A stretch of 64,000 nucleotides of DNA, from contig JAZQDN010000054.1 of assembly GCA_045546815.1 (NCBI GenBank), positions 14,801 through 78,800 of the forward strand. Reading direction: 5' to 3'. The notes under the pieces are model-generated. The model had not been told where the DNA came from. It worked only from the letters and a program-made list of their open reading frames with translations, and searched no databases. Within the stretch, counting starts at the first letter, position 1, and each line of letters starts with the position of its first letter. Below, piece after piece: positions 1 to 64,000 of the stretch. The position numbers were made by a program, and so were the translations under genes. The DNA comes from Eubacteriales bacterium. Lineage in GTDB: Bacteria > Bacillota > Clostridia > Oscillospirales > QAKW01.

Positions 1-22
1 TCATATTTGCTAAATCACTCAT
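1..22 (-). CDS. 5' end of an unidentified gene running off the left edge (partial, 7 codons visible)
   Basis: ATG at 22..20 on the minus strand (MSDLANM...). GGAG lies 7 nt upstream (33..30), right after the stop of the 27..764 gene. Too short to assign. Confidence 0.3.
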
Positions 23-26
23 TTTC

Positions 27-764
27 TCACTCCTTTACAAGCGAATTCAAGTCCTCAAGAGTGTCCAATTTAGGATTAGCCTCGGAAATGTACTCTTTCA
101 CACTTTCGCAGCTATACCAGCTACCCGAATACTTATGCCTCATGTTTTGAAGAACGCTGGTTACATCGGAAGATTCTCCACTTGTTACAACAACATTAAA
201 ATCCACTGTATCTGTATCTAATTCGCGAAGTTTCTGATAAGCGTTCACCAAAGCTTCACCATTAGTAGAGATAGAACCAGCCTTTTCATCAAAATGGCAA
301 ACAAAAACCAATGAGTACAGACCAAACTGTTCAATGCATTCGTTTAATGTCATACTTTCGACCTTTTCAACATCAACATTTATGTTCATTATGGCCATAA
401 CACTAATTGATGCACTATCAATGTCAAGGCCAAGATAAGACATCAGATATTCACTCATTTTGGCATCGACAATACAATTTTTGTAATCATCCGTACGTTT
501 GCCGGTCTTGCCTTGTTCGTAAACATTAAATACACGACCTTGCTCATCCTTCAGACACAGCGCGTAATTTTGAGTGGCATCTGCAGCAGTTTCATAGAAA
601 ACTTCCTCATATACGCCACCATACTGTGTCACAGCATACTGCATCAGTTCAGATTTGATTTCCTTATCAACAGCACCATATTGGTTTGTATTCATACATC
701 CGCACACTCCTGTAACTGTAACTAAAATCAACAATACAATTGAAATAGCTCTAAATTTTCTCAT
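27..764 (-). CDS. Putative lipoprotein; candidate immunity protein for the adjacent lipase-like effector
   Basis: 245 aa. Signal peptide ends in the lipobox-like VTGVCGC-MN. No catalytic motif recognised. Last visible complete gene of the T7SS operon, directly after the lipase-like gene. Confidence 0.55.
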   Translation of the reverse strand: MRKFRAISIVLLILVTVTGVCGCMNTNQYGAVDKEIKSELMQYAVTQYGGVYEEVFYETAADATQNYALCLKDEQGRVFNVYEQGKTGKRTDDYKNCIVDAKMSEYLMSYLGLDIDSASISVMAIMNINVDVEKVESMTLNECIEQFGLYSLVFVCHFDEKAGSISTNGEALVNAYQKLRELDTDTVDFNVVVTSGESSDVTSVLQNMRHKYSGSWYSCESVKEYISEANPKLDTLEDLNSLVKE

Positions 765-816
765 CTCATTACCTCACAAACTCACTAATTCCGTACATTA
801 CAATATAATATACGAG

Positions 817-2463
817 TTATTGGATCTTGCTCACGAGGTCATTTTCTGCATTCACAAAATCTGTAGCCGTGTCACTCAAATAACTTGCACAGCGGCTCAA
901 ACGCCAACTGTAACCCGTGAGAATATCCGCTTGCATCAAGTCCCAAAGATCAAGTAATCCAACACGCCAATATAACGAGTCAAGTCGCCCGTCTAAATTA
1001 TTGAGTCTTGATTGAACATTTTGAATACGTTGTGCATAGGAATTCAATTTAAACGTATCAACGATTAATTGTGGATTTGCGGCTGCGAAGCGTCCGCCCG
1101 CTGACCAGGATTTAATTTTTGCTTTGATTTTGTTAATGGTTTTATGAATTGTATCTTTTAAATCAGATACCCATTTTTTAATGTTTTCGGCAAGGTTTTT
1201 AATTGTATCAATAATATCATATACCATATCAACTATTTGACCAATTACCACCAGACCACCCACAATAAACGTTGCAAGCGGAATAAGAAGAGATGAAACA
1301 TATATAACGCCAATTAAGCCAAAGATACCGGCTTCGTTATATACGGCATTCAATCCTGAATGTATTAGGTCTTTTAGCATCTCTTGTCCTGCTTCTGTTG
1401 TTAAAAGAGTATCTATTACTAACGGGATTCCATGCGCAAGAAATCCAAAAAACTCTTCAGCTGTCATAAATTTTACATCGCCCGAACCAAATTTGTTCGC
1501 TCCGCCTAAAATGCTTTCTCCGTCTTCATTTTTATAAGGCATCAAATATTCAATAAGGGACATAACAGTTACTGAACAATCTTCTAGATCTTCTTGATTT
1601 AAGTATTGCATTTTCTCCGAAATTGCTTTTGCAAGTTGCCCAATAGAGTCCTGATCTGCCGAAACTATGTATCCGTTTTCATCTCTTGACCAATTCAGAC
1701 CCGCACCATTAAGCATTTCTTTAAGATCGTGATATCCGCCAATATCATTTGCGCCCGGAGTTTCAACAAAGTATGTGTTTTCTTCCGGAATAACCACTAT
1801 TCCCAAATCGTGAACGTAGTCATTCTCGCCGTTAATAGAATACATTTTTTCAAGCTGAGCTTTATAGTATTCTTCTCCATAAGTCTCTATAAAATGATCA
1901 ATTGCTTCTTGCGAAAAACCCTGACCATCAAGAGAATAGCATCTATCTATTAGATAGCCATATTTTGAGTTTAGAGTAACGTACTGCGCTTCGTTACCAC
2001 CCTTGGAGTGACCGGTAACGACTATCTTTCCGGAATCATAAGTTGTCAGATCAAGATTTTCAACAACCTGATCGAAGTAATCATTAGCAGCTCTTTGCAT
2101 TATAGAGCTCTCATTTGCTATGCCGACTCCATTGTCAACCCACTTTCCGTCACCTGTACCACGATATGCAACATAAATATCTCCATTGGTATCCTGAAAG
2201 GCACAAGCAATTACCAGATCACCGGTTTTATCCTTGCCATCACACATACTTTGACTGACAAGCTTCATATCTCCCAGCTGTGGGTTTTTGTTTATAGCCG
2301 TCATAACCGCTTTATAATTATCGGTTTTCTTTATATTGTCAGGCATCTCGTCTAGTATTTTAGACAGTGTTTTATTCTGGTAATTGGAATTCTGCTCATC
2401 CATATAAACATATGTATTTAAAATAGCCGAAATATCTATAGCGGCAGATGTTTCCTGAGTCAT
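817..2463 (-). CDS. Alpha/beta-hydrolase (DUF2974/Mbeg1-like lipase/esterase) with hydrophobic central segment and C-terminal helical domain; candidate T7SS effector
   Basis: ORF track starts at TTG 2469; ATG at 2463 is 2 nt after the upstream stop. Nucleophile elbow VVTGHSKGGNEA (GxSxG, Ser about residue 155) in the N-terminal half. Hydrophobic stretch GIFGLIGVIYVSSLLIPLATFIVGGLVVIGQIV. C-terminal ~130 aa look heptad-like and helical (KNLAENIKKWVSDLKDTIHKTINKIKAKIK...). Confidence 0.6.
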   Translation of the reverse strand: MTQETSAAIDISAILNTYVYMDEQNSNYQNKTLSKILDEMPDNIKKTDNYKAVMTAINKNPQLGDMKLVSQSMCDGKDKTGDLVIACAFQDTNGDIYVAYRGTGDGKWVDNGVGIANESSIMQRAANDYFDQVVENLDLTTYDSGKIVVTGHSKGGNEAQYVTLNSKYGYLIDRCYSLDGQGFSQEAIDHFIETYGEEYYKAQLEKMYSINGENDYVHDLGIVVIPEENTYFVETPGANDIGGYHDLKEMLNGAGLNWSRDENGYIVSADQDSIGQLAKAISEKMQYLNQEDLEDCSVTVMSLIEYLMPYKNEDGESILGGANKFGSGDVKFMTAEEFFGFLAHGIPLVIDTLLTTEAGQEMLKDLIHSGLNAVYNEAGIFGLIGVIYVSSLLIPLATFIVGGLVVIGQIVDMVYDIIDTIKNLAENIKKWVSDLKDTIHKTINKIKAKIKSWSAGGRFAAANPQLIVDTFKLNSYAQRIQNVQSRLNNLDGRLDSLYWRVGLLDLWDLMQADILTGYSWRLSRCASYLSDTATDFVNAENDLVSKIQ

Positions 2464-2465
2464 AA

Positions 2466-3167
2466 TCAATCACCCCAACGAGAAGCAGAAAATTCTTTGT
2501 TATTGCACATTTCAAAAGAAAATACATCACTATATAAATTTTTGAAGGTATAGCCGGATAATCCCTCTGTTTCAAGAGAGTCATACGCACCTGAATTATC
2601 ATCAAAATAAACTGTTGCAGAACAGCAGATTCCTGCAGCTGTTATAGCATCCTCAAGTTCTTTTTCAAAGGAGTCTTTATCCGATACAACACCGTTCAGT
2701 ACAACGGTAAAGCTGATACAGGAGGAGTCACTTGCCGCATACTCTTCAAAAGTAAATAATCCTGTAGGATTAGGACAAGCATATCGATTGATATCATAAA
2801 ATATTAAGTATTCATACAAAGTAACATTATCCAATATACCCTTTATTACCAACTTTGTTTGCTCCGCATATTTAACACCTAAATAATTGTCGGTATAAAT
2901 GTCGCCGTTATCAAAACTGTGCTGTACAAAAATATCCGTATTCGGGTAATTTTTTGAAGAAACAATAATTGTTTTCGTATCTGCACCTGCTCCACCGCCA
3001 AATGGTCTATCATATGTAAAGGAATCGTCAGTATACTTGTCATTCATATACTGAACCATATTATCTGTTATATTTGTCTTGCCATTGTTCTCTGTATGAT
3101 TCCACATACATCCACACGCTCCAATCATCGAAAATATAACCATTAAAAACAAAACTGTTTTTTTCAT
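2466..3167 (-). CDS. Putative lipoprotein; candidate immunity protein
   Basis: ORF track extends to 3248, but MKKTVLFLMVIFSMIGACGC-MW (ATG 3167) gives a clean signal peptide plus lipobox. Shares the (V/A)CGCM junction with the 27..764 lipoprotein. Confidence 0.55.
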   Translation of the reverse strand: MKKTVLFLMVIFSMIGACGCMWNHTENNGKTNITDNMVQYMNDKYTDDSFTYDRPFGGGAGADTKTIIVSSKNYPNTDIFVQHSFDNGDIYTDNYLGVKYAEQTKLVIKGILDNVTLYEYLIFYDINRYACPNPTGLFTFEEYAASDSSCISFTVVLNGVVSDKDSFEKELEDAITAAGICCSATVYFDDNSGAYDSLETEGLSGYTFKNLYSDVFSFEMCNNKEFSASRWGD

Positions 3168-3220
3168 AGTATCACCATATATAAATCCAATTAAGGAATA
3201 GTTTTCAACTTTAAATATGC

Positions 3221-3261
3221 AAAAATCGGGAGTCATCGGGATATCCAATGATTCCCGATTT
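3221..3261 (-). terminator. Hairpin / partial terminator (attenuator-like) after the WXG100 genes
   Basis: Minus-strand RNA reads AAAUCGGGA-N11-UCCCGAU-GAC-UCCCGAUUUUU. One 5' arm (3259..3253) can pair with either of two 3' arms (3241..3235 or 3231..3225); the second arm is followed by a U run. Confidence 0.4.
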
Positions 3262-3281
3262 CTGCTGTGCTTTCATATAGC

Positions 3282-3590
3282 TTATTTAAAAGCGTCAGCA
3301 AGGCCGATGTTCTGAGTTTCAGTATCGAAATAACCCTGCTCAATATTATTTCTGAGGAACTGAACATACTGAGTAATAATATCCTCGTAGTTCTGAAAAT
3401 ATTTGGCTGCAAATTCATCAAAAGAAGAAATAGTAGCCTGAGCAGCTTCGCCTTCCCAAATATTAGCAAGCTGATCAACAGTATTTTTACTGTTTGTAAG
3501 TTCTTCAGTAAGTCTTTTATTCAGATTTTCAATATTAGTGGCAATCTGAGCGACCTGGTCTGTATTAACTCTAATGCTGTTTCCTGCCAT
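3282..3590 (-). CDS. WXG100-family small helical protein (second copy; possible effector adaptor)
   Basis: 102 aa. Central W-x-G (ANIWEGEAA). Helix-turn-helix length typical of WXG100. YFDTE (YxxxE) near the C-terminus. Confidence 0.8.
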   Translation of the reverse strand: MAGNSIRVNTDQVAQIATNIENLNKRLTEELTNSKNTVDQLANIWEGEAAQATISSFDEFAAKYFQNYEDIITQYVQFLRNNIEQGYFDTETQNIGLADAFK

Positions 3591-3612
3591 GAGTTGTTCT
3601 CCTTTCTACTAA

Positions 3613-3918
3613 TTAGTTTACAAGTTTTTTAACCTGGGTAATGTTGTTGTCCTGGCGAGCAACATAGTTTGCTCTCTGCTTTTCAAGAGCCTGGCTTGCA
3701 GTAGAAAGCTTTGCGGCCATAGCCTTGAGTTCTTCGGTGAAACCGTTGATCTGCTCAACAAAAGCAAGATTGTCGGCACCTTCCCAGGCAGAACCCATTG
3801 TGTTGGCTTCCTGCATCAGTTGAGTGTAGATATCGGTGTAGATTTCAGAGATGGCTTGCAATTTCTGAGAAGCCTTCGCCATATCATCAAAAGATGCAAC
3901 GCTAATTGTTTTTCCCAT
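3613..3918 (-). CDS. WXG100-family protein (EsxA-like)
   Basis: 101 aa. W-x-G motif (GSAWEGADN). Located immediately downstream of the esaB-like and essC genes. Confidence 0.85.
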   Translation of the reverse strand: MGKTISVASFDDMAKASQKLQAISEIYTDIYTQLMQEANTMGSAWEGADNLAFVEQINGFTEELKAMAAKLSTASQALEKQRANYVARQDNNITQVKKLVN

Positions 3919-3945
3919 GATTGTTTCTCCTTTCGGTTAATAGTT

Positions 3946-4200
3946 TTATATCAACATAAGTCGCGAACCTGTTTTTATACCGAGCTCGGCAACTTCCATG
4001 TTAACATTATAAATAATTCCACTGTCTGCATTGCAGATGATTGCGTCATCGGTGGCTTTATATTTGCCTGCCGAAAGATCGCTGAGTGCACCGGCGACCA
4101 TTTTCACCACTTCACTCATTTTGCTGTCCAACGGGATATATACATCGTACTTTTGGCCTGCAGCGGGAACAGAAATTTCAACCAATGCTTTATTATTCAT
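3946..4200 (-). CDS. esaB: YukD/EsaB-like ubiquitin-fold T7SS accessory protein
   Basis: 84 aa. Sequence pattern (VEISVPAAGQKYDVYIPLDSKMSEV...GSRLMLI) and position match YukD/EsaB. The start overlaps the essC stop by 8 nt. Confidence 0.7.
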   Translation of the reverse strand: MNNKALVEISVPAAGQKYDVYIPLDSKMSEVVKMVAGALSDLSAGKYKATDDAIICNADSGIIYNVNMEVAELGIKTGSRLMLI

Positions 4201-7200
4201 CGTTTTCGTCCTCCTCTGCTTTATTGTTCAAGAGTTTAAGCTTGACGCACTTACCTTTTATCAAAGAGAAGCCAAATTCAGGCGTTATATCGTCATGCAT
4301 TTCAGACGTTGTCTTATTTGCCTTCATTTGATACTGCTCGGTGATACCGTTACCTATCCAAAGACCGTCAGACGGGGATACGTTTGTTTTATACCATTTT
4401 TCAAAAGAAACAGAAGATATATTTTTAACTTGTTCTGCAATAATAATGTTAATGTTGTATTCTTTTGTTCCTTTTTCAAGAATTAGTGCAAGCTTTTCTT
4501 TTCCCTGGTCTGATAAGGCGGTTCTGAGCATTGAAAGGGAGTTGATAACTACAAGAAGCTGTTCAAAGTCTTCAATCACGGCTCCGCTTTCAAGTGATTC
4601 TTTATAAGTGTTGTTTCTGTAAAGAACCAAATCAAAGAGTTTTGCAATCTGATCTTCACATTCCTTGGAGGCTGTGTAGACGGTCAACGAGCCCGAGGCA
4701 TCAGCGATTACCTTGGGCGTATCGAATATAATACCGTTTGTATTGGTATATGTACCGATAAGGCCGGTCAAATCAGAAATAAATTCCTGATATTCCATTC
4801 CGGCAGACATAACCATATTGATATATGAGTTGTGGAACGGATAAAAATGAACATTTAAAGAATTCTTTTCCACGCCGACCGGAATGCTGAGTGCTTTGTT
4901 GGCGTCAATATAGTCACCAAGAAATTCGGCATCAACCTTATCCGGTAAGATCGGAATTTTCCTTGCTGTCTCGCCCGACCAGCTTTCAGCGAGATCTTTA
5001 CACGTTTGCTGAATAAATGCAAAAGGAACCTCATCATCGGTCAGGGTGGCAAGCTGGAACTCGTAGAGTTCATCACGCTTGACAAGACCGCGACCTTTAT
5101 ATTTAGATGGGAATAAGCCGTCAGTTTTTCCGACAACAGAAGAATAATCTGTTTCGTCATTCAACTGAAGAACGAGCAGCTGTTTAAAGTTTTGCAAGAG
5201 CCTGAAGCGGACAGCGCCGGTACCAAGAGCTGTCAGTACAAAATATAAGCCGTATTTTGTACCCTCGCGAGAAAGATATGAGACTGCTTCTTCCTTTTCC
5301 TCGTACATTTCCGTAAAAGCGGCAAAGTTATTGATTGCAACCACTATAGACGGAAGTGTTTTTCCCGAAGACTTGATATAGGAAGTATAGTTGCCGCCAA
5401 AGTCTGCAAACAGTTTTTTGCGGCGCTCGATTTCGGCTTGCAGCATCTTGAACAGGTTGCTGACTTTCTCGGTCTCGTATGAAAGAATCACATCACCTAC
5501 ATGAGGAGCCTTGGCAAAAGCTCTTAATGTTTCAGACGCAAAATCGAGGATATAAATATTAGCCTCTTCCGGTGTGTGCTCCTTGATAATTGAATAGATC
5601 ATTCCATTCAGGAAGGTGGTTTTGCCGCTTCCTGCCACGCCGTAAATTACGGTGTTTCCCTCCTTTGACAGAGGCAATCTCAAAACGCTTTGTCTTTGAT
5701 GTGCGGGATCGTCAAATTCACCGATTACGGGATTAAGAACAAATCTTTCGCTTGTTGTATTATATTTCTGCTTGATCTGATCTAACAGAATGACAGCAGG
5801 AATCGGATCGAGCCATAGAGGCTTGATTTTTATGCCCTCATCTTCTGCGATGCCTCTTAAATAATCTGTTATAACATCAAGCTGTTTTTTTGCATCCTTT
5901 GTAAGAGAACGCTTTTTATCAATTTTTACTTGCTTGATCGTATGACCGTTTGTATCGATGACAACAACACTGTTATCTTTTTCCTTGACAACACGGTCTG
6001 ACGGGTAATATGATGCTCCGGACCAAGCCGATTGCCCAAGCTCGAAAAGCTCGTTATATCCGACCTGAAGGTAAAAACGGCCGGTGTCGGTGAGCTCGGC
6101 AGCGTCAGCCCTTTTGAGCATATCCATACTATCGGCTCTTTCCTGAACCTTAAGGCACACTCTGAATTTACTGTTACTCCAAATCTGATCATCAACCACA
6201 CCGCTCGGTTTTTGTGTGGCAAGAATCAGGTGGACACCAAGGCTTCGACCTATACGTGCTGCACTGACAAGCTGTGTCATAAATTCGGGTTGTTGTGTTT
6301 TTAATTCCGCAAACTCATCCGAAATAATAAACAGGTGCTGTAGCGGTTCTGATACTGTACCTTCTCTATATAATTTCTGATACTTGTAAATATCAATATT
6401 GCTGACACCGACTTTTTTGCTGGCCTCAGCAAAAATCGCCTGTCTTCTTTTTAACTCACTTTCGATAGACACAAGAGATCTTTTTATTGCCGACCCGTCA
6501 AGGTTAGTAATAATGCCGGCAGTGTGTGGCAATTTTTCAAAAGACTTTGCCATTCCGCCGCCCTTATAGTCAATCAGAATAAACGCGACCTCTTCAGGAT
6601 GATAGTTAACTGCAAGAGACAGGATATAGGTGATTATAAATTCCGATTTACCCGAGCCTGTCATACCTGCAACCAATCCGTGTGGTCCGTGGAATTTTTC
6701 GTGAAGATCGAGCATAAATGTTTCGCCGTAAGTATCCACACCCACAGCAGCTTGAAGCGATTTTGTCGGATCGTTTTCTTTCCAACGTGTCAGCGCATTT
6801 AAGTGTTCAACATTGCCGACTCCAAAAAGCTCCATAAATGTTATCATTCCGGGCAATTGGAATTTTGTTGCTGTTGTATCTAATGATGTGTTTGCCAGAA
6901 TTACGCTAAGATCTGTTGGATTTTGTGAAAGGTTTATATCCGGAGTAAAATCTGTGCTCTTTCCGGAAATATCATTTTTATCAAAAAGCTTACCGCTTTC
7001 ACCGCTAAGTTCAACAACCATCGAACACTCTTTGGGCAGGTTTTTCAGCTCGTTGTAGAATGTAACGATACTCATATGGATATTTTCTTTTTTTGAGAGC
7101 AGCTTTTTGAGCATTTCAGCTCTGGAGGCCAGAGCTTTGCTCATAGAGAAAAAGATATAATACGGCTTTACGTCTTCCATATCTGCATCATTGATCTGAT

Positions 7201-8752
7201 CGCGGTTTTCAATTACACGTTCAAAATATGCGGATAGCTCTTTGACTTCATTGGCATTGGTGGCTATAAATCTGAATTTATTATCATCGCTCCATACGTG
7301 CGGTAACCATTTTACAAAGCCAAACTGATTTTCTTCTTCCTTGTCGAATAAGAATACAAATTTTACTTCGTCGTAACTGTAAAGGGCAGAAAGCTGAATG
7401 ATTAATCCTTTGGCGAACTCGGCAACAATTTTTCTCTCACCAATAACACCGGAAACATGGTTTTCATATAAAGAATATGTAATAGGAATATTATGAAGAG
7501 GCTTTTCTTTTTCACATAACGTATAAAGTTCTTCCTGCAGATTGTCGTCATCAAGAGAAAATTTGCGTTCAGAATAGCTTATTTCTGCATCAAGCACGCC
7601 TTCTCCTTTACCAATACGAACACGAAGAAAATCGTTCTGCCCAATGCCGCGTTCCCAAAGATTTCGTTGGGTATCCCTAATTCTTTGCTCACACTCTTGA
7701 ATAGTTACGTGGTTTTCATTCAGAATCTCTTCCTGAAGCTGACAGGCCTCGTTTATCTGTACAGTAATTTTATCAAGATACTCTCTGTATTTTTTTTGAC
7801 GGAGAGCCTCTTTTTTACGTCGGTGATTTTTCTCATAACTTTTTGTGATTGTAGGAAGAAGTACAGTTCCTAACAGCATACTTCCACCCATAACCATAGA
7901 GGTTACGTTAGCCGTTGCTATTGCAGATACAAGTGTAACCAACGACATCATAACCATCGCCATAGAAGATCCCATGACAAGCAGCCATGGCATTTCTTCA
8001 GTTATCGGGCTGGTTGGCGGAGAATCTATTTTAAATGTTGCGGTCTCAACATCTCTTTTAAATCGTGGAGAACGGTAGAAGTACTCTTTATCGGGCAGCT
8101 CATATTCATCTTCGTCATCAACGGGAGCAACCGGTTGACTGATAAAATCTCTCAGCTTTGGAGAAAGTCTGACCTGACCGTCCGGATTGTTGAAGGCAAC
8201 GATGTTTTTGCCGACAATAAATCTAAGGCCCATAATAAACACTGTGTCGCCGACCTTCAGATCGGTTTTGGCAATGCGTTTTCCGTTTACAAAGGTGCCG
8301 TTAGTACTGTTTGTATCCAGGATAGACCATTTACCGCCTTTAAAGGAAAGGACAGCGTGGCTGGACGAAACTACTCTGTTATGGTAACAGACATCATTTT
8401 GCTCTGAACGTCCTATTGTCAGATCAATGTCTTCTTTAACAAGATATTTTGTAAAGATTTGACGATCTTCAGTGATCGGCTCTGTAAAAATAAAAACCTT
8501 TTCTCCGTTTGGTTTCCCGAGAACATATATACTTTGTGGTGAAAAAATGGTATTTTTAATTATATTGTTGCGATTATCAAGAATTTTGATCTGGCGAGTT
8601 GATTTCATAATCCACTCGTTGTTTACGCCTTCTATATTAACTAACCGCTCATCACCGGAATCGGATGTTTCGTAAAGCCAGAATTGACCTTTTACTTTTT
8701 CCGGCAACGATATACTGTTTATGTGGGTTTTACTTATTACAGTAACGATCAT
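4193..8752 (-). CDS. essC: Type VII secretion FtsK/SpoIIIE-family ATPase EssC
   Basis: 1519 aa. N-terminal FHA-like region (TIGRSEQNDVCYHNRVVSSSHAVLSF...STNGTFVNG). Hydrophobic TM pair (PWLLVMGSSMAMVMMSLVTLV...MLLGTVLLP). Repeated P-loop ATPase domains follow, with Walker A GMTGSGKSE and GVAGSGKTT. Confidence 0.9.
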   Translation of the reverse strand: MIVTVISKTHINSISLPEKVKGQFWLYETSDSGDERLVNIEGVNNEWIMKSTRQIKILDNRNNIIKNTIFSPQSIYVLGKPNGEKVFIFTEPITEDRQIFTKYLVKEDIDLTIGRSEQNDVCYHNRVVSSSHAVLSFKGGKWSILDTNSTNGTFVNGKRIAKTDLKVGDTVFIMGLRFIVGKNIVAFNNPDGQVRLSPKLRDFISQPVAPVDDEDEYELPDKEYFYRSPRFKRDVETATFKIDSPPTSPITEEMPWLLVMGSSMAMVMMSLVTLVSAIATANVTSMVMGGSMLLGTVLLPTITKSYEKNHRRKKEALRQKKYREYLDKITVQINEACQLQEEILNENHVTIQECEQRIRDTQRNLWERGIGQNDFLRVRIGKGEGVLDAEISYSERKFSLDDDNLQEELYTLCEKEKPLHNIPITYSLYENHVSGVIGERKIVAEFAKGLIIQLSALYSYDEVKFVFLFDKEEENQFGFVKWLPHVWSDDNKFRFIATNANEVKELSAYFERVIENRDQINDADMEDVKPYYIFFSMSKALASRAEMLKKLLSKKENIHMSIVTFYNELKNLPKECSMVVELSGESGKLFDKNDISGKSTDFTPDINLSQNPTDLSVILANTSLDTTATKFQLPGMITFMELFGVGNVEHLNALTRWKENDPTKSLQAAVGVDTYGETFMLDLHEKFHGPHGLVAGMTGSGKSEFIITYILSLAVNYHPEEVAFILIDYKGGGMAKSFEKLPHTAGIITNLDGSAIKRSLVSIESELKRRQAIFAEASKKVGVSNIDIYKYQKLYREGTVSEPLQHLFIISDEFAELKTQQPEFMTQLVSAARIGRSLGVHLILATQKPSGVVDDQIWSNSKFRVCLKVQERADSMDMLKRADAAELTDTGRFYLQVGYNELFELGQSAWSGASYYPSDRVVKEKDNSVVVIDTNGHTIKQVKIDKKRSLTKDAKKQLDVITDYLRGIAEDEGIKIKPLWLDPIPAVILLDQIKQKYNTTSERFVLNPVIGEFDDPAHQRQSVLRLPLSKEGNTVIYGVAGSGKTTFLNGMIYSIIKEHTPEEANIYILDFASETLRAFAKAPHVGDVILSYETEKVSNLFKMLQAEIERRKKLFADFGGNYTSYIKSSGKTLPSIVVAINNFAAFTEMYEEKEEAVSYLSREGTKYGLYFVLTALGTGAVRFRLLQNFKQLLVLQLNDETDYSSVVGKTDGLFPSKYKGRGLVKRDELYEFQLATLTDDEVPFAFIQQTCKDLAESWSGETARKIPILPDKVDAEFLGDYIDANKALSIPVGVEKNSLNVHFYPFHNSYINMVMSAGMEYQEFISDLTGLIGTYTNTNGIIFDTPKVIADASGSLTVYTASKECEDQIAKLFDLVLYRNNTYKESLESGAVIEDFEQLLVVINSLSMLRTALSDQGKEKLALILEKGTKEYNINIIIAEQVKNISSVSFEKWYKTNVSPSDGLWIGNGITEQYQMKANKTTSEMHDDITPEFGFSLIKGKCVKLKLLNNKAEEDENDE

Positions 8753-8872
8753 ATGTGTGTCGTCCCTTTCAATGTGGTTATTGGCATTTGCTTCTTAATA
8801 AAAAATTGTGACATTAAGTAGTAAAAAAACGTCTTGTTAGTGAATACTACAAAAGAGTATATATTCTTACAA

Positions 8873-8901
8873 ATTCTAATATAATTCAGCAAAAAAGTCA
8901 A
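8873..8901 (-). promoter_or_regulatory. Candidate sigma-A promoter of the T7SS operon
   Basis: Minus strand TTGACT (8901..8896), 17-nt spacer, TAGAAT (8878..8873), about 120 nt upstream of the essC ATG. Confidence 0.45.
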
Positions 8902-8965
8902 TGATTAATGCTCAAATAGTAAAAACAGATAGAAAGCCGCCTTGTATTGACCTACACTAAAATGC

Positions 8966-8994
8966 TTTACATTTTATGGTTTTTCTGATATATT
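8966..8994 (+). promoter_or_regulatory. Candidate sigma-A promoter of the divergent 9015 gene
   Basis: TTTACA (8966..8971), 17 nt, TATATT (8989..8994). RBS AAGGGGGG and ATG 9015 follow. Confidence 0.45.
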
Positions 8995-9014
8995 TTAATG
9001 CAAGGGGGGTTTTT

Positions 9015-10478
9015 ATGAAAAGAACAGTAAGTTTTTTGACTTTTATTTTATTGTTATTGTCGATGAGTATTTCGACTTTTGCAGCAACCAATGTATATGA
9101 TGTTACGGATTTAGGACTGACGGTTGATGTTCCGGCAAGTTATTCGGTAATTACGCGTGATACTCCTGCCGATGACCCTATTTTCAGTGATTATGGAGTT
9201 ACAAAGGATGTAGTTGACAGCAAGCTCGAAAATGATAATATTTATCTTAATGCTTTATCCAAAACAAGCAATGATGAGGTTGTTGTTACGATGACAAAAG
9301 GAAGTCTTGCCGACTTTGTTTTGTTAAGTGATTCAGCGTTATTAGCGCTTGCATCGGGATTGCCCGGTGAGAGCGCAAAGTATGGTATTAATATTTCAAA
9401 ATATGATATATATCAGCACCCGCAAACAAGGTTTATCCGATACTATTTCTGGGATACGGTTAATTCGGTTTATGGGGTACAGTACTATACAATATACGGC
9501 GGCAAGGCAATGAATTTTACAATGCGGTCTTATAATGACGAGGTTTCTCCTGAACAGGAAGAGACTATAAAAAGCATAGTAGACAGTATTGAATACTACT
9601 CTGCACCGCCTGTGATTGAACCGGACGTGAGCGCTGATTCATTTGTTTATACTGATCCTGATAGTGGAGCGATGTTTACAGTTCCTGAAGACTGGACGCA
9701 AAAAGATTTTACAGAATCCAGAGAGCTTCTTGATGCCAAGTTTGTAAACACCAAAGAGGCGGGCAGCATAATTCTTTTCAGCAGCGAAGATTTGTGGGAG
9801 AAGATCCCTGATTATAATAAAATCGGTTTTGACCGTTCTGATCTTGACAGTTCTGTCTATACAAGTGCTGAAATTGCAGAAATGTATGGCTTAGCTGAAG
9901 ATGATATTACATCGGTTACACATAACGGTGTCAAATACTTTAAAGCCGAATTCAGCGCAGAGAACAATGCTTACGGAGCAGATATATCAATGACAATGAC
10001 CTGCTTTACATGCATTGAAAATGGGTGGCTATATGCGTATCAGTTTGGCGGCACGAGCGAAAGTACGCTTTACCCTGACTTTATCAGCCTGATTAACAGC
10101 GCAAAATATTCCGTTGACACATATGAAGATTTTGATTATGAAAGCGACATTGATACAGAATTTGATTGGGATTATGAATCAGACTATGAATCAGACTATG
10201 AATCAAATAATAATAAGACAGTACGAGGTGTAGTATTGGGCATAATAATTGCGTCAGTACTGATAGTGCTTGTAATTGTTATTGTGGTTGTTGTGATTGT
10301 AGTTTTAGCATCCCGTAAAAAGAAATCATCGGCTGTTAAGGCATCTGCCGACCGTTCGACAGTATCTTCGGCGACCGGTAATCCGAATGCTGTTATCTAT
10401 TGTACTAATTGCGGTCAGGCGTTGCCTGCGGGCAGTAAGTTCTGCCATGTATGCGGGGTAAAGCTCGATAAAGAATAA
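9015..10478 (+). CDS. Secreted/single-pass membrane protein with acidic DYES repeats and C-terminal cytoplasmic zinc-ribbon
   Basis: ATG 9015 preferred over ORF-track start 8976 (strong RBS). Signal peptide LLLLSMSISTFA-AT. Acidic tract DYESDIDTEFDWDYESDYESDYES. TM helix GVVLGIIIASVLIVLVIVIVVVVIVVLA. Tail has CTNCGQALPAGSKFCHVCG (CxxC-N10-CxxC). Confidence 0.6.
   Translation: MKRTVSFLTFILLLLSMSISTFAATNVYDVTDLGLTVDVPASYSVITRDTPADDPIFSDYGVTKDVVDSKLENDNIYLNALSKTSNDEVVVTMTKGSLADFVLLSDSALLALASGLPGESAKYGINISKYDIYQHPQTRFIRYYFWDTVNSVYGVQYYTIYGGKAMNFTMRSYNDEVSPEQEETIKSIVDSIEYYSAPPVIEPDVSADSFVYTDPDSGAMFTVPEDWTQKDFTESRELLDAKFVNTKEAGSIILFSSEDLWEKIPDYNKIGFDRSDLDSSVYTSAEIAEMYGLAEDDITSVTHNGVKYFKAEFSAENNAYGADISMTMTCFTCIENGWLYAYQFGGTSESTLYPDFISLINSAKYSVDTYEDFDYESDIDTEFDWDYESDYESDYESNNNKTVRGVVLGIIIASVLIVLVIVIVVVVIVVLASRKKKSSAVKASADRSTVSSATGNPNAVIYCTNCGQALPAGSKFCHVCGVKLDKE
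10170..10205 (+). repeat. 12-nt tandem repeat x3 inside the 9015 gene
   Basis: gattatgaatca / gactatgaatca / gactatgaatca, in frame, encoding DYES x3. Confidence 0.9.
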
Positions 10479-10535
10479 TAAAACGGCAAAGAGGAAAGCT
10501 GAAGTGATGGTAGATACAAAAAAGGAGAGATTTTT

Positions 10536-11348
10536 ATGAAACGCGCAGCTGATTTTCGCGAGAGCGCACGCGAAGCGTTGCGGGGCAACTGGGTGATAGC
10601 TGTCCTGACCGGCTTTGTGGCGTCCTTACTTGGTGCAACTACTTCTATAAGCGCCGGCGGCAATTTTTCTTTCGATGGCGACTTGTCGGAAGATTCTGCA
10701 AATACTGTAGTGAGCGATGAGACGGTAGAGACCCTTACGGTGATTCTGCCCATTCTCTTTATAATTCTTATTGTTTTACTGCTCTGGGGGCTGGTCACAG
10801 CCGTCATAAGCGGTGCGTGCAAGCTGGGATATGCAAAGTTCAATCTGAATCTTATAGACGGACACCCCGCTGCATTTTCGGATTTGTTTTCTCAATTTGA
10901 CCGTTTTGCTTCGGGATTTTGTATGAATCTCCTTATAGGGATTTATGTTGCTCTGTGGTCGATGCTGTTTATAATTCCGGGGATTGTAAAAGCGTATAGC
11001 TATGCTATGACACCGTACATATTGGCAGAGCATCCCGAAATGTCAGCAAACGAGGCAATTACCGAGTCAAAGCGCATTATGCAGGGAAACAAATGGCGTC
11101 TTGTATGCCTTGAATTCAGCTTTATCGGCTGGTCGCTTTTGGGCTTGGCGGCGGCAATTGTTGTGATACCGCTTATTTTTATGGGACCGTTTGGCGTTTT
11201 GATATGGGCGGCGGTATCGATTCTGTTCGCTCTTGCCGTAAGCTTGTTTTTGTGTCCGTATCAAGAGGCGGCGCGCGCGGCTTTTTACCGCGATGTTTCG
11301 CGATATGAACAACCGTCCTATACCCAATCGTCTTACGTTAATTATTAA
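10536..11348 (+). CDS. DUF975-family integral membrane protein
   Basis: 270 aa. The opening FRESAREALRGNW is typical of DUF975 proteins. Multiple hydrophobic helices. Confidence 0.6.
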   Translation: MKRAADFRESAREALRGNWVIAVLTGFVASLLGATTSISAGGNFSFDGDLSEDSANTVVSDETVETLTVILPILFIILIVLLLWGLVTAVISGACKLGYAKFNLNLIDGHPAAFSDLFSQFDRFASGFCMNLLIGIYVALWSMLFIIPGIVKAYSYAMTPYILAEHPEMSANEAITESKRIMQGNKWRLVCLEFSFIGWSLLGLAAAIVVIPLIFMGPFGVLIWAAVSILFALAVSLFLCPYQEAARAAFYRDVSRYEQPSYTQSSYVNY

Positions 11349-11369
11349 AAAGATAGTATAACAAGATAA

Positions 11370-11406
11370 AAAACACCCATGGTTTTTTTAACTGCGGGTG
11401 TTTTTT
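11370..11406 (+). terminator. Weak hairpin plus T-run after the DUF975 gene
   Basis: aaaacaccc (11370..11378) pairs with gggtgtttt (11396..11404). The loop is long (17 nt) and a T-run follows. Confidence 0.4.
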
Positions 11407-11435
11407 AATATTCTCTTTAGTTGCCCGTCAAGTTG

Positions 11436-11444
11436 TGCTATAAT
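11436..11444 (+). promoter_or_regulatory. Extended -10 promoter element (TGcTATAAT) with no downstream ORF
   Basis: tgctataat at 11436..11444. The -35 region is only weak (TTTAGT at 17-nt spacing). Confidence 0.35.
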
Positions 11445-11450
11445 ACATCT

Positions 11451-11574
11451 AACCGATAAACTATAATTTATCGAACAGATGATATTCGTGCTTGTTACGG
11501 TATAAAACAAAAAGCCTCTCTTGCAAAGGGAGGTAGCAAAAATTCAGCCCCCTTTACACAAGGGGGCCTTTTTT
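11451..11574 (+). ncRNA. Candidate orphan small RNA (about 125 nt), family not recognised
   Basis: Bounded by the extended -10 element and a strong intrinsic terminator. Internal hairpins cgataaa/tttatcg (11454..11473) and cctctc/gggagg. Longest plus-strand ORF here is about 8 codons. Confidence 0.25.
11547..11574. terminator. GC-rich intrinsic terminator (usable on both strands)
   Basis: gccccct (11547..11553), 7-nt loop, agggggc (11561..11567), then c + T6 on the plus strand. On the minus strand it overlaps the last codons and stop of the 11554..12117 gene. Confidence 0.7.
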
Positions 11575-12117
11575 CATACGTTTTAACAGCATCTTCAGCT
11601 TTGGAGTGTTGTAGCGAAGGGCGAGGGTAGGCAGTATATTCAAAAAAAGATTGACAACCGCAACGGGAAGCGCAACGCTGACCGCGCACACGCCCGGTAA
11701 CAGTAGCATCGGCAAAAACCCTATCGGGTAGCAAAGCCGATGAGTGAGCACGCCTTTGTTGCACTCAATGATGAATTTTTCTATGTACTCGGGGCTGTCG
11801 GGGCTTAAAAGATTCTTTTTGCTGAAGCCGCCAAGTCCGCCAAGCTCCCATATCTTGTCCTTCCAGCGCCTTACCTTTATTTTTTTATAAACCTTCTTTT
11901 CCGCCTCGGACACATTGTAGAGCGGGTTGTCAACACCGAAAAGACTGTCGGGCATTTTGTTTATTATGATTGCTATAAGACCGTCAAGGGCAAACTGTGC
12001 CGCGGTGCACAAAATAACGGCAATAATCACGTTATACCAGGATGCCGTGCAGAAAATAATATTGAATACTGATATTATAAGCATCGCTGTGCCGATTACC
12101 CAAAGATATAGTTTCAT
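11554..12117 (-). CDS. CrtO-like small membrane acyltransferase (glycosyl-4,4'-diaponeurosporenoate acyltransferase family)
   Basis: 187 aa. Pattern VRRWKDKIWE...ECNKGVLTHR...LRYNTPKL resembles remembered S. aureus CrtO (RKWKHKILD...ETKRAELIHW...QRYNRPRL). Overlaps the upstream gene by 4 nt. Confidence 0.45.
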   Translation of the reverse strand: MKLYLWVIGTAMLIISVFNIIFCTASWYNVIIAVILCTAAQFALDGLIAIIINKMPDSLFGVDNPLYNVSEAEKKVYKKIKVRRWKDKIWELGGLGGFSKKNLLSPDSPEYIEKFIIECNKGVLTHRLCYPIGFLPMLLLPGVCAVSVALPVAVVNLFLNILPTLALRYNTPKLKMLLKRMKKGPLV

Positions 12118-12845
12118 GACTTACCGTACTCCAAAGGTGTATTGTAAACCTGCTCGTAGACCTTGACCCATGCGTTGTAGTTTTTGTTTTTTATATCCTG
12201 CTTTGCCTTTGGATAAGAAAGGGTTTTGTCGGGGTATATCGCGGGCAGTATATGCAGGGTGTATTCCTGCACAAAAAAGCCGTCGGCATCAATGACGTCA
12301 CTATCCTGCATAGTAATGAATATCGGCACAACAGGGACGTTATTGCGCACGGCGAGTGAAAACGCGCCGTCCTGCATAGGCCGCGGCTTGCGGTAGTTCC
12401 ACCACATACCCTGCTCGGGGTATATAAGTATTGTTTCGCCGCGCTCAAGCAGCGTTGCAAACGCCCTCATAAACTTAACCATTGTCGACTTCTGGCTCGA
12501 CAGCGGCAGCGTATTGCAATGGCGCATAAAAAGCCCGAACGGCTTTGGCGGGTTTGTGTAGTTGCCCTCACGGATCACCTTGTACAGCATTTTGCCGTCC
12601 ATATAATCGCGCAGTGCCACCCATACGGCATAGTTGTCACCGACGCTGAAGTGGTTGCAGGTGACAATCCTGCCGCCGCTCACCGCTGTGAAATTTTCAA
12701 TGCCGCGCACCTCTTTTATGATGAGCTGTCTTTCGGCAATCATTTTGTCAAAAAAACGCGAGCCGAGGACGTTGGCGATTTTGTTTTTTATTTTGTTTGA
12801 AAGCTTTTCGTTAAGATAGTCGATGTTTTTGTCAACGAATGGCAA
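12114..12845 (-). CDS. Lysophospholipid (1-acylglycerol-3-phosphate-type) acyltransferase family protein
   Basis: 243 aa. HX4D acyltransferase motif (CNHFSVGD). PlsC-like length and layout. Confidence 0.65.
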   Translation of the reverse strand: MPFVDKNIDYLNEKLSNKIKNKIANVLGSRFFDKMIAERQLIIKEVRGIENFTAVSGGRIVTCNHFSVGDNYAVWVALRDYMDGKMLYKVIREGNYTNPPKPFGLFMRHCNTLPLSSQKSTMVKFMRAFATLLERGETILIYPEQGMWWNYRKPRPMQDGAFSLAVRNNVPVVPIFITMQDSDVIDADGFFVQEYTLHILPAIYPDKTLSYPKAKQDIKNKNYNAWVKVYEQVYNTPLEYGKS

Positions 12846-12942
12846 CGCTCGTTTGATATTTGAAATATTTAAGCTTTATTAACATTACGGTGCTCGACAT
12901 TTTGAGCACTTTGTGTTATATTAAATTAAAGGCGGTGATAAC

Positions 12943-13641
12943 GTGAAAAAAATATTTTCACTAACGCTATGTTTAGCGTTGGCTTTGTGCCTTGCGGGCT
13001 GTTACGACGTGCCCGACGGGTATAAACGGACTCACCATACGTATCAATCGGTTTTGGCATATGCAAAAGCCATTGACCCTGACGCTACCGTTTTAAAAGA
13101 ATATACCGATATGACAGACGAGTGGCAACGCGTGTATCGGCAGTGGGATGCGGTAATAAACGGTGTTGATTGCCATATCTTAAGTGTATCAGCTTTGGTG
13201 TGGAATAAGGGCGTTGCGGCGGGTGAGTTTGCAAACGAATATTATCGGATCACTACCGACTATGACTGCGTTATATTAAAAACCATTCTCGACAAAAGCT
13301 ATCCCGATTGGAAGGTCAGAGATGACCTGATTGACAGAGCTGACGAGGACGCTGTATACGTTGAATTTGATCCGCTTGAATACAAAATGTTAAGTGATGG
13401 CGAGCTTGAACAGCTCTGGCAGACCGCTTGTAACATAAATGCCGAATATCAAAAACAGTCCGGCGGAAAATCCGCGGTATTCGGCGTGCCGTCACCGGGA
13501 AAATACTGGGACAACGATGATGAGTGGATTGTAAAACAAAAAACGTATCAGAACAGTATAACCGAGTTTACAGACGAGAATAAACAGACATTTTTCAAAA
13601 GATACTACGAAAGCTGGGCGCTTTTGCAGTCGGAAGCATAA
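12943..13641 (+). CDS. Putative lipoprotein
   Basis: 232 aa, GTG start. Signal peptide with lipobox LCLAGC-YD. Confidence 0.6.
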   Translation: MKKIFSLTLCLALALCLAGCYDVPDGYKRTHHTYQSVLAYAKAIDPDATVLKEYTDMTDEWQRVYRQWDAVINGVDCHILSVSALVWNKGVAAGEFANEYYRITTDYDCVILKTILDKSYPDWKVRDDLIDRADEDAVYVEFDPLEYKMLSDGELEQLWQTACNINAEYQKQSGGKSAVFGVPSPGKYWDNDDEWIVKQKTYQNSITEFTDENKQTFFKRYYESWALLQSEA

Positions 13642-13645
13642 AAAG

Positions 13646-13675
13646 CAGAGTGGACTTTCCACTCTGTTTTATTTT
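13646..13675 (+). terminator. Intrinsic terminator
   Basis: cagagtgga (13646..13654), 3-nt loop, tccactctg (13658..13666), then ttttattttt. Confidence 0.8.
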
Positions 13676-13685
13676 TATCTGCTAC

Positions 13686-13714
13686 TTGAAATATTGATAT
13701 ATTAATTATATAAT
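13686..13714 (+). promoter_or_regulatory. Candidate sigma-A promoter of the rhaA cluster
   Basis: TTGAAA (13686..13691), 17 nt, TATAAT (13709..13714), 75 nt upstream of the rhaA ATG. Confidence 0.6.
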
Positions 13715-13788
13715 ATTAAGTTAGATAAGAGTTTTTCTCTTTACTTTGTAATTATTTTAAAAAATATATTTCAGTTGGAGGCTATTTT

Positions 13789-15057
13789 ATGAACGAACAA
13801 AAATTATTTGACTATGCAAAATCGGCCTATGCGGCATACGGCGTTGACGTTGAGTCAGCTCTTGAAAAGCTCGCGTCTGTACCCGTTGCAATGCACTGCT
13901 GGCAGGGTGATGACGTGCGCGGCTTTGACACCGACCCGAACAAGCCCTTGACAGGCGGCATCCAGACCACAGGTAACTATCCCGGTCGTGCTCGCACACC
14001 TGAGGAGCTTATGGCAGACATCGATTTTGTGTTAAAGCTCATTCCCGGCATCAAGAAAATGAATCTCCACGCTTGCTACGCAATTTTTGATGACGAAAAC
14101 GGCGGCTGGGTCGATCGCGATAAGCTCGAGCCCAAGCACTTTAAGAAATGGGTAGATTTTTGTAAAGAGCGCGGCCTCGGCTGTGACTTTAACCCCACCT
14201 TCTTTTCACATCCCAAGTGCGACCCGCTCACACTTTCGAGCCCGAACGAAGAAACACGTAACTTCTGGATCGAGCACGGCAAGGCTTGTATCCGCATTTC
14301 AGAGTACCTTGCAAAAGAGCTTGGTCAGCCCTGCATTATGAACATCTGGACAGGCGACGGCTTTAAGGATATCCCCGCTGACCGTATGGGTCCGCGCGTT
14401 CGCTATAAAGAGTCGATCGATGCTATCCTTTCGGAAAAGTACGACTTTAATCTTGTAAAACCCTGCGTTGAGTCAAAGGTATTTGGCATCGGTGTTGAGG
14501 CGTATACAGTCGGCTCTGCAGAGTTTTCACTCTCTTATGCCGCTGCAAATATGGATAAATGCATTCCGCTTATGGATAACGGTCACTATCATCCGACAGA
14601 GGTTGTGTCGGACAAGATCCCCGCACTTCTTGCCTTCTTCCCCGAGGTTGCACTTCACATCACACGTCCTATACGTTGGGACTCAGACCACGTTGTGCTT
14701 CTTGACGACGAGACAAAAGAAATCTGCAAAGAGATCGTTCGTTGCGGCGGTCTTGACGGTCGCGTAAAAATCGCGCTCGACTACTTTGACGCTTCTATCA
14801 ACCGTATCTCTGCCTGGGCTGTAGGTATGCGTAACGTGCAAAAGGCACTTCTTATGGCGCTTCTCACGCCCGACCTTACCAAAATGCAAAACGACAACAA
14901 TTGGTCAGAGCTTATGGTTGTTCAGGAAGAGCTTAAAACATTGCCCTTCGGCGCTGTTTGGGGCGAGTACTGCCGCCGTCAAGGTGTTCCTGCAGACAAC
15001 GAGTGGTTTGCATCGGTTAAAGCTTATGAAAACGACGTTTTGGTTAAACGTGTATAG
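13789..15057 (+). CDS. rhaA: L-rhamnose isomerase
   Basis: 422 aa, collinear with remembered E. coli RhaA over its full length (VPVAMHCWQGDDVRGF, TGGIQTTGNYPG, RWDSDHVVLLDDET). Confidence 0.9.
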   Translation: MNEQKLFDYAKSAYAAYGVDVESALEKLASVPVAMHCWQGDDVRGFDTDPNKPLTGGIQTTGNYPGRARTPEELMADIDFVLKLIPGIKKMNLHACYAIFDDENGGWVDRDKLEPKHFKKWVDFCKERGLGCDFNPTFFSHPKCDPLTLSSPNEETRNFWIEHGKACIRISEYLAKELGQPCIMNIWTGDGFKDIPADRMGPRVRYKESIDAILSEKYDFNLVKPCVESKVFGIGVEAYTVGSAEFSLSYAAANMDKCIPLMDNGHYHPTEVVSDKIPALLAFFPEVALHITRPIRWDSDHVVLLDDETKEICKEIVRCGGLDGRVKIALDYFDASINRISAWAVGMRNVQKALLMALLTPDLTKMQNDNNWSELMVVQEELKTLPFGAVWGEYCRRQGVPADNEWFASVKAYENDVLVKRV

Positions 15058-15068
15058 GAGATAGAATT

Positions 15069-16142
15069 ATGTTTTTTAAAGAAAATGAAAAGCTTTTAAA
15101 TGATTTTTCACGTATTTCAAAAACCGCAGGCGCACGCGCTGACTATGTTCAGGGCGGCGGCGGTAACACGTCAGTAAAACTCGCAGGCGGTCTTATGGCT
15201 ATCAAGGCATCGGGCTTTTGCCTGTCCGATATCGAGCCGGACAAGGCATATGCCGTGCTTGACGGCGCAGGCGTCAGAGATTTTTATTTAACTCATGAGC
15301 CGAGCGATTTTGAAAACGTTGAAACAGCGGGCTCTGCAAAGGCAAAGGAGTCTGTAAAGACAATCGAGGGTCTTGCGCAGCTTCGCCCGTCGGTTGAGGC
15401 AGGCTTTCACTCAATACTCAAAACCTTTGTTGTACATACCCACAGCGTTTATGCAAACCTCGCAGCGTGCGCAGTAAACTGCCGCGAGATCTGTCAAAAG
15501 GCGTTTGCAGATGCTGACTATTCGTGGGGTATGGTGCCCTATGTTGACCCCGGCGCAAACCTCACCTTTGCTATAAGAAACGAGCTTGACCGCGTTGAAA
15601 AAGAAACGGGTAAGGTTCCTTCAATTATAATTATGCAAAACCACGGTATCATCGCACACGATGATGACCCTGACAAATGTCTTGCGCTTCACGCTGACGC
15701 AAATGAGCGTCTGGCAAAGCAGTTCGGTATCACAGCTGATTCTTTCCCCGCAGTTGAGATAAAAGAGGTGGAGAGCGGTCTTTACGAGGCGGCAACACCC
15801 TATCTTACAGATGCGCTTAAGAGCGGCAAGTACACCGAGCAGTTTTTGCTTGAGCAGCCGCTCTATCCCGACCAGATGGTATTTTTGATCGGCACATTCT
15901 CAATGGATAAGGACACCGTAGAGGACGGACAGTGCGTTGCATACAGCGATAGCGGCAGAGTTGCTTTGAGAATGGACGGCAAAAAAGCGCAGGTGCTTGT
16001 TGAAACACTCACAGCCGTTGTATTTGTTATAAACAATATCGAGGCGGCAGGACATCCGCTTTCAACCATGGGCGAGGCCGCAAAGAGCTTTATTGCCAAC
16101 TGGGAGAGCGAAAAATACCGTAAATCACTTGCAGGTAAATAA
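15069..16142 (+). CDS. Class II aldolase/adducin-domain protein resembling the aldolase half of bifunctional RhaEW (YuxG-type)
   Basis: 357 aa. GGGGNTSVK motif as in YuxG-type N-termini. Metal-site His residues VVHTHS and MQNHGII. Confidence 0.6.
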   Translation: MFFKENEKLLNDFSRISKTAGARADYVQGGGGNTSVKLAGGLMAIKASGFCLSDIEPDKAYAVLDGAGVRDFYLTHEPSDFENVETAGSAKAKESVKTIEGLAQLRPSVEAGFHSILKTFVVHTHSVYANLAACAVNCREICQKAFADADYSWGMVPYVDPGANLTFAIRNELDRVEKETGKVPSIIIMQNHGIIAHDDDPDKCLALHADANERLAKQFGITADSFPAVEIKEVESGLYEAATPYLTDALKSGKYTEQFLLEQPLYPDQMVFLIGTFSMDKDTVEDGQCVAYSDSGRVALRMDGKKAQVLVETLTAVVFVINNIEAAGHPLSTMGEAAKSFIANWESEKYRKSLAGK

Positions 16143-16154
16143 GGAGATAAGCTA

Positions 16155-17033
16155 ATGGGTGTAGATATGACAAAATGGCAGGAGATTGCCAAGAAAAACA
16201 TACATAACCGTCCGCAAGGACAGGGTCGCCTTGCAGGCAAGGTTACAATCGTAACGGGTGCGGCGCAGGGATTTGGTAAGGGCATTGCGCAGGAGCTTTA
16301 CGACGAGGGCGCAACAATAATCATTGCCGATATGAACGAGGAGCTTGCAAATACCGTTGCCGATGAAATGGGTGAGCGTGCGTGCGCGATTGCCGTAAAC
16401 GTTGCTGACGAGGACAGCGTTGCATCACTTGTTTCACAGACTGTTGAAAAGTTCGGCGGTCTCGATATTATGGTAGCAAACGCCGGCGTTGTGCGCTCGG
16501 GTCCCGTTGCAGATTTTGAGAAAAAAGATTTTGAGTTTGTAACCGCAATCAATTATACAGGTCTTTTCCTTTGCTGTAAGTATGCCGCGATCATTATGCA
16601 GGCACAGCACGAGGCTGACCCCGATGCATCGTTTGACATTATTGCAATGTCGAGCAAGTCCGGTCTTGAGGGTTCAAATAAAAACTTTGCATACGCAGGC
16701 AGTAAGTTTGGCGCGATCGGTCTTGTACAGAGCTTTGCTCTCGAGCTTTGCGCTTATAACATAAAGGTGAACGCAGTCTGCCCCGGCAACTACCTTGATG
16801 GTCCGCTGTGGTCTGACCCCGTTCGCGGTCTTTTTGTACAGTATCTGCAGGCGGGCAAGGTGCCCGGCGCAAAAACTGTTGAGGATGTTCGCCGTTTTTA
16901 TGAGGCAAAGGTGCCGATGAACCGCGGCTGCCTTCCTATCGACGTTGCACGCGCTGTTATGTACTGCGTTGAGCAAAAGTATGAGACAGGACAGGCAATC
17001 CCCGTCACAGGCGGACAAGTAATGTTAAATTAA
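16155..17033 (+). CDS. Short-chain dehydrogenase/reductase, sorbitol-6-phosphate dehydrogenase (SrlD)-like; resembles the SDR half of RhaEW
   Basis: 292 aa with its own RBS (AAGGAGA). TGAAQGFG dinucleotide motif; YAGSK catalytic Y-x-x-x-K. The C-terminus KVPMNRGC...TGQAIPVTGGQVMLN closely parallels remembered SrlD. Confidence 0.65.
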   Translation: MGVDMTKWQEIAKKNIHNRPQGQGRLAGKVTIVTGAAQGFGKGIAQELYDEGATIIIADMNEELANTVADEMGERACAIAVNVADEDSVASLVSQTVEKFGGLDIMVANAGVVRSGPVADFEKKDFEFVTAINYTGLFLCCKYAAIIMQAQHEADPDASFDIIAMSSKSGLEGSNKNFAYAGSKFGAIGLVQSFALELCAYNIKVNAVCPGNYLDGPLWSDPVRGLFVQYLQAGKVPGAKTVEDVRRFYEAKVPMNRGCLPIDVARAVMYCVEQKYETGQAIPVTGGQVMLN

Positions 17034-17042
17034 GGTGGCATT

Positions 17043-18197
17043 ATGATAGATATTAAAGTTTTAAATAAACTCAACGCACCTACCAAAGAAGAGCGCCTTG
17101 CAAACTTAAAAGAAGTTTTAAAGGATACAGCCTTTCCTCCCATGGTGCCGCAATACATAAATAATCACATACACACAACCTATTCATTCTCGCCCTATTC
17201 ACCGACAGCGTCTGTATACGCTGCGCGTATGGAGGGGCTTTGCACCGCCGGTATTATCGACCACGACTCAATTTCGGGTGCAAGAGAGTTTTTAGAGGCG
17301 GCAAAAATTGTTGACATACCCGTTACAATCGGTATGGAGGCAAGAATCAATATGGACGGCACCCGTCTTGAAGGCCGCCGCACCAACAATCCCGACCAGG
17401 TCGGAATTTCGTATATGACAATTCAGTCGGTGCCTCACGATAAAATTGATGTTTTGACAGAATTTTTCAAGCCGTATCAGCAGGCACGCCACGAGCGTAA
17501 TCGCAAAATGATTGATAAAATCAACGGACTTTTGCCAGGTCTTGCGCTTGATTATGAAAAAGACGTGCTGCCGCTGTCAATGGCACACGAAAACGGCGGT
17601 GTTACCGAGCGCCACTTAATGTATGCGCTTGCAATAAAGCTCACAAATATGGTGGGTAAGGGCGCACCGATGATAGAAAAGCTTGAGGGTCTTGGTCTTA
17701 CACTTTCTCAAAAACAGACAGCACAGATGCTCGACACCGACTATCCGTTTTATGAGTACGACCTGCTCGGCATCTTAAAGAGTGCGTTTGTACCCAAAAT
17801 CTACGTTGATGCAACCGATGAGTGCCCGAAGCTTTCTGATATGGTAAAGCTTTGTAATGATATTGACGCATATCTTTGCTACGCATATCTCGGCGACGTC
17901 GGCGACAGCGTAACAGGCGACAAAAAGGCGCAGAAGTTTGAAGACGACTATCTTGACGATGTGTTTGAGTGCTTAAAAGAGGAGGGCGTAAAGTCAGTCA
18001 CCTATATGCCTACCCGAAACACACCCGCACAGCTCGAAAGACTGCGTAAGCTCTGCGACGACTACGGAATGTTTCAGATTTCGGGCGAGGATATCAACTC
18101 GCCGCGTCAGAGCTTTGTTATAAAGGCGATGGAAAACCCGATGTTTTCCAATCTCATCGACGCAACCTGGAAACTTATTGAACACGAAAATAAATAG
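17043..18197 (+). CDS. PHP-domain (polymerase/histidinol-phosphatase-like) metal-dependent phosphoesterase
   Basis: 384 aa. N-terminal NNHIHTTYS (HxH) and GIIDHD motifs typical of the PHP fold. Confidence 0.6.
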   Translation: MIDIKVLNKLNAPTKEERLANLKEVLKDTAFPPMVPQYINNHIHTTYSFSPYSPTASVYAARMEGLCTAGIIDHDSISGAREFLEAAKIVDIPVTIGMEARINMDGTRLEGRRTNNPDQVGISYMTIQSVPHDKIDVLTEFFKPYQQARHERNRKMIDKINGLLPGLALDYEKDVLPLSMAHENGGVTERHLMYALAIKLTNMVGKGAPMIEKLEGLGLTLSQKQTAQMLDTDYPFYEYDLLGILKSAFVPKIYVDATDECPKLSDMVKLCNDIDAYLCYAYLGDVGDSVTGDKKAQKFEDDYLDDVFECLKEEGVKSVTYMPTRNTPAQLERLRKLCDDYGMFQISGEDINSPRQSFVIKAMENPMFSNLIDATWKLIEHENK

Positions 18198-18212
18198 AAA
18201 AGAGTGAATAAT

Positions 18213-19472
18213 ATGAACACAAAAGCAGTACGTATACACGGTAAGATGGACCTTCGTCTTGATGATGTGAACTTACCCGATATCGGTCCCGATGGCGTTC
18301 GCGTTCGCGTTATCTGTGACAGCCTTTGTATGTCAAGCTACAAGGCGGCAATCGAAGGCGGCGACCACAAGCGCGTTCCCGACCGTTGCGACCTCACCCC
18401 CACAGTTCTCGGTCACGAGTTCTGCGGCGATATTGTTGAGGTTGGCGACAACTGGAAGCATAAATATAAAGTAGGCGATAAGTTTGTAATCCAGCCTGCC
18501 CACTACCACAATGGCAGTCAGATGGCACCCGGATATTCATATGAATTTTGCGGCGGTGATGCGCAGTACGGCAACATTCCCGTTGAAACTCTTCTTGAAA
18601 ACTGCCTGCTACCTTATAATTCAGATACATATTACTACGGCTCACTTGCAGAGCCCCTTAGCTGTGTTATCGGTACCTTCCACGCAATGTATCATACAAA
18701 GGCGGGCTCATACGTTCACGAGATGGGCATAAAAGAGGGCGGAAAGATGGCACTGCTTGCATCGGTAGGTCCTATGGGTCTTGCCGCAATCGACTATGCT
18801 ATCCACTGCGACCGCAGACCCAGCCTTCTTGTTATAACCGATATCGACGACGACAGACTTGCGCGTGCCGCATCGATCTACACGGTAGAAGAGGCTGCTA
18901 AATTCGGCATCGAGCTTCACTATGTAAATACCAAGATGGACAACGCAACCGAGTATCTCCGCGAGCTGACAGGCGGCACAGGCTACGACGATGTTGTATG
19001 CTTTGCACCTGTAAAGCCGCTTATCGAGCAGGCTGACGATATCCTCGGCTTTGACGGCTGTCTCAACTTCTTTGCAGGTCCTACCGACAGTCAGTTCAAG
19101 GCACCGTTTAACTGGTACAACGTTCACTATCTCTACACACACGTTGTCGGCACCTCGGGCGGTAACACAAACGATATGCAGGAGGCAATTGCAATGATGA
19201 ATGAGGGCAGACTTAACCCGTCAGCACTCGTTACCCACATCGGCGGTCTCCACGCGGCAATTGACACGACCCTCAATCTTCCCAAGATCCCCGGCGGTAA
19301 AAAGCTTATCTATACACAGATTGATATGCCGCTTGTTGCTATTGCTGATTTTGAAAAGATGGGTGAAACCGAGCCTATGTTCAAAGAGCTCGACAGACTC
19401 TGCAAAGCAAATAACAATCTCTGGAACCCCGAGGCTGAAAAATATCTGCTTGCAAACGCCAAAAAAATATAA
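18213..19472 (+). CDS. Zinc-type medium-chain dehydrogenase, L-sorbose-1-phosphate-reductase-like
   Basis: ORF track starts at GTG 18204; ATG at 18213. CDSLCMSS...GHEFCGDIVEVG zinc-ADH motifs. About 420 aa, as in SorE-type reductases. Confidence 0.65.
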   Translation: MNTKAVRIHGKMDLRLDDVNLPDIGPDGVRVRVICDSLCMSSYKAAIEGGDHKRVPDRCDLTPTVLGHEFCGDIVEVGDNWKHKYKVGDKFVIQPAHYHNGSQMAPGYSYEFCGGDAQYGNIPVETLLENCLLPYNSDTYYYGSLAEPLSCVIGTFHAMYHTKAGSYVHEMGIKEGGKMALLASVGPMGLAAIDYAIHCDRRPSLLVITDIDDDRLARAASIYTVEEAAKFGIELHYVNTKMDNATEYLRELTGGTGYDDVVCFAPVKPLIEQADDILGFDGCLNFFAGPTDSQFKAPFNWYNVHYLYTHVVGTSGGNTNDMQEAIAMMNEGRLNPSALVTHIGGLHAAIDTTLNLPKIPGGKKLIYTQIDMPLVAIADFEKMGETEPMFKELDRLCKANNNLWNPEAEKYLLANAKKI

Positions 19473-19493
19473 TTATAATTAAGGAGAAAAATT

Positions 19494-20786
19494 ATGAATC
19501 TTAAGTATATGCATCCCGCTGACCAGCTCGTTATGTTTATGCAGCGTATCTATGACAAGGGTCTTACCACCACCTCGGGTGGTAACCTGTCAATTATGGA
19601 CAGCGACGGCAACATCTGGATAACACCCGCAAGTGTTGATAAGGGTACTCTTCGCCGTGAGGATATTATCTGCGTTAAGCCCGACGGTACGACCGTAGGT
19701 CCGCATAACCCCTCATCAGAGATTCCTTTCCACGCATCAGTTTATAAAATGCGTCCCGATCTCAAGGCTGTGCTTCACGCACATCCCCCCGCACTCGTTG
19801 CGTTCTCAATCGCAAGCCGTGTACCCAATCTTGACCTGCTCCCCACTATCCGCCGTATCTGTAAGGATGCAAAAATCGCCGTTTACGGTGTGCCCGGCAG
19901 TGAGGACCTCGGCAACAAAATCGGTGCAGTTTTTGCAGAGGGCTGTGATATTGCAATCCTCGAAAACCACGGTGTGTGCATCGGCGCAGCGGATATGTTC
20001 ACCGCTTTCCAGCGCTTTGAAACACTTAACCTTGCAGCTGACCTTGAAATCAAGGCTACAAAAATCGGTAAAATCAAGAGCCTTTCTGAAGAAGACCACC
20101 GTATTGCAGTTACAACCCACCACACAAAGCTTGACGACTTTATTCCGCACACAATCACATCGGAGGAGCGTTCGGCACGCCGTGATATGATAACACTTAT
20201 CAAGCGTTCATACCGTCAGGGTCTGTTTACCGCAACCCACGGCACATACTCGGTTCGTCTGTCTGATGACAGCTTTCTTATCACACCCTTCGGTCAGGAC
20301 CGCGCTTATCTTGAAGAGGATGACCTTGTGCGCGTAAAGGGCGGCATGAAGGAGCTTAACAAGACACCCTCAAGGGCAGTTGCGCTCCACGAGGAGATTT
20401 ATAAGCAAAACCCCGAAATCCGTGCAATCCTTCAGGCACACCCCGTGCACGCTATGGCTTTTGCTGTAACAGATGCACCCTTTGACCCCAGAACCATTCC
20501 CGAAAGCTATATTCTGCTTCGTGATATTAAGAAGATACCGTTTGGCGACCTGTACACAAACACGAAAAAGGTTGCAAAATCATTTGATGCACCGCATCCT
20601 GCATTTATGGTTGAAAACAACAGCGTTATCGTTACAGGCAACAGCTTACTTCAGGCTTTTGACCGCCTCGAAGTTATGGAAGCTACCGCACACTCACTTG
20701 TAAACGCAAGCAGTCTTGGTGATGTTGACCGCATTACCGATGAAGAGGTAGAGGACCTTAAAAAAGCATTCCACCTCGAAGGCTAA
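19494..20786 (+). CDS. Fused tandem class II aldolase/adducin-domain protein
   Basis: 430 aa with two aldolase-II domains. Domain 1 has TSGGNLS, LHAHPP and ENHGV. Domain 2 has ATHGTYS and LQAHPVH, but ENNSV where ENHG is expected. Confidence 0.65.
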   Translation: MNLKYMHPADQLVMFMQRIYDKGLTTTSGGNLSIMDSDGNIWITPASVDKGTLRREDIICVKPDGTTVGPHNPSSEIPFHASVYKMRPDLKAVLHAHPPALVAFSIASRVPNLDLLPTIRRICKDAKIAVYGVPGSEDLGNKIGAVFAEGCDIAILENHGVCIGAADMFTAFQRFETLNLAADLEIKATKIGKIKSLSEEDHRIAVTTHHTKLDDFIPHTITSEERSARRDMITLIKRSYRQGLFTATHGTYSVRLSDDSFLITPFGQDRAYLEEDDLVRVKGGMKELNKTPSRAVALHEEIYKQNPEIRAILQAHPVHAMAFAVTDAPFDPRTIPESYILLRDIKKIPFGDLYTNTKKVAKSFDAPHPAFMVENNSVIVTGNSLLQAFDRLEVMEATAHSLVNASSLGDVDRITDEEVEDLKKAFHLEG

Positions 20787-20822
20787 AATAAAAAAGAGTC
20801 GGTTTAAACCGACTCTTTTTTA
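20786..20822. repeat. 37-nt repeat copy A containing a perfect 32-nt palindrome (bidirectional terminator-like)
   Basis: aaat-aaaaaagagtcggtttaaaccgactctttttt-a; palindrome at 20790..20821. Identical to 23130..23166. Supplies the last codons KKESV-stop of the MFS ORF. Confidence 0.9.
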
Positions 20823-22054
20823 AATGCTTTTTTTACCCAAATAACTAAAATAACGCTGAGAACCACCGCAACAACCGACAAAAGTTGTTGTGCGTAAATC
20901 GGCAAGCCAAAGACTGTGTTTCCGTTTTTTTGAATGATGCTGACAAGCGGACTTAGTGCAAGAGTGGACAAAAATCCCATAACACCCGCAACCGCTTGAC
21001 AGACTGCAAGCGCATCGGCACGTGACTCGTTTGGTGCATAGTCAAATACAAGATTAATAAGACCGCTGTTGGTACCACCGAGTGCCATTCCGTGCAGAAT
21101 ATAATATAAAACTAATAATACAGATGCTGTTTTTGGGTTTGTGAAAACCACTGCAAGATAGGCAAATAACAAAAGCACCGATGCTCGTCCGAACATCCTC
21201 GCAAACGAGTGTTTGTCAGCATACCTGCCCCAAAACTTCGACACGGCAATTCGTGAGATGCTGCCCACAACTCCCATTATCGTTACGGCTTTTAGAGAAA
21301 AGCCAAGTTCGTTTATAAGATATGTATTATAAAATGGTGTTGCCGTATGCGTTACAACCTGATACAGCATAAAGGTAAGCATTACACCGCGCATCTTTTT
21401 ATTTGAAAACACAGACTTAAGCACAAAAAATATGTTTGGCTTTGTTGCTTTGGCAATCGGGCTTTCGTTGGCTCTTACCATTGACACAGTGTGAATAATG
21501 CAAAGTGCAAGCATAACCAACGCAAAAGAAATAAATGCCAGAGTATACTGCCCTTCTTCGATAAACTTATCACTAAGTGCACCCATAGCAAATGAGAATA
21601 TCATCCCCACCCACAGCGACGTCATTTCCTTGTCGGCGGTAAAGCTTCCCCTGTGGCTGTCATCTACAAGCGACATAAGCCACGCAATCTTTTTGGGATG
21701 TGCAATATTATAAATAAGATACGCAAGAACAATAATCACTACAAACAGTGCCATTTTTACCGTACCATTAATATTTAAAAGCGGTATAAAATACAGCAAA
21801 ATAAAAAGCAGTTGGTTTGCGATACTGAGTGCAATTACAAATGGCTTTTTGTGTGCCGTCTGAAAGAAAAGTGATATAAGTTGAAAAAGACATCCAAGAG
21901 TGATTATCGACGACAAAATCCCTGTTATACCATCAGGGATACCAAGGTATTTTGTGAGCGTTGCCAAAAACGCACCCGACACCACAAGGCTTATAAGATG
22001 CTCGGCAGTAGCCTCCACAATATACATTTTTTGAGATAAATTGTATTTTTTCAT
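20804..22054 (-). CDS. MFS-type transporter
   Basis: About 12 hydrophobic helices. Start uncertain (TTG 22093, ATG 22081 or ATG 22054; none has a strong RBS). The C-terminal KKESV is encoded by the palindromic repeat. Confidence 0.7.
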   Translation of the reverse strand: MKKYNLSQKMYIVEATAEHLISLVVSGAFLATLTKYLGIPDGITGILSSIITLGCLFQLISLFFQTAHKKPFVIALSIANQLLFILLYFIPLLNINGTVKMALFVVIIVLAYLIYNIAHPKKIAWLMSLVDDSHRGSFTADKEMTSLWVGMIFSFAMGALSDKFIEEGQYTLAFISFALVMLALCIIHTVSMVRANESPIAKATKPNIFFVLKSVFSNKKMRGVMLTFMLYQVVTHTATPFYNTYLINELGFSLKAVTIMGVVGSISRIAVSKFWGRYADKHSFARMFGRASVLLLFAYLAVVFTNPKTASVLLVLYYILHGMALGGTNSGLINLVFDYAPNESRADALAVCQAVAGVMGFLSTLALSPLVSIIQKNGNTVFGLPIYAQQLLSVVAVVLSVILVIWVKKAFKKESV

Positions 22055-22098
22055 AAACCTATAGTAACAGACAAAAATCATCAGTTCAAGCAATTGGC

Positions 22099-22117
22099 TT
22101 ACGAAAAATTTTCGTAA
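22099..22117. promoter_or_regulatory. 19-nt perfect palindrome, candidate LacI-family operator
   Basis: ttacgaaaa-a-ttttcgtaa, in the divergent MFS / LacI intergenic region. Confidence 0.45.
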
Positions 22118-22166
22118 ACCTTGAATTTTTTATTATCAAAAGTATAATTAAATTGGGTGATTAAAA

Positions 22167-23120
22167 ATGACGATGGAAAAGCTCGCAAAGCTTGCAGGTG
22201 TTTCGATATCTACGGTATCAAAAGCATTTAAGGACGCATCCGACATAAGCGTTGACACAAAAGAAAGAATATTTGCACTTGCAAAGGAATACGGATGCTA
22301 CGGAAAGTTTTATAAATCACGATTTCATAAAAAGATTTTTGCAATAATTTTTCCCGAAATCGAAAGCGCATACTACAACGACTATGTAAGACGTCTGCAA
22401 GGCATAATTGAGCGAAACGACGGAATTGTGCTTATGTCGACTGATAACTTTGATAAAAAAAAGCAGGCAGAACTTATCGACTATTACGCTTCGTTTTTAA
22501 ATGTTAGCGGCATTTTTATAATCTCTTTGCAAACCGAATTAAAACGCGGCTATGACACCCCGATTGTATCGCTTATGTCATCAAAATCAAAAGCTGACTC
22601 AATAAACACCGATATGCACTGTGCGATGCGTGAAGCAGTTGAGCTTTTGACAAAAAATGGTCACACCGATATTGCATTTTTAGGCGAATCACTTACCAAA
22701 TCAAAAGCAAAAATGTTTTGCGATATATGTCATCTGCCATACAATTGCGACAATGTTATTGAAAGTAAGTTTCGTTTTCAGTCGGCAGGTCAGGACGGCG
22801 CAAAACAGCTTTTAAATAAAAAAACAAAATACACCGCCATAATCTGCGCATATGATGACATAGCTTATGGTGCAATACATTATCTTAAAAAACAAGGAAT
22901 TTCAGTACCGCACGATATATCGGTAATAGGCATTGACAACATAAATTTCTCACAATATGCTGAAACACCGCTCACTACAATCGACTATAATGCCAAAACA
23001 ATTTGTTTGAGTGCGTGGGAGCTTATGTCAAAAAAAGTGAAAAACAAATATTATAAGGATAAAAATGTTATAATTCCCGCAAAACTCATTTTGCGAGACA
23101 GTGTTGCAAAATGCAAATAA
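22167..23120 (+). CDS. LacI-family transcriptional regulator
   Basis: 317 aa. N-terminal HTH MEKLAKLAGVSISTVSKAF. Periplasmic-binding-protein-like C-terminal domain. Confidence 0.85.
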   Translation: MTMEKLAKLAGVSISTVSKAFKDASDISVDTKERIFALAKEYGCYGKFYKSRFHKKIFAIIFPEIESAYYNDYVRRLQGIIERNDGIVLMSTDNFDKKKQAELIDYYASFLNVSGIFIISLQTELKRGYDTPIVSLMSSKSKADSINTDMHCAMREAVELLTKNGHTDIAFLGESLTKSKAKMFCDICHLPYNCDNVIESKFRFQSAGQDGAKQLLNKKTKYTAIICAYDDIAYGAIHYLKKQGISVPHDISVIGIDNINFSQYAETPLTTIDYNAKTICLSAWELMSKKVKNKYYKDKNVIIPAKLILRDSVAKCK

Positions 23121-23129
23121 AATCAATTG

Positions 23130-23166
23130 AAATAAAAAAGAGTCGGTTTAAACCGACTCTTTTTTA
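23130..23166. repeat. 37-nt repeat copy B containing the same perfect 32-nt palindrome
   Basis: Identical to 20786..20822; palindrome at 23134..23165. Supplies KKESV-stop to the 23148..24032 ORF. Confidence 0.9.
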
Positions 23167-24032
23167 TTTTTTATTTTATAATACACAGAAATTATAATAA
23201 TAAACAGTAATATAAATACCCCGCCGACAATATATGCCGCTGTATCCTTTGACGATAAATGGGCAATTCCGATAATCAGCAGTCCGTTTACAAGCAGGTA
23301 ACACAGCCCGAGATAATTGCTGAATTTTGCGTGTATTTTGCCAAGGTTAGCACCGAGAAGGTGAAAAACAATAAAAAGTGCACTACTCAACGCTAAAACC
23401 CACTGCTTTGTCATAACAGCTGTCACATCGCAGGTAACAGCGCCGACTATAAACCACTCAAGAAGACCGATACCGATAATTTGAGCGGCTGAATATTTTG
23501 GTGTTCTTTTTTTGCGTGTTGATGAATCAAACGTTCTGTGGAAATTGTTGCTGTAGTATAAATTGGCGTCAAACACAGCAATAACATTGCCGTTAACGAC
23601 GGCAAGATAAGCGAACTTGCCCTTTGGAACGCACGACGCGTTAACCTCTACCGATTTATCGTCCGCTTTAAAAATATAGCTGTGAGTATCGGGGTAATCG
23701 CCCGTGCCAACGGTATGTATTTCGTTTACGCACTGCGCAAATACGATGCGGCAGCGAAAAAACAGAACAGAAAAAACCTCACGTATTGTCGAAAAAACTA
23801 TGCCTCTGAAAAAATAAAGACCGATTCCGAGTACCACCGGAAAAATACCGACAATAACCAGTACTGCGAGCGGGTAAAGCCCTTCTTTAATTACTAAAAT
23901 GCCTGCAAACAGAGCAACGCCGGGCATAAATATTTCAAACAGCAGCCCCAGAATACAGGCCAAAAGATTTATTTCGGGTGGTCTTGTAAGTCTGTAGGCT
24001 TTTGATATTTCGCGCCTTGTCAGTTCCTTCAT
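23148..24032 (-). CDS. Integral membrane protein, unknown function
   Basis: 294 aa. Hydrophobic N- and C-terminal blocks flank a soluble middle segment. No motif recognised. Confidence 0.5.
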   Translation of the reverse strand: MKELTRREISKAYRLTRPPEINLLACILGLLFEIFMPGVALFAGILVIKEGLYPLAVLVIVGIFPVVLGIGLYFFRGIVFSTIREVFSVLFFRCRIVFAQCVNEIHTVGTGDYPDTHSYIFKADDKSVEVNASCVPKGKFAYLAVVNGNVIAVFDANLYYSNNFHRTFDSSTRKKRTPKYSAAQIIGIGLLEWFIVGAVTCDVTAVMTKQWVLALSSALFIVFHLLGANLGKIHAKFSNYLGLCYLLVNGLLIIGIAHLSSKDTAAYIVGGVFILLFIIIISVYYKIKNKKESV

Positions 24033-24156
24033 TCAATTATACTCCTGATTATAAATTGGTTATATTATAAATCAAAAGTACATCGCACGCAAGAACAGTA
24101 TTTACTTTTTTCGGTTTAATGATATAATATTAATATTAATTAAAAGGGGAAAAAGA

Positions 24157-25164
24157 ATGAAAAGTGTATGTAAATGGTTTTTAAAAGCTCTTGTTGCAGG
24201 GCTTTTATCATTTTGCATAATCAGCGGTTTTTGCTATTTTTATTATAATTTACCTGTACACAGCACTGTTGAGTCGGGGGCAACCGATCACAAATGGAAC
24301 GGCAATCATTTTTCTGCCCGCGGTACAGAGGGCTTTGCTGTCACCAAAACTGACGGTAACGGCTACGTTAACACGTTCCCTCACACAAAGGCTACGACAG
24401 ATATACTTGTACTCGGTTCTTCACACACCGAGGGCTTTAACGTAAACAGTGATGAAAATTTCACTTATCTTCTTAACAAAAAACTGTACGATAACGGTTT
24501 TGATATGTATGCCTATAATATAGGTATGTCATCGCATACTGTTGCGCGCTGTTTTGACAACCTGGAAAACGCAATAAACGAGTATGAGCCGACAAAATAT
24601 GTTGTGATTGACACTTATTCTGTAAATCCGCCGCTCGAGGAGTTAAAACAACTTGACGCCGGAACCTTTGCGGAGCTTACAGTGCATAGCTCGGGCCTGC
24701 TCTACCAGTTACAAAAGCTTGACTTTTTACGTCTTGTATATTCACAGCTTTCAAACGCATTAAGCCAGAATGAAGCGGTCGCTTCTGTCTCCGAGCAAGA
24801 GGTGGATTTGACAGAATACCGACTCTATTTGGAAAAAATGCTCAAAAAAGCAAGCGATATTTGTCAAAAAAACGGCGTCGAGCTTATCATTGTCTACTCG
24901 CCTGAGCTGATGATTGATTATAACGGCGGTGTTTTGCCGCAAAAAAACCTCGATGAAATCAAAATGTTCGAAAGCGGATGTGAACAAAATGGCATAAAGT
25001 TTATCAATATGCACCCCGAGTATGAAAAAATGTATCTTGAAACAAATCATCTGCCGCGCGGATTTGCCAATACGGCAGTAGGCAAGGGGCATACAAACAA
25101 ATACGGTCATGCCTGCTTTGCGGACACTCTTTATAAGTATATTGCGGAAGGAGACAATAAATGA
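24157..25164 (+). CDS. Membrane-anchored SGNH/DltD/AlgX-like partner of the MBOAT O-acyltransferase (tentative)
   Basis: 335 aa. N-terminal TM anchor. ILVLGSSHTEG resembles SGNH block I. Overlaps the MBOAT gene start by 4 nt. Confidence 0.4.
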   Translation: MKSVCKWFLKALVAGLLSFCIISGFCYFYYNLPVHSTVESGATDHKWNGNHFSARGTEGFAVTKTDGNGYVNTFPHTKATTDILVLGSSHTEGFNVNSDENFTYLLNKKLYDNGFDMYAYNIGMSSHTVARCFDNLENAINEYEPTKYVVIDTYSVNPPLEELKQLDAGTFAELTVHSSGLLYQLQKLDFLRLVYSQLSNALSQNEAVASVSEQEVDLTEYRLYLEKMLKKASDICQKNGVELIIVYSPELMIDYNGGVLPQKNLDEIKMFESGCEQNGIKFINMHPEYEKMYLETNHLPRGFANTAVGKGHTNKYGHACFADTLYKYIAEGDNK

Positions 25165-26600
25165 CGTTTTCGAGTATTACGTTTTTGGTGTTTTTCGCCA
25201 TTGTATATGGTCTTCTTCTGATATTTAACAGTAAGAATATCCGTAATAAGCTTTCTGAAAAACAGCAACTGTTTTTAAAGCACGGCATTTTGCTTGTTGC
25301 AAGCTATGTATTTTACGGATGGTGGGATTTCAGATTCTGCTTTTTGATGATGCTTCTTACAGTCATCTCCTGGCTGTGCGCAAAGATGATTGATGAAAAT
25401 AAAAACAAAAAGCTGTTTACTGTAATCGGTGTTGCTGCCCCTTTGATAACCCTTGGATTTTTTAAGTATTTCAATTTCTTTATTGCGTCGTTTACAAAAC
25501 TTTTTGGTATTCAAACGCCGGGTGCACTTAATATCATTTTGCCTGTCGGTATCTCGTTTTACACCTTCCAGTCAATGAGCTACACAATCGACGTGATCCG
25601 CGGCTCAATAAAAAAACAGTCGCTTGCTGACGTTGCGCTGTATATTTCCTTTTTTCCGCAACTTGTTGCAGGTCCTATTGTTAAAGCGTCAGAATTTATT
25701 CCACAGTTAAAAAATAATAATCCGCTTAAATTAAGCGATTTGAGTGCAGGTGCTCAGATTTTTGTTTTCGGTCTTTTCAAAAAAATCGTTATTGCCGATA
25801 ACCTGTCGGTGTTTGTTGACGATGTGTTTGAAAAACCGCTTGCTTTTTCGTCTCTTACCGTTATTCTCGCAGTGGTTGCATACTCTATTCAGATTTATTG
25901 TGACTTTTCGGGTTATTCTGATATGGCAGTCGGTACGGCAAGATGTCTGGGCTATAAGTTTTTACCCAACTTCAATATGCCGTATATTTCGAAAAACGTA
26001 ACGGAGTTTTGGAAAAGATGGCATATCAGTCTGTCGACATGGCTTCAGGAATATCTGTATATTCCGCTTGGCGGAAACAGAAAAGGAACTGTACGCAGAT
26101 ATATAAACTTATTGACCACTATGATACTTGGCGGTTTGTGGCACGGTGCAAACTATACGTTTGTGGTGTGGGGTGCCCTTCACGGCGTTGCGCTTTGTAT
26201 ACATAAGCTTTTTATGAAATTCAGAAAAAGCAAAAAATCCACGCTTGTTGGCTCGGTTATTGCGGGAATTATAACATATATTTTTGTATGTGTCTGCTGG
26301 GTGTTTTTCCGCGCAGAAAGCTTCAGTGTGGCAGTCGACGTGTTATCACGTATTTTTGTATGGCAGAGTGGTATCACCCAGATTTTCTCGTGGACTGTCT
26401 TTAGCATAGTGGCGGTTGCGGCAGCAACAGTGATTGCAATGATCAGATCCAAAAAGCTTGGAAAAAAGAATGCTGAAGGATTTTATGTGATTCTTGATCT
26501 TGGTAAAGTTCATAATCTGGTTATTTTCTTTACTGTGATCATGCTTATTATCTGTCTTGCGTATACAAACGCTAATCCTTTTATATATTTTCAGTTTTAA
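25161..26600 (+). CDS. MBOAT-family membrane O-acyltransferase (AlgI/DltB/PatA-like)
   Basis: 479 aa polytopic protein. Characteristic FWKRWHISLSTWLQEYLYIPLGGNR and GGLWHGANYTF blocks. Confidence 0.8.
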   Translation: MTFSSITFLVFFAIVYGLLLIFNSKNIRNKLSEKQQLFLKHGILLVASYVFYGWWDFRFCFLMMLLTVISWLCAKMIDENKNKKLFTVIGVAAPLITLGFFKYFNFFIASFTKLFGIQTPGALNIILPVGISFYTFQSMSYTIDVIRGSIKKQSLADVALYISFFPQLVAGPIVKASEFIPQLKNNNPLKLSDLSAGAQIFVFGLFKKIVIADNLSVFVDDVFEKPLAFSSLTVILAVVAYSIQIYCDFSGYSDMAVGTARCLGYKFLPNFNMPYISKNVTEFWKRWHISLSTWLQEYLYIPLGGNRKGTVRRYINLLTTMILGGLWHGANYTFVVWGALHGVALCIHKLFMKFRKSKKSTLVGSVIAGIITYIFVCVCWVFFRAESFSVAVDVLSRIFVWQSGITQIFSWTVFSIVAVAAATVIAMIRSKKLGKKNAEGFYVILDLGKVHNLVIFFTVIMLIICLAYTNANPFIYFQF

Positions 26601-26606
26601 AAAGGT

Positions 26607-27320
26607 ATGTTTATGGAAAATGCCAGACTAAAAATTTTCAGCGGCAGTGCACTTAAGATGATCGCCGTTATAACGATGCTCATTGACCACGCCGCGCATA
26701 TTTTTAAAGACGACTTTGCCTTTATGGCAAACGTGCTCTTTTCGCTTGGTGGTAAGGAGTATACTGTTTACTATCTGCTGCGGCTTGTCGGTCGGCTTGC
26801 CTTCCCGCTGTTTTGCTTTTTGATAGTTGAGGGGTATCTTCACACAAAAAACGTAAAAAAATATCTGCTGCGGCTGTTTGTGTTTGCACTCGTTTCCGAA
26901 ATTCCGTTTAATCTGCTTATTTGCGGAAAAATCTTCGGGTTGTCGCATCAAAACGTGTTTTTTACTCTGCTTTTGGGGGTATTGCTCCTTTATATTTCCG
27001 ATAACGTAAAGAGCTTGCCCGTAAAGGCGGTGCTGATGCTTGCTCTTGCTGTTGTTGCGGTAGTTTTTCGAGCCGATTACGGACTTTTGGGGGTACTGCT
27101 CATTTTGCTCATCTACCATTTGCGCGACCACCCCGCAGCGCAGGCATTGCTTGCGTATCCGATGCTGTCGGGCGGTGTTGCGGCACTCGCGGCTTTTATA
27201 CCGATAAATATGTACAGCGGTCAGCGAGGGTTTATCAAATCAAAGGTGTTAAAATTCGCTTTTTACCTCTTTTACCCCTTGCATATATTGGTGCTTGTCG
27301 CAATTAAACATCTTATATAA
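26607..27320 (+). CDS. TraX-family membrane protein (putative acyltransferase)
   Basis: 237 aa. LKMIAVITMLIDHAAHIF opening and polytopic profile typical of the TraX family. Confidence 0.65.
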   Translation: MFMENARLKIFSGSALKMIAVITMLIDHAAHIFKDDFAFMANVLFSLGGKEYTVYYLLRLVGRLAFPLFCFLIVEGYLHTKNVKKYLLRLFVFALVSEIPFNLLICGKIFGLSHQNVFFTLLLGVLLLYISDNVKSLPVKAVLMLALAVVAVVFRADYGLLGVLLILLIYHLRDHPAAQALLAYPMLSGGVAALAAFIPINMYSGQRGFIKSKVLKFAFYLFYPLHILVLVAIKHLI

Positions 27321-27350
27321 AAAAACGGGATGAATTTCATCCCGTTTTTT
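27321..27350. terminator. Bidirectional intrinsic terminator
   Basis: A5-cgggatg-aattt-catcccg-T6, between the convergent traX-like and eda genes. Confidence 0.8.
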
Positions 27351-27990
27351 ATATTTTATCGGTGTACTCTTTTGCCAGCGCTTGTATTGCGGCAAAATCG
27401 CCCGCCTCAATCAGCTTTTTGTTTACAATTCCCGAGCCGACGCCGACACCGACAGCACCCGCTTCGATATACTCTGTCATGTTTTGTGCCGTAATGCCGT
27501 TTACTGCAAGCATACGCACGTTTGACAGCGGTGCACTCAACGTTTTTATATACTTTGGGCCGTAAAGGTCGATGGGGAAAACCTTTACAAAATCAGCGCC
27601 CGCGCGATGTGCGCCTGCAACCTCGGTCGGCGTGATGGCGCCGGGTATCGACACAAGCCCCAGTTTTTTTGTAAGCCCGATAATGTCAGCGTTCGTATCG
27701 GGCGAGATTATAAATTTTCCGCCCGCGGAATGTGTGAGCTCCACCTGCTTTTGTGTAAGTACGGTTCCCGCACCGATTGCCATTTTGCCGTCAAAATGCT
27801 CTGCAAGCATTTTTATGTTATCGGCAATTTGCTCATCGGGAATTTTACCGCTTGCGTCAAATGTGCACTCTACAAGCCGTATACCGCCCGCGTACATAGC
27901 GCTTACAAGCGGCAGTAAGCTTTGCTTTGCAACGCCGCGCACTATTACAATAATTTTGTTTTGTTCAATAAGCTCTGATGTGTTTAACAC
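27349..27990 (-). CDS. eda: KDPG/KHG aldolase (Eda family)
   Basis: GTG at 27990 sits 9 nt downstream of AGGAGG (28005..28000) and is preferred over ATG 28029. Motifs VECTFDA, GAGTVL and PGAITPTE..FVKVFP are typical of Eda. Confidence 0.8.
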   Translation of the reverse strand: MLNTSELIEQNKIIVIVRGVAKQSLLPLVSAMYAGGIRLVECTFDASGKIPDEQIADNIKMLAEHFDGKMAIGAGTVLTQKQVELTHSAGGKFIISPDTNADIIGLTKKLGLVSIPGAITPTEVAGAHRAGADFVKVFPIDLYGPKYIKTLSAPLSNVRMLAVNGITAQNMTEYIEAGAVGVGVGSGIVNKKLIEAGDFAAIQALAKEYTDKI

Positions 27991-28757
27991 GGATCTTCCT
28001 CCTGTAGTCTGTACATTCTGTTTTCGCATTTTTCAATAAACCTTTGCCACTCGGTCGGGTCGATAAACGGATTGCTCGGCTCGTTGAGTCTTGACAGCTT
28101 GCCCTCGGTATCGTTTTGACCGACGTGATTGCCGAGTGTAATGTCAACCATCTCGTTTTGTACTTTTTTCAGCCCCTGCAAAAACTTTTGGCGGCAATCT
28201 GTCGGCAGATTCCGCTCCTTTAAGAAGTTGGATTTCATTGAGTTCATACCGATTCCGCCGTGCATACCCGCGCGAAAAACGCTCTGTCCGTCAGTTACGT
28301 TAAAAAAGTATGACATCGTTCCGTCGGTGTGACCGGGGGTTGCCACACAGTAGATTTCGGTGTTTCCGAGCGACAGCGTATCGCCATCGGACAACAGGAT
28401 ATCCGCTTTAAACGGATTAAACGGATAGTGGAAAATATCGCCGTTTAAAAGCGGCAGATCCAACTTTGGAAAGCATACCTTTGCCCCGCTCAAGTGCACA
28501 AGCGCCTGCGTTGCATCGGTGTGGTCATAGTGGCAGTGGGTAAGCACAATATACTTTATGTTTTTCGGGTCAAGCCCCAACTCCCACATATTATTAATCA
28601 CAAGATAAAGGCTTTCTTGGTAGCCGGGGTCAATAACAACAAGTCCGTCCCCCGTATCAATAACGTGCGTTGACGCGGGACGCGTGCCGACAAAATATAA
28701 ATTACCGAATATTTTTGAAGGCTTTATGTAGCCCTCCCAGGCGTTTGACTTAAGCAT
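27984..28757 (-). CDS. MBL-fold metallo-hydrolase
   Basis: ATG 28757 with an AGGAGA RBS is preferred over 28796. LTHCHYDHTD metal-binding motif. Confidence 0.75.
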   Translation of the reverse strand: MLKSNAWEGYIKPSKIFGNLYFVGTRPASTHVIDTGDGLVVIDPGYQESLYLVINNMWELGLDPKNIKYIVLTHCHYDHTDATQALVHLSGAKVCFPKLDLPLLNGDIFHYPFNPFKADILLSDGDTLSLGNTEIYCVATPGHTDGTMSYFFNVTDGQSVFRAGMHGGIGMNSMKSNFLKERNLPTDCRQKFLQGLKKVQNEMVDITLGNHVGQNDTEGKLSRLNEPSNPFIDPTEWQRFIEKCENRMYRLQEEDPC

Positions 28758-29847
28758 TGCTTTTCTCCTTTTCAAACAGATAATCAAGCCCTGCACGAAG
28801 CTTTAACAGCTCAAGTTTATTCTCTGCATCAATTGAACTGCTGTTTTTCAAAAGCTCAAAGTACTGCTCCTTTGCATCGGGGTCAACCTTAAGCTCATAA
28901 ACCGATGACGGCATACCGTACTTTTGCATAAGCTCTGTCAAAAACGCGTTATTGTCCGTTTCGTTATTAAAATGATTTTGCAAAAGAAGACCGACGCCGA
29001 CAATCTCGCCGTGAAGATAGGGACTGCTTTTTTCAGGGTACAGCTTTCGCGTGTTTTCATAAAACTTGTGTGCAAGCGCTGTTTGGTTTGACCCGCGCGC
29101 GATGCCGCTTATAACACCCGTTACCGCTATCGTTGTAAAAATTACGCGCTCAACCGCATCGGTAATTTCGCCCTTTTCCATATCGGAAAGGCAGACTGCC
29201 GTATATTTTGTCAGCTGTTCAAACGACCGCTTTGCCATTATGTACGCCCAGTCAAGTCCGAGCGGATAGTCGGGCATATCCTCGCTGAACCTGTGCTTTA
29301 TTTCCAAAAACTTTGCAAGCGCGTCAAACACGCCCGCTAAAAACAATCGCGGCGGCTGGCTTGCAAGAATCTGTGTGTCCGCAAGCACTGCGTTTACCTC
29401 ATACTCAAAGTGCTTTGTACCGACGGTGCGCCCTTCGGGCGTGTAGCACACGCTGAGCGGTGTGTATGCGGCACACGTTGCGCTCGAGGTCGGGATGTTT
29501 ACAACGGGAAGTCCTGCAAAAAAGCCGACAAGCTTTGCATAGTCCATTATAACACCGCCGCCGACGCCGACAATAACATCGTAGCCGTTTTTTGTTGCAA
29601 AAGCCGCGTGCTCCTTTGCAAACAGCTCACTGCACGGCTTTGTGTGCTCTGAAATTTTATATTTTTTGCACACCGACTCCACACTACTTCCAATCGTGTG
29701 CCCCGCGACGCCCAGCGCGGTTTTTCCGCCGATAATAAGCGGAGAGCTGCCAAAGCGCAGTATCTGCTCGCCGCAGGTGTTTAAAAGCCCTGCCTTTTGC
29801 AAATATCTTCCGCAGCCTATTCTGAACGATTCTTCTCTTATTGGCAT
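28750..29847 (-). CDS. Iron-containing alcohol/glycerol dehydrogenase family protein
   Basis: 365 aa. GVGGGVIMDYAK nucleotide-binding motif. Fe-ADH fold length. Confidence 0.75.
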   Translation of the reverse strand: MPIREESFRIGCGRYLQKAGLLNTCGEQILRFGSSPLIIGGKTALGVAGHTIGSSVESVCKKYKISEHTKPCSELFAKEHAAFATKNGYDVIVGVGGGVIMDYAKLVGFFAGLPVVNIPTSSATCAAYTPLSVCYTPEGRTVGTKHFEYEVNAVLADTQILASQPPRLFLAGVFDALAKFLEIKHRFSEDMPDYPLGLDWAYIMAKRSFEQLTKYTAVCLSDMEKGEITDAVERVIFTTIAVTGVISGIARGSNQTALAHKFYENTRKLYPEKSSPYLHGEIVGVGLLLQNHFNNETDNNAFLTELMQKYGMPSSVYELKVDPDAKEQYFELLKNSSSIDAENKLELLKLRAGLDYLFEKEKSNA

Positions 29848-29998
29848 TTTATTGCTCCTTTAGGTTACATATATTTATTTTAGCACTAATTCTATACTTT
29901 TTAAAGTCAAAGTGTTAATTATTTTTTTCGTCTCATAAAATATTTTGATATGGTTTTTGTCAACAATAATGACAAACACAGTAGCAAGGGGGAACGTT

Positions 29999-32311
29999 AT
30001 GGAACGATTTTCAAAAAAAGCAGGGCAAGCGCTTCAGTCAGCGCAAAAGACCGCCTCATCGCTCGGTCATACCTACATCGGCTCTGAACATCTGATTCTC
30101 GGAATACTATTACAGCCCGACAGCGTCGGCGCAAGAATACTTATGTCTCGCGGCATTACCTTTGATAAGGTCAAAACACGTCTTTGTGAGCTTGTCGGCT
30201 CATCGTCGCAGACATCGCTTAGCGCGTCCGATATGACCGCGCGCACACGCAGGATAATTGAGCAGTCAATGACGTTTGCGCGTCGTTACGGCTTCAGTGC
30301 AATCGGCACAGAGCACATTCTGCTCGCAATCGCGCACGAGTCGCAGAGCGTTGCAATGCAGATTTTAACCTATCTTGGCACTGACAGCAAGGCACTGCGC
30401 GACACCGTTACCGAAAAGCTGGGGCTTTACGAAATCCCGACTGCCGCCTCAAAGTCACAAAAGACATATAAAACGCTTACAAAATATGCGCAAAACCTTG
30501 TCAGCCGCGCACGCGAAGGAAAAATACCCGATGTTGTGGGCAGGGAAGCGGAGCTTAAACGGGTTATGAGCATACTTACCCGCCACACCAAAAACAACCC
30601 CTGCCTTATCGGTGAGCCGGGTGTTGGCAAAACCTGTATTGCCGAAGGTCTTGCCCTGCTTATTGCAAAGGGTGACGTGCCGCCGCAGCTTGCCGATAAG
30701 CAGATATTTATGCTCGACCTCACAGCGCTCATCGCGGGCTCAAAATACCGCGGTGAGTTTGAGGAGCGTCTGCGCACGGTAATTGACGAAGTGGAGAAAA
30801 ACCCCGAAATTATACTATTTGTAGACGAAATTCACATTATTGTGGGCGCGGGCGCCGCGGAAGGCGCGATTGACGCGGGCAATATCTTAAAGCCTGCGCT
30901 TGCTCGCGGGCGGATAAAAATGATTGGTGCAACAACTACTGTCGAGTATCGCAAGCATATAGAAAAGGACAGAGCTCTTGAGCGCCGCTTTGCTCCCGTC
31001 ATAATCGACGAGCCGAGCGAGAGCGTGTCGCTCGATATCTTAAAGAGCATCCGCCCGACTCTCGAGTCACACCACAGCGTTACAATAACTGACGAAGCGC
31101 TGAAGGCGGCGGTGACGCTGTCACGTCGGTATATCGGTGACAGATTTTTGCCCGACAAGGCGATCGATATTATTGACGAGAGCGCGTCCAATGCAAAAAT
31201 AACAGAGATTGCAAAGGCGTGCGAGCACAAAAAGAAAACCCGCGCGCAGATAGAGGACCTTATAAAGCGCGGGATGTATGCAAACGCCGCGCGTCTGCGT
31301 TCGGAACTCGCAGTCGAAAACGCGGCGTTTACACCGATAATTGACAAAAAAGACGTATGCGGGGCGTTGTCGCGCTGGACAGGAATACCTGTGAGCACGC
31401 TGACGGGCGAAAACTGTCATAACTTTTTGCAGTTAAAAGAAACACTTTTACAAAAAATCATCGGGCAGACAGCCGCCGTAACGGAGGTGTGCGACGCGCT
31501 GATGCACGCGGGCACGGGGCTGTGTGACCCTGACAGACCCCTTGCATCGTTCATTTTTGCAGGTCCTACGGGTGTCGGCAAGACAGAGCTGTGCAGACAG
31601 ATTGCCAAAAACCTGTTTGGCTCGCAAAAGGCGCTCATAAAGCTTGATATGTCAGAGTACAGCGAGCGCCACAGCATTGCGCGGCTCACCGGCTCACCGC
31701 CGGGATATGTCGGTCATGACGACGGCGGTAAGCTGTGCGAGCAGGTGCGCGCACGTCCGTACAGTATTGTGTTGTTTGACGAGATGGAAAAGGCACACCC
31801 CGATGTTTTAAATATCCTGCTCGGCATTCTCGATGACGGCACACTCACCGACACGCGCGGCAACACCGCATCGTTTAAAAACACGGTTATCGTGCTCACC
31901 ACCAACATCGGTCAGCTTGAAAAGCACGCGGGATTTATCGGGCAAAGTGACAGCGCAGTTATCGGCGCGCTTAAAAAGACGCTGCGCCCCGAGCTTATAA
32001 ACCGTATCGACAAAACGGTGGTCTTTTCTCCGCTTGACGACGACGCAATAAAAATCATCGCAAAAAACTGCCTTGCCGAAATAAGCAAACGCCTTGAGGG
32101 CAGGGGTATGCATATTGATTTCGACGACAGTGTCTGCGACTATATCGCGGGCAAAAATAAAAGCTATGAATACGGTGCACGAAACGTAAAGCGGCTTGTT
32201 GCCAGATACGTAGGCGACCCCGTTGCACAGCTTATTGCAAACGGCACGCTCGCTCCCGATTGCAATACAACCCTCACCCTTGACGATTTACTGCAAAAAA
32301 TATTGCGATAA
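29999..32311 (+). CDS. clpC: ATP-dependent Clp protease ATP-binding subunit ClpC-like (class I AAA+)
   Basis: ATG 29999 (RBS AGGGGGA) gives [16 protein letters not shown]. Clp_N repeats. Two Walker A motifs, GEPGVGKT and GPTGVGKT. Confidence 0.85.
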
Positions 32312-32337
32312 TATGCCATGTTATAGTAATAAGTACT

Positions 32338-32377
32338 AAAAAAAGCCGACAGAATTGTATAATTTTGTCGGCTTTTT
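32338..32377. terminator. Bidirectional intrinsic terminator
   Basis: A-run, gccgaca (32345..32351) pairing with tgtcggc (32366..32372), T5. Lies between convergent clpC and the serpin gene. Confidence 0.8.
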
Positions 32378-32435
32378 ATATGCTTTTAAACGATTTCAAC
32401 GAAGTTTTGCACAAAAATGTTCAAAATGTTGATTT

Positions 32436-33785
32436 TTACGGTTGGTTTACAATACCGATAAAACGGGGCATTCCGTCCTTACCGCTTACTGCAAAAATGA
32501 ACGGGCGGTCGAGCACCATATCAACCTCGTCTTTGGGAGGTGCAGCGCCTGCGTCCTTTGCAATTACGGTATAAGCCGCCGCCTCGCACCCTTCCTCGTC
32601 TATTTTAACGCGGGCGGCGTGCTTTGCCTGCGAAACAAACAGCGGATAGTCGGTGGTAAGAGGCGAAAAATCGGAAACGGTGTAGTCAAACGCCGATTTT
32701 ATTCCAAGCGTTTCAAGGCATTCGATAAGGTCGGTGTCAGACATTACGTCAAACTTTGGCAGTGTCAGGTTTACAATGGGGTAGGCGGTCTGCACCCCGC
32801 CGTCATAGTTGTATTTATCAGCGTCCCCCGTTATGATGTCGAGCACAGCGTCGCTGTTTATAATGTCATACACGCTTTTTTGTTCATCGGGCAGAATAAA
32901 GTACATACGGCTGTCCTGCTCAAAGCCGAGGCTTGTTGCGCTGTAGCCGTCACCATAGTAATACGACTGCGAGCGCGAGCTGTTCATAAACTCGGTCTGC
33001 ACCTTGCCGTCTGATGTGTTAAAATCCCGCGTTTCGTTTAAGCTCTCGTTAAACTTAACGTCCCACTTTGCTTTAAAGTATATCGTTGACACAAGCGCCG
33101 CGATCGTCGCGTCGTTAAACTTAAGCTCCTTTGTGCTGTCATTGAGCAGGTCCTTTGTGTTGTCATTTATCCACTCTTTTATTGCCTGCACATACTTTTT
33201 GTCGGAAAAATTGCCCGAGGCGGTCGACGCATAGTAGCTGTCCTTTAAGATGTTTATCGTGTCCTGATTATAGTTTATGCCGTCACGCAGCCACAGCGAG
33301 TTTGCAAGCACCGACGAATAAACGCCGTTGTCAGCATACAACTTCTGCCACAGCTTGTTTGCGTTTTGGCGAAGGTCGGATATATCGTCCTTGCCGAGCA
33401 CTGATAAAATTTCGTTACGTGTACTGCTGTCTGTACACTCTGCGAGCATCGCAAGCGCAAAGTATATGTTAGCGGGTGAGTACACAAGGTTTTGCCCGTC
33501 ATCCTTTGCAAGCACACCGAGAGTGTTTTTAACATATTCACGAAAATCGCTATCGTCAATTTCAATGTTATTTTTCTCGTGCTCGATGTCAAACCACTCA
33601 CTGTAGGCGTCAGAAAATTCCTCGTAGTTTGCAAAGCTTTCTTCTAACGGATAGCTGACCTGCGTGGGATACTCCGCTGTGCCGAGCGGTGTGTATCGTG
33701 CTTCAAGACACTGGTCCTTGCCCCTGCAACCAAAAAGTGAAAGAGATATTATTGTTATTAATAATAATGAAATGATTTTTTTCAT
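32436..33785 (-). CDS. Serpin-family protease inhibitor, lipoprotein
   Basis: 449 aa. Lipobox SLSLFGC-RG. Serpin hinge/RCL and C-terminus: KIDEEGCEAAAYTVIAKDAGAAPPKDEVDMVLDRPFIFAV...PRFIGIVNQP. Confidence 0.85.
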   Translation of the reverse strand: MKKIISLLLITIISLSLFGCRGKDQCLEARYTPLGTAEYPTQVSYPLEESFANYEEFSDAYSEWFDIEHEKNNIEIDDSDFREYVKNTLGVLAKDDGQNLVYSPANIYFALAMLAECTDSSTRNEILSVLGKDDISDLRQNANKLWQKLYADNGVYSSVLANSLWLRDGINYNQDTINILKDSYYASTASGNFSDKKYVQAIKEWINDNTKDLLNDSTKELKFNDATIAALVSTIYFKAKWDVKFNESLNETRDFNTSDGKVQTEFMNSSRSQSYYYGDGYSATSLGFEQDSRMYFILPDEQKSVYDIINSDAVLDIITGDADKYNYDGGVQTAYPIVNLTLPKFDVMSDTDLIECLETLGIKSAFDYTVSDFSPLTTDYPLFVSQAKHAARVKIDEEGCEAAAYTVIAKDAGAAPPKDEVDMVLDRPFIFAVSGKDGMPRFIGIVNQP

Positions 33786-33797
33786 AGTATCGCTCCT

Positions 33798-35465
33798 TTA
33801 CGGCTGGTTTACAACCCCGATAAAACGGGGGAGGTCGTCAACGCCGGTTACAACAAATATAAACGGACGGTCGAGGGTAAAGTCAAACTCGTTTTTAGAA
33901 GTAACCACGCCTGTTATCATATACTCGTCAACATACGATGTGCCCACACAGCCCTCTTCGTCTATTTTTACGCGTGTTGCCTGATTGACCTTGTCAAGCC
34001 ACAGCGGTAAATGCGTCGAAATGTTTGAAAAATCGGCAGTCTTGCTGTTAAATGCATCGTTTATACCAATGGCTTTAAGGCTTTCGGTAAGGTCAAGGTC
34101 TGCTTCAATATCAAATTTGGGAATTGAAACATTTATTTTAGACTCGTCATACGTTGTTACGCCCTTTGATGTATTGCTGTCGGAAATAAAATTATAAAAA
34201 ACGCTGTCTTTTAAAACGTCATTTACCGTTTTGTCTTCGTCAGGTAAAATAAATGTCACGTTACCCGACTCGTAAAGTCCTTTCTTTATGGCGCTGAAGC
34301 TGTCTGATTTATAAAAGGCGTCCGATGCCACAAATGCTCTCATAAAGTCACAGTTGACATCGCCGTTTACGCCGTGGAAAGTACCTTTTTTTACAAGCTT
34401 TTCACCGAATTTTGTGTGCCACTGTGCTTTAAAAAACAGAGTTGACATAACTGACATCGCCGTGTCGGGTGAAAAAGACTTTTTTTGAATGTTGTCTGCA
34501 AGCAGACCGCCCGTTTGCTCGTTCAGCCAGTTGCGCATTGCCTGCGAATATTCCTGCGTTTTAAAATCGCCCGCAAAGGTTGATGCATAGTATTTATTCT
34601 TTAAAATATCAATTGTCTGTTGATTATATTCAGTACCGCCTGACAGCCAGACAGAGTTTGCCTGTACCGAGGTCGTAACACCGTTGTTAAAATAAAACTT
34701 TTGCCAGAGCTTGCTATTGTTTTCGCGCAAGTCTTCAACACTGCTTTTGCCGAGTAAGTCTAACAGCTCGTCGCGTGTGTTGCCGTCTGCGGTCTCTGCC
34801 AGCATCGATAGTGCAAAATACAGCGTTGACGGGGAGTAGACAAAATTATCTTTTTTTGCACTGTCTGTAAGTGAACCGAGCGTTTTTTTGACAAAGTCTG
34901 CGTTGCCCGCGTTGTCTGTAGGCAACGCAGATATGCCGTCAAGGTAACTTTTAAGCGCCTGCTTTGCTGCTGCTTTTTCTTCGCCCTCAAGCTTGTTTAC
35001 TGCATAGTGCGTCGGCATTGTGGGATAGACTGCCGTGCCAAGTATCTTTGCGATTGGTGATACAACGGGAAAAACCGTTGGCTGTGACTGATTGTCTTTT
35101 TGCGGTTCAGTGGGAGATGTCGGCTGCTGCGAGCTGCCCGCAGATGTGTTGTTATCTTCGGGCGGCATTGAATTGTTGTTATCTTTCGGTGCGGAAGGGT
35201 CGCTGTTGTTATCCGCCGAGCCTTTATCGGTCGAGCCGTCGGGAATCTCCTCTGTCGGTTCGTTTTCGATATAGCCTATTTCATCATCGATAGGTCGTGT
35301 GCGGAAATAAACCGTAACCGCGCTCACAACGAGCACAAGGCAGGCAACCGCCGACACAGCGCGTATAATTATTGCTTTTCTTTTGTTTTTTCTCGCTCTG
35401 TCTGCGCGTAAAAGCAGACCTGCGTCAATATTTCCGATAAGTTCATAAAGCTTTTCCGGCTTCAT
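33798..35465 (-). CDS. Single-pass membrane protein: short cytoplasmic anti-sigma-like N-terminus + TM + low-complexity linker + serpin domain
   Basis: 555 aa. Residues 1-30 MKPEKLYELIGNIDAGLLLRADRARKNKRK. TM about 31-54. P/N/D/S/Q-rich linker. Serpin domain ends EEGCVGTSYVDEYMITGVVTSKNEFDFTLDRPFIFVV...PRFIGVVNQP. The start overlaps the sigma gene stop (ATGA). Confidence 0.8.
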   Translation of the reverse strand: MKPEKLYELIGNIDAGLLLRADRARKNKRKAIIIRAVSAVACLVLVVSAVTVYFRTRPIDDEIGYIENEPTEEIPDGSTDKGSADNNSDPSAPKDNNNSMPPEDNNTSAGSSQQPTSPTEPQKDNQSQPTVFPVVSPIAKILGTAVYPTMPTHYAVNKLEGEEKAAAKQALKSYLDGISALPTDNAGNADFVKKTLGSLTDSAKKDNFVYSPSTLYFALSMLAETADGNTRDELLDLLGKSSVEDLRENNSKLWQKFYFNNGVTTSVQANSVWLSGGTEYNQQTIDILKNKYYASTFAGDFKTQEYSQAMRNWLNEQTGGLLADNIQKKSFSPDTAMSVMSTLFFKAQWHTKFGEKLVKKGTFHGVNGDVNCDFMRAFVASDAFYKSDSFSAIKKGLYESGNVTFILPDEDKTVNDVLKDSVFYNFISDSNTSKGVTTYDESKINVSIPKFDIEADLDLTESLKAIGINDAFNSKTADFSNISTHLPLWLDKVNQATRVKIDEEGCVGTSYVDEYMITGVVTSKNEFDFTLDRPFIFVVTGVDDLPRFIGVVNQP

Positions 35466-36022
35466 ATGGTATAGCCCTCCTTTATAAGAAATTCTTTAAG
35501 GTCATTGCGTGTTCTGTGAAGGGTTGTTTTTACTTTTGATTCGGAGCAGGCGCAAAACCTTGCGATATCGCGTGTTGAGTCGTTATAGAAATATCGCATA
35601 ACAAACATATCACAGGCAGCTGTTGATTGCTTTTTTAAAAACGAGTCAATCGCGCGTACCAGCTCTTTTTGCATAGCGCTGTCCTCGGTGTCGTCACTGC
35701 CCGACACAATTTCTGACAGCTCTGACAGCGTCAGTGTGTACTCGCCGCCGCCCCTGCGCTCTGCCGTTTTTTTGCGAAGAAGGTCGACCGACACAAATCG
35801 GGTTATACGTGCAAGAAAGGTCGATAAGACATTTGGCTTTTGCGGGGGGATGCTGTTCCACGCTTTAAGATATGTATCGTTTACGCATTCTTTTGCGTCT
35901 TCCGTATCACAGACAATATTGTATGATATTTTTTTAAGGTAGCTACCGTATTTTTTGTCAGTATGTGTTATTGCGCTCTCGTCACGTGACGTGTACAGCT
36001 CAACTATCTTTTTGTCGTTCAT
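35462..36022 (-). CDS. ECF-type sigma-70 family RNA polymerase sigma factor
   Basis: 186 aa. Region 2 (DAKECVNDTYLKAWN) and region 4 HTH (STRDIARFCACSESKVKTTLHRTRNDLKEFL). No region 1 or 3. Confidence 0.85.
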   Translation of the reverse strand: MNDKKIVELYTSRDESAITHTDKKYGSYLKKISYNIVCDTEDAKECVNDTYLKAWNSIPPQKPNVLSTFLARITRFVSVDLLRKKTAERRGGGEYTLTLSELSEIVSGSDDTEDSAMQKELVRAIDSFLKKQSTAACDMFVMRYFYNDSTRDIARFCACSESKVKTTLHRTRNDLKEFLIKEGYTI

Positions 36023-36046
36023 AAATTAACCCCCTTCTACCATATA

Positions 36047-36073
36047 ATTCGTAAACAAAATAAAAAAGTTACA
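36047..36073 (-). promoter_or_regulatory. Speculative ECF-like promoter upstream of the sigma gene
   Basis: Minus strand TGTAAC (36073..36068), 16 nt, CGAAT (36051..36047), about 25 nt before ATG 36022. No convincing sigma-A hexamers in this interval. Confidence 0.25.
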
Positions 36074-36074
36074 A

Positions 36075-36108
36075 AAAAACGCCAAAAAAATCAGTTTTTG
36101 GCGTTTTT
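36075..36108 (-). terminator. Intrinsic terminator after the CPBP gene
   Basis: cgccaaaaa (36080..36088) pairs with tttttggcg (36095..36103). On the minus strand a T-run follows. Confidence 0.8.
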
Positions 36109-36997
36109 ACAAAATATTTTTAACACAGATAAAGATGCTTACCGCAAAGAATATCCATATATAAACAGAGCCCAAGGGGTCGCCGTATGCAAGCCGTTTG
36201 ACGTTTGTCTTGAGGCGGCGTTTGTCACCAAGCTCGTCAATTATCTTTTCTGTAAGCCGCAGTGTCAGGTACAGCACCAAAAACAGAGTGCATACGAGAA
36301 TTACAACAAAAATAATATCGTCTAAAAGATAACCGATATAATCGCTGTTTGACGAAATAAACAGCGCAAGCGCATTGTTTATTATGTGGCAGATGATTGA
36401 CGGCCACACACTTTTGAACAGATGCGTCAGCACAGCATAAAATACGCCCGCTACAAAAAGCGACGGTATCGTCACCACGTTGCCGTGGAAAAGCGCAAAG
36501 ATTATCGAGGTCATAATGACCGATATCGACACGCCGTAGTGTCCGTACTCTGTGAGCGCGACACCGCGCAGTAACAGCTCCTCGCACACAGCGGGCATAA
36601 ACACCGCGGCGATAACCATAACGTAGGTTTTGTCACTCGCGAAGTTTACAGTCGAGGTGGTGAGCGCAATATCGAAAAAGTTTGAAAATATTGCCGCAGA
36701 CCCCATATTTATAAGCGCGCAGATAACCGATGTCGACAGACCGAACAGCAAAATAAACGGAAGATAGCGCAGCTTTATATGGTGCAGTGACAGCAGATTT
36801 TTCGCCTTGACGTGCGACAGCTTTGTGTAGACGATTATCGGGATAATAAAAATCACAATATAAATTACGATTTTTTCGATATTTGTAAGGTTTTTAAGAA
36901 AAAATCCCGTGCAGATATCAAGCGCCGACAAAAGCGTCAGTACCGCAAGCAGTAAAATGGATATTCTGTTTGAAATATAACGTTTTTTCTCAGACAT
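36107..36997 (-). CDS. CPBP (CAAX) family intramembrane glutamic protease
   Basis: 296 aa polytopic. Motifs CEELLLRG (EExxxR), FALFHG (FxxxH) and CHIINN. Confidence 0.8.
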   Translation of the reverse strand: MSEKKRYISNRISILLLAVLTLLSALDICTGFFLKNLTNIEKIVIYIVIFIIPIIVYTKLSHVKAKNLLSLHHIKLRYLPFILLFGLSTSVICALINMGSAAIFSNFFDIALTTSTVNFASDKTYVMVIAAVFMPAVCEELLLRGVALTEYGHYGVSISVIMTSIIFALFHGNVVTIPSLFVAGVFYAVLTHLFKSVWPSIICHIINNALALFISSNSDYIGYLLDDIIFVVILVCTLFLVLYLTLRLTEKIIDELGDKRRLKTNVKRLAYGDPLGSVYIWIFFAVSIFICVKNIL

Positions 36998-37544
36998 CTA
37001 AAACAATACTCTTTTTAAGATTATTTGCGACAGTCTCACCAAAAAGCTGACCTACCAGCACAAGCGCAAAGGACATCGCGGTCCCCGCGCTCTTTGAGGT
37101 TATGTAGTTGCCGTCAACGCAAACCGCGCCGTTATGCAGGCGCTTTGCGCACAGCTCGTCCTCCATTGACGGATAGCAGGTGGCGCGCTTGTCCTTTAAA
37201 AAGCCGTTTGCACCGAGCACTGCCGCGGGCGCACCGCAGATTGCCGCAATAAGCTTGTCGTTTTTATCGCAAAAATCAATGGTGTCAATGACCTTTTTGC
37301 AGTTTGCGAGGTTTACAAAGCCGGGGCTTCCGCCGGGCAGAATTATCATGTCCGCATCGGTAAAATCGGTGCTGTCAATCACCGCGTCTGCGGTAATTTC
37401 AATATTGTGTGCACCGACAACCTTTTTGGTGTCGTTGATTGATACGCTCACCACGTCAGCACCTGCTCTGCGGAGCATATCGATAGGCGTTATTGCCTCT
37501 ACTTCTTCAAATCCGTCTGCTAAAAATAAATATACCTTTTTCAT
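36990..37544 (-). CDS. DJ-1/PfpI family protein
   Basis: 184 aa. Nucleophile-elbow Cys in LIAAICGAPAAV. DJ-1/ThiJ layout. Confidence 0.8.
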   Translation of the reverse strand: MKKVYLFLADGFEEVEAITPIDMLRRAGADVVSVSINDTKKVVGAHNIEITADAVIDSTDFTDADMIILPGGSPGFVNLANCKKVIDTIDFCDKNDKLIAAICGAPAAVLGANGFLKDKRATCYPSMEDELCAKRLHNGAVCVDGNYITSKSAGTAMSFALVLVGQLFGETVANNLKKSIVLDV

Positions 37545-38386
37545 TTAACCTGTGCCTTAAATTTCCTTCCTGTTTGTGTGGGGTAATAGCTGAGCTTTGC
37601 GCGTCTGACGCCTTCGTCGCCCGCGTCGTCCTCTCTGTTGATGTATTTGAAATCCTGACAAAACGTGCGCGCAAACTCGCGGTTTATCATCTGATACGCA
37701 CCGCGCACGTTTATATCCGCCTTTTCGACGTGCACGCAGAACGTGTCATGGTTTATCGGCTCGCCGTAGCTGTATGCAACGAGCTCGTTGTTTTTATAAA
37801 GCATAAGCCCCAAAAGCCCGAGCGCTTCAAAGTTGTTAATTGCAACCTCTGCCGCGCACAGCTCGTGCTTTAAATAATCGCCTGATTTTTCACAGCGGTT
37901 TTCGCACCATTTTCTGTTAAAATCAATCAAAATATCGCGGTGCGCACCCGTTATTTTTTCGGTGTGCCACTCACCGTCGGAAAGAAACGCGTTTATATGA
38001 TTTCGCTTTGCGGCAAGCTTTTTGCCCGACAGAGTTATCAGCTTTTCCGACTCATATATATAGTCAAAAAATTTGGTGTGTTCGGTTATTTCACAGCCTT
38101 CAAAGTCTTTTATATTATCTTCTGAAAGACTGCAAAGGGTGAACTCGCCGTACTCTTTTTTCAGCGCTTCGATCGCGCCCGCAACGTCTTTTCCTACTGG
38201 CAGGTCAAATCGGCGCTTTTCGGGGTTGCCCCATATAAAAGTGTCGTCTAGCCAGCAGATTTTTGCATAGTTCCAGCAAAACATCGTGCCGAATGCGTTT
38301 TCGCAAAACCGCCTGTCCGAGCCTTTTAAAAGCTCGCGGACCTTTTTTGCATCATCAAGTGTTATTTTTCTAAAATTTATCTCCAT
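37541..38386 (-). CDS. DUF2156-like (lysyl-PG-synthase C-terminal / GNAT-like) domain protein
   Basis: 281 aa. N-terminal ...FCENAFGTMFCWNY... resembles DUF2156 family openings. Function not established. Confidence 0.45.
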   Translation of the reverse strand: MEINFRKITLDDAKKVRELLKGSDRRFCENAFGTMFCWNYAKICWLDDTFIWGNPEKRRFDLPVGKDVAGAIEALKKEYGEFTLCSLSEDNIKDFEGCEITEHTKFFDYIYESEKLITLSGKKLAAKRNHINAFLSDGEWHTEKITGAHRDILIDFNRKWCENRCEKSGDYLKHELCAAEVAINNFEALGLLGLMLYKNNELVAYSYGEPINHDTFCVHVEKADINVRGAYQMINREFARTFCQDFKYINREDDAGDEGVRRAKLSYYPTQTGRKFKAQVK

Positions 38387-39041
38387 AAATTCCTTTTAAT
38401 ACGTCTGTTATCTTTTCAAGGTTGTTTTCGCGGCTGTCCATCTGTCCGTCCTTTGCAAGCGCAATCTTGTGCCAGCCGAGCTTTTGCGCGGCATACAGCG
38501 CCGCCTCGCGACAGTGGTTCAGATATTCGACGTCCTTTTCGTGAATATCCTTTTTACTATTATCTCCATTATACCTGCCTTCCATCAGCTTTTGCGAAAT
38601 TTCGGGCGGTACGTCAAGATAGATTACCGCATCGGGTTTTGGCAGCCCCAGCTTTTCAAACTCAAACTCGTACAGCCACAAAAGGTACTCGTCGCGCGCG
38701 TCCCCCTCAAGCTTTGATGCCTGATGCACCGCGTTTGAGGTGGTGTAGCGGTCGGCGATTATCCAGTCGCCGTTTTTATAGCTTTGCTCCCAGTCCTTTT
38801 TATAGCTTGCAAAACGGTCGACCGCGTAAAAAGCAGACGCGGCATATGCGTTCACGTCGGACGGCTTTGTGCCGAACTGTCCCGCAAGGTACATCTTTAC
38901 AAGCGCCGATGAGTCGCTCTCGTAGTCGGGAAAAGTTATTTTTTTAACGGTCTTGCCGTTGTTTTCAAGATATTCCTTGAGCAGTGCGGCGTTTGTCGCC
39001 TTGCCGCTGCCGTCAAGTCCTTCAATTACAATAAGCGGCAT
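38370..39041 (-). CDS. tmk: Thymidylate (dTMP) kinase
   Basis: 223 aa. P-loop IVIEGLDGSGKAT and the ADRY motif. Confidence 0.8.
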   Translation of the reverse strand: MPLIVIEGLDGSGKATNAALLKEYLENNGKTVKKITFPDYESDSSALVKMYLAGQFGTKPSDVNAYAASAFYAVDRFASYKKDWEQSYKNGDWIIADRYTTSNAVHQASKLEGDARDEYLLWLYEFEFEKLGLPKPDAVIYLDVPPEISQKLMEGRYNGDNSKKDIHEKDVEYLNHCREAALYAAQKLGWHKIALAKDGQMDSRENNLEKITDVLKGIYGDKF

Positions 39042-39787
39042 TATTTTTCACCCTTGAATTTAATTCTCATTTCCTTTGCCTTACCGCAGGTCATAGCGCC
39101 CTCGGAGCAGGCACCGCGCACGCAGGCAGGACCCGCGTTTTCAAAAACGCAGGGTGCGACCTCTTTAACGAGTGCAAGCATCTGACAGGCAAGCTCGCGG
39201 ATTTCCCACTGCGCACGTGAGCAGCAGCGGAGCTTGAAGAAATTGAGCAGTGAGCGCGCGTTCATTGTGACGATCATCTTTGTTGTGCAGGCGTTGGGAA
39301 GCACAAAGCGTGCGTCCTCGATCGCCTTTTTCTCGGCGGCGCGCTTGTCCATGCCCTCGTCAATGTAGCGGGTTTTTAAAATATCGGCGAGCTCGTTGTA
39401 CGATTTTGCAATCGAGTCCATCGTTTCAAGATACTTGTTAAGTGCAGTCTCATCCTTTGCGATCTCGGGCGGAAGGATAAACTCAAAGTCGTTTTCCTTA
39501 ACGTAGCGCTGGCTCTGTACCGAAAAAGACGCCATACGGTGACGTGTGATCTGTGCAAGCAGTGCGCGCGATACGTTTTCAATGCCGAAGGTAAAGGTCA
39601 TATGCTCCATCGGGCTTTCGTGACCGAGTGATGACAGCATCTCAATAAAGTCGTCTGTCTTTTCGGGGGTGAGCCCTTCCATAACGCTGTCGATGTCTGC
39701 GCGTGCATAGCACAGCTTTGCCGCCGCCGCCATTATTTTTTGCGGGTCGGGGGTGTGTGTTAAAAGTCTTACCTTAAGCTCTGGCAT
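39041..39787 (-). CDS. thyX: FAD-dependent thymidylate synthase ThyX
   Basis: 248 aa. ThyX signature RHRMASFSVQSQRY. Confidence 0.9.
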   Translation of the reverse strand: MPELKVRLLTHTPDPQKIMAAAAKLCYARADIDSVMEGLTPEKTDDFIEMLSSLGHESPMEHMTFTFGIENVSRALLAQITRHRMASFSVQSQRYVKENDFEFILPPEIAKDETALNKYLETMDSIAKSYNELADILKTRYIDEGMDKRAAEKKAIEDARFVLPNACTTKMIVTMNARSLLNFFKLRCCSRAQWEIRELACQMLALVKEVAPCVFENAGPACVRGACSEGAMTCGKAKEMRIKFKGEK

Positions 39788-40517
39788 TTTTCTTTCTCCT
39801 TTTCGCGTCTTTTTTTGCTATCATCAAAACTTTCGGAATTTTCATCATTCTGCCGAGGCGCCACGGCTCTTTAATGAGTCGGTACAGCCACTCACAGCCA
39901 AGCTTTATAAATATCTTCGGTGCGCGGTTTACAGTGCCTGCGTACACGTCCATACTGCCGCCAAGCCCCAGCATTACGCCGACCTTCAGCTCGTCTTTGT
40001 GCTCATACATCCATTTTTCCTGACGCGGTGCACCGAGGCACACCCACAGTATTTTTGCGCCGCTGTCGTTAATTTGTCTGATGATGCCTGGCTCGTCCTC
40101 CGGCTTGAAATATCCGTCGCGAGTACCTGAAATTATAAGTCCCGGCACCTTTTCTTTAAGATTTTTTGCCGCCATATCGGCAACACCCGGCTTTGCGCCG
40201 AAAAGAAATACGCCTGCGCCCTTTTTTGCCGCTTCAAACAAAAGATTGTAGCCAAGCTCGCAGCCGGGCACCTTTTCCTTCAGCGGTGTGCCGTACGATT
40301 TTGCGGCATAGACCACGCCGATGCCGTCGGGGGCTACAAACGATGCCGAGTTGATTATTTTTTTAATTTCTTCGTCCTCGTGACAGACATACAGAATTTC
40401 GGCGTTCGGTGTCACCACCATATGCGCGTCGGTAGTGTCAATGTAGGCAGACAGCTGTGCCACCGCCTCGTCCATTGTCGCGTTGTCTACGTTTACTCCT
40501 AAAATGTCGTATTTCAT
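39774..40517 (-). CDS. WecB/TagA/CpsF-family glycosyltransferase
   Basis: 247 aa. GAPRQEKWM block and family-typical length. Confidence 0.75.
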   Translation of the reverse strand: MKYDILGVNVDNATMDEAVAQLSAYIDTTDAHMVVTPNAEILYVCHEDEEIKKIINSASFVAPDGIGVVYAAKSYGTPLKEKVPGCELGYNLLFEAAKKGAGVFLFGAKPGVADMAAKNLKEKVPGLIISGTRDGYFKPEDEPGIIRQINDSGAKILWVCLGAPRQEKWMYEHKDELKVGVMLGLGGSMDVYAGTVNRAPKIFIKLGCEWLYRLIKEPWRLGRMMKIPKVLMIAKKDAKRRKKNARA

Positions 40518-41089
40518 TGTATACCTCCCGATAATTCATCAAGTGTCATACTGTAGCAGGGCAAAATGTTATCTATAAAGTATTTTACGCTTTTAAACTC
40601 GCTTTTTTCAAGTACGGCACGTATCGTCGCCTCTGCACTTTCAAAGTCGCCGTTGCCGACCTCGCGCTCCTCGATACATTTAATGAGTGCCGAAAGCTTG
40701 TCCGCCGCTTTTATTATCGGCATTTCTGTCATATATTCGCGATAGATCGGCTTGAGCGAATCGTCAAGACCCGTAACGAGTGTTTCCTGTGCCGCCTTTT
40801 CAATGTCGCCGTAGGCGGTGTGCAGTGCCTTGTTATTGTGCTTGACGGGAGTGGGCAGGTCGCCCGTTATTATCTCGGCGCAGTCGTGAAACAGCGCGTG
40901 CACCGCAACGGCGTTGGGGTCGTAGCTGCCGCCGAACATCTCGTTTTCGATGTTGGCGAGCGCGTTTGCGATAACTGCCGTTTCAAAGCTGTGCTCTGAC
41001 AGGTTTTCAAACCGCGAGTTGTGCATAAGCCCCCAGCGGTTGATGTATTTCATACGCGATATAAGCGCAAAAAATGAGTTTTTGTTCAT
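40514..41089 (-). CDS. HD-domain 5'-deoxynucleotidase (YfbR-like)
   Basis: 191 aa. RWGLMHNSRFENLSEHSFETAVIA and LFHDCAEIITGDLPTPVK parallel YfbR. Confidence 0.75.
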   Translation of the reverse strand: MNKNSFFALISRMKYINRWGLMHNSRFENLSEHSFETAVIANALANIENEMFGGSYDPNAVAVHALFHDCAEIITGDLPTPVKHNNKALHTAYGDIEKAAQETLVTGLDDSLKPIYREYMTEMPIIKAADKLSALIKCIEEREVGNGDFESAEATIRAVLEKSEFKSVKYFIDNILPCYSMTLDELSGGIQ

Positions 41090-41397
41090 TTGTTTTCAAT
41101 TCCTTTGGTATAATAGGCAACGTAGCACTCGCCGCCGTATACAATGTTTATGCCCGACAGATTCATAAGCTCGTATGCCTTTATTTCGCCAAGCGGCGCA
41201 CGCAGGATCACCGTGTTGTCGCAGTGGATAACAAGCTCGTTTTCGATAACGTTTATAATTCCGTCCTTTGCCAGCACCGTTTCGTTGTTTGATGCTCTGT
41301 CGCGGCGGGTAATATACTGTATCGTTCTGCCGTGACGCGCGGACACAAGCTGCGCCGACTCGGACAGCTTTGGCTTTTTGTTAAACTTGAACAGCAT
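41086..41397 (-). CDS. Hypothetical small protein
   Basis: 103 aa ORF, overlap-coupled to both neighbours. No motif recognised. Confidence 0.5.
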   Translation of the reverse strand: MLFKFNKKPKLSESAQLVSARHGRTIQYITRRDRASNNETVLAKDGIINVIENELVIHCDNTVILRAPLGEIKAYELMNLSGINIVYGGECYVAYYTKGIENK

Positions 41398-42238
41398 ATT
41401 GTTTTTCCGTCTCCTTTATGGTATCATTTAGGTGCGTCGTGATTGCATAGTAAAATAAATATTGCTGTGCAATGCCGCCGTAACCGTAAAAATTCAGCGA
41501 TTTTTCGTCGCTCACACCGTAAAAGTGGTTGAGAATGCGCTTTATCCATACGTCTTTGGGAAACGCGTCGACAAAGCCGAAGCCAAACAGCAGTGAGCAG
41601 TCGGCAACCTTACCGCCGACACCGTTTATTGACTGAAGCGCGCTTGACGCGTCGGTATAGCTCATTGTCTTTATTTTTTCAAGGTCGACCTGACCCGATG
41701 CCACTTTTTTGGCGCAGTCGATAATATATTTATCGCGAAAGCCCGCGCGGATGACCGCAAGGTCGTCAGTCGTGCACCCTGCGAGCACCTCGGGTGTGGG
41801 AAACGCGTTGTCTTTACCGAAGCTTTCGCAAAGCGATGCGATTATCTTTTTAATTCGCGGGATGTTGTTTGATGCCGAGATAATAAATGACACTACTGTT
41901 TCAAACGGCTGTTGATTTAAAATGCGTATGCCGCGCGAGTAGGGGATAATGTCCTTTAAAACGGGGTCGCGTGACAGAATTTCGTTTATTTTGTCATAGT
42001 CACGCGAAAGGTCGAAATAATCAAAAAAGGTTTCTTCAAACTCTTTTTTATTAACACCAAACAGCTCAACACCGTCGGGCCTTTGATAGAGAGTGAGCGT
42101 CTTGCCGTAGGCGATACCCGAGTATCCGCCGTCGTCAGTTTTGTCAAAGCGGAAGCACTGCCCGCACTCAAACGTTTTTTGAATATCAAAGCAGTCGGTC
42201 TTTATAAATATAGAACTTTTATTATAAATAATATCCAT
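41381..42238 (-). CDS. ogg: HhH-GPD DNA glycosylase (8-oxoguanine / AlkA-like)
   Basis: 285 aa. Helix-hairpin-helix LQSINGVGGKVADCSLLFGFG followed by a conserved Asp. Confidence 0.7.
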   Translation of the reverse strand: MDIIYNKSSIFIKTDCFDIQKTFECGQCFRFDKTDDGGYSGIAYGKTLTLYQRPDGVELFGVNKKEFEETFFDYFDLSRDYDKINEILSRDPVLKDIIPYSRGIRILNQQPFETVVSFIISASNNIPRIKKIIASLCESFGKDNAFPTPEVLAGCTTDDLAVIRAGFRDKYIIDCAKKVASGQVDLEKIKTMSYTDASSALQSINGVGGKVADCSLLFGFGFVDAFPKDVWIKRILNHFYGVSDEKSLNFYGYGGIAQQYLFYYAITTHLNDTIKETEKQYAVQV

Positions 42239-42267
42239 AAAATTAATTATATCATTGAGAGGTTCAA

Positions 42268-42954
42268 ATGTCTACAGAAAAAATTTACACAATAAGAATT
42301 TCAGAGGCAATGGAAAAAAAGTGCGGTTGTCCGCTCTGCACCGTTGAGCGTCAGCTCGAGGAGGACGAGGTTGAAAGAATACTCGGTGCGGCTATGATGG
42401 AGCCCAACGTCCGCGTGCAGACAAACGCGCAGGGCTTTTGCGGCAAGCACCTTGACGCGATGCTTGCAAAATCGAACAAGCTGTCGCTTGCGCTTATGCT
42501 TCAGACGCATATGGAGGAACTCAACAAAAAGGTGTTTTCCGACTGTGTACCGCTTATGCAAAAAACGCCCGACCCCAAAAAGCAGGTGGCGGCGCTCACA
42601 AAAAAAGCGCAGTCTTGCTATCTTTGTAACAGAACGCGCGAGTTTATGAACGCGACCTACGGCGCGTTTGTGCATATGTATAAAACAATGGACGATTTTG
42701 ACGCGCGTCTTCGTGAGCAGCCCAACATCTGCCTGCGCCACACACGTCTTGTGTTTGATGCGGCGACAAAAGCTCTTTCAAAGGATGTGCTCAAAAAGTT
42801 CGCCGCCGCAGTAAACGACATTAATATGAAATATGCAAATGAGCTTGTCGGCGACGTTGAGTGGTTTTGCAAAAAGTTTGACTATCGCTACAAGGATGCC
42901 GACTGGAAAAACTCAAAGGACGCTGTTGAACGCGCTGTCCAATTTTTGAAGTAA
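42268..42954 (+). CDS. Cysteine-rich hypothetical protein
   Basis: 228 aa. CGCPLC...FCGKH and CYLCN...ICLRH cysteine/histidine clusters suggest metal binding. Confidence 0.5.
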   Translation: MSTEKIYTIRISEAMEKKCGCPLCTVERQLEEDEVERILGAAMMEPNVRVQTNAQGFCGKHLDAMLAKSNKLSLALMLQTHMEELNKKVFSDCVPLMQKTPDPKKQVAALTKKAQSCYLCNRTREFMNATYGAFVHMYKTMDDFDARLREQPNICLRHTRLVFDAATKALSKDVLKKFAAAVNDINMKYANELVGDVEWFCKKFDYRYKDADWKNSKDAVERAVQFLK

Positions 42955-43614
42955 TCATTCTCTCGGGGGTGTTGTCGGTGATTGGCTTCTTTGCCCCGTG
43001 TCTTGTCTGAAGCAGATATACCAATCAAGGCAGTAGCCGCCAAGTGCCTGCTTGTCGCTCATATTCGACAGCGCCGAATTCAGCGAGCGGGGCGGGTGGT
43101 CGAGAATATCCTCACCCGGTGTCCAGCCCGACGGTGTCTGCCCGAACTGATGGCGTGCCGTTTGCAGTGCGAGCAGCTCGCGCTCAAGCTCTGTCACGTT
43201 AATGCCCGTTGTCGAGGTGTGCAGATGCTTTGCACGCAGGACGCCCTCGGGGTCAATAATAAATGTGCCGCTCTGGTTTTGCTCACTCATACCAAAGCGT
43301 CGGCTTATGTCGCCGAAACGGTCGGCGATAAGCTCTATTTTTATCGGTGTGCCCGTTTTACTGTGGTTGCGCAGTGACAGTATCCACGCAAGGTGTGACG
43401 GCACCGAGTCTGCCGACATCGCGACGATCTGTGCGTTATGTGCGGAAAATTTAGGTATAGCCTTGTCAAGAGCTTTTATATCGGTGGCAGAGGTGGGTAA
43501 AAAATCACCTTCGTATATATAAAGTATCGTCCACAGTCCGTTGTTTTGCGGGAACTCTATCTGTCCGCCCGTCGACAGTGCAACAAACTCTGGAACGTTC
43601 TGACCTGTCTGCAT
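42955..43614 (-). CDS. Peroxiredoxin-like (Prx6/1-Cys architecture) protein lacking the peroxidatic cysteine
   Basis: ATG 43614 (RBS AAGGAG) preferred over GTG 43632. Collinear with 1-Cys Prx, including the C-terminal CLDWYICF block. The active-site stretch reads YEGDFLPTSATD instead of HPADFTPVCTTE. Confidence 0.7.
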   Translation of the reverse strand: MQTGQNVPEFVALSTGGQIEFPQNNGLWTILYIYEGDFLPTSATDIKALDKAIPKFSAHNAQIVAMSADSVPSHLAWILSLRNHSKTGTPIKIELIADRFGDISRRFGMSEQNQSGTFIIDPEGVLRAKHLHTSTTGINVTELERELLALQTARHQFGQTPSGWTPGEDILDHPPRSLNSALSNMSDKQALGGYCLDWYICFRQDTGQRSQSPTTPPRE

Positions 43615-43655
43615 TATTTCAACTCCTTTCACTCTATCTTATGCGGAGTAGTATT

Positions 43656-44765
43656 ATGATGAAAAAAATCTTTCAATTTAAGCGAATGTACATACTGCTG
43701 CTCATTCCGCTCACGCTGCTTCTGGTGGCTTTTGCGCGCCTTGACAGCGGATGGATCGAGCGCTTTTTTGTGCCGTTTATTTACAGACCGCTGTCATTTT
43801 TGATTGGTGGCTTTGTGTCGCTGTTTCCTTTTTCTGTAACAGAAATTGCGGTGGTAATACTGATTTTGCTGTCCGTACGGTATATTGTTCGGGTTATTAT
43901 ACAAACAGTAAAACAAAAAGGCGCGTGGAAGCACCATCTGTACAAAATGCTTATAAACATTTTGTGCTTAGTGTCAATTGCGCTTTTCGGGTTTGAGCTG
44001 TGTATGGGGCTAAACTATTACAGATACGAAGCAAAGGATTATTTGGATCTTGAGATACGCAACAGCTCGGTTGACGAGCTGTACGGGCTCTGTGAGATGC
44101 TTGCAAACGACTTGAACGAAAGCCGTGCAAAGTGTAAAACCGACCAAAACGGGATTGTAAAATTATCTGACAAAAACAGATACGAAACGTCAGATGCCGC
44201 CCGCGATGCTTATAAGGCGATGGCAAAGGATTTTCCGATGCTTGATGGCACCAACATAAAAAACAAGCCGCTTTTGAGCTCCGAGTTTTTTTCAATGTGT
44301 CTTACAACGGGAATTTATATCCCCTACACCTTTGAGTCGAATATAAACGTTGCGGTGCCCGAGTACACGATACCCGCCACAATGTGTCACGAGCTGACAC
44401 ACTCACGCGGGTTTATGCGCGAGGACGAGGCGAACTTTTTCGGCTACCTCGCCTGCACCTATTCAGAACGCGCCGACTTTAACTACAGCGGTGCATACCT
44501 TGCCTTTGACTATGCTTTTTCGGAGCTGTACGACGAGGACACAGAGCTTGCAAAAAAGATTGCAAAGAAGCTTGATCCCGGTGTAATTGACGACATAAAC
44601 TACGAGTCGGATTATTGGGATAAATATTTCGGCACACCTGTTGCCGAGACGACCGACAAGGTGTATAACACTTATCTTGAAATGAACGGCGAAGAGTCAG
44701 GTACAAAATCTTACGGCGAAATGGTAGATCTTCTTCTTGCATACTATAGAAAAAAGGCTGATTGA
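43656..44765 (+). CDS. DUF3810-like membrane-associated putative zinc metallopeptidase
   Basis: ATG 43656 (GGAG RBS). N-terminal TM helices. HELTH (HExxH) followed by REDEANF. Confidence 0.55.
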   Translation: MMKKIFQFKRMYILLLIPLTLLLVAFARLDSGWIERFFVPFIYRPLSFLIGGFVSLFPFSVTEIAVVILILLSVRYIVRVIIQTVKQKGAWKHHLYKMLINILCLVSIALFGFELCMGLNYYRYEAKDYLDLEIRNSSVDELYGLCEMLANDLNESRAKCKTDQNGIVKLSDKNRYETSDAARDAYKAMAKDFPMLDGTNIKNKPLLSSEFFSMCLTTGIYIPYTFESNINVAVPEYTIPATMCHELTHSRGFMREDEANFFGYLACTYSERADFNYSGAYLAFDYAFSELYDEDTELAKKIAKKLDPGVIDDINYESDYWDKYFGTPVAETTDKVYNTYLEMNGEESGTKSYGEMVDLLLAYYRKKAD

Positions 44766-44782
44766 TTATCAATCAGCCTTTT
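44751..44782. terminator. Bidirectional intrinsic terminator
   Basis: ggctgattga (44756..44765), 3-nt loop, tcaatcagcc (44769..44778), flanked by A5 and T4. Confidence 0.8.
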
Positions 44783-44795
44783 AATGTAATGTACT

Positions 44796-45095
44796 TTATA
44801 AAATTTCTTCAATTTTTGATTTCGGAACGTAGCCGACAACCTGATTTACCGCCTTGCCGTCTTTTACAAGCACAAGTGTCGGGATGCTGACAATACCAAA
44901 GGCGGCGGCGAGGTCGCCTGCGTCGTCAACGTTTACCTTTACCACCTTGATTTCGGGATGGTCGTTTGCAACCTCCTCAACAATGGGTGCTATCATTTTA
45001 CACGGTCCGCACCACGTTGCCCAGAAATCAATGAGGACGGGCTTATCTGATTTTAATACTTCATTTTCAAAGTTATCTGCAGTTATGTTAAGCAT
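44796..45095 (-). CDS. trxA: Thioredoxin
   Basis: 99 aa. WATWCGPCK active site. Confidence 0.9.
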   Translation of the reverse strand: MLNITADNFENEVLKSDKPVLIDFWATWCGPCKMIAPIVEEVANDHPEIKVVKVNVDDAGDLAAAFGIVSIPTLVLVKDGKAVNQVVGYVPKSKIEEIL

Positions 45096-45134
45096 AAATT
45101 ATCTCCTTTCGGTCCCTATAGTGTGGGTTAAAAA

Positions 45135-45335
45135 TCAGTCTTTAGATTTATAATAGAGCATACAGTGGCAGTAGCCTTCAAAATCGGGGTCGGCTATCTG
45201 CTCGCGGAACTCTTTACAAATGCACTTAAATTCTTCGGTCTTCGGTATGCGGCAGGGGCAGTAGCCGCCCTTTGCCTTGAGACCCTCTTTTATTTTTGCA
45301 ACAGTTTCCTTGTCGGGATTGAGTTTTACAGCCAT
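45135..45335 (-). CDS. Small ferredoxin-thioredoxin-reductase catalytic-subunit-like protein
   Basis: 66 aa with CPCR...CIC...CHC cysteine spacing, reminiscent of the FTR catalytic chain. Directly upstream of trxA. Confidence 0.55.
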   Translation of the reverse strand: MAVKLNPDKETVAKIKEGLKAKGGYCPCRIPKTEEFKCICKEFREQIADPDFEGYCHCMLYYKSKD

Positions 45336-45345
45336 AATATTTTTC

Positions 45346-46608
45346 CTATCTTATCGTGTCGGTGCCCTTTGCACTCTTTGACGCCTTTTTGAGATTTTGC
45401 TCGTGCTCGTCTGCGGATACCGCGTAGTAGGCGGTGGCGCCGTCGCTTATAAAGTACATATACGACGAGGTCTCGGGTGCGAGCACCGCAGCGATTGCTT
45501 CTGCCGACGGTGTCGATACAGGTCCTTTTGCAAGCCCCGAATGTATATATGTGTTGTACTCATTATCGATGTTTTTGTCGTTTATGTCAAGCTGTGCCTT
45601 GGGCTGCGGCAAAACGTAGTTTATTGGCGAGGTCAGACAGAGCGGCATCGGTGTCTGTCCGCGCAGACGGTTATAAATTATCGCCGCGGCGGTCTTGTAC
45701 ATATCGGAAGCACCGCACTCGCTTTGCAGGAGTGACGCGAACGTCACGACCTCGTCAACCGAAAAGCCCGTTGCGGTAAGTGCCGCTTTATTTTCCTCGG
45801 TAAGCACGGTTTCTTTAAAGCGTGTAAGAATTTTTTCAGTAACCGAAACCGCGCTCTCGCCGACTGACATCTCGTACTCGCCCGGCACAAAATATCCCTC
45901 GAGACGTGAGCGGCGCTCGGGAATTTTTGCTACAAAATCAAAATCTTTGTATTCGTAGTCGTTGAACGCGTGCTCAAGCTCGGTGTAGTCAAAGTATTCC
46001 TTTGAGGTGAGAAATTCCATTATCTCGTCCTGCGTACTGCCCGCTTCGATAGTGAACTTGACAGTTTCTGCCTGCACCGACGTTCTTTTGAGCTTTGAAA
46101 TAATCTGGTCATAGCCGAGGTTTGAATTGAGCGTGTAGTCGCCGTACTGATACGCGCCGTCAGCCTTTTTGAGCTTGCTGTACAGTCTGAAAACAACGGG
46201 GTGGTTGATGACACCGCCCTTTTTGAGCGCTTTTGCTATAGTCATGGTCGAGCTGCCCTGCTCAATTGATACAATAATGTTTTCATCGGGCTTTATAAAC
46301 GCAAAAACGTCATTTGCAACGTTTACAATGCCGTATGTCAGCATGATCGATACCAGCACTATCGCGCCGTAGTATGCAAACTGCTTTAAAAACGCGCGCA
46401 CGTTGTCCTGCGAAAACCACAGCTTAAAGTCAAAGCCTGCCTGCTCTTTTGGCTGTGCCTGCTTTTTCACCGTCTCCGACTTTGACGGTGCCTTCGCCCT
46501 TTGCGGTGCGGGCTTTACCTCGCTCTGTCTTTTGTATGAGCCGGTAACGCCGGGGTATGAGCCGGTTATATTCTTTTTTGGTTGCTTATTATCAGCCATT
46601 TTTCTCAC
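45346..46608 (-). CDS. mltG: Endolytic murein transglycosylase MltG (YceG-like)
   Basis: 420 aa. N-terminal basic region plus a TM helix. YceG domain with the ASLLQSE block. Confidence 0.8.
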   Translation of the reverse strand: MRKMADNKQPKKNITGSYPGVTGSYKRQSEVKPAPQRAKAPSKSETVKKQAQPKEQAGFDFKLWFSQDNVRAFLKQFAYYGAIVLVSIMLTYGIVNVANDVFAFIKPDENIIVSIEQGSSTMTIAKALKKGGVINHPVVFRLYSKLKKADGAYQYGDYTLNSNLGYDQIISKLKRTSVQAETVKFTIEAGSTQDEIMEFLTSKEYFDYTELEHAFNDYEYKDFDFVAKIPERRSRLEGYFVPGEYEMSVGESAVSVTEKILTRFKETVLTEENKAALTATGFSVDEVVTFASLLQSECGASDMYKTAAAIIYNRLRGQTPMPLCLTSPINYVLPQPKAQLDINDKNIDNEYNTYIHSGLAKGPVSTPSAEAIAAVLAPETSSYMYFISDGATAYYAVSADEHEQNLKKASKSAKGTDTIR

Positions 46609-46609
46609 C

Positions 46610-47575
46610 TTATGCCCAGAACACGTCGCTGTTGATAGCCTGTGTCGGAACCATAGTCTTTAAAAATGCAACTGCTTTTTCAAGACCTTCCTCGTTTGTC
46701 ATCATTGCATCCTCGTGCTCGATTGACAAAATTCCGTCAAAGCCTGTAAGGCGCAGCGCCGAGATCATATCCTTCCAGTTCTTTTCGTCTGTGCCGTAGC
46801 CGAGTGTTCTGAAGTACCACGCGCGGTCCTTTATCTGTGAAAGGCTTGTTGTGTCAAGCACACCGTTTACCGCAACCTTGTACGGATCAACGTATGTGTC
46901 TTTTGCGTGGAAGTGGTAAATCATACCCTCGAGGTCCTTTATAGCGGCGGCGGGGTCGATACCCTGCCAGATGAGGTGCGACGGGTCAAAGTTTGCACCG
47001 ATGATGTCGCCGACCGCGGCGCGCAGCTTTTTAAGTGTTGCGGGGTTATATACGCAAAAGCCGGGGTGCATTTCAAAAGCAATCTTTTTAATGCCGTGAG
47101 CACGCGCAAACTCGGCAGTCTCTTTCCAATATTTTATGAGAACATCCCACTGATATTCTAAAATCTTGCCAAAATCTCTCGGCCACGCGCAAGTTACCCA
47201 GTTGGGATACATCGCGTTTTCGTGGTCGCCGGGACAGCCCGAAAAACCGACTATTGTGTCAACGCCTAATTTTTCCGCAAACAAAATTGCGTTTATAAAA
47301 TCGTCGTGATACTGTTTTGCAGTCTCTTTGTTGGGGTGAACGGGATTGCCGTGAGCAGATACTGCCGAAACCGCCATTCCGTATTTATCAAGAATCGCCT
47401 TGATCTGGTCAATCTTTTCGGGTGTTTTCAAAAGCTCCTCGGGGTTGATGTGGTATTTACCGGGATAGCCGCCCGATGCAAGCTCAACCGCCTCAACACC
47501 GATGCTGTGAAGGTATTTTATCATTGACTCAAAGTCTCTGTCGTGAAAAAGCGCTGTAAGTACTCCGATTTTCAT
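46610..47575 (-). CDS. Sugar phosphate isomerase/epimerase (xylose-isomerase-like TIM barrel)
   Basis: 321 aa. Family-typical opening MKIGVLTALF...GVEAVEL. Paired with a Gfo/Idh/MocA gene. Confidence 0.75.
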   Translation of the reverse strand: MKIGVLTALFHDRDFESMIKYLHSIGVEAVELASGGYPGKYHINPEELLKTPEKIDQIKAILDKYGMAVSAVSAHGNPVHPNKETAKQYHDDFINAILFAEKLGVDTIVGFSGCPGDHENAMYPNWVTCAWPRDFGKILEYQWDVLIKYWKETAEFARAHGIKKIAFEMHPGFCVYNPATLKKLRAAVGDIIGANFDPSHLIWQGIDPAAAIKDLEGMIYHFHAKDTYVDPYKVAVNGVLDTTSLSQIKDRAWYFRTLGYGTDEKNWKDMISALRLTGFDGILSIEHEDAMMTNEEGLEKAVAFLKTMVPTQAINSDVFWA

Positions 47576-47578
47576 ATG

Positions 47579-48673
47579 TTATTCCTCCGTGAAATAGAAT
47601 GGTTTACCTGTTTTTGCCGAAATGTAGATGCCCTCGAGTATCTGTGATACAACGAGTGCCTGCTCGGGTGTGCAGCGGGGATTTGTGCCGTTTTCGATAG
47701 CGGTGTAAAACTCGCGCGCTTCCTTGTCGGCGGGCTTTTCCTTTTTGCCGTCAAAGTATGCAGCACCTTTTGCGTTTGTAAGCGGCTTTATATCAACCTG
47801 CTTGCCGTGACGCACGGTGTTGAGCACAAGCTCGCCGTCGTACATTTCCGACCCGCCCTTTGTGCCGCAAAGCGCAAACTTTGCTTCGCAGGGGTGGCTT
47901 GTGTTGAGTGCCCACGACGACTGTAAAATGATTGTTGCGCCGTTTTCCATCACAACAAAGCCGAAAGCCGAGTCCTCAACGGTAAACTTTTCGGGGTCCC
48001 AGTCGCCCCAGTCGTTGCCCGTGTCGGTGTCGCCGTTCAGCTTGTGGTAAACGGTGCCGACGCAGTATCTGGGCTTGTAGTTGTTCATTGTCCAGAGCGT
48101 GAGGTCAAGTGCGTGCGTACCGATATCGATAAGCGGTCCTCCCCCTTGCTCTTTTTCGTTTAAGAACACGCCCCAGGTGGGAACGGCACGTCTGCGGATA
48201 GCATAGGCGCGCGCCATATACACCTCGCCGAAAAAGCCGTCCTCTGCCTCTGCCTTAACATATTCTGCCTCGGGTGTAAAGCGGCTCTGATATCCGATCG
48301 TGAGTATAACGCCCGTCTTTTTCGCGGTTTGTGCCATAAGCTTTGCCTCGGCTGCGTTTATTGCCATCGGCTTTTCGCAAAGCACGTGCTTGCCCGCGTT
48401 CATTGCCGCGCAGGATATTTCGCAGTGCGAGCGGTTGGGGGTGCACACGTGCACCGCGTCAACGTCCGAATTTACAACGTCCATATAGTTTTCTGTGACA
48501 ATCGCGCCCTCTGCGCCGTATTGCTCCCGTGCTTTTTTGGCACGCTCGGGAATTATATCGCAAAAATAAGTGATTTCAACATTATCGAGGTTTGCAAGAG
48601 CGGGCAGGTGCTTGCCGTTTGCAATGCCGCCGCAACCTATGATACCGACTTTGAATATTTTAGACATAGCCAT
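47579..48673 (-). CDS. Gfo/Idh/MocA-family NAD(P)-dependent oxidoreductase
   Basis: 364 aa. Rossmann opening KVGIIGCGGIANGKH and an EKP motif (LCEKPMA). Confidence 0.85.
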   Translation of the reverse strand: MAMSKIFKVGIIGCGGIANGKHLPALANLDNVEITYFCDIIPERAKKAREQYGAEGAIVTENYMDVVNSDVDAVHVCTPNRSHCEISCAAMNAGKHVLCEKPMAINAAEAKLMAQTAKKTGVILTIGYQSRFTPEAEYVKAEAEDGFFGEVYMARAYAIRRRAVPTWGVFLNEKEQGGGPLIDIGTHALDLTLWTMNNYKPRYCVGTVYHKLNGDTDTGNDWGDWDPEKFTVEDSAFGFVVMENGATIILQSSWALNTSHPCEAKFALCGTKGGSEMYDGELVLNTVRHGKQVDIKPLTNAKGAAYFDGKKEKPADKEAREFYTAIENGTNPRCTPEQALVVSQILEGIYISAKTGKPFYFTEE

Positions 48674-48805
48674 GTCCTCCTTATATTAGTATCCATTTTA
48701 ATTATATACCTTATCACTTTAAAGTCAACACGGCAATTTGTAAAAATGTTGAAAAAGAAAAAATAGTATGCTAAAATATTTAAAAACGTAAAGGGGACAA
48801 TAGAT

Positions 48806-49456
48806 ATGAACGATATCAAAAGCAATCCGCTAAAGTATATAAAAACATTTTCGCTGGTGTATATTATCTGCGCCGTTGTTTCGCAGGTTATTTATCACGC
48901 CGCCTGTGCAATTGTTTATCAAATGCCTGTAACGATTCCGATGCTTCTCTGGTCGGTTATCGACCTGGTGCCGTATGGCTTGTTTATGCTGTATATTTTT
49001 GCTTTTTGCGAAAAAGATGTAAAAAGCCCGATTTTACCTATATCTTTTATTGCAGCGTGTGTATTAAATATTGTTTATATTTTTTCAGATATAAGCGTAA
49101 TAATAAGATTTGTAACCGTCAGCAGTATGTCGCACCTGCTAATAACTAAAATTATAAGCATTATGTTTACTTTTTTGGGCACTGTTATTTTTGCGCTTCT
49201 GGCAATCGACTGCTTTATAGGCTTTAAATTCAGAGGCTTTGCGCAGGTGCTTGTAATTTTACAGATAGTTTTAATGCTTGCGCAATTTTTGCCGACTATG
49301 ATTATCTATTTGATTTTTAATGTTTCTTTGGAAGGAATCAGCTATTACAACTGGTTTATCAGCCTGTTGCCGATACTCGCATCGGTTACATATTTTATAT
49401 TCTGGAGATTTGCAATCCCCGCCTTGCGCGAGGATAAAACAAAGGAGCAGCTTTAA
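48806..49456 (+). CDS. Integral membrane protein, unknown function
   Basis: 216 aa, about 6 hydrophobic helices. The stop overlaps the next start (TAATG). Confidence 0.5.
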   Translation: MNDIKSNPLKYIKTFSLVYIICAVVSQVIYHAACAIVYQMPVTIPMLLWSVIDLVPYGLFMLYIFAFCEKDVKSPILPISFIAACVLNIVYIFSDISVIIRFVTVSSMSHLLITKIISIMFTFLGTVIFALLAIDCFIGFKFRGFAQVLVILQIVLMLAQFLPTMIIYLIFNVSLEGISYYNWFISLLPILASVTYFIFWRFAIPALREDKTKEQL

Positions 49457-49989
49457 TGGGAAACGACCTCGAAAACAGTACAATACTGCCGTTTGTGAGT
49501 GCGCTCACCGCGGCAAAAATATTTGGAATAATCGTGGTGCTTGCGGTGGCGATTTTTGTTATCCGCGCGATCGTGTACAAGCGTGCACTCGGACTGCGCC
49601 GCGGTCCTACTGCGTTTTTCTTTAACGCGCTTATTGCAATCGTTTTTAACTGCGCGCTGTATACCTTCTTTTATTGGAAGTGGGCGCTGCCCGTGTCATT
49701 TGTCATTACGCTTGTGTATATGTCGGCAACGTGGCACGAGGTAAAGGAGGGGAACTCCGAGGAGCGCATCGGCGTGTGGGGTCTTAATAAAGATATCCGC
49801 GCTGTCCGCGGCGAACTTTTCAATGAGATGTCAAAGGAAGAGCAGATCGAATACACCAAAAAGGTGAAGGAATACAAGTTTTACTGGCCGCTGTTCATTT
49901 TGCTGTGCGTCGGCGCACCGGTAGCCATTGCGGCGCTGTGGAAGATAGCGGGTCTTGGCTTTTTGTGGTCACCCATTGTAATTGGATAA
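49456..49989 (+). CDS. Membrane protein, unknown function
   Basis: 177 aa, 4 hydrophobic segments. Translationally coupled to the previous gene. Confidence 0.5.
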   Translation: MGNDLENSTILPFVSALTAAKIFGIIVVLAVAIFVIRAIVYKRALGLRRGPTAFFFNALIAIVFNCALYTFFYWKWALPVSFVITLVYMSATWHEVKEGNSEERIGVWGLNKDIRAVRGELFNEMSKEEQIEYTKKVKEYKFYWPLFILLCVGAPVAIAALWKIAGLGFLWSPIVIG

Positions 49990-50138
49990 TAAAAAGGCGT
50001 TTCGGGGGTTTATATAGATACAGATATATAATGCAAACACAAATATTTGTGCAATATAAACAAAAAAACAAACAATTGTTTACAACTTACAAGAAATATG
50101 ATATAATTAAACCGACAAATAAATAAGGGGGTTTTATA

Positions 50139-50213
50139 ATGACAAACACAAATGAAAAAACCGCCTTTGCACTCTGGCGGGGGAGGCTCAAGATTGTGAT
50201 TTACTGCGCATAA
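50139..50213 (+). CDS. Candidate 24-codon leader/mini-ORF (MTNTNEKTAFALWRGRLKIVIYCA)
   Basis: ATG 50139 lies 7 nt after AAGGGGG. The ORF overlaps mutually exclusive stem options in the leader of the metzincin gene. Too short for the ORF track. Confidence 0.25.
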   Translation: MTNTNEKTAFALWRGRLKIVIYCA

Positions 50214-50291
50214 GGCGGTAAATACACTTACAATATCGGCTTATGCGCTTATGTTTAGAAATTTAAAAAACTAATATAAGGAGTAAAGCCA

Positions 50292-51899
50292 ATGAAAAAA
50301 CGATTTATATCATACCTTGTTGTTATGACAATGATTTTTGCGCTTTTGTCGTCGTTTTCATTTACGGCAAATGCCTTGGATTCAACAACAAACAAATACA
50401 CATATATCCGTATGGCACCGTACTGGACAGCCGAAGTGGTTGACGAACTCACATCGGGCTACAGTATAACTATTCTCGAAAGAGAATATACATATTTGTA
50501 TGTTCAGTATTATAAAGACGGGGTGTATAAACGCGGATATATGCCAAAGGCAGATACAAGTGCTACAGGATATTCGTGGTGTCAGCATAATGAATATAAC
50601 AGCGGATATAACTCGACAGCCTATGCTCAAACGGTTTATTACCGCCCAGGCGGTGCATCGTGTGGTACTATTGATGCCAACGAGGGAGAGGTAAGTAACA
50701 AGCCGTTGCTTGTACTGCATGTTGACGATGATACTAACTATGCTTTTATACAATATGTTACAAACACGTCAAATGACGGCAGTGCACACGTGTTGTTCAA
50801 ACGCGGCTGGGTGCCGACAAGTGTTATAACTGTTACTAATAAAACATACCCGGCAGGAGTAAATCAAAATAGATATTATTACATAAAAAATGTTGCAACA
50901 GGAAAGTATCTTGATTTGCAAAGCTACTCTGCGGGAAATGTAAATGGCGGTAACATTCATATTTGGGACTTTCACGGAAGCTATAATCAGGAGTGGAAGC
51001 TTTTGCCTATAATCAGCGGTGGTTCAACCTATGTAAAGCTTGCAACAAACCAAGGTACACAAAACAGAGTTATACGAATAGCGGAGGCAACTGCGGTTGT
51101 TGGTAATAACGTGGAACTGTATACACAGGGTAATCCGTCAAAGGATCAAGAGTTTGTTTTTGAAAAAGTGGGTGACTACTACCAAATAAAAGCTCGTTGT
51201 GGTTCGAACTATATGGTTTTGGGCGTAAACCCGGGTGACAGCGGCACAGGCGGCGATTTATATTTGCGTTATCCTGACGGCAGTAATTATAATAAGTGGA
51301 TATTAGAGGTGGCTTATGTAGCGGGCGAAGACTACCATTATAGCGAGCTTGGAAAAATATCATCAGATATTGCTAATGGTATTAATGCTAAATATAGAGT
51401 AAATAGCATAAATAATAATGCATCGGGTTTCTATGGGTCGACAATACCCAATGTAAATTATAGTGAATTGCTTAATGAAGTGTTTGCATCTTGGAATAGT
51501 AAAGTCAATACAAATATAACAGTAGGTGCTGACGAAGCTTCAAACAATATAATATCTCGCAGTGTTTTAAATGATTATATTGTAACTGATTATGAGCACG
51601 ACGATACAGGCTATCTTTTGGGTGTGACTTCCGAGGATTTGGGTAATGGCAAAAGAGATATAACATTATATTATAATAACATTATTGATTATTGTGAAGG
51701 ACAAGGTTATTCTTTAGAACAATTCGAATCGGTTTGGAAACACACGCTTTCACATGAGATTGGTCACACTTTGAGTTTAGGCCACGCGAATGACAGAATT
51801 CAAGAATCACTGATGGCATATGACAGAGATCAGTCAAATTTTTTACCCCCTGCAAATGTTGATATTGCAGCGGTAAAAAAGAGCTATAGTACTAAATAG
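50292..51899 (+). CDS. Secreted multidomain protein: SH3b-like x2, ricin-type beta-trefoil lectin, C-terminal metzincin-like zinc protease
   Basis: 535 aa. Signal peptide ...SFSFTANA-LD. Three QxW-like repeats (QEW, QEF, NKW). HEIGHTLSLGH at 51753..51785 (HExxHxxxxxH spacing) followed by SLMAY (Met-turn-like). Confidence 0.65.
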   Translation: MKKRFISYLVVMTMIFALLSSFSFTANALDSTTNKYTYIRMAPYWTAEVVDELTSGYSITILEREYTYLYVQYYKDGVYKRGYMPKADTSATGYSWCQHNEYNSGYNSTAYAQTVYYRPGGASCGTIDANEGEVSNKPLLVLHVDDDTNYAFIQYVTNTSNDGSAHVLFKRGWVPTSVITVTNKTYPAGVNQNRYYYIKNVATGKYLDLQSYSAGNVNGGNIHIWDFHGSYNQEWKLLPIISGGSTYVKLATNQGTQNRVIRIAEATAVVGNNVELYTQGNPSKDQEFVFEKVGDYYQIKARCGSNYMVLGVNPGDSGTGGDLYLRYPDGSNYNKWILEVAYVAGEDYHYSELGKISSDIANGINAKYRVNSINNNASGFYGSTIPNVNYSELLNEVFASWNSKVNTNITVGADEASNNIISRSVLNDYIVTDYEHDDTGYLLGVTSEDLGNGKRDITLYYNNIIDYCEGQGYSLEQFESVWKHTLSHEIGHTLSLGHANDRIQESLMAYDRDQSNFLPPANVDIAAVKKSYSTK

Positions 51900-51914
51900 G
51901 AAAAGGAGAAAGCT

Positions 51915-52730
51915 ATGAAAAGATGTTTTTTATTATCAATAGTTTTAGCGTTGTTGCTTACACTTTGCGGCTGCAACAATTCTAATACAGATAACAACAC
52001 ACAGCAAGAGATAGATGCAACTCCTGATACAGACGTACCAAATGAATCAAAGTCGGACGCATTGATTGTGGATGCCGGCATAACTATAGATAATTTATAT
52101 CTTGCAGTTCGAGATATCTTTACAGCAAAGGTGGTAAAAAAGATAGGCGAAATTGATGACAGTGATTTTGGCAATTATGGCAATCATTATGCGACCCCTA
52201 TTTTGTATCATGTTGAGGTGCTGGAGTCAATATGTACACAGGTTGTAACAGAAAAACAAACAATAAAGCTTGTCAATTATGAAATATATGACCAAAATGT
52301 AAGTTATTTTGCAAAGCCGCTTGAGGTAGGCAAAACATATCTTTTTGGCGGGATGGCACAGGTTGCAGGGAATAGTGTGGTATTTGTTGATACCGGAGTA
52401 ATTTGTTCTGAAATTTCAAAGGGTAAGCTTATACCAATTAACTCGGTTGCACAAAATAATTATTTAAAGGATATAAAAACTCTTGATGAAATTAAAAACT
52501 GTCTTGGTGTGAGCGCTTTAAAAAAACAACTCACCGTTCAGTCGTTACCCACGACTTTTGTTAATGATTACACTGTAAAAAATAACGGAAAGGAAATATC
52601 GCTTAACTCAACTACCGTTTCTACAGCGGATTATAACAGTTATTTATCGGTTCTTCGTGAGGCGGTTAAGGTGGGTAGCAAAGAAACACTTACCAAGATT
52701 GCGGACAACCAAACATCAGAAAGCAAATAA
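51915..52730 (+). CDS. Putative lipoprotein co-transcribed with the metzincin-like gene
   Basis: 271 aa. Lipobox LLLTLCGC-NN. 15-nt gap with an AGGAGA RBS. Confidence 0.6.
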   Translation: MKRCFLLSIVLALLLTLCGCNNSNTDNNTQQEIDATPDTDVPNESKSDALIVDAGITIDNLYLAVRDIFTAKVVKKIGEIDDSDFGNYGNHYATPILYHVEVLESICTQVVTEKQTIKLVNYEIYDQNVSYFAKPLEVGKTYLFGGMAQVAGNSVVFVDTGVICSEISKGKLIPINSVAQNNYLKDIKTLDEIKNCLGVSALKKQLTVQSLPTTFVNDYTVKNNGKEISLNSTTVSTADYNSYLSVLREAVKVGSKETLTKIADNQTSESK

Positions 52731-52736
52731 CCACAC

Positions 52737-52764
52737 AAAAAAGCGTTGCAATTGCAACGCTTTT
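52737..52764. terminator. Bidirectional intrinsic terminator
   Basis: A6-gcgttgc-aatt-gcaacgc-T4. Confidence 0.8.
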
Positions 52765-52769
52765 CATTA

Positions 52770-53201
52770 TTATGCTGTCTGTACCTTTTGTTTTCTGAAA
52801 ACCTTGTTTCCGAGTGCTTTTACGCAAAGGCGGAGCGTTTTGCAGTCGGCTTTCATAACCTCTTTGCGACGGTTTAACAGAATTTTTATTGCAATACGCA
52901 TATTCTTGTCATAAACGCTGTTTTGCATGGCGCTTATCGCCCTGAGTGCGTTTTTGCGCACGTCAAATCCGTTCATTAAAAACAAAAGCGTGATCTGCGG
53001 TGCGTAGGTCGCGGGTCGCAGTGTGTCGCCCTCGGCACAAAAGCCGTCAAAAATAACTGCAAGCACAGTTTCTCCGTACTCGTTTACGGCGTTGGGGTCT
53101 GCGCCCAGCTCAAACAATCTGTTTACCTGCACAAAGCTCGGCTCGTCCTTTTTGCACTCCGCTATTAAAAGTTTTTCAATATATCCAATTTGTTTTTTCA
53201 T
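52770..53201 (-). CDS. Small ankyrin-repeat-like protein (tentative)
   Basis: 143 aa. LFELGADPNAVNEYGETVLAV resembles an ankyrin repeat core. Confidence 0.35.
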   Translation of the reverse strand: MKKQIGYIEKLLIAECKKDEPSFVQVNRLFELGADPNAVNEYGETVLAVIFDGFCAEGDTLRPATYAPQITLLFLMNGFDVRKNALRAISAMQNSVYDKNMRIAIKILLNRRKEVMKADCKTLRLCVKALGNKVFRKQKVQTA

Positions 53202-53276
53202 TTTATTTTACCTCCGTTTTTTGTTTACACCTATATTCTAAAAGATATAGTGTACAATAAAACGGACAGTAAAATA

Positions 53277-53768
53277 TTATTTTAAAAATTTAAAAGAGTT
53301 GTCGCGGGGTGCCTCGTGCTCAATTATTCTCGGCTTTTGCAAAACAACCGTTGCGTTGTCGGGAATATCGGTAAACACAACGCAGTTTGCACCGATGCGC
53401 ACGTTGTTGCCTATAGTGATGTTGCCTATAATTTTTGCGCCCGCGCCGATATAAACATTATCCTTGATCGTAGGTGCACCGCCCGATTTTGCGTCGTCAA
53501 GCGTGTTTGAACCGATTGTCACGTGCTGAAATATCGTGCAGCTTTTGCCTATTTTCGCGCCCTGCGAAATAAAAATGCCGTAAAGCTGATGAGGCGTAGA
53601 AAAAGGCTGTATGCCTTTTGTAACAGGGATGTACGCGCCGTATTTTTCAGCGCGGCGGCGACATTTTATACCGTGAAGGAGCGAGCCGCTCTGTGCTTTT
53701 TTATAGCTTTTCCAGAACGAGTCGGTATCGTTTTTGTAAAGCAGCTTTCTAACAAATTTTTTTATCAT
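53277..53768 (-). CDS. Hexapeptide-repeat (left-handed beta-helix) serine O-acetyltransferase-like protein
   Basis: 163 aa. Repeated [LIV]G-x4 hexapeptides (VYIGAGAKIIGNITIGNNVRIGANCVV). Confidence 0.7.
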   Translation of the reverse strand: MIKKFVRKLLYKNDTDSFWKSYKKAQSGSLLHGIKCRRRAEKYGAYIPVTKGIQPFSTPHQLYGIFISQGAKIGKSCTIFQHVTIGSNTLDDAKSGGAPTIKDNVYIGAGAKIIGNITIGNNVRIGANCVVFTDIPDNATVVLQKPRIIEHEAPRDNSFKFLK

Positions 53769-54325
53769 AAGAACCAGACCTTTGAGTTTGTACTTGAAAC
53801 GGCGATTGCGCCCGCCGACAGCGCGTTTACAACGTCGTCTTTGTCGCGGATAAGACCGCCTGCAATAATCGGCTTGTCACACTGCGACACAATGTGCGAA
53901 ATGATCTTGGGCATAACGCCGGGCAGCACCTCATAGGCGTCGGCGTCGTTTGACAGCGCCGCACGCGAGATGGTGTCAAGCGCCATTGAATCGAGCAGGA
54001 AAAAGCGGCGGATTGCAATGAGCCCCTGCTGCTTTGCATAGCGTGTCAGTGCACTTTTTGTTGATATGATGCCGTCTGCGCGGGTGTGCTCTTTTATGTA
54101 ATCAATACCGATCTCACGCGACGCAAGCCCGTCAATGAGGTCAACGTGAACGATAGCGAGCTTGCCCGCTTCCTTGACCGTTGACACAAGGCTGTCGATT
54201 GAGCAGATATCGCCAAACAGCAAAAAAATCATATTGCTGTCGCACGCTAGGCTCTCGCTCAGCTCCTCCTCGCTTTTTACCGCGGCAACAATCGGCACAT
54301 CTTCAAAAAAATCAGAAAATTGCAT
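53765..54325 (-). CDS. glpP: Glycerol-3-phosphate-responsive antiterminator GlpP-like
   Basis: 186 aa, collinear with remembered B. subtilis GlpP (PIVAAV...HVDLIDGL...GIISTKS...AIRRFFLLDS...VLPGVMPKII...IAGGLIR). Confidence 0.75.
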   Translation of the reverse strand: MQFSDFFEDVPIVAAVKSEEELSESLACDSNMIFLLFGDICSIDSLVSTVKEAGKLAIVHVDLIDGLASREIGIDYIKEHTRADGIISTKSALTRYAKQQGLIAIRRFFLLDSMALDTISRAALSNDADAYEVLPGVMPKIISHIVSQCDKPIIAGGLIRDKDDVVNALSAGAIAVSSTNSKVWFL

Positions 54326-54393
54326 ATCTTCGCCCCCTTTTATTTTATTATAGTAACCGCAAACCGCTTTGTAAAGAAAATTGTCTCAAATAC

Positions 54394-54422
54394 TTTACAA
54401 ACAGTAATGCAGATGATAAAAT
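54394..54422 (+). promoter_or_regulatory. Candidate sigma-A promoter of pyrR
   Basis: TTTACA (54394..54399), 17 nt, TAAAAT (54417..54422). The -35 overlaps one arm of the inverted repeat tttgtaaag (54368..54376) / ctttacaaa (54393..54401). Confidence 0.5.
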
Positions 54423-54451
54423 TTTTATACTTTTTACGGAGTGTAAATTAT

Positions 54452-54970
54452 ATGCAGATAATACTTGACGGCGATGCGATGCGGCGCACACTTTTGCGGC
54501 TTTCGCACCAGATAATCGAAAAAAATAAAGACAGCACCCAGCTGCATATTGTCGGCATCTGCCGCAGGGGAGTGTGCCTTGCAGACATTATTGCAGACAA
54601 TATAAAGACTATCTCGGACAAGTCGGTAACTACCGGTAAGGTGGATGTTACCCTCTACCGCGACGACGTTTTGGACGGCAGTCAGCCCGCGGTGCACGGG
54701 ACCGATATCCCGTTTGACGTAAACGGCAAGATAATAATTCTTGTTGATGACGTTTTGTATACGGGACGCACCGCCCGCGCCGCAATCGATGCGATTATCA
54801 AGCTGGGCAGACCCGCCTGTATACAGTATGCGGTGCTCGTCGACCGCGGTCACAGAGAGCTGCCAATAAGAGGCGACTTTGTCGGTAAGAACATCCCCAC
54901 CCACGCAAACGAGCGCGTTTACGTTCAGGTGCCCGAGTATGACAACGAGTTTCGGGTGATAGTCAGCTGA
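54452..54970 (+). CDS. pyrR: Bifunctional pyrimidine operon regulator / uracil phosphoribosyltransferase PyrR
   Basis: ATG 54452 gives MQIILDGDAMRRTLLRLSHQIIEKN. PRPP-binding motif IILVDDVLYTGRT. Confidence 0.85.
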   Translation: MQIILDGDAMRRTLLRLSHQIIEKNKDSTQLHIVGICRRGVCLADIIADNIKTISDKSVTTGKVDVTLYRDDVLDGSQPAVHGTDIPFDVNGKIIILVDDVLYTGRTARAAIDAIIKLGRPACIQYAVLVDRGHRELPIRGDFVGKNIPTHANERVYVQVPEYDNEFRVIVS

Positions 54971-54979
54971 AATTTTATA

Positions 54980-55008
54980 AAAAACAGATACGCTTTGTAT
55001 CTGTTTTT
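54980..55008 (+). terminator. Intrinsic terminator
   Basis: A5-cagatac-gcttt-gtatctg-T5. Confidence 0.85.
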
Positions 55009-55078
55009 ATTATTGACTAATTAATAATATGGTTATATAATTAAAACGAATATTATGATGGGAATTTATGTTTTATAA

Positions 55079-55807
55079 ATGTTTAAACTATTTATTGCAG
55101 CATCGGGCAGTAAGGCAAATGCCACGCTTGTGATACACGGCGATAAAGCACTGCTTATCGACTGCGGTACGACCTATAAGGCGCTGTGCGGTGCACTGTG
55201 CGCGGCGGGGCTCGACGTATCCGATATTGCGGCGGTGCTTGTAACGCATAACCACAGCGACCACGTAAAAGGGCTTGAAACGCTGTCAAAAAAAATAAAC
55301 GCACCGTTTTATTCGTGCAGTGATATCGCACACTGCAGTCCGCTGCCGTGCGATACCGAAATATGCGGGATGAAAATATGTCACTTTGACTGCTCGCACG
55401 ATGTCGACTGTGTCGGCTACAAAATATCGGCAGACGGCAAGACGGTTGCGATCGCGACGGACACGGGCGTTGTTACAGAGGCAATGCTTGAAAATATGTC
55501 GGGGTGCGACACCGTTATGCTCGAGTGTAACCACGACCCCGAAATGCTTAAAAACGGACCGTATCCGTATCAACTCAAGCAGCGTATATCGTCGCCTTAC
55601 GGTCATCTTTCAAACACTGACTGCGCAAAAACACTTGTGCATCTTGCAACTCTCGGCACAAAGACTGCGGTGCTTGCGCATATGAGTGAAACCAACAACA
55701 CGCCGTTGCTTGCCCGCCACGCTGTAAAAACCGAGTTGGAAAAGTACGGGCTTGAAAAAAATATTAACGTTTACTGTGCAGATAATTTAACAGAAATTGA
55801 AATATAA
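55079..55807 (+). CDS. MBL-fold metallo-hydrolase (YycJ/WalJ-like)
   Basis: 242 aa. VTHNHSDHVKG motif. Confidence 0.75.
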   Translation: MFKLFIAASGSKANATLVIHGDKALLIDCGTTYKALCGALCAAGLDVSDIAAVLVTHNHSDHVKGLETLSKKINAPFYSCSDIAHCSPLPCDTEICGMKICHFDCSHDVDCVGYKISADGKTVAIATDTGVVTEAMLENMSGCDTVMLECNHDPEMLKNGPYPYQLKQRISSPYGHLSNTDCAKTLVHLATLGTKTAVLAHMSETNNTPLLARHAVKTELEKYGLEKNINVYCADNLTEIEI

Positions 55808-55820
55808 AGGAGATATAAAA

Positions 55821-56507
55821 ATGCAGGCTAACGAAAACAAAAATCTTGTAATTGAGGTTGAGGGCAACGAATACGAGCGTTACCCCATCAAAACACACGT
55901 AATCACCGACGCTGATGACATTTGCGACGTTTGCGAAAAATATGCAAAGGACGTAATGCAAGAGGGCGATATTCTCTTTATTTCGGAAAAATGCGTTGCC
56001 TGCACACAAAAGCGTGCAATTCCTATGGACGAGATAAAGCCCCGTCCGCTGGCAAAGCTGCTTTGTAAGTTTGTGTACAAATCACCCTATGGCATCGGTC
56101 TTTCCATTCCGCAGACAATGGAGATGGCTCTGCGCGAGTGCGGTACAATAAAAATTCTGTTTGCGGCGTTTTGCTCTGCCTGCGGTAAAATGGTTGGCAA
56201 GCGCGGCATCTTTTACGATATTGTCGGCAAAAAGGCAAAGTCGATTGACGGTCCGTGCGACTGTACCATCCCGCCCTACAACCGCTGTGTTGTACTCGGC
56301 CCCGTCGAGCCTGACAAGGTGGCGCGTCAGATCAAGGAGCGCATCGGCTTTGATACAATCATTGTCGATATAAACGACCTCGACGGCGATATCCTCGGCA
56401 TCTCGGACGAGAGCATATCACGCGAGCTTTATGCAAAGGTACTTAAGGACAACCCCCTCGGTCAGTCGCGTCAGCAGACACCTATGGGTATTATCCGCAA
56501 AAAATAA
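55821..56507 (+). CDS. CofE-like (F420-0:gamma-glutamyl ligase family) protein (tentative)
   Basis: ATG 55821 with an AAGGAGA RBS. Overall resemblance to Firmicute CofE-like proteins from memory only. Confidence 0.4.
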   Translation: MQANENKNLVIEVEGNEYERYPIKTHVITDADDICDVCEKYAKDVMQEGDILFISEKCVACTQKRAIPMDEIKPRPLAKLLCKFVYKSPYGIGLSIPQTMEMALRECGTIKILFAAFCSACGKMVGKRGIFYDIVGKKAKSIDGPCDCTIPPYNRCVVLGPVEPDKVARQIKERIGFDTIIVDINDLDGDILGISDESISRELYAKVLKDNPLGQSRQQTPMGIIRKK

Positions 56508-57541
56508 TGGTAAAAAAATCACTGATTGCAATGAGCGGCGGTGTTGACTCATCGGTTGCCGCGGCTCTCATATTGAAGGACGGCACAGAGTGCATCGGCG
56601 GCACTATGCGCTTGCATTCTTGCGGCGGTAAAGACGTGAGTGATGCAAAGGCGGTGGCGGACAGCCTCGGTATTGACCATATCACCTTTGATTTTGAAGG
56701 TGACTTTAACAAAGAGGTCGTTGACTACTTTGTAAAGGCGTATGAAAACGGTCTTACCCCCAACCCCTGCATTGTGTGCAACAAGCGTATAAAATTCAGG
56801 GCACTTATTGACGCGGCAGACGGTCTTGGCTGCAGCCATATCGTGACGGGTCACTATGCCCGCATCGAAAAGAGCGGCGACAGATACCTTTTAAAAAAAG
56901 GCGTTGACGAGTCAAAGGACCAGAGCTATGTGCTCTATTCACTTACGCAAGACGAGCTGTCACGCACCCTTTTGCCGCTTGGCTCGCTTTCAAAGTGCGA
57001 GGTGCGCGATATCGCAAAAAGCCTTGATTTTGTAAACGCTGACCGTCCTGACAGTCAGGATATCTGCTTTATTCCCGACGGCGACTATGCCGCGTTTATC
57101 GAAAACTATACAAAAAAGAATTATCCCGCGGGAGATTTTGTTGACACGAGTGGAAATGTTCTCGGTCGGCACCGCGGTATCATACGCTACACGGTCGGAC
57201 AGCGAAAGGGTCTCGGTCTTGCGCTGCCTGCACCAATGTATGTGTTAAAAAAAGAGCTTGACACTAACCGTGTAGTGCTTTGCGAAGGCGATGAGCTTTT
57301 TACGGACACACTCTGTGTCTGGGACTTCAACTGGATCGCTTTCGCACCTCCCAATGGTTCCTTCAGAGCAAATGTTAAAACAAGATATAAAGCAAAAGAG
57401 GCGCCCGCAACTATAACACCTATAAATAACGGTGCGGGTGTAAAAATCGTATTTGATACGCCGCAGCGTGCCATAACACCCGGTCAGGCGGCAGTCGCTT
57501 ATATCGGTGACACCGTTGTCGGCGGAGGAACTATAGAATAG
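56507..57541 (+). CDS. mnmA: tRNA 2-thiouridine(34) synthase MnmA
   Basis: 344 aa. PP-loop IAMSGGVDSSVAA. Conserved NPC..CN and SQD..F blocks. Confidence 0.9.
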   Translation: MVKKSLIAMSGGVDSSVAAALILKDGTECIGGTMRLHSCGGKDVSDAKAVADSLGIDHITFDFEGDFNKEVVDYFVKAYENGLTPNPCIVCNKRIKFRALIDAADGLGCSHIVTGHYARIEKSGDRYLLKKGVDESKDQSYVLYSLTQDELSRTLLPLGSLSKCEVRDIAKSLDFVNADRPDSQDICFIPDGDYAAFIENYTKKNYPAGDFVDTSGNVLGRHRGIIRYTVGQRKGLGLALPAPMYVLKKELDTNRVVLCEGDELFTDTLCVWDFNWIAFAPPNGSFRANVKTRYKAKEAPATITPINNGAGVKIVFDTPQRAITPGQAAVAYIGDTVVGGGTIE

Positions 57542-57555
57542 GAGAAAATTTAATT

Positions 57556-58536
57556 ATGTTTGTTATTGCAATAATTGCGCTTTTGTGCTGGTCGGGCTCT
57601 GACCTGTTTTCAAAGATCGGCACAAAGCAAAAGGATAAGCTGAGCCATTGGAAGATCGGTATTGCTGTCGGTCTTGTAATGGGTATTCATGCGGTATACG
57701 AAATAACAATCGGCGGTGTACCGTTCACATTTAACGACATTATAACCTATTTACCTGCATCTGTTTTATACATTGCGTCAATGGTAATCGGTTATATCTC
57801 GCTTCGCTACATAGAGCTTTCAATTTCGTCGCCAATCTGTAACTGCTCGGGTGCCGTTGCACTTATAATGAGCCTTGCGTACTTTGGCGTAAAATGGGTC
57901 GATGACGACAGCGACGCAATATATCTGAATGCTGCAATAATAGTCGGCGTTGTGCTGATTGTTGCAGGTGTTGTCGGTCTTGGCTTTGCCGAGGCGTTTG
58001 AAAACGAAGAAACACGCAGACTGCGTCAGATGAAGTCAAACAAAAAATATGCAAAAAGCGTTCTTGCCATTTTGCTTCCCGTGCTCTACTGCTTACTCGA
58101 TGCACTGGGCACCTTTGTTGACACTCTTATCGCTGACAAATACTGCGAAAAGCTCGCTGTAGCCAATCCCGCAATGGATGAAACGGCGATTGACCTTCTT
58201 TGCGGCGACACACTCAACGTTGCCTATGAATTTACCTGGGCATTTATGGCGATCGTGTTTGCAATTTACGTATTCGGCATCAAGCGCGAAAAGATCGATG
58301 TCAAGTTTGACGGCGCCAAGGTTATCGGCGGTGTATGCGAAACAGTCGGTCAGGTATTCTATATGATGGTAGTTGTATCGGAATACAAGATAGGCCTTGT
58401 TATCATATCTGCGTACTGCGCGGTATCGTTGCTCTGGAGCAGAATTTTCTTAAAAGAAAAGCTGTCGTGGAAGCATTATCTTGCACTTGCCACCGCCTTT
58501 GCGGGTATACTTATTCTTGGTATATACGACGTATGA
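57556..58536 (+). CDS. DMT/EamA-like polytopic membrane transporter
   Basis: 326 aa, about 10 hydrophobic helices in two halves. The stop overlaps the next start (ATGA). Confidence 0.55.
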   Translation: MFVIAIIALLCWSGSDLFSKIGTKQKDKLSHWKIGIAVGLVMGIHAVYEITIGGVPFTFNDIITYLPASVLYIASMVIGYISLRYIELSISSPICNCSGAVALIMSLAYFGVKWVDDDSDAIYLNAAIIVGVVLIVAGVVGLGFAEAFENEETRRLRQMKSNKKYAKSVLAILLPVLYCLLDALGTFVDTLIADKYCEKLAVANPAMDETAIDLLCGDTLNVAYEFTWAFMAIVFAIYVFGIKREKIDVKFDGAKVIGGVCETVGQVFYMMVVVSEYKIGLVIISAYCAVSLLWSRIFLKEKLSWKHYLALATAFAGILILGIYDV

Positions 58537-59393
58537 TATGTAGCATCTGTCCGAGAAAATGTAATATTGACAGACAGCTTAAAAGCGGCTTTTGCGGCGC
58601 AGGCGACTGTATAACGGTTGCCCGCGCCGCGCCGCATTTATGGGAAGAACCGTGCATTTCGGGCGAAAACGGCTCGGGCACCGTGTTTTTTTCGGGCTGC
58701 TCACTGCAGTGTGTTTTTTGTCAGAACCACGATATTTCGAGAGAGTGTGTCGGCAAAAGCGTAACACAGGATGAGCTTTTTGAAATCTTTTTAAAACTGA
58801 AAGAGCAAAATGTTCACAACATAAATCTTGTGACAGCCGACCATTTTATTCCGCAAATTCTGCCCGTTTTAAAGCGCGCAAAATCACTCAAGCTGCCGAT
58901 AGTGCTCAATACCTCGTCATATCTCGAGGAAAGTATCGTTGACGCGCTTGACGGTACGGTCGATATCTATCTTGCCGACTTTAAGTTTTTTAACAAAAAT
59001 ACGGCACAAAAGTATGCAAACGCGCCCGATTACCCCGAGATTGCCAAAAAAGCAATTGCAAAAATGGTAAATCAGGTTGGCGCGTCGCAGTTTAAAGACG
59101 GTATGATGACGCGTGGAGTTATCGTGCGCGTGCTTGTGTTGCCGGGCAACATAATCGACGCAAAGCAGATAATAAAATATCTGCACACTACCTTCGGCAA
59201 CGATATCTATATTTCGGTTATGAGCCAGTATACCCCTGTCTGTAAGACAGGCTACCCCGAGCTTTCGCGCACACTCAATGACCGTGAGTATAAAAGCGTA
59301 GTCGATTATACAATGAGTATTGGGATAACGCAGGCGTTTTTGCAGCAAAAGAGTTCGGCAAGCGAAAGCTATATTCCCGATTTCAAGGAGTAA
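58533..59393 (+). CDS. Radical SAM protein (PflX-like activating-enzyme family)
   Basis: ATG 58533 (MICSICPRKCN...) preferred over 58335, which lies inside the previous gene. CX3CX2C cluster in GCSLQCVFCQN. Confidence 0.75.
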   Translation: MICSICPRKCNIDRQLKSGFCGAGDCITVARAAPHLWEEPCISGENGSGTVFFSGCSLQCVFCQNHDISRECVGKSVTQDELFEIFLKLKEQNVHNINLVTADHFIPQILPVLKRAKSLKLPIVLNTSSYLEESIVDALDGTVDIYLADFKFFNKNTAQKYANAPDYPEIAKKAIAKMVNQVGASQFKDGMMTRGVIVRVLVLPGNIIDAKQIIKYLHTTFGNDIYISVMSQYTPVCKTGYPELSRTLNDREYKSVVDYTMSIGITQAFLQQKSSASESYIPDFKE

Positions 59394-59396
59394 ACT

Positions 59397-60188
59397 ATGT
59401 TTATTTGTCCCAAATGCAAAAACATATTGTTTTTGAATGAAAAAAGCTATATTTGTAAAGAGGGTCATTGCTACGACGTTGCAAAAAAGGGCTACGTCAA
59501 CCTTCTTATGTCGCAGGTGTCGGGAGAGCGTCATCACGGCGACGATAAAATAATGGCACGCGCACGCGCCGATTTTTTAAATAAAGGCTATTACAGCCCG
59601 CTTGCCGAGGCAATCTGCGACGAGGTAAGGGGAGAGAGCCTGCTTGATGTCGGCTGCGGCGAGTGTTATTATTTATCATTTATAAAAGACAGATTTACAC
59701 AAATGACTTGTTGCGGTATAGATATATCCAAAGAGATTTTAGATGTTGCGGGCGTGCGTACAAGGCCGCGAGGTATAAAGACCGCCGTTGCATCGGGCGC
59801 GAGCCTTCCACTTGGCGATGAGAGCTTTGACACACTTTTGTCGGTATTTGCGCCGATAACGGAAAATGAGTTTTTACGCGTACTCAAAAAAGACGGCATA
59901 CTTATAAGGGTTACCCCCGCCCGTGAGCATTTGTATGAACTGAAGCAGGCGGTGTACGATAACCCGCTGTATAACGATGATCTGTCGCTTGAGCTTGACG
60001 GCTTTGAAATAATAAAAACCAAAGAGATAAATTATACTTTTGAGTGTGACAGGACCGACGCAAAAAACCTGTTCGCGATGACGCCGTATTACTATAAAAC
60101 CTCGCCGAGAGACAAGCAAAAGCTTGACAAAATCAGCAATATAACAATAACCTGCGCTTTTTTGATAACAGTATATAAAAAGCATTGA
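59397..60188 (+). CDS. rlmA: 23S rRNA (guanine-N1)-methyltransferase RlmA-like
   Basis: 263 aa. N-terminal zinc-ribbon CPKC...CKEGHCYDVAKKGYVNLL parallels E. coli RlmA. SAM motif LLDVGCGEC. Confidence 0.8.
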   Translation: MFICPKCKNILFLNEKSYICKEGHCYDVAKKGYVNLLMSQVSGERHHGDDKIMARARADFLNKGYYSPLAEAICDEVRGESLLDVGCGECYYLSFIKDRFTQMTCCGIDISKEILDVAGVRTRPRGIKTAVASGASLPLGDESFDTLLSVFAPITENEFLRVLKKDGILIRVTPAREHLYELKQAVYDNPLYNDDLSLELDGFEIIKTKEINYTFECDRTDAKNLFAMTPYYYKTSPRDKQKLDKISNITITCAFLITVYKKH

Positions 60189-60268
60189 CTTTTAATATTT
60201 ACCCCCATATAATGAAGGCATAAACGCCTCATTTTATGAGGGTAATATTTTTATGTGAGGAAAAAACT

Positions 60269-61192
60269 ATGAAAAAACCGATGAAAGCAGCGTTGTTGCA
60301 CTTCGGCACAAACATGTGGAAGGAAAACGACGGACAGCCGCTTAACATGGACTATGACGTGTGGAAAAAATCCACCGGTACAATGGCAGAGCTCGGCTAT
60401 AACGCGGTTCTTATCGACGTTGGCGAGGCTGTGATATATGACGGCTATCCCGAGCTTGCAATCGAAGGCAGCTGGACAAAGGCAGACTTTAAAAAAGAGC
60501 TTGACAGACTGAGAAAAATCGGACTTACCCCTTACCCTAAGCTTAACTTTTCAACAGGTCACGATGCCTGGCTTAAAGAGTATTCGTATATGGTCGGCAC
60601 CAAAAAATACTACGAGGTATGCAAGGGCACCATCGAGGAGGTTATCGACCTCTTTGACACACCCGAGTTTATACATCTCGGTATGGACGAGGAATGCCAC
60701 ATAATGCAGATAAACTATCACGTATCTGTTGCAAGAACGCACAAAAAGCGTCTTGAGGATATGAACTACCTCTTTGACGTGGTAAGAGCAAAGGGTGTGC
60801 GTCCGTGGATATGGGTCGACCCCACCGCTATCCCTGAGATGGGCGGTGCAGAATACTTTTCTCAAAACATCGGAAAAGACGTTCTTTTGTCAAATTGGTA
60901 CTATCACGACATAAGACGTAAGCAACTCGAAACAACCGAGTATGTGTATGATTTTATCAAGTTTTTTAATTTACTTGACGAGTGGGGATATGAACAGGTT
61001 CCCACAACTTCAATCTGGGGTTATCATCTCAATTCAAAGGACGTTTTGCGCTACTGCGAAAACAATATCGAAAACGATATGGTAGGTTATATGATCGCAC
61101 CGTGGCTTCACTGTGTAAAAGGCGAGGAATATGCACTTCTCACAAATCTTTATAATTTTGACAAGGCTTGGAAAGAAGAGGTGAAAAAATAA
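60269..61192 (+). CDS. Cytoplasmic TIM-barrel glycoside-hydrolase-like protein, paralogue 1 (function unassigned)
   Basis: ATG 60269 (GAGGAA RBS). No signal peptide. HLGMDEE resembles the GH20-type H-x-G-x-D-E catalytic block. Paralogous to the next gene. Confidence 0.35.
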   Translation: MKKPMKAALLHFGTNMWKENDGQPLNMDYDVWKKSTGTMAELGYNAVLIDVGEAVIYDGYPELAIEGSWTKADFKKELDRLRKIGLTPYPKLNFSTGHDAWLKEYSYMVGTKKYYEVCKGTIEEVIDLFDTPEFIHLGMDEECHIMQINYHVSVARTHKKRLEDMNYLFDVVRAKGVRPWIWVDPTAIPEMGGAEYFSQNIGKDVLLSNWYYHDIRRKQLETTEYVYDFIKFFNLLDEWGYEQVPTTSIWGYHLNSKDVLRYCENNIENDMVGYMIAPWLHCVKGEEYALLTNLYNFDKAWKEEVKK

Positions 61193-62145
61193 TGATGAAC
61201 AAAGTTCTTATTTTACGTGTCGGTTCAAACTTTTACGATAAACCCGAGGCACTCGAACCGCTCGATATCGAGGACGGCGGCTACAAGACCGAGGTGTATT
61301 TTGATAAAGACACCTTTGAAAAAATAATTGACGAGGCTAAGGGCTTCGGCTTTGACACCGTAATGCTCAACTTGGGCGAGGGCATCGTTTACGACTCGCA
61401 CCCCGAAATTGCAATCAAGGGCTCAATGCCAAAGGCTGAATTTAAAAAATATCTTGATAAAATCAAGGCTCTGGGTATGAAGATTGCCCCTATGCTTGAT
61501 TTTTCTGCAGTACGCAACGCGTGGATGGGCGAATACTGCACGACTGCGGGCTCACTTTTATATAAAGACGTTTGCTGTGACCTTTTAAGAGAGGTTTTAG
61601 AGCTTTTTGAGGGTCCCGAGCTTTGCCACCTCGGCTTTGAGTCGGAAACCTATGAAAAGCAGAGCCGCAACCCCGTTATCACACAGCGCCGCTGGAACAC
61701 ACTTTACCGCGATATGAACGCACTTTTCGATATCTGTAACGAGTTCGGCACAAGACCTATTATATGGGTTGACGAGGAAACTGTAAAAGAACTCGGCGGC
61801 AAGGACAGATTTTTATTAAACGTTCCCAAAAACGTTATTATTTCGTATCTCTACTTTAAACCCATTTATCCTCACTATATCGAGCAAAACCGCGTTAAGC
61901 CCGAAATGAAGTTTAACGATGAAATCGTGACCTGGGGCTATGATGTGTACCCTATGTGCTCGACCTGGTTCAGACACGAGAGCTCACGCGATATGATAAA
62001 CTATTATTACAGATGCGTCGGACTTGATAAGGTAGGCGGCTGGCTGTGTAACCCCAACTGCTTTACGGTTGAGTCAAAATACTATTGGTTGCTCAACGAT
62101 ATGTTCAGGTTTTCAGAGGCATATAAAGAATTTTTACAGCAATAA
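61192..62145 (+). CDS. Cytoplasmic TIM-barrel glycoside-hydrolase-like protein, paralogue 2
   Basis: ATG 61192 overlaps the upstream stop (TAATG); RBS GAGGTG. Aligns with paralogue 1 (GEGIVYDSHPEIAIKGS vs GEAVIYDGYPELAIEGS). The equivalent block reads HLGFESE. Confidence 0.35.
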   Translation: MMNKVLILRVGSNFYDKPEALEPLDIEDGGYKTEVYFDKDTFEKIIDEAKGFGFDTVMLNLGEGIVYDSHPEIAIKGSMPKAEFKKYLDKIKALGMKIAPMLDFSAVRNAWMGEYCTTAGSLLYKDVCCDLLREVLELFEGPELCHLGFESETYEKQSRNPVITQRRWNTLYRDMNALFDICNEFGTRPIIWVDEETVKELGGKDRFLLNVPKNVIISYLYFKPIYPHYIEQNRVKPEMKFNDEIVTWGYDVYPMCSTWFRHESSRDMINYYYRCVGLDKVGGWLCNPNCFTVESKYYWLLNDMFRFSEAYKEFLQQ

Positions 62146-62146
62146 T

Positions 62147-62177
62147 AAAAAATCCACTCTTGCGAGTGGATTTTTTT
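62147..62177. terminator. Bidirectional intrinsic terminator
   Basis: A-run, atccactc (62152..62159), ttgc loop, gagtggat (62164..62171), T6. Confidence 0.85.
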
Positions 62178-62208
62178 ATGTGTGGGGGCGACCATTGGTC
62201 GTCTGTTT

Positions 62209-64000
62209 TTAATCAAGCTCCTTTTTGCCTGTGTAGAGCTCGTAGTAACGACCCTTTTGCTTGAGCAGGTCGTCGTGGTCACCGCGCTCGATGATCTCGC
62301 CCTGCTCGAGCACCATAATGGCGTTAGAGTTGCGGACTGTCGAAAGTCGGTGCGCGATAACAAAGGTCGTGCGCTCCTTCATAAGTCTATCCATACCGTG
62401 CTCAATATGGCGCTCGGTACGTGTGTCGACCGAGCTTGTCGCTTCGTCAAGCACAAGAATCGGTGCTTTTGATACCGCCGCACGCGCGATGTTGAGCAGC
62501 TGACGCTGACCCTGCGACAGATTTGCGCCGTCGCCTTCAATAACGGTGTCATAGCCGTGCTCAAGACGCATAATAAAGCTGTGCGCCGATGCGGTCTTTG
62601 CTGCGGCGATTACCTCGTCGTCGGTGGCGTCGAGACGTCCGTAACGGATGTTTTCCATAATAGTGCCCGTAAACAGATGCGTGTCCTGAAGCACCATCGC
62701 GATATTTTTGCGCAGCTCCTCGCGCTTGTAGTCGCGGATATCGATGCCGTCAATGGTGATAGAGCCGTCCTGTATGTCGTAAAATCTGTTTAAAAGATTT
62801 GTAACGGTGGTTTTGCCCGCGCCTGTAGAGCCAACAAACGCAATCTTCTGTCCCGGCTTTGCATAAAGCGATATGTTTTTGAGTATCACCTTGTCGGGAT
62901 TGTAGCCAAAGGATACGTTTTTGAGTTCAACGTAGCCCTTCATACCGTCTGCCGAGTGCGCGTCCTGTATATCGGGGCTTTCGGGATCAAGGTCGAGTAT
63001 TGCAAACACGCGCTCTGCGCCCGCAAGCGCAGAAAAGATGGTGGCTGTCTGCTGTGAGATGTTATTTATCGGCATTGAGAAATGGCGTGCGAACTGAACA
63101 AATACCGTAAGACCGCCAAGGTCGAACTTGCCGAGAAGACAAAGGATACCGCCGATACCCGCTGTCAGTGAATAGCTTATCTGTGAGGTGTTGCCCATAA
63201 TGGGCCCCATGACGCCGCCCCAGAACTGTGCGCCGATCTGCTTGTCGCGAAGATCCTCGTTGAGATAGCCAAACTCGGTTTTGCAAATCTCCTCGTGGTT
63301 GAACACCTTTACAACCTTCTGTCCCGTAACGCTTTCTTCAATATAGCCGTTTACAGCACCGAGCGCTGCCTGCTGCGCCGAGTAGTACTTGCGCGATGCC
63401 TTGGCAATAGCCTGACCGCCGAGAATAAATATCGGTGTGAATACAACTGTAATAAGTGTCAGCCAGATGTTTGTGTAAACCATCATCGCAAAGGTGCCCA
63501 CAAGCGTAATTGTACCTGAGATGAGCGATACTATCGCCTGATCGAGCATCATACCGATGTTGTCAACGTCGTTTACAAAACGGCTCATTACCTCGCCCGT
63601 CGGGTTGTTGTCAAAAAATCTTATGGGCAGTGTCTGTACCTTATCAAAAAGATCGTTTCTTATCCGCTCGATAGCGCCCTGCGATATGCCGACCATAAGC
63701 CGCTGCTGAAGGTAGGTGAATACAACGCCCACAAGATATATCGCGATCATAATGCCAAGCATCATAATAAGCCTTGACACACGCTGCTGTACCGTTTTTG
63801 TCGGATCGACAAGTCCGTTGATAACGGGGCGCAGTACATATGAGCCTGCAAGGCTTGCTCCGGTTGATGCAAGCATACAGAAAAGCACCGTTATCAGTCT
63901 GTATTTATAAATGCCGATGTAGTGCATAAGACGTTTTATCGTCTGCTTTAAGTTTTTGGGCTTGCCGCCGCCGCGCATACGCGCACCGCCGCGTCCGCCA
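62209..64000 (-). CDS. ABC exporter, fused permease + ATPase (type I exporter, MsbA/LmrA-like); N-terminus probably beyond the right edge
   Basis: Six-helix TMD, then Walker A GSTGAGKTT, signature LSQGQRQ and Walker B ILVLDEATS. ORF track starts at ATG 63978, but the frame stays open to 64000 (GGRGGAR-MRGGGKPKN), a Gly/Arg-rich N-terminus typical of these exporters. Confidence 0.85.
   Translation of the reverse strand, partial: GGRGGARMRGGGKPKNLKQTIKRLMHYIGIYKYRLITVLFCMLASTGASLAGSYVLRPVINGLVDPTKTVQQRVSRLIMMLGIMIAIYLVGVVFTYLQQRLMVGISQGAIERIRNDLFDKVQTLPIRFFDNNPTGEVMSRFVNDVDNIGMMLDQAIVSLISGTITLVGTFAMMVYTNIWLTLITVVFTPIFILGGQAIAKASRKYYSAQQAALGAVNGYIEESVTGQKVVKVFNHEEICKTEFGYLNEDLRDKQIGAQFWGGVMGPIMGNTSQISYSLTAGIGGILCLLGKFDLGGLTVFVQFARHFSMPINNISQQTATIFSALAGAERVFAILDLDPESPDIQDAHSADGMKGYVELKNVSFGYNPDKVILKNISLYAKPGQKIAFVGSTGAGKTTVTNLLNRFYDIQDGSITIDGIDIRDYKREELRKNIAMVLQDTHLFTGTIMENIRYGRLDATDDEVIAAAKTASAHSFIMRLEHGYDTVIEGDGANLSQGQRQLLNIARAAVSKAPILVLDEATSSVDTRTERHIEHGMDRLMKERTTFVIAHRLSTVRNSNAIMVLEQGEIIERGDHDDLLKQKGRYYELYTGKKELD

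What the first reader, a model, noticed from the sequence alone, without database searches (positions are those of the whole stretch)
13686..20786. rhaA-anchored six-gene sugar cluster without any kinase, mutarotase or canonical rhaD
Seen: behind one strong promoter lie six genes in order. They are rhaA; a class II aldolase-domain protein and an SrlD-like SDR (together resembling a split RhaEW/YuxG); a PHP-domain phosphoesterase; a sorbose-1-phosphate-reductase-like Zn dehydrogenase; and a fused double class II aldolase. No FGGY-type or other sugar kinase, PTS component or RhaM is present in the cluster or its flanks. The only transporter is an MFS. Established: the phosphorylated rhamnose pathway needs RhaA, RhaB (kinase) and an aldolase. 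SorE-type plus SrlD-type enzymes convert a ketose-1-phosphate via a hexitol-phosphate to fructose-6-phosphate. PHP proteins are usually phosphatases. Inference: the gene mix does not fit a textbook rhamnose, fucose or sorbose route. It may encode a variant (deoxy)hexose or hexitol pathway with the kinase encoded elsewhere, or different chemistry for the aldolase-fold proteins (epimerase or dehydratase activities exist in this fold).
Basis: partly seen in the sequence, partly recalled or inferred. Interest (0 to 1): 0.6.

Follow-up and report, generated by a model that had tools for sequence, protein, structure and literature searches.

The report
Kinase-less rhamnose operon with unknown enzymes
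A gut Clostridia bacterium has a well-conserved six-gene rhamnose-type sugar operon with no kinase gene, built around three co-conserved enzymes of untested function (a dehydrogenase, a phosphatase-fold protein and a sorbose-phosphate-reductase-like enzyme) that recur in many related genomes.

Summary
Six tightly packed genes (13789-20786, + strand) lie between a near-consensus promoter and a terminator: RhaA, a class II aldolase-like protein (ald1), an SDR, a PHP-fold protein, a Zn dehydrogenase and a double class II aldolase (ald2x). No FGGY kinase or RhaM exists anywhere in the 64 kb.

- ald1 plus SDR are a split form of an aldolase::SDR fusion.
- The Zn dehydrogenase is 45-46% identical to SorE and 54-55% to E. 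coli YggP.
- In relatives, ald1 sits in minimal rhaA-ald1-rhamnulokinase operons, so it is probably the rhamnulose-1-P aldolase.
- SDR-PHP-ZnADH is a conserved triad. In 38 loci with enough flank, 22 have a rhamnulokinase-like gene beside it. In two distant genomes it sits in full rhaM-rhaA-ald1-rhaB-SDR-PHP-ZnADH clusters. In seven loci it lies near a PDH-like complex.
- The kinase-less six-gene form recurs in a second genome, with dN/dS of 0.03-0.08, so it is functional.

Best reading: a phosphorylated L-rhamnose-type pathway with the kinase encoded elsewhere, plus an uncharacterised sugar-phosphate redox and dephosphorylation module. The role of PHP is unresolved. I found no characterised pathway that matches. 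It is a new variant of a known kind, of moderate to high interest.

The parts
13642..13670 (+). Hairpin terminator of the upstream gene; marks the 5' boundary of the operon
   Evidence: 13-bp stem followed by a T-run
13686..13714 (+). Sigma-70-type promoter-like site, TTGAAA-17-TATAAT
   Evidence: 11 of 12 consensus positions, the best in the scanned 10.5 kb. A GGAGG ribosome-binding site precedes the rhaA ATG.
13789..15057 (+). rhaA, L-rhamnose isomerase (422 aa)
   Evidence: PF06134, 587 bits. NF002203 equivalog, 605.7 bits against a cut-off of 572. 91% identical to L082 and 86% to L084.
15069..16142 (+). ald1, class II aldolase-like protein (357 aa); probable L-rhamnulose-1-P aldolase, the RhaE half of a split aldolase::SDR
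   Evidence: PF00596, 66 bits. It keeps the catalytic residues expected for this fold, matched to recalled FucA motifs: GGNTS 31-35, E110, H123/H125 and H192. It aligns over residues 10-355 with the N-half of the L087 fusion. Orthologues 82-92% identical sit in rhaA-ald1-FGGY or ald1-FGGY operons.
16155..17033 (+). SDR (292 aa), sorbitol-6-P-dehydrogenase-like and RhaW-like
   Evidence: NF009050, 222 bits (cut-off 307). TIGR02632 C-terminal half, 154 bits. 59% identical to the SDR half of the L087 aldolase::SDR fusion. Adjacent to PHP in 36 of 38 loci.
17043..18197 (+). PHP-fold protein (384 aa), the anchor of the conserved triad; function untested, probably a sugar- or alditol-phosphate phosphoesterase
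   Evidence: PF02811, 28 bits. AF2 model with pLDDT 96; nearest structures are the TrpH-type phosphoesterases 3o0f, 2yb1 and RNase AM at about 15% identity. Conserved H42, H44, D73, H74, E99, H191 and D350. By comparison with my recollection of the canonical motifs, the usual D-x-H appears as D350-I-N352. A mannitol-1-P-dehydrogenase::PHP fusion exists in L087.
18204..19472 (+). Zn-dependent dehydrogenase of the SorE/YggP family (422 aa, or 419 aa from the ATG at 18213)
   Evidence: PF08240 and PF00107. tblastn gives 54-55% identity to E. coli yggP and 45-46% to annotated sorE over 99% of the length. C38, H71 and E72 are present, which from my knowledge of this family are the catalytic Zn residues. 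There is no Cys cluster where the structural Zn site would lie.
19494..20786 (+). ald2x, tandem class II aldolase-fold protein (430 aa): catalytic N-half, degenerate C-half
   Evidence: Two PF00596 stretches. In the N-half, N31, S74-S75-E76 and H95/H97 are invariant in 119 homologues; H159 is present in the window protein but was not checked across them. The C-half has S-R-A in place of S-S-E, and Q314 and N/D/G at two of the His positions. It lies in the same operon in L082, and next to a rhaM/RhaS-type ABC/AraC/rhaA-ald1-FGGY locus in L084.
20789..20822 (.). Bidirectional hairpin terminator ending the operon
   Evidence: 15-bp stem with T-runs. The identical 32 bp recur at 23134-23165.
20804..23120 (.). 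Adjacent MFS transporter (20804-22093, -) and LacI regulator (22167-23120, +); probably an independent cassette, not shown to belong to the operon
   Evidence: Pfam MFS_1 and LacI/Peripla_BP. The palindrome TTACGAAAAATTTTCGTAA occurs only at 22099-22117. The cassette is flanked by identical hairpins and is absent from L082.

Best explanation
This is a functional catabolic operon for L-rhamnose, or a very close 6-deoxy or L-configured sugar. It uses the phosphorylated route. Its kinase, mutarotase and high-affinity transporter are encoded elsewhere in the genome.

Proposed steps:
1. RhaA makes L-rhamnulose. This rests on an equivalog-level family match.
2. A rhamnulokinase encoded outside the window makes L-rhamnulose-1-phosphate. 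This is inferred and could not be seen.
3. ald1 is the aldolase. It stands in for RhaD and corresponds to the RhaE half of RhaEW. It cleaves the sugar phosphate to DHAP and L-lactaldehyde. This is inferred from the retained catalytic residues and from rhaA-ald1-rhaB operons in relatives.
4. The SDR is the separated partner of ald1. By analogy with RhaEW it oxidises L-lactaldehyde, or it acts on the sugar phosphate itself.
5. SDR, PHP and the SorE/YggP-like reductase also form an independent, widely conserved module that works on phosphorylated ketoses. The reductase would reduce a ketose-1-phosphate to an alditol phosphate, as SorE does. The SDR would re-oxidise an alditol phosphate, as SrlD or SorD does. 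PHP would remove or otherwise process the phosphate ester. All of this is inferred from family membership, fusions and gene order. None of it has been assayed.
6. ald2x, whose N-half is catalytically complete, supplies a second C-C cleaving or epimerising activity downstream. It occupies the position after ZnADH that other genomes fill with a second FGGY kinase or a PDH-like E2-E3-E1 complex.
For: Rhamnose link. RhaA passes the curated equivalog cut-off. Orthologous or related loci carry RhaM, a RhaS-like binding protein (259 bits) and an FGGY whose best model is rhamnulokinase (409-429 bits). L081 reads ABC-rhaM-rhaA-ald1-FGGY-SDR-PHP-ZnADH, and L073 reads rhaA-ald1-FGGY-SDR-PHP-ZnADH-E2-E3-E1-LplA.

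ald1 as the aldolase. The metal ligands, the catalytic Glu and the phosphate loop are retained. In L094 the operon is rhaA-ald1-FGGY and nothing more. L093 and L095 have ald1-FGGY, with ald1 82-92% identical to the window's.

Split fusion. The SDR is 59% identical to the C-half of a 654-aa aldolase::SDR protein. ald1 aligns end to end with its N-half.

ZnADH family. 45-46% identity to sorE and 54-55% to yggP. SorE reduces L-sorbose-1-P to D-sorbitol-6-P (PMC12817954).

Triad. In 38 loci with enough flank, 36 have the SDR, 25 the ZnADH, 25 any FGGY and 22 the rhamnulokinase-like FGGY. Start and stop codons overlap in L070.

PHP as a phosphoesterase acting after a sugar-phosphate dehydrogenase. 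The fold supports this. So does the mannitol-1-P-dehydrogenase::PHP fusion. In E. coli, yggP lies beside yggF, which is annotated as a class II fructose bisphosphatase (glpX).

Functional despite having no kinase. The same six genes occur in L082 with no kinase within 10 kb. dN/dS is 0.03-0.08 at dS 0.7-1.1 for all six genes.
Against: - No kinase was found, and the rest of the genome could not be searched. The exact PHP protein is not on record in the gene-position collection.
- The kinase-less form is conserved in at least two genomes. L046 and L070 also have no FGGY hit within the flanks searched (about 10 kb), so kinase independence is not excluded.
- All rhamnose-family matches other than RhaA fall below the curated equivalog cut-offs.
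- A phosphatase inside a kinase-dependent catabolic route is energetically odd. This model gives PHP no necessary role.
- The PHP motifs appear to lack part of the canonical trinuclear metal set. Hydrolysis of a phosphate ester is therefore not assured.
- The SDR is only 28% identical to the SDR of a true sor operon.
- No expression or biochemical data exist.
Confidence: 0.5

Rival explanations
1. The triad and the aldolases encode a distinct branch of 6-deoxyhexose catabolism. L-rhamnulose-1-P is reduced by the SorE-like enzyme to a 6-deoxy-alditol-1-phosphate. The SrlD-like SDR then oxidises it at C5 to a 1-deoxy-ketohexose-6-phosphate. That product is cleaved either by a class II aldolase (ald1 or ald2x), giving hydroxyacetone and glyceraldehyde-3-P, or in other lineages by the PDH-like complex, giving acetyl-CoA and a tetrose phosphate. 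PHP processes one of the phosphate esters.
For: SorE-family reductase and SrlD-like SDR. The two are conserved together beside a rhamnulokinase-like kinase even where no aldolase or isomerase is present. PDH-like E1/E2/E3, with lipoate ligase or synthase genes in three of them, lie near the module in L036, L054, L070, L072, L073, L081 and L087. The slot after ZnADH holds E2-E3-E1, a second FGGY or ald2x. The ZnADH's best match among solved structures is a butanediol dehydrogenase. By my own reasoning, that enzyme acts on the same CH3-CHOH-CHOH motif as the deoxy end of rhamnose.
Against: This is pure inference from homology and gene order. Canonical RhaEW gives DHAP and L-lactate without such steps (PMC3870299). 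ald1 works with RhaB alone in L093 and L094. The E1/E2 are closest to ordinary PDH models and could simply oxidise pyruvate. The stereochemistry would give a D-threose or L-erythrose phosphate, not erythrose-4-P, unless an epimerase intervenes. PHP still has no required role.
Confidence: 0.2
2. The six genes are self-sufficient and use no dedicated sugar kinase. Phosphorylated intermediates would arise in another way. One option is aldol condensation of DHAP with an aldehyde by ald1 or ald2x. Another is PHP acting as a phosphotransferase. Alternatively the pathway is not phosphorylated at all.
For: There is no kinase in 64 kb, and none within 10 kb of the identical operon in L082. Strong purifying selection acts on all six genes. 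The PHP metal site looks atypical.
Against: PHP and the triad usually sit next to FGGY kinases (25 of 38 loci), so PHP does not replace a kinase. SorE-like and SrlD-like enzymes, and class II aldolases with an intact phosphate loop, all point to phosphorylated substrates. In the loci examined, the kinase gene sits at different places relative to the rha genes.
Confidence: 0.12
3. The substrate is not L-rhamnose but another rare sugar or alditol, such as L-sorbose, L-fructose, L-xylulose, L-lyxose, L-mannose or a deoxy-hexitol. RhaA would act as a broad aldose-ketose isomerase, and the triad would run a sorbose-type conversion of an L-ketose into a D-ketose phosphate.
For: The commonest context of the triad (Flintibacter muris type) is LacI, ABC, FGGY, SDR, PHP, ZnADH and a second FGGY. 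It has no rhaA, rhaM or aldolase, and its binding protein is not RhaS-like. There is SorE homology. The kinase, binding-protein and SDR matches are below equivalog cut-offs.
Against: RhaA passes the equivalog cut-off. RhaM, the RhaS-like SBP, the rhamnulokinase-like FGGY and AraC-type regulators co-occur with rhaA-ald1 and ald2x in close relatives and with the whole module in L073 and L081.
Confidence: 0.15
4. The cluster is a decaying remnant of a larger rha locus that lost its kinase, mutarotase and transporter, and it no longer functions.
For: Related loci show erosion: L007 and L046 keep only the C-terminal 205 residues or so of ald1. Gene content around the triad varies widely.
Against: All six ORFs are intact. 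The catalytic residues are kept. dN/dS is 0.03-0.08 against L082 at dS 0.7-1.1. The promoter, RBS and terminator are intact.
Confidence: 0.03

Closest known systems
RhaEW-type L-rhamnose pathway (RhaA, RhaB, bifunctional rhamnulose-1-P aldolase / lactaldehyde dehydrogenase; Rodionova et al. 2013, PMC3870299)
   Same: RhaA is followed by a class II aldolase-fold protein and an SDR. Both align with the two halves of aldolase::SDR fusions. Related loci hold rhaB-like, rhaM and RhaS-like genes.
   Different: The two halves are separate genes here. Scores against the RhaEW equivalog TIGR02632 are far below its cut-off: 33 and 154 bits against 568. There is no kinase in the locus. Three extra conserved enzymes are present (PHP, SorE/YggP-like reductase, tandem aldolase). 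In most genomes the SDR travels with PHP, not with ald1.
L-sorbose operon enzymes SorE (L-sorbose-1-P reductase) and SorD/SrlD (glucitol-6-P dehydrogenase)
   Same: The ZnADH is 45-46% identical to annotated SorE over its full length. The SDR's best family model is sorbitol-6-P dehydrogenase. A ketose-1-P to alditol-P to ketose-6-P logic is plausible.
   Different: There is no sorbose PTS and no SorC regulator. The SDR is only 28% identical to the SDR of a true sor operon. The context is rhamnose genes and FGGY kinases. A PHP protein sits between the two dehydrogenases.
E. coli yggP (uncharacterised Zn dehydrogenase in cmtB-cmtA-yggP-yggF)
   Same: This is the closest annotated relative of the ZnADH, at 54-55% identity. 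It also sits beside a sugar-phosphate phosphatase, YggF, annotated as a class II FBPase (glpX).
   Different: The E. coli neighbour phosphatase is GlpX-type, not PHP. The entry route is a mannitol-family PTS, not a kinase or RhaA. My literature search found no paper that assigns yggP a function.
TrpH/YciV-type PHP phosphoesterases (Cv1693 3',5'-nucleoside bisphosphate phosphatase; RNase AM)
   Same: These are the best structural matches to the PHP model (Foldseek E 5e-12 to 5e-10, TM 0.52-0.56 on the query). The HxH, DH, E and D motifs are kept.
   Different: Identity is about 15%. The protein is about 100 residues longer, with a large helical insert. By my recollection of the canonical set, several metal ligands are not conserved (D-x-H reads D-I-N). 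The genomic context is sugar catabolism, not nucleotide metabolism.
Canonical E. coli rhaBAD-rhaM system
   Same: The RhaA orthologue passes the equivalog cut-off.
   Different: RhaB, RhaD-type aldolase and RhaM are all absent. The RhaD model NF002963 scores 67 bits against a cut-off of 170, and only on ald2x.

Membership tests
E. coli-type rhaBAD(M) rhamnose operon | L-rhamnose isomerase RhaA | tested here: met
   NF002203, 605.7 bits against a cut-off of 572; PF06134, 587 bits
E. coli-type rhaBAD(M) rhamnose operon | Rhamnulokinase RhaB (FGGY) in the locus | tested here: not met
   No FGGY anywhere in the 64 kb by tblastn or six-frame phmmer --max
E. coli-type rhaBAD(M) rhamnose operon | RhaD-type rhamnulose-1-P aldolase | tested here: not met
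   NF002963 scores 66.6 bits against a cut-off of 170, on ald2x only; ald1 does not hit it
E. coli-type rhaBAD(M) rhamnose operon | RhaM mutarotase | tested here: not met
   No match in six frames
RhaEW-type rhamnose pathway | Class II aldolase domain and SDR domain homologous to the two halves of the bifunctional enzyme | tested here: met
   ald1 residues 10-355 align with residues 5-375 of a 654-aa aldolase::SDR protein (E 3e-25). The SDR is 59% identical to residues 381-653.
RhaEW-type rhamnose pathway | Single fused polypeptide scoring as the RhaEW equivalog (TIGR02632, 568 bits or more) | tested here: not met
   Two separate genes, scoring 32.7 and 154 bits
RhaEW-type rhamnose pathway | Rhamnulose-1-P cleavage and NAD-dependent lactaldehyde oxidation activities | not testable with these tools
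   Needs enzyme assays. Support is indirect only: catalytic residues and rhaA-ald1-FGGY operons in relatives.
Sorbose-type SorE/SorD pathway | SorE-family Zn-dependent ketose-1-P reductase | tested here: met
   45-46% identity over 99% of the length to annotated sorE. Substrate not tested.
Sorbose-type SorE/SorD pathway | Glucitol-6-P dehydrogenase (SrlD/SorD equivalog) | tested here: inconclusive
   NF009050 is the best model but scores 222 bits against a cut-off of 307. 28% identity to the SDR of a L. plantarum sor operon.
Sorbose-type SorE/SorD pathway | Sorbose-specific mannose-family PTS and SorC regulator | tested here: not met
   No PTS component among the annotated ORFs of the window
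PHP phosphoesterase superfamily | PHP domain and fold | tested here: met
   PF02811, 28.0 bits against 26.4. The AF2 model (pLDDT 96) matches 3o0f, 2yb1 and 9etk.
PHP phosphoesterase superfamily | Complete set of His/Asp/Glu ligands for the trinuclear metal site | tested here: inconclusive
   H42, H44, D73, H74, E99 and D350 are 77-100% conserved. No conserved His follows strand 4, and the final D-x-H reads D-I-N. The mapping is by motif and by my recollection of the canonical ligands, not by superposition.
PHP phosphoesterase superfamily | Phosphoester hydrolysis activity | not testable with these tools
   Needs a phosphate-release assay
Class II (metal-dependent) aldolase/epimerase family | Three His metal ligands, a catalytic Glu and a phosphate-binding loop (positions matched to recalled FucA motifs) | tested here: met
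   ald1: N33/S35, E110, H123, H125, H192. ald2x N-half: N31, S74-S75-E76, H95, H97, H159; all of these except H159 (not checked) are invariant in 119 homologues. The ald2x C-half lacks them.

The most novel reading that the evidence does not exclude
The conserved triad (SrlD-like SDR, atypical PHP protein, SorE/YggP-like reductase) works together with class II aldolase-fold proteins or a PDH-like lipoyl complex. Together they form an undescribed route for 6-deoxyhexose (L-rhamnose) breakdown in anaerobic Clostridia and some other phyla. The sugar-1-phosphate would be turned end for end, through a 6-deoxy-alditol phosphate, into a 1-deoxy-ketose phosphate. Its methyl-ketol end would then be split off as hydroxyacetone or as acetyl-CoA. 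This would avoid L-lactaldehyde and 1,2-propanediol as products. The PHP enzyme would catalyse a reaction new for its fold. The same work would also assign a function to the E. coli orphan gene yggP.
Probability: 0.2. Interest if true: 0.8.

Novelty: new variant of a known kind. Interest (0 to 1): 0.6.

Why it matters
L-rhamnose from plant pectins and bacterial glycans is an important gut substrate. Its textbook fate, 1,2-propanediol and then propionate, shapes cross-feeding between gut bacteria. Here a rhamnose-type operon from an abundant and mostly uncultured gut family (Oscillospiraceae) carries three co-conserved enzymes that the known pathway does not need.

The PHP family alone has more than 8000 clusters at 90% identity in public data. 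It has 146 representatives at 50% identity with E below 1e-30.

If the triad diverts rhamnulose-1-phosphate into different products (hydroxyacetone, acetyl-CoA or a deoxy-alditol), metabolic models of these organisms are wrong for deoxy-sugars. It would also give a first functional context to the E. coli y-gene yggP and to an atypical PHP enzyme.

The kinase-less but strongly selected form gives a clean experiment. Either a trans-encoded kinase serves two loci, or the chemistry is new.

Tried and rejected
- Kinase or mutarotase hidden in the window: rejected (tblastn; six-frame phmmer --max; Pfam on other ORFs).
- PDH-like E1/E2/E3 in the window: three candidate ORFs at 45.3-48.7 kb turned out to be YceG, a xylose-isomerase-like TIM barrel and a GFO/IDH/MocA oxidoreductase. 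tblastn with E1/E2/E3 found nothing in the window.
- The LacI next to the MFS as regulator of the operon: its operator-like palindrome occurs only in its own intergenic region. No evidence of co-regulation.
- Identifying the source genome to look for rhaB elsewhere: no gene with exactly the window's PHP product is on record in the gene-position collection.
A rhaA-ald1-FGGY contig (L094) comes from the same metagenome sample as L082. However, its GC is 56% against 48%, and its rhaA is only 50% identical. It is probably from another organism.
- 'Kinase deleted precisely between ald1 and SDR': I first inferred this from L084, L073 and L081. I weakened it after L093 and L094 showed that ald1-FGGY operons end without the triad. 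The window form may instead be a rhaA-ald1 pair joined to the triad.
- Sequence searches of solved structures with PHP and ald1 gave only weak matches.
- A search of plasmids with PHP found nothing.
- The afdb50 fold library was unavailable.
- Literature searches for PHP with rhamnose, for RhaEW follow-ups and for yggP found no characterisation.
- Decay or pseudogene reading: rejected by dN/dS.

Full report
**What is in the window.** Between 13.6 and 20.8 kb there is one compact transcription unit on the + strand. A hairpin terminator of the upstream gene (13642-13670) is followed by a near-consensus promoter-like site (TTGAAA-17-TATAAT, 13686-13714) and a GGAGG ribosome-binding site. Six ORFs follow, separated by 6-21 nt, and a bidirectional hairpin terminator closes the unit at 20789-20822.

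Family scans give:
- RhaA. It passes the curated NCBIfam equivalog NF002203, 605.7 bits against 572.
- A 357-aa class II aldolase-fold protein (ald1).
- A 292-aa SDR. Its best model is sorbitol-6-phosphate dehydrogenase, at 222 bits, below the cut-off.
- A 384-aa PHP-domain protein.
- A 422-aa Zn-dependent dehydrogenase.
- A 430-aa protein with two class II aldolase domains (ald2x).

The organism is an Oscillospiraceae bacterium close to the MAG genus Faecousia. The best genomic relatives of the PHP gene are 82-88% identical and come from animal and human gut MAGs.

Five different FGGY kinases and two RhaM proteins from related loci find nothing in the 64 kb. This holds for tblastn and for six-frame phmmer with filters off; the best E-value is 0.02. 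Pfam scans of about 45 of the larger ORFs show no other sugar-kinase family and no PTS component. About 20 ORFs were not scanned.

The neighbouring MFS gene is probably unrelated to the operon:
- It is divergently paired with a LacI gene.
- The only copy of the LacI-type palindrome TTACGAAAAATTTTCGTAA lies in their shared intergenic region, not upstream of rhaA.
- The pair is bracketed by two identical 32-bp hairpins.
- The closest relative of the operon lacks the pair altogether.

**Anatomy of the individual proteins.**

*ald1.* It keeps the residues expected for a metal-dependent class II aldolase, matched by me to recalled FucA motifs. These are the GGNTS phosphate loop, E110, H123, H125 and H192.

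*ald1 plus SDR.* They are the two halves of an aldolase::SDR fusion. Against a 654-aa fusion protein from a distant genome (L087), ald1 aligns from residue 10 to 355 with the N-half, and the SDR is 59% identical to the C-half. Both halves score far below the RhaEW equivalog cut-off, however.

*Zn dehydrogenase.* It belongs to the SorE/YggP family. It is 54-55% identical to E. coli yggP and 45-46% to genes annotated sorE, over 99% of its length. SorE reduces L-sorbose-1-phosphate to D-sorbitol-6-phosphate (PMC12817954).

*ald2x.* The N-half has an invariant catalytic set. The C-half has lost it: S-R-A replaces S-S-E, and Gln and Asn/Asp/Gly replace two of the metal histidines. This pattern is conserved in 119 homologues. 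ald2x is therefore one active domain fused to a structural pseudo-domain.

*PHP protein.* It gives a very confident model (pLDDT 96). Its nearest solved relatives are the TrpH-type phosphoesterases: 3o0f, the pAp phosphatase Cv1693 and RNase AM, at about 15% identity. The HxH, DH, E and D motifs are conserved. Measured against my recollection of the canonical trinuclear set, several ligands appear to be missing, and three arginines are invariant. It could be a phosphoesterase with a modified metal site, or something new.

**Comparative genomics changes the picture.** I built a profile of the PHP family and fetched 80 genomic loci with it. Mapping all the genes back by tblastn shows that the conserved unit is not the six-gene set. 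It is the triad SDR-PHP-ZnADH.

Counts in the 38 loci with enough flank:

| Gene near PHP | Loci |
|---|---|
| SDR | 36 |
| ZnADH | 25 |
| any FGGY kinase | 25 |
| rhamnulokinase-like FGGY | 22 |
| CUT2 ABC transporter | 15 |
| rhaA | 2 |
| ald1 | 2 |

The rhamnulokinase-like FGGY scores 409-429 bits on TIGR02627.

- The commonest arrangement, seen for example in the cultured Flintibacter muris, is LacI, ABC, FGGY-A, SDR, PHP, ZnADH, FGGY-B.
- In two distant genomes the triad is embedded in complete rhamnose clusters. L081 (Chloroflexota) reads ABC-rhaM-rhaA-ald1-FGGY-SDR-PHP-ZnADH-E2. L073 reads rhaA-ald1-FGGY-SDR-PHP-ZnADH-E2-E3-E1-LplA.
- The triad, or parts of it, also occur alone. L089 has ZnADH-SDR-PHP, L023 has PHP-ZnADH and L001 has SDR-PHP.

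**The rhaA-ald1 pair has its own history.**
- L094 reads AraC | rhaA-ald1-FGGY and stops there. L093 and L095 have ald1-FGGY. Their ald1 is 82-92% identical to the window's. An operon made of isomerase, this aldolase-fold protein and a rhamnulokinase is the whole canonical phosphorylated pathway. I therefore take ald1 to be the rhamnulose-1-P aldolase.
- L084 reads ald2x | rhaM-RhaS-like ABC | AraC | rhaA-ald1-FGGY. Its rhaA and ald1 are 86-87% identical to the window's. This ties ald2x to rhamnose loci as well.
- The window form looks like a rhaA-ald1 pair joined to the triad and ald2x, without the kinase.
- That exact form recurs in L082, with 90-96% amino-acid identity and no kinase within 10 kb.
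- All six genes show dN/dS of 0.03-0.08 at dS 0.7-1.1. The kinase-less operon is therefore maintained by selection and is not a decaying remnant.
- Erosion does occur elsewhere. L007 and L046 keep only the C-terminal 205 residues or so of ald1.

**How it most likely works.** The evidence best supports a phosphorylated rhamnose-type route whose kinase lies outside the window. The steps would be RhaA, then a kinase in trans, then cleavage by ald1 to DHAP and L-lactaldehyde. The SDR would act as the separated RhaW-like partner.

The triad is a module for phosphorylated ketoses:
- A SorE-like ketose-1-P reductase.
- An SrlD-like dehydrogenase.
- A PHP protein that probably hydrolyses a sugar or alditol phosphate.

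Three observations support the phosphatase reading. The first is the fold. The second is a mannitol-1-phosphate-dehydrogenase::PHP fusion in L087, which suggests consecutive steps. The third is that E. coli yggP sits beside an unrelated sugar-phosphate phosphatase, yggF.

What is shown is family membership, retained catalytic residues, gene linkage and purifying selection. What is inferred is every substrate and the existence of the trans kinase. I rate the overall statement at 0.5. No model gives PHP a necessary role, even though it is the most conserved component.

**A more novel reading is not excluded.** A PDH-like E2-E3-E1(αβ-fused) set lies next to or near the module in seven loci from at least four lineages: L036, L054, L070, L072, L073, L081 and L087. 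Three of these loci also carry lipoate ligase or synthase genes.

The slot directly after ZnADH is filled by E2-E3-E1, by a second FGGY, or by ald2x as in the window.

Suppose the SorE-like enzyme reduces L-rhamnulose-1-P, and the SDR re-oxidises the alditol phosphate at C5, as S6PDH does at the equivalent position. The product would be a 1-deoxy-ketohexose-6-phosphate. Its methyl-ketol end could be released as hydroxyacetone by an aldolase, or as acetyl-CoA by the thiamine and lipoyl complex.

This fits the homologies and the positional pattern, but it is untested. The E1/E2 are closest to ordinary PDH models and could simply oxidise pyruvate. I give this reading about 0.2.

**Comparison with what is known.** The cluster works like a RhaEW-type rhamnose locus, but it fails the membership tests for three systems:
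- E. coli rhaBAD(M): no RhaB, no RhaD-type aldolase and no RhaM.
- The RhaEW equivalog: the two halves are split, and both are well below the cut-off.
- The sor operon: no PTS, no SorC, and an SDR that is not SorD-like.

Literature searches found no paper linking PHP proteins, yggP or SorE-type enzymes to rhamnose catabolism, and no follow-up redefining RhaEW. I therefore class it as a new variant of a known kind.

**Verdict.** The real point of interest shifts from the missing kinase to the conserved, uncharacterised SDR-PHP-SorE/YggP triad and its recurrent links to rhamnulokinase, class II aldolases and PDH-like complexes.

Noticed in passing
window 20790-20821 and 23134-23165: Two identical 32-bp hairpin-terminator sequences (AAAAAAGAGTCGGTTTAAACCGACTCTTTTTT) flank the MFS-LacI pair as direct repeats. 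None is expected by chance. The pair is absent from the closest related operon (L082), which has a different terminator. This looks like a cassette inserted or recombined at a terminator.
   Followed up: partly
window 22099-22117: A near-perfect palindrome, TTACGAAAAATTTTCGTAA, lies in the 73-nt MFS/LacI intergenic region. It is a likely LacI-family operator and is unique in the window.
   Followed up: yes
L036, L054, L070, L072, L073, L081, L087/L088: PDH-like E2, E3 and a fused E1 alpha-beta (about 820 aa) lie beside or near the SDR-PHP-ZnADH module in several phyla. L070 and L073 also carry LplA, and L087 carries LipB and LipA. L087 has in addition mannitol-1-P-dehydrogenase::PHP and aldolase::SDR fusions.
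   Followed up: partly
L007 170-778; L046 8389-9012: In two related genomes only the C-terminal 205 residues or so of ald1 remain upstream of the SDR. The part carrying the phosphate loop, E110 and the HxH motif is missing. This could be a truncated gene or a separately retained C-terminal domain.
   Followed up: no
L091 (E. coli NZ_CP137739.1, 68424-73778): E. coli yggP is the closest annotated relative of the ZnADH. It lies in cmtB-cmtA-yggP-yggF(glpX-like FBPase)-fumE-yggC. This is a dehydrogenase-plus-phosphatase pairing analogous to ZnADH-PHP. My literature search found no function assigned to yggP.
   Followed up: partly
window 27349-29847 (- strand): A three-gene run: a KDPG/KHG aldolase (226 aa), a metallo-beta-lactamase-fold protein (270 aa) and an Fe-ADH-family protein (365 aa). 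It lies about 7 kb downstream of the operon. It could be another small sugar-acid or aldehyde-handling unit, and the Fe-ADH could be a lactaldehyde reductase.
   Followed up: no
window 46610-48673 (- strand): An adjacent GFO/IDH/MocA oxidoreductase (364 aa) and a xylose-isomerase-like TIM-barrel protein (321 aa). This is a typical pair of unknown sugar or inositol-type chemistry. A GFO/IDH/MocA gene also follows PHP in L072.
   Followed up: no
window 4193-8752 (- strand): A 1519-aa protein with an FHA domain and FtsK/SpoIIIE ATPase domains. From memory, this resembles an EssC-like type VII secretion ATPase.
   Followed up: no
PHP-family representatives P0154, P0191, P0192, P0197, P0209, P0231: There is a recurrent fusion of about 830-860 aa in more distant PHP homologues (30-38% identity). 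In the three scanned with Pfam (P0154, P0191, P0197), an N-terminal LPG_synthase_TM (MprF-like membrane) domain precedes the PHP-like domain. This hints that some family members act on membrane-linked phospho-compounds.
   Followed up: no
L094 716-2002: A Cas12f1-like TNB (TnpB-type) gene sits next to the AraC/rhaA-ald1-FGGY operon of a related organism.
   Followed up: no

What the first reader, a model, noticed from the sequence alone, without database searches (positions are those of the whole stretch)
20786..23166. Identical 37-nt perfectly palindromic repeats bracket the MFS-LacI cassette and donate the same five C-terminal codons to two unrelated ORFs
Seen: 20786..20822 and 23130..23166 are identical (aaat aaaaaagagtcggtttaaaccgactctttttt a). 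The central 32 nt is a perfect palindrome with the form of a bidirectional terminator. Each copy sits between convergent genes. Both minus-strand ORFs (the MFS and the 294-aa membrane protein) run into the repeat and end KKESV-stop. The 2.3-kb interval holds only the MFS gene, the LacI gene and a palindromic operator. Inference: one possibility is a genome-wide family of repeated palindromic terminator elements. Another is that the MFS-LacI unit was inserted or duplicated with its terminator. Because the repeat is palindromic, the two copies are at once direct and inverted repeats, so recombination could delete or invert the cassette.
Basis: seen in the sequence. Interest (0 to 1): 0.55.

Follow-up and report, generated by a model that had tools for sequence, protein, structure and literature searches.

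The report
Duplicated two-way terminator flanking sugar-transport cassette
Two identical hairpin transcription terminators sit at either end of a small regulator-plus-transporter gene pair; this is most likely an ordinary terminator copied once during a local DNA rearrangement, not a genome-wide repeat or a new mobile element.

Summary
Positions 20786-20822 and 23130-23166 are identical. The core is a 32-nt perfect palindrome, and both minus-strand ORFs end KKESV-stop inside it. Both copies fold as strong two-way intrinsic terminators between convergent genes.

It does not look like a repeat family. The 64-kb window has only these two copies. There were no exact matches in 185,579 species-representative genomes and one unrelated match in metagenomes.

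The copy next to the MFS gene appears native to the cassette. Two orthologous cassettes (L002, L003) carry a related hairpin read in the same frame (KKES-stop). The copy next to LacI is therefore secondary. It adds three residues (ESV) to a rare membrane protein; two of its four full-length relatives end at KK and one at KNN.

The LacI-operator-MFS unit is conserved, but its neighbours differ in all six lineages examined. The 3' flank of the adjacent rhamnose operon also varies among relatives.

In a second species the same cassette is bracketed by two copies of a different hairpin. There the junctions fall in A-runs.

Best reading: a local duplicative rearrangement with junctions in the terminator's A/T tracts. 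The exact path is unresolved. Interest is modest.

The parts
20786..20822 (.). Terminator copy T1. The 32-nt perfect palindrome is at 20790-20821. It lies between the convergent aldolase (+) and MFS (-) genes and holds the last 5 codons and stop of MFS. It is probably the cassette's native terminator.
   Evidence: RNA fold -24.3 and -23.7 kcal/mol on the two strands, no shuffle as good. Related in-frame hairpin at the MFS end in L002 and L003.
23130..23166 (.). Terminator copy T2, identical to T1. The palindrome extends to 23130-23169 (40 nt). It lies between the convergent LacI (+) and 294-aa (-) genes and supplies KKESV-stop to the 294-aa ORF. It is probably the secondary copy.
   Evidence: RNA fold -25.7 and -26.5 kcal/mol. 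Among the four full-length relatives of the 294-aa protein, two end at ...KK and one at ...KNN, without ESV.
19494..20786 (+). Double class II aldolase, last gene of a rhamnose-type catabolic operon (13789-20786). Its stop codon directly abuts T1.
   Evidence: Pfam. 93-95% identical proteins in relatives, where different genes and different terminators follow.
20804..22027 (-). MFS transporter (407 aa from the ATG used by the public annotation; the longest ORF runs to 22093).
   Evidence: Pfam MFS_1. P0001 is 100% identical; relatives at 83, 81 and 77%.
22085..22125 (.). Control region between the divergent genes. It holds the 19-nt palindrome TTACGAAAAATTTTCGTAA (22099-22117), inside the outer inverted repeat TTCAAG (22085-22090) / CTTGAA (22120-22125). 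It is the likely LacI operator.
   Evidence: The region is conserved in the 7 orthologous cassettes; the palindrome itself carries 1-2 substitutions in some (alignment A1). A promoter-like site at 22121-22148 faces LacI.
22167..23120 (+). LacI-family repressor. Its stop lies 9 nt before T2.
   Evidence: Pfam LacI + Peripla_BP_3. 76-81% identical in relatives, always divergent from the MFS gene.
23148..24032 (-). 294-aa membrane protein of a very rare family. Its last three residues (ESV) and stop come from T2.
   Evidence: In-frame codon score +0.20 like its neighbours, AGGAG ribosome-binding site, several hydrophobic segments. Six other hits in 1.84 billion representatives: four full-length relatives at 34-36% identity plus two shorter partial matches.
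20787..27350 (.). Low-GC variable segment (about 0.36-0.43 GC against 0.46-0.51 around it). It holds the cassette plus the 294-aa, 335-aa, MBOAT and TraX genes, and ends at another palindromic terminator (27320-27350).
   Evidence: composition; none of these genes lies at this position in the relatives; the 294-aa to TraX genes have no counterpart in any fetched locus, and the cassette itself lies elsewhere in those genomes.

Best explanation
T1 and T2 are ordinary two-way (bidirectional) intrinsic transcription terminators. Each stops the two convergent genes that meet at it. T1 is the LacI-MFS cassette's own terminator, inherited together with the MFS gene. T2 is a recent copy of it, made by a local duplicative rearrangement whose junctions lie in the A-run and T-run on either side of the hairpin. 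Three routes are possible: (a) tandem duplication of cassette plus terminator, followed by deletion of the second gene copy through A-run microhomology; (b) a double template switch during replication that copied only the A6-hairpin-T6 unit; (c) an inversion with staggered breaks. Whichever route applied, the copy replaced the native end of the neighbouring 294-aa gene at its Lys-Lys (AAAAAA) codons. That is why both ORFs now end KKESV. Shown here: the sequence identity, the terminator anatomy, the cassette-native origin of the hairpin type, the variable context, and the ESV extension. Inferred: the copying mechanism, its direction, and termination activity itself.
For: (1) Terminator anatomy on both strands: 15-19 bp stem, 4-nt loop, U-runs on both sides, dG -24 to -26.5 kcal/mol, z-scores -4 to -10. 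Eight of the nine perfect-stem hairpins found in the window by a hairpin-plus-A/T-run filter have this A-run/stem/T-run form. All have different sequences except this pair.
(2) Cassette-native origin: the MFS genes of L002 and L003 end AAA AAA GAG TCT TAG and AAA AAA GAG TCA TAA, inside the hairpin AAAAAAAGAGTC-loop-GACTCTTTTTTT. That is the same frame and the same outer stem as here. In the MFS tree the window groups with L004, and L002 and L003 branch outside them, so this hairpin type predates the window lineage.
(3) Secondary nature of T2: of the four full-length relatives of the 294-aa protein, two end ...KSKK, one ...KSKNN and one ...WRKSSEI. ESV is therefore an extension added at the KK codons.
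(4) Not a dispersed family.
(5) A rearrangement-prone setting: the cassette has different neighbours in all six lineages examined. The 3' flank of the rhamnose operon varies among relatives: Clp in two lineages, something different in L014 and in L015. The Clp gene is inverted relative to L008.
(6) A parallel case with informative, asymmetric junctions. In the species of L004 and L005 (97% identical over 2.8 kb) the same cassette is bracketed by two copies of a different hairpin, GCAGATGG-loop-CCATCTGC. The copies form a 44-nt direct repeat in L004 and are loop-flipped in L005. In L004 the MFS gene has lost its native hairpin. Exactly after its A6 it is joined to TAA plus the sequence that follows cotJC in L005. 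The order of cassette and cotJABC is swapped relative to L002. This is what duplication followed by A-run-mediated deletion would produce.
Against: No intermediate state (such as a tandem cassette duplication) was found. No further remnant of MFS or LacI lies beyond the 37 nt. Identity beyond the palindrome is only 1-5 nt of A/T, so neither the orientation nor the route can be decided. The outer stem AAAAAAGAG...CTCTTTTTT also resembles the relatives' aldolase terminators, so only the two bases TC specifically link T to the MFS type. Only 64 kb of the genome could be searched. Termination was not measured. The second lineage might instead point to a dedicated insertion mechanism.
Confidence: 0.55

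Rival explanations
1. Targeted insertion with target duplication. The cassette was inserted into a resident palindromic terminator between convergent genes. The insertion process duplicated the hairpin, for example through cruciform or hairpin cleavage with fill-in, or through a site-specific recombinase acting in trans with T as an att-like site. T would then belong to the insertion site, not to the cassette.
For: Identical repeats lie exactly at both cassette ends in two lineages, with different hairpins. The cassette sits in a different context in each relative. Breakpoints coincide with hairpin edges. In L008 two similar terminators (25/29 identical, the differences compensatory) bracket another variable segment.
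Against: No recombinase or transposase family was detected among the ORFs scanned between 12.9 and 33.8 kb. The hairpin matches the MFS-native type of L002 and L003 in sequence and in frame. The L004 repeat is asymmetric, extending 12-18 nt on one side and reaching into a 3' UTR, unlike a symmetric hairpin duplication. Four of the six cassette lineages examined have no bracket.
Confidence: 0.15
2. The cassette was inverted in one step with staggered breaks across a single ancestral terminator shared by MFS and the 294-aa gene. This left a copy of the hairpin at each end of the inverted piece.
For: The arrangement X-> T <-LacI MFS-> T <-Y seen in relatives is the mirror image of the window's. 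Read as an inverted repeat the identity is 38 nt, against 37 nt as a direct repeat. Because T is a palindrome, two convergent ORFs entering a single T would both read KKESV (follows directly from the sequence).
Against: The one extra matching base is an A/T and carries no weight. No relative shows the proposed ancestral neighbourhood. In L004 the repeats are direct and asymmetric, so they need a different route.
Confidence: 0.1
3. T is a member of a REP-like or MITE-like family of mobile palindromic terminators scattered through this genome, and two members happen to flank the cassette.
For: REP/BIME elements are known to act as bidirectional terminators (PMC2965389). Only 64 kb of the genome was visible.
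Against: Two copies in 64 kb, both at one 2.3-kb unit, and no half-sites above chance. 0 hits in species-representative genomes. 1 unrelated hit in metagenomes. The other seven palindromic terminators in the window are all different. There are no terminal inverted repeats or target duplications beyond the hairpin.
Confidence: 0.07
4. Assembly artefact. The true structures are aldolase-T-294aa plus a separate T-containing piece, joined wrongly through the short repeat in a metagenome assembly.
For: The window appears to be a metagenome-assembled contig (its public relatives are MAGs). A repeat node with two ways in and two ways out permits this path.
Against: 37 nt is far shorter than reads and than the k=141 indicated by the relatives' contig names. 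A 2.3-kb circle has no replication gene. The same kind of bracket appears in two independent assemblies of another species.
Confidence: 0.05

Closest known systems
Bidirectional intrinsic (Rho-independent) terminators between convergent genes
   Same: A perfect GC-containing stem-loop flanked by an A-run and a T-run, so that either strand gives hairpin plus U-tract. It sits at the 3' ends of convergent genes.
   Different: Two identical copies lie 2.3 kb apart, and the stop codons of two ORFs lie in the loop. ORFs running into terminators also occur elsewhere in this clade: by the coordinates, the L008 hairpin at 16142-16170 holds one stop codon (gene ending 16154) and overlaps the other by 2 nt (gene ending 16169).
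REP / BIME elements of enterobacteria
   Same: Palindromic, extragenic, and able to terminate transcription in both directions (PMC2965389).
   Different: REPs occur in tens to hundreds of copies and are linked to a RAYT transposase (my own knowledge). Here there are two copies, no dispersed members, and none in 185,579 reference genomes.
Integron gene cassettes with attC sites
   Same: A compact gene unit bracketed by palindromic sites that fold as hairpins. The cassette is found in different contexts.
   Different: attC sites are imperfect palindromes with bulged bases and a GTTRRRY core, and they need an integron integrase (my own knowledge). T is a perfect, bulge-free palindrome centred on GTTTAAAC with A/T runs. 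The cassette has two genes with their own promoters. No integrase was seen nearby.
Gene-order change by tandem duplication and loss, and microhomology-mediated template switching
   Same: Junctions lie in short A/T runs. A relic of the lost copy remains (terminator plus last codons). The order of cassette and cotJ is swapped between L002 and L004/L005.
   Different: No intermediate was observed, so the mechanism is inferred from the end products only.

Membership tests
Intrinsic bidirectional terminator | Stable GC-containing hairpin followed by a U-run, on both strands | tested here: met
   15-19 bp stem, dG -23.7 to -26.5 kcal/mol on all four strand/copy combinations, T-run on both sides.
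Intrinsic bidirectional terminator | Located at the 3' ends of convergent transcription units | tested here: met
   aldolase(+)/MFS(-) meet at T1 and LacI(+)/294-aa(-) meet at T2.
Intrinsic bidirectional terminator | RNA 3' ends form at the site in vivo | not testable with these tools
   Needs Term-seq or a reporter assay.
REP/BIME-like dispersed palindromic repeats | Many copies dispersed in intergenic regions of the genome | tested here: not met
   2 copies in 64 kb, both at one cassette. 0 in species-representative genomes. The rest of this genome was not available.
REP/BIME-like dispersed palindromic repeats | Associated RAYT (IS200/IS605-type) transposase in the genome | not tested
   Only the ORFs between 12.9 and 33.8 kb were scanned against Pfam; none is a transposase.
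MITE / composite transposon | Terminal inverted repeats with target-site duplication, or flanking IS copies with a transposase | tested here: not met
   The repeat is only the hairpin plus 1-5 A/T bases. There is no transposase in the segment and no plasmid or phage match.
Integron cassette / attC | Imperfect palindrome with R''-L''/L'-R' boxes, extrahelical bases and a GTTRRRY core; integron integrase | tested here: not met
   a perfect 32-40 nt palindrome without bulges, centred on GTTTAAAC. No integrase among neighbouring ORFs. The attC criteria are from my own knowledge.
Integrative element with attL/attR | Direct repeats at both ends plus a tyrosine or serine recombinase gene inside | tested here: not met
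   Repeats are present, but the 2.3-kb unit and the wider 6.5-kb low-GC segment encode no recombinase.

The most novel reading that the evidence does not exclude
In these Eubacteriales, palindromic two-way terminators might serve as portable, structure-recognised joining sites. Self-contained regulator-transporter cassettes would move between convergent-gene junctions and duplicate the local hairpin each time. This would be an integrase-free counterpart of integron cassettes. Because the palindrome reads the same on both strands, flanking and cassette genes would stay intact whether the cassette is present, inverted or excised.
Probability: 0.08. Interest if true: 0.75.

Novelty: new member of a known kind. 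Interest (0 to 1): 0.3.

Why it matters
As it stands, this is a tidy example of how terminators are copied and swapped when small gene units are rearranged, and of how a terminator can donate a few codons to whichever ORF runs into it. It matters in practice for annotation, because C-terminal tails such as KKESV are terminator-encoded. It also matters for strain-level structural variation: a 37-40 bp perfect repeat could allow clean loss or inversion of a sugar-uptake module. It would matter more if a wide survey showed that identical terminator pairs are enriched at the edges of variable gene cassettes. The second lineage (L004/L005) and the L008 terminator pair hint at this but do not establish it.

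Tried and rejected
1. Exact 32-mer scan of the species-representative genomes: no hit, so this genome or its close kin are not among them.
2. 24-mer core scan of metagenomes: one hit, downstream of an unrelated 592-aa glycosidase-like gene (L001). I read this as coincidence or convergence; the palindrome has only 12 independent positions (my estimate).
3. Exact-protein look-ups of the window's LacI, 294-aa and MFS proteins to fetch the rest of the contig: not on record. A genome-wide count was therefore impossible.
4. Search for a same-species strain: the nearest MFS is 83% identical and the nearest aldolase 95.3%. Presence/absence/inversion within the species could not be tested.
5. Looking for relics of a second cassette copy in the flanks by blastn, tblastx and blastp: nothing beyond the 37 nt.
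6. Testing whether the 294-aa ORF is spurious: rejected. It has good in-frame codon score, a ribosome-binding site, and four full-length remote homologues.
7. Rfam: only sub-threshold hits to the terminator parts of sRNA models.
8. Plasmid and phage collections: no match to the cassette.
9. Deciding direct against inverted orientation from flanking bases: 37 against 38 nt, uninformative.
10. Deriving T from the relatives' aldolase terminators (GAGGTGG type): possible for the outer stem only. It is less parsimonious than the MFS type, which also keeps the reading frame.
Full report
**Observation**

The sequence is as described. Positions 20786-20822 and 23130-23166 are 37/37 identical. The core, AAAAAAGAGTCGGTTTAAACCGACTCTTTTTT, is a perfect 32-nt palindrome at 20790-20821 and 23134-23165.

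Allowing 3 mismatches, these are the only two matches in 64 kb, and none is expected in shuffles. A search for the stem with any loop finds the same two. Half-site matches are at chance level.

Read as an inverted repeat the identity is 38 nt, against 37 nt as a direct repeat. The second copy is a 40-nt palindrome. The orientation of the two copies cannot be decided.

The MFS ORF and the 294-aa ORF, both on the minus strand, read AAA AAA GAG TCG GTT TAA through the left arm into the loop. Identical hairpin, identical frame and an A6 run explain the shared KKESV ending.

**What the element is**

On each strand, each copy folds into a 15-19 bp stem with a 4-nt loop, followed by a U-run. The folding energies are -23.7 to -26.5 kcal/mol, and no shuffle folds as well.

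A scan for perfect-stem hairpins next to an A-run or T-run found nine in the window. Eight have the A-run/stem/loop/stem/T-run form, and all have different sequences except this pair. The relatives use the same style. So T1 and T2 are ordinary two-way intrinsic terminators at convergent gene ends. Rfam gives only sub-threshold hits to the terminator parts of sRNA models.

**The cassette**

The interval holds a LacI-family repressor and an MFS transporter, transcribed divergently. Between them lies the palindrome TTACGAAAAATTTTCGTAA (22099-22117), inside an outer TTCAAG/CTTGAA inverted repeat. This control region is conserved in seven orthologous cassettes, though the palindrome itself carries 1-2 substitutions in some (alignment A1). 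In more distant relatives LacI is followed by a glycoside hydrolase (L012 GH39; L002 a GH42-like protein). The unit is therefore probably a glycoside uptake module.

**Is it a repeat family?**

- The exact 32-mer is absent from one genome of each of 185,579 species.
- The 24-nt core occurs once in the metagenome collection, downstream of an unrelated 592-aa glycosidase-like gene on a 2.7-kb contig.
- The cassette has no match in plasmids or phages.
- The remainder of this genome could not be fetched.

A dispersed family is therefore unsupported but not formally excluded.

**Which copy is original?**

MFS orthologues at 81% (L002) and 77% (L003) identity end AAA AAA GAG TCT TAG and AAA AAA GAG TCA TAA. 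Both ends lie inside the hairpin AAAAAAAGAGTC-loop-GACTCTTTTTTT. That is the same outer stem, entered in the same frame, as T.

In a neighbour-joining tree the window's MFS groups with L004, and L002 and L003 branch outside them. The GAGTC-type hairpin therefore predates the window lineage. More distant cassettes end KK-stop followed by other hairpins. T1 is thus most simply the cassette's own terminator.

The 294-aa protein is real but rare. It has good in-frame codon usage and a ribosome-binding site. It has no hit in the word-indexed search. It has six other hits among 1.84 billion representatives: four full-length relatives at 34-36% identity and two shorter partial matches. Of the four full-length relatives, two end ...KSKK, one ...KSKNN and one ...WRKSSEI. 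The window's ...KNKK-ESV is therefore a three-residue extension added at the Lys-Lys codons. That is where the A-run of T2 begins. T2 is the secondary copy.

One caveat applies. The outermost AAAAAAGAG...CTCTTTTTT also resembles the aldolase terminators of relatives. Only the bases TC and the preserved frame specifically tie T to the MFS type.

**Context**

The cassette has different neighbours in each of the six lineages examined:

- L003: sulfatase and a ribbon-helix-helix gene.
- L002: a GH42-like gene and cotJABC.
- L004 and L005: cotJABC on the other side.
- L012: GH39 and a YAcAr-like gene.
- L013: a 166-aa gene.

The adjacent rhamnose-type operon is 85% identical in DNA to L008. What follows its last gene varies:

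- A convergent Clp ATPase in L008, L009 and L011.
- An HTH gene and malic enzyme in L015, the closest relative (95.3% aldolase identity).
- Something else again in L014.

Where a terminator was identified (L008, L011, L015) it is that lineage's own.

In the window the breakpoint lies within 0-3 nt of the aldolase stop codon. The Clp gene lies 9 kb away in inverted orientation. The stretch 20.8-27.3 kb has lower GC (about 0.36-0.43 against 0.46-0.51). No recombinase or transposase family was detected among the ORFs scanned between 12.9 and 33.8 kb.

**A parallel case**

L004 and L005 are two independent assemblies of one species, 97% identical over 2.83 kb. They carry the same cassette bracketed by two copies of a different hairpin, AAAAAGCAGATGGATTTTCCATCTGCTTTTT. 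These are the only two copies in each locus.

In L004 the copies form a 44-nt direct repeat that extends 12 nt past the hairpin on one side. In L005 the right copy has its loop flipped.

In this species the MFS gene has lost its GAGTC hairpin. In L004 it is joined, exactly after its A6, to TAA plus the 27-nt stretch and hairpin that follow cotJC in L005. cotJC itself ends GAT AAA AAA TAA.

L002 has the order cassette-cotJABC, whereas L004 and L005 have cotJ(ABC)-cassette. This is the pattern expected from a duplication followed by A-run-mediated deletion, which leaves the neighbour's terminator behind as a relic.

Outside the shared 2.8 kb the two strains differ, and one break lies exactly at the edge of the hairpin.

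So copying of terminators at the edges of this cassette has happened at least twice, with different hairpins and in different directions. Four other cassette lineages show no bracket.

**Mechanism**

I commit to the following. T2 is a recent, local, non-reciprocal copy of the cassette's terminator, with junctions in the A/T runs. Both copies function simply as two-way terminators (confidence 0.55).

The sub-route is not resolved by the data. It could be tandem duplication plus deletion, a double template switch copying A6-hairpin-T6, or an inversion with staggered breaks. No relic beyond 37 nt exists.

The rivals are:

- Insertion into a resident terminator with target duplication (0.15).
- One-step inversion with staggered breaks (0.10).
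- A dispersed REP-like family (0.07).
- An assembly artefact (0.05).

**Consequences**

This part is inference. Because T reads the same on both strands, recombination between T1 and T2 would leave the aldolase, MFS, LacI and 294-aa genes all intact, whether the cassette were deleted or inverted. No second strain of this species is available to show whether that happens.

**Verdict**

The repeat-family reading is unsupported. The reading that the unit moved or duplicated together with its terminator is supported in outline. This is a new instance of known things (bidirectional terminators and microhomology-mediated local rearrangement) and is of modest interest. The recurrence in a second lineage is worth a wider survey.

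Noticed in passing
L004 1328-1371 and 3737-3780; L005 6835-6865 and 9217-9247: In another species (MFS 83% identical) the same LacI-MFS cassette is bracketed by two copies of a different terminator hairpin (GCAGATGG-loop-CCATCTGC). The copies are direct in L004 and loop-flipped in L005. A 27-nt stretch sits before the left copy in L005 but before the right copy in L004.
   Followed up: partly
L008 11308-11336 and 16142-16170: Two similar palindromic terminators (AAAAAAGAGGTGGTTTCCACCTCTTTTTT and AAAAACGAGGTGATTTTCACCTCGTTTTT) match at 25/29 positions, and the differences are two compensatory pairs. They bracket the Clp-amidohydrolase-BcrAD segment, which is rearranged in the window. By the gene coordinates, one neighbouring ORF has its stop inside the second hairpin and the other overlaps it by 2 nt.
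   Followed up: no
L003 3646-3678 and 3694-3720: Two adjacent hairpins sharing AAGTAGGTT...AACCTACTT lie 48 nt apart. This looks like a tandem local duplication of a terminator. L002 has a single related hairpin at 428-459.
   Followed up: no
window 29945-32311: The Clp-type AAA+ ATPase gene is 77% identical in DNA to the gene that lies directly downstream of the aldolase in L008, L009 and L011. Here it is inverted and 9 kb away.
   Followed up: partly
window 20787-27350: Low-GC block (about 0.36-0.43 against 0.46-0.51 around it). Besides the cassette it holds the 294-aa gene, a 335-aa protein without a Pfam match, an MBOAT acyltransferase and a TraX-family protein. Apart from the cassette, these genes have no counterpart in any fetched relative.
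   Followed up: partly
window 23148-24032: The 294-aa membrane protein belongs to a very rare family: six other hits in 1.84 billion representative proteins (four full-length at 34-36% identity, two shorter partial matches), and no Pfam match.
   Followed up: partly
window 32436-33785 and 33798-35465: Two tandem serpin genes lie next to an ECF-type sigma factor gene. Their starts share a 117-nt repeat at 73% identity (32435-32551 and 33797-33913). The same pair is present in L008.
   Followed up: no
L001 2010-2041: An unrelated low-GC metagenome contig uses almost the same hairpin (AAAAAAAAGAGTCGGTTTAAACCGACTCTTTT) as the terminator of a 592-aa glycosidase-like gene. This is probably coincidence or convergence.
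   Followed up: partly
L005 6387-6806: cotJC is truncated at its 5' end in L005 but complete in L004 (97% identical strain). This marks another breakpoint next to the cassette, or else a chimeric MAG contig.
   Followed up: no

What the first reader, a model, noticed from the sequence alone, without database searches (positions are those of the whole stretch)
32436..36073. ECF sigma factor coupled to a membrane-tethered serpin: candidate protease-sensing sigma/anti-sigma module
Seen: three co-oriented minus-strand genes with no room for internal promoters. An ECF-type sigma (35462..36022) has a stop that overlaps (ATGA) the start of a 555-aa protein. After a 12-nt spacer containing AGGAG comes a 449-aa lipoprotein serpin. 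The 555-aa protein has only ~30 cytoplasmic residues (MKPEKLYELIGNIDAGLLLRADRARKNKRK), one TM helix, a ~75-aa Pro/Asn/Asp/Ser/Gln-rich linker and then a complete serpin domain. Established: the gene translationally coupled downstream of an ECF sigma is usually its single-pass anti-sigma factor, with the sensor domain outside the cell. Serpins are suicide-substrate inhibitors that are cleaved by, and covalently trap, their target serine protease with a large conformational change. Inference: capture of an external protease by the tethered serpin could be the signal that releases the sigma factor and induces the operon, including the second, lipid-anchored serpin. I am not aware of any described anti-sigma factor with a serpin sensor. 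Simpler alternative: two surface-anchored inhibitors that merely share a transcript with a sigma gene.
Basis: partly seen in the sequence, partly recalled or inferred. Interest (0 to 1): 0.85.

Follow-up and report, generated by a model that had tools for sequence, protein, structure and literature searches.

The report
Serpin-tipped anti-sigma factor operon
A gut Clostridia bacterium couples a stress-type sigma factor to a membrane protein whose outside part is a protease-trapping serpin, an arrangement found in many related gut species that may let these bacteria sense host proteases directly, although no step of that has been tested.

Summary
There are three minus-strand genes: an ECF sigma (35462..36022), a 555-aa single-pass membrane serpin that starts in an ATGA overlap with the sigma's stop, and a 449-aa lipoprotein serpin 12 nt further on.

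The arrangement is not a one-off. Among 90 serpin genes from 80 species-level genomes plus the window, 46 follow a related sigma, and these are the tail-bearing serpins. Nine more have a different tail and follow a second, unrelated ECF sigma lineage. None of the 35 lipoprotein, secreted or contig-truncated serpins follows a sigma.

The 30-residue tail plus TM helix is a generic module. It matches 6,376 protein clusters, always at the N-terminus. Only 15 of 99 examined carry a serpin, and sampled non-serpin carriers also sit behind sigma relatives. It matches no curated anti-sigma family.

An ECF-type promoter precedes most of these sigmas. The inhibitory hinge is conserved in tethered serpins.

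Best reading: a real sigma/anti-sigma pair (about 0.8) whose serpin ectodomain senses proteases (about 0.45). I found no prior description. It is a new variant of a known kind.

The parts
36075..36106 (-). Hairpin plus T-run that ends the upstream Rce1-like/CPBP gene (36107..36997) and isolates the operon from read-through.
   Evidence: Read directly from the sequence: AAAAACGCCAAAAA-CTGA-TTTTTTTGGCGTTTTTTT. The terminator scan did not list it, because the T-run is counted as part of the stem.
36039..36074 (-). Candidate ECF-type autoregulated promoter: -35 TGTAAC (36068..36073), a 16-nt spacer, and -10 CGAAT (36047..36051).
   Evidence: The position weight matrix score is 7.2, above the 99th percentile of random 160-nt windows. 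About 15 other sites in the window score similarly, so it is not outstanding within the window. The site lies 52 nt upstream of the start codon, as in the orthologous loci, and TGTAAC and CGA are invariant in L081 and L082.
35462..36022 (-). ECF (group 4) sigma factor, 186 aa, called class A in this report.
   Evidence: Pfam r2, r4_2 and Sigma70_ECF match, and TIGR02937 is above its cut-off. No named equivalog reaches its cut-off. The nearest solved relative is B. subtilis SigW, 5wuq, E = 6.8e-7. The family has more than 5,600 relatives.
35376..35465 (-). Cytoplasmic tail (residues 1-30) of the 555-aa protein, the proposed sigma-binding module. Its start codon lies in the ATGA overlap with the sigma's stop.
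   Evidence: A tail profile finds 6,376 cluster representatives, always at residues 1 to about 47. Serpins that follow a class-A sigma are the tail-bearing ones, and tail-bearing non-serpin proteins follow sigma relatives. No curated anti-sigma family matches. Binding was not tested.
35301..35375 (-). Single transmembrane helix (residues 31-55), preceded by the basic stretch RARKNKRK on the inside.
   Evidence: Read from the sequence. The AlphaFold2 model shows one continuous helix over residues 15-55.
35061..35300 (-). Disordered extracellular linker rich in Pro, Ser, Asp and Asn (residues 56-135).
   Evidence: Composition. AlphaFold2 pLDDT is below 50 for residues 57-132. Linker length varies widely among homologues and some have almost none.
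34908..35060 (-). Conserved pre-serpin segment (residues 136-186, including the A-x-Y-P-x-M-x-x-Y-P motif) that joins the tether to the serpin core.
   Evidence: Y147, P148 and P154 are invariant or nearly invariant across all three serpin classes. pLDDT is about 90 from residue 141 onwards. The best fold match is native tengpin, whose N-terminal tail stabilises the native state.
33801..34907 (-). Complete serpin domain of the tethered protein (residues 187-555). The stop codon is at 33798..33800.
   Evidence: Pfam Serpin 1.1e-58, model positions 2-370 of 370. PDB matches by sequence and by fold.
33873..33959 (-). Hinge and reactive-centre loop of the tethered serpin (residues 503-531: EEGCVGTSYVDEYMITGVVTSKNEFDFTL).
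   Evidence: pLDDT is below 50 for residues 510-523. The hinge residues are small but differ from the family's A-A-A.
33786..33797 (-). 12-nt intergenic spacer AGGAGCGATACT that carries the ribosome-binding site for the second serpin.
   Evidence: Read directly from the sequence.
32436..33785 (-). Lipoprotein serpin, 449 aa. Signal peptide and lipobox are residues 1-20 (33726..33785). The hinge and reactive loop are at 32511..32597 (EEGCEAAAYTVIAKDAGAAPPKDEVDMVL).
   Evidence: Pfam Serpin 9.8e-70. The hinge is canonical for the family, and the reactive loop is conserved in L081 and L082. It is 42% identical to the tethered paralogue over the serpin domain.
32340..32377 (.). Hairpin flanked by an A-run and a T-run, acting as a two-way terminator for the operon and for the convergent ClpC-like gene (29945..32311, + strand).
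   Evidence: Listed by the terminator scan on the + strand. The minus-strand reading shows the stem GCCGACA...TGTCGGC followed by TTTTTTT.

Best explanation
The operon encodes an ECF sigma factor and its cognate single-pass anti-sigma factor, and the extracellular domain of that anti-sigma factor is an inhibitory-type serpin.

Proposed resting state: the 30-residue cytoplasmic tail, a short helix followed by a helix that continues into the membrane, holds the sigma at the membrane. The 4-nt translational coupling keeps the two proteins in balance.

Proposed activation: an extracellular serine protease, most plausibly a host or luminal elastase- or chymotrypsin-like enzyme, attacks the reactive loop. 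The loop inserts into sheet A and the protease is trapped. That change alters the conserved pre-serpin segment joining the core to the tether, or exposes the juxtamembrane region. The protein then becomes a substrate for site-1 and site-2 (RasP-type) cleavage. The released sigma transcribes its own operon from the ECF-type promoter upstream. The cell makes more tethered serpin and, in this genus, a lipoprotein serpin.

Shown by comparison:
- gene order and translational coupling;
- the strict pairing of tail type with sigma lineage;
- the modular nature of the tail;
- the conserved promoter;
- the conserved hinge.

Inferred:
- tail-sigma binding;
- protease as the signal;
- coupling between the conformational change and the tether;
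- regulated proteolysis.
For: 1. Architecture is confirmed.
2. In 80 species-level loci plus the window, 46 of 90 serpin genes have a class-A sigma directly upstream, and these are the tail-bearing serpins. The overlap is -4 nt in 37 cases. Serpins with no sigma-type tail, or cut by a contig end, have no sigma upstream (0 of 35).
3. Nine further serpins carry a different tail (MxRYxxANEGIHAPEE...) and are coupled by 4-nt overlap to a second ECF sigma lineage that shows no significant BLASTP similarity to the first. This indicates independent recruitment of a serpin ectodomain.
4. The tail plus TM helix is a generic N-terminal module, with 6,376 cluster representatives. Only 15 of 99 examined have a serpin domain.
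5. Sigma relatives at 44-57% identity are followed by tail-bearing proteins with other ectodomains. Sigma orthologues at 60% identity or more are serpin-coupled in all four cases examined.
6. An ECF-type promoter (TG[C/T][A/G]ACC, about 16 nt, CGTCT) exceeds the 99th percentile of background in 29 of 46 upstream regions, always 50-75 nt before the start codon. Its core is invariant in the window's orthologues.
7. The hinge G-[C/V]-x-A-A-A-[Y/F]-T is conserved in tethered serpins while the P-side of the loop is hypervariable.
8. Precedents exist. RsiV is an anti-sigma factor that binds the host enzyme lysozyme directly and is then cut by signal peptidase and RasP (PMC9044953). The B. breve serpin is protease-inducible (PMC8012564). 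The tengpin N-terminal tail is coupled to serpin conformational state (PMC8233489), and native tengpin is the best fold match.
Against: - No physical evidence exists for tail-sigma binding.
- The tail matches no curated anti-sigma family and no solved structure.
- Cutting the reactive loop does not detach the ectodomain, because the loop lies near the C-terminus and cleaved serpins are very stable. An extra transduction step must therefore be assumed.
- Linker length is not conserved and some homologues have almost no linker, so no conserved site-1 position is evident.
- In the window the tethered serpin's hinge is diverged (G-T-S, and P8 is Val). Its reactive loop differs from that of the co-expressed lipoprotein serpin, which sits awkwardly with the idea that sensor and effector see the same protease.
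- The window's promoter match is weak on its own, with a score of 7.2 and about 15 equal or better sites in the 64 kb.
- No expression or biochemical data exist for any member.
Confidence: 0.45

Rival explanations
1. The pair is a true sigma/anti-sigma pair, but the serpin is cargo and not a sensor. The tethered protein holds the sigma through its tail, while its serpin domain simply acts as a surface-anchored inhibitor. Sigma activity is set by another cue, such as general envelope stress or turnover of the membrane protein, or by plain autoregulation.
For: Most loci contain only sigma plus tethered serpin, so the obvious output of the system is the tethered serpin itself. Reactive-loop cleavage does not remove the ectodomain (established serpin biochemistry). 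Membrane-anchored bacterial serpins exist without any sigma link, for example in B. longum (PMC8012564). In the window the tethered and lipoprotein serpins have different reactive loops.
Against: In ECF systems in general the extracytoplasmic domain of the anti-sigma factor is the input domain. A serpin ectodomain was recruited onto two unrelated sigma/anti-sigma lineages and kept in many species. That is hard to explain if anchoring were the only benefit, since a lipobox achieves anchoring and is used by paralogues in the same family.
Confidence: 0.27
2. Protease-titration (bait) sensor. The exposed linker or juxtamembrane segment is cut directly by free extracellular protease, and that cut is site 1. 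The sigma is therefore released only when protease exceeds the cell's inhibitor capacity.
For: The window protein and its close relatives have a long disordered linker rich in Pro, Ser, Asp and Asn. Serpins are consumed one-for-one as they act (established biochemistry). This model needs no conformational signalling.
Against: Many homologues have almost no linker between the TM helix and the conserved pre-serpin motif. Nothing here distinguishes this model from the conformational one.
Confidence: 0.15
3. The 555-aa protein is not an anti-sigma factor. The conserved N-terminal tail would be a specialised membrane-targeting or signal-anchor motif, comparable to the YSIRK or KxYKxGKxW signal-peptide motifs. 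The sigma would merely be co-transcribed.
For: The tail matches no curated anti-sigma family. Binding is untested. Conserved n-region motifs in Gram-positive signal peptides are known (general knowledge, not tested here).
Against: The serpins that follow a class-A sigma are the tail-bearing ones, and a different tail type pairs with a different sigma lineage. The 4-nt overlap is typical of partners that work in fixed proportion. Non-serpin proteins with the tail are likewise coupled to sigma relatives. A sorting signal would have no reason to track sigma lineage.
Confidence: 0.08

Closest known systems
SigV/RsiV of Bacillus subtilis and Clostridioides difficile
   Same: Both have an ECF sigma with a co-transcribed single-pass anti-sigma factor. 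RsiV's extracellular domain binds a harmful host enzyme (lysozyme) directly, and binding triggers cleavage by signal peptidase and then RasP (PMC9044953). The logic matches: the receptor for the threat is the anti-sigma factor itself.
   Different: The ectodomain here is a serpin, not an RsiV/DUF4179-type domain. The ligand would be a protease, captured covalently with a large refolding and not bound reversibly. The tail and the sigma do not reach the RsiV, DUF4179 or SigV models. No cleavage data exist.
SigW/RsiW of Bacillus subtilis
   Same: SigW is the closest solved sigma relative (5wuq, E = 6.8e-7). The promoter found here resembles, from memory, the SigW/SigX type (AAC in the -35, CGT in the -10).
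   Different: RsiW has a zinc-binding anti-sigma domain of about 80 residues. Here the cytoplasmic part is only about 30 residues and has no zf-HC2 match. The sigma scores far below the SigW equivalog cut-off, 51 against 209 bits.
SigI/RsgI systems of cellulolytic clostridia
   Same: Both are Clostridia sigma/anti-sigma families in which a conserved short N-terminal module plus one TM helix carries interchangeable extracellular sensor domains (abstracts of PMC6582324 and PMC6056542).
   Different: The sigma here is a canonical ECF with a sigma-4 domain, not SigI type. No RsgI_N match was found. The sensor is a protease inhibitor and not a carbohydrate-binding module.
Protease-inducible serpin of Bifidobacterium breve and the membrane-anchored serpin of B. 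longum
   Same: These are gut-commensal serpins whose expression is induced by proteases, and one is N-terminally anchored in the membrane (PMC8012564).
   Different: Induction there runs through a separate two-component system next to the serpin operon, and the serpin is not part of the signalling protein. The organisms are Actinobacteria, not Clostridia.
Siropins, tengpin and miropin (Group T bacterial serpins)
   Same: They share the serpin clade context: gut or anaerobe serpins that inhibit elastase-like host proteases (PMC5127057; PMC8233489). Native tengpin is the best structural match. Tengpin has an N-terminal extension that controls its conformational state.
   Different: These were characterised as soluble recombinant inhibitors, and no sigma or membrane-tether context is mentioned. 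I could not compare sequences with the siropins directly.
BlaR1/MecR1 beta-lactam sensors (from general knowledge, not tested here)
   Same: An extracellular sensor domain is covalently modified by the very molecule it detects, and the signal crosses the membrane to switch on a resistance gene.
   Different: The fold, the chemistry and the output differ: BlaR1 and MecR1 use a penicillin-binding domain and a zinc protease that cleaves a repressor, not a sigma/anti-sigma pair.

Membership tests
ECF (group 4) sigma-70 family | Only sigma-2 and sigma-4 domains, about 160-200 aa | tested here: met
   Pfam Sigma70_r2, Sigma70_r4_2 and Sigma70_ECF are all above cut-off, and TIGR02937 scores 54.5 against 42.9 bits. 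The protein is 186 aa.
Named ECF sigmas (SigW, SigV, SigX, SigM, SigY equivalogs) | Score above the curated equivalog cut-off | tested here: not met
   The best equivalog scores are 34-63 bits against cut-offs of 190-260 bits. The same holds for the class-B sigma.
ECF sigma autoregulation | ECF-type promoter (AAC in the -35, CGT-like -10) upstream of the sigma's own gene | tested here: met
   The motif exceeds the 99th percentile of background in 29 of 46 loci and its core is invariant in the window's orthologues. The window site alone is weak. Transcription itself was not tested.
Serpin superfamily | Complete serpin fold | tested here: met
   Pfam Serpin covers model positions 2-370 of 370 for the 555-aa protein and 14-370 for the 449-aa protein. 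The Foldseek top hits are all serpins, with tengpin 2pee at 1.3e-25.
Inhibitory serpins | Hinge with P15 Gly, a small P14 and small residues (Ala, Gly, Ser) at P12-P9, which allows loop insertion | tested here: inconclusive
   The family consensus is G-[C/V]-x-A-A-A-[Y/F]-T, so P15 and P12-P10 fit while P9 is aromatic. The window lipoprotein serpin fits this consensus. The window tethered serpin has G-C-V-G-T-S-Y-V, which is small but diverged. Inhibition was not measured.
Inhibitory serpins | Forms an SDS-stable covalent complex with a target protease | not testable with these tools
   This needs biochemistry.
Membrane-bound anti-sigma factors | Gene directly downstream of the ECF sigma, co-transcribed with it or translationally coupled to it | tested here: met
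   ATGA overlap in the window. The overlap is -4 nt in 37 of the 42 sigma-coupled cases scored.
Membrane-bound anti-sigma factors | N-in single-pass topology with a cytoplasmic N-terminal segment | tested here: met
   The basic stretch RARKNKRK precedes a 25-residue hydrophobic helix, and AlphaFold2 models a helix over residues 15-55. This is a prediction only.
Membrane-bound anti-sigma factors | Recognisable anti-sigma domain (zf-HC2, RskA, DUF4179/RsiV, RsgI_N or FecR) | tested here: not met
   No significant Pfam or NCBIfam hit for either tail type at E up to 10. The best is DUF4179 at E = 0.004, below cut-off and over the TM region of one homologue. No PDB relative was found.
Membrane-bound anti-sigma factors | The cytoplasmic module co-varies with the sigma lineage and is independent of the ectodomain | tested here: met
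   Class-A tail goes with class-A sigma (46 loci) and class-B tail with class-B sigma (9 loci). The same tail occurs on non-serpin partners of sigma relatives.
Membrane-bound anti-sigma factors | Binds and inhibits its sigma | not testable with these tools
Regulated intramembrane proteolysis systems | Site-1 and site-2 cleavage of the anti-sigma factor after the signal | not tested
   No site-2 protease gene was looked for outside the operon, and no cleavage data exist.
Bacterial lipoproteins (the 449-aa serpin) | Signal peptide ending in a lipobox with an invariant Cys | tested here: met
   MKKIISLLLITIISLSLFGC fits the lipobox pattern by inspection. No dedicated predictor was run.

The most novel reading that the evidence does not exclude
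Tethered serpins would be suicide-substrate receptors. Covalent capture of a host or luminal serine protease, and the resulting stressed-to-relaxed refolding of the serpin, would be passed through the conserved pre-serpin segment to the membrane. This would trigger proteolysis of the anti-sigma factor and release an ECF sigma. That would be the first case of a serpin conformational change used for transmembrane signalling. It would have evolved at least twice, on two ECF lineages, and would be present in many gut and rumen Clostridia species, giving commensals a direct readout of host protease activity such as neutrophil or pancreatic elastase.
Probability: 0.35. Interest if true: 0.9.

Novelty: new variant of a known kind. 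Interest (0 to 1): 0.72.

Why it matters
Excess luminal serine-protease activity is a feature of inflammatory bowel disease, and gut-bacterial serpins are being explored as therapeutics (PMC5127057, PMC8201313, PMC13376542). How Clostridia regulate these inhibitors is not described in the literature I could search.

If the tethered serpin is a protease receptor, many uncultured gut species would have a direct sensor of host protease activity. Its specificity would be written in a short, hypervariable loop.

That would add a new input type to ECF signalling, a covalent suicide-substrate receptor. It would give serpins a signalling role in bacteria. It would also offer a compact, modular part (promoter, sigma, tail plus TM helix, and a serpin with a swappable loop) for engineering protease biosensors in gut bacteria.

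Independently of the serpin question, the work defines a very large Clostridia partner module (6,376 cluster representatives) that no curated family describes.

Tried and rejected
2. Searching the 5.8-billion-protein database with the tail profile returned only short fragments from contig ends. The exhaustive HMMER library gave the answer instead.
3. I suspected the 'MxRYxxANEGIHAPEE' tail was RsiV/DUF4179-like. Pfam at E up to 10 gave no such hit, so I dropped the idea.
4. I tested whether the upstream Rce1-like/CPBP intramembrane protease gene is a functional partner, for example a site protease. It recurs only in close relatives (L081, L082, L094) and not across the 80 loci, so I rejected it as ordinary neighbourhood conservation.
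5. I looked for further regulon members in the window with the promoter matrix. Nothing stands out above background.
6. I scanned metagenome contigs with the single sigma sequence for reverse synteny. Only 6 loci came back, all 49% identical or less, and none is serpin-coupled. This showed that the wider sigma family is not serpin-specific, but the sample is too small for frequencies.
7. P0001, the protein identical to the window's, could not be traced to a record. The source organism is inferred only as an uncultured gut Oscillospirales-type Clostridia bacterium, from its nearest relatives.
8. Literature searches for serpin with anti-sigma, ECF or sigma factor found no relevant paper. The ECF reclassification paper does not mention serpins in its main text, and its supplements were not available.

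Full report
**Observation**

The minus strand between about 36106 and 32340 carries one transcription unit bounded by hairpin-plus-T-run terminators. It holds three genes.

- An ECF sigma at 35462..36022, 186 aa. Pfam Sigma70_r2, r4_2 and Sigma70_ECF match, and NCBIfam TIGR02937 scores 54.5 bits against a cut-off of 42.9. No named equivalog comes near its cut-off.
- A 555-aa protein at 33798..35465, whose ATG lies in an ATGA overlap with the sigma's stop.
- A 449-aa protein at 32436..33785, after a 12-nt spacer (AGGAGCGATACT). It has a signal peptide with a lipobox and a serpin domain (E = 9.8e-70).

The 555-aa protein is built as follows:

- a 30-residue basic-ended tail;
- one hydrophobic helix (residues 31-55);
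- an 80-residue linker rich in Pro, Ser, Asp and Asn;
- a conserved pre-serpin segment of about 50 residues;
- a full-length serpin domain (E = 1.1e-58, model positions 2-370 of 370).

An AlphaFold2 model built on a 60-sequence family alignment (mean pLDDT 82) agrees. It shows helices 3-10 and 15-55, disorder over 57-132, a confident serpin core from about residue 141, and a flexible loop at 510-523.

**Is it more than chance?**

A search with the 555-aa protein found 597 homologues. Of the best 120:

- 66 start with the same motif, MKxEKLxxAIGxIDDxLIxxA, then a basic stretch and a TM helix;
- 17 start with a different motif, MxRYxxANEGIHAPEE, followed by a TM helix;
- 28 are lipoproteins.

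A scan of one genome per species found relatives in at least 501 genomes. The 80 loci kept are all gut or rumen Clostridia (Oscillospiraceae, Acutalibacteraceae, Lachnospiraceae, Ruminococcus).

I annotated those loci computationally. Of 90 serpin ORFs, counting the window's two:

| Upstream sigma | Serpin ORFs | What they are |
|---|---|---|
| Related to the window's (class A, phmmer E 1e-29 to 1e-61) | 46 | The tail-bearing serpins |
| Class B | 9 | The second tail type |
| None | 35 | Lipoprotein, signal-peptide or contig-truncated forms |

- The overlap is -4 nt in 37 of the 42 sigma-coupled cases scored.
- The class-B sigma is 156-186 aa. It is ECF by Pfam (r2 about 1e-12, r4_2 about 1e-15) and shows no significant BLASTP similarity to class A.
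- One tail-bearing gene, L054, begins at a contig end. Its mate L045, from the same assembly, ends with the sigma and the start of the tail.

The pairing of tail type with sigma lineage is therefore strict. A serpin ectodomain sits on two unrelated sigma/partner lineages.

**What is the tail?**

It matches no Pfam or NCBIfam anti-sigma family, even at E up to 10, and no solved structure.

An exhaustive HMMER search of 1.84 billion cluster representatives with a 49-column tail profile found 6,376 proteins at E up to 1e-3. The match is always at residues 1 to about 47, on proteins of 47-817 aa. Of the 99 best hits that are at least 150 aa long, only 15 contain a serpin domain and nearly all the rest have no Pfam domain. 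This is despite the profile being built from serpin-linked tails.

The sigma belongs to a family of more than 5,600 relatives. I sampled what follows sigma relatives at different distances:

| Sigma identity to the window | Loci | Downstream partner |
|---|---|---|
| 60% or more | L081, L082, L093, L094 | Tethered serpin in all four |
| 52-57% | L085 | 585-aa tethered serpin |
| 52-57% | L083, L084, L086 | Proteins of 151, 245 and 266 aa, all with the tail motif, a TM helix and a 4-nt overlap |
| 44-49% | five metagenomic loci | Non-serpin partners with tail-like N-termini |

In a rough neighbour-joining tree, the sigmas with non-serpin partners nest among the serpin-coupled ones.

The tail plus TM helix is thus a generic, uncurated partner module of this Clostridia ECF family, with interchangeable ectodomains. 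That is the behaviour expected of an anti-sigma factor, and it makes a mere sorting signal or chance co-transcription unlikely.

**Regulation**

Upstream of the serpin-coupled sigmas there is a conserved two-block motif: TG[C/T][A/G]ACC, about 16 nt, then CGTCT or CGGTAT.

- A strict regular expression finds it in 18 of 46 upstream regions, against about 1 expected.
- A weight matrix built from 17 sites puts 29 of 46 regions above the 99th percentile of random 160-nt windows, always 50-75 nt before the start codon.
- The window's site (36039..36074; TGTAAC, 16 nt, CGAAT) scores only 7.2, no better than about 15 other sites in the 64 kb.
- However, it lies at the orthologous position, and TGTAAC and CGA are invariant in L081 and L082.

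This resembles the promoter type I recall for SigW/SigX-like ECF sigmas, and SigW is the nearest solved relative. Autoregulation is therefore well supported for the family and plausible for the window.

**Are the tethered serpins still inhibitor-like?**

The hinge (P15-P8: G-[C/V]-x-A-A-A-[Y/F]-T) is conserved in tail-class, class-B and lipoprotein serpins alike. The P-side of the loop is hypervariable. That pattern is expected if loop insertion is under selection while target specificity diversifies.

In the window the lipoprotein serpin has the canonical hinge. Its loop (…AKDAGAAPP…) is conserved in L081 and L082. The tethered copy has G-C-V-G-T-S-Y-V and a loop unlike both its paralogue and its orthologues. 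The two serpin domains are 42% identical.

The best structural match is native-state tengpin, 2pee, E = 1.3e-25. Tengpin's N-terminal tail binds near strand s1A and traps the metastable native state (PMC8233489). All three classes here share a conserved pre-serpin motif, A-x-Y-P-x-M-x-x-Y-P, modelled with high confidence against the core. In the tethered forms that segment is the physical connection to the membrane.

**Mechanism**

The best-supported reading is an autoregulated ECF sigma/anti-sigma pair in which the anti-sigma factor's ectodomain is an inhibitory-type serpin.

I put about 0.8 on the sigma/anti-sigma relationship and about 0.45 on the full protease-sensing model. In that model, protease attack and loop insertion change the pre-serpin or juxtamembrane region. 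The protein is then cut at site 1 and site 2, and the freed sigma raises transcription of the operon.

The closest precedent is SigV/RsiV, where the anti-sigma factor binds lysozyme directly and is then cut by signal peptidase and RasP (PMC9044953). Protease-inducible serpin expression exists in B. breve, but there it runs through a separate two-component system. B. longum anchors its serpin in the membrane (PMC8012564).

Weak points of the model:

- Reactive-loop cleavage does not detach the ectodomain.
- Linker length is not conserved.
- The window's sensor and effector loops differ.

Rival readings:

- the serpin is an effector anchored by an anti-sigma chassis (0.27);
- a linker-bait titration sensor (0.15);
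- no anti-sigma function at all (0.08).

**Novelty**

Searches for serpin together with anti-sigma, ECF or sigma factor found nothing relevant. The papers I checked on gut serpins and on serpin phylogeny do not mention a sigma context. The ECF reclassification paper does not mention serpins in its main text. Public records call these proteins 'hypothetical protein'.

ECF sigma/anti-sigma signalling is a known kind of system. A serpin as the extracellular domain, and this uncurated tail module, make this a new variant of that kind. It is widespread and directly testable.

Noticed in passing
L001-L080, 18-39 nt upstream of the sigma start codons (for example L001 about 1142 and 3332, L071, L077, L039, L059): A conserved 5'-UTR element, GWGAARGS, just downstream of the ECF-type -10. 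It is often part of the palindrome GAAAGGCCTTT. It occurs in 13 of 46 loci against about 0.03 expected per 160 nt, and the palindrome occurs in 6 of 46. It is absent from the window. It could be a leader hairpin or an operator.
   Followed up: partly
L023:5601-5635 and L036:5689-5724: The same ECF-type promoter motif (matrix scores 13.2 and 17.6) lies directly in front of serpin genes that have a plain signal anchor and no adjacent sigma. This suggests that some serpins are controlled by an unlinked sigma of this family.
   Followed up: no
L001:1142-5523: Two complete sigma-plus-tethered-serpin modules sit in tandem in one Acutalibacteraceae genome. Each has its own promoter motif (scores 26-27), and their reactive loops differ.
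   Followed up: no
L032:5413-7149 and L040:5347-7128: Here the sigma-plus-tethered-serpin pair is followed by a longer secreted serpin (578-593 aa). This serpin carries an extra N-terminal domain of about 200 residues with unknown function.
   Followed up: no
Serpin hinge: window 33873..33959 and 32511..32597, and all homologues: The whole Clostridia serpin family has Cys (or Val) at P14 and an aromatic residue (Tyr or Phe) at P9. Classical inhibitory serpins have Thr or Ser at P14 and a small residue at P9. A conserved, exposed hinge cysteine could make inhibition redox-sensitive.
   Followed up: partly
window 34908..35060, and the equivalent region in all three serpin classes: A conserved pre-serpin motif, A-x-Y-P-x-M-x-x-Y-P, followed by an acidic and aromatic stretch. 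It is present in tethered and lipoprotein forms alike, is not covered by the Pfam Serpin model, and is modelled with high confidence against the core.
   Followed up: partly
window 36107..36997 (-): An Rce1-like/CPBP intramembrane protease gene lies directly upstream of the operon, separated from it by a terminator. It is the last gene of a block of overlapping genes (Thy1, thymidylate kinase, LPG_synthase_C, DJ-1/PfpI, CPBP). The block is conserved in L081, L082 and L094 but not in more distant serpin loci.
   Followed up: yes
window 29945..32311 (+) and 32340..32377: A ClpC-like AAA+ ATPase gene (788 aa by longest ORF) converges on the operon and shares a two-way terminator with it. A Clp ATPase gene lies a few genes beyond the serpin operon in L082 as well.
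   Followed up: no
L081:3912-5354: The closest relative of the window carries a third serpin gene (480 aa, a lipoprotein) inserted between the CPBP gene and the sigma. Serpin copy number around this operon therefore changes between close relatives.
   Followed up: no
L085:5858-7570, and L084:4808-5467: Dockerin-containing proteins (one with LRR repeats) lie directly downstream of sigma/partner modules of this family. This hints at links to cell-surface or cellulosome-like assemblies in some lineages.
   Followed up: no
L041:1880-2957: A further ECF sigma (197 aa), more distant from the window's, overlaps a 165-aa single-pass protein whose N-terminus is different (MKNYEEMSNSVLKRIETYK...). This shows that several distinct sigma/partner families coexist in these genomes.
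   Followed up: no
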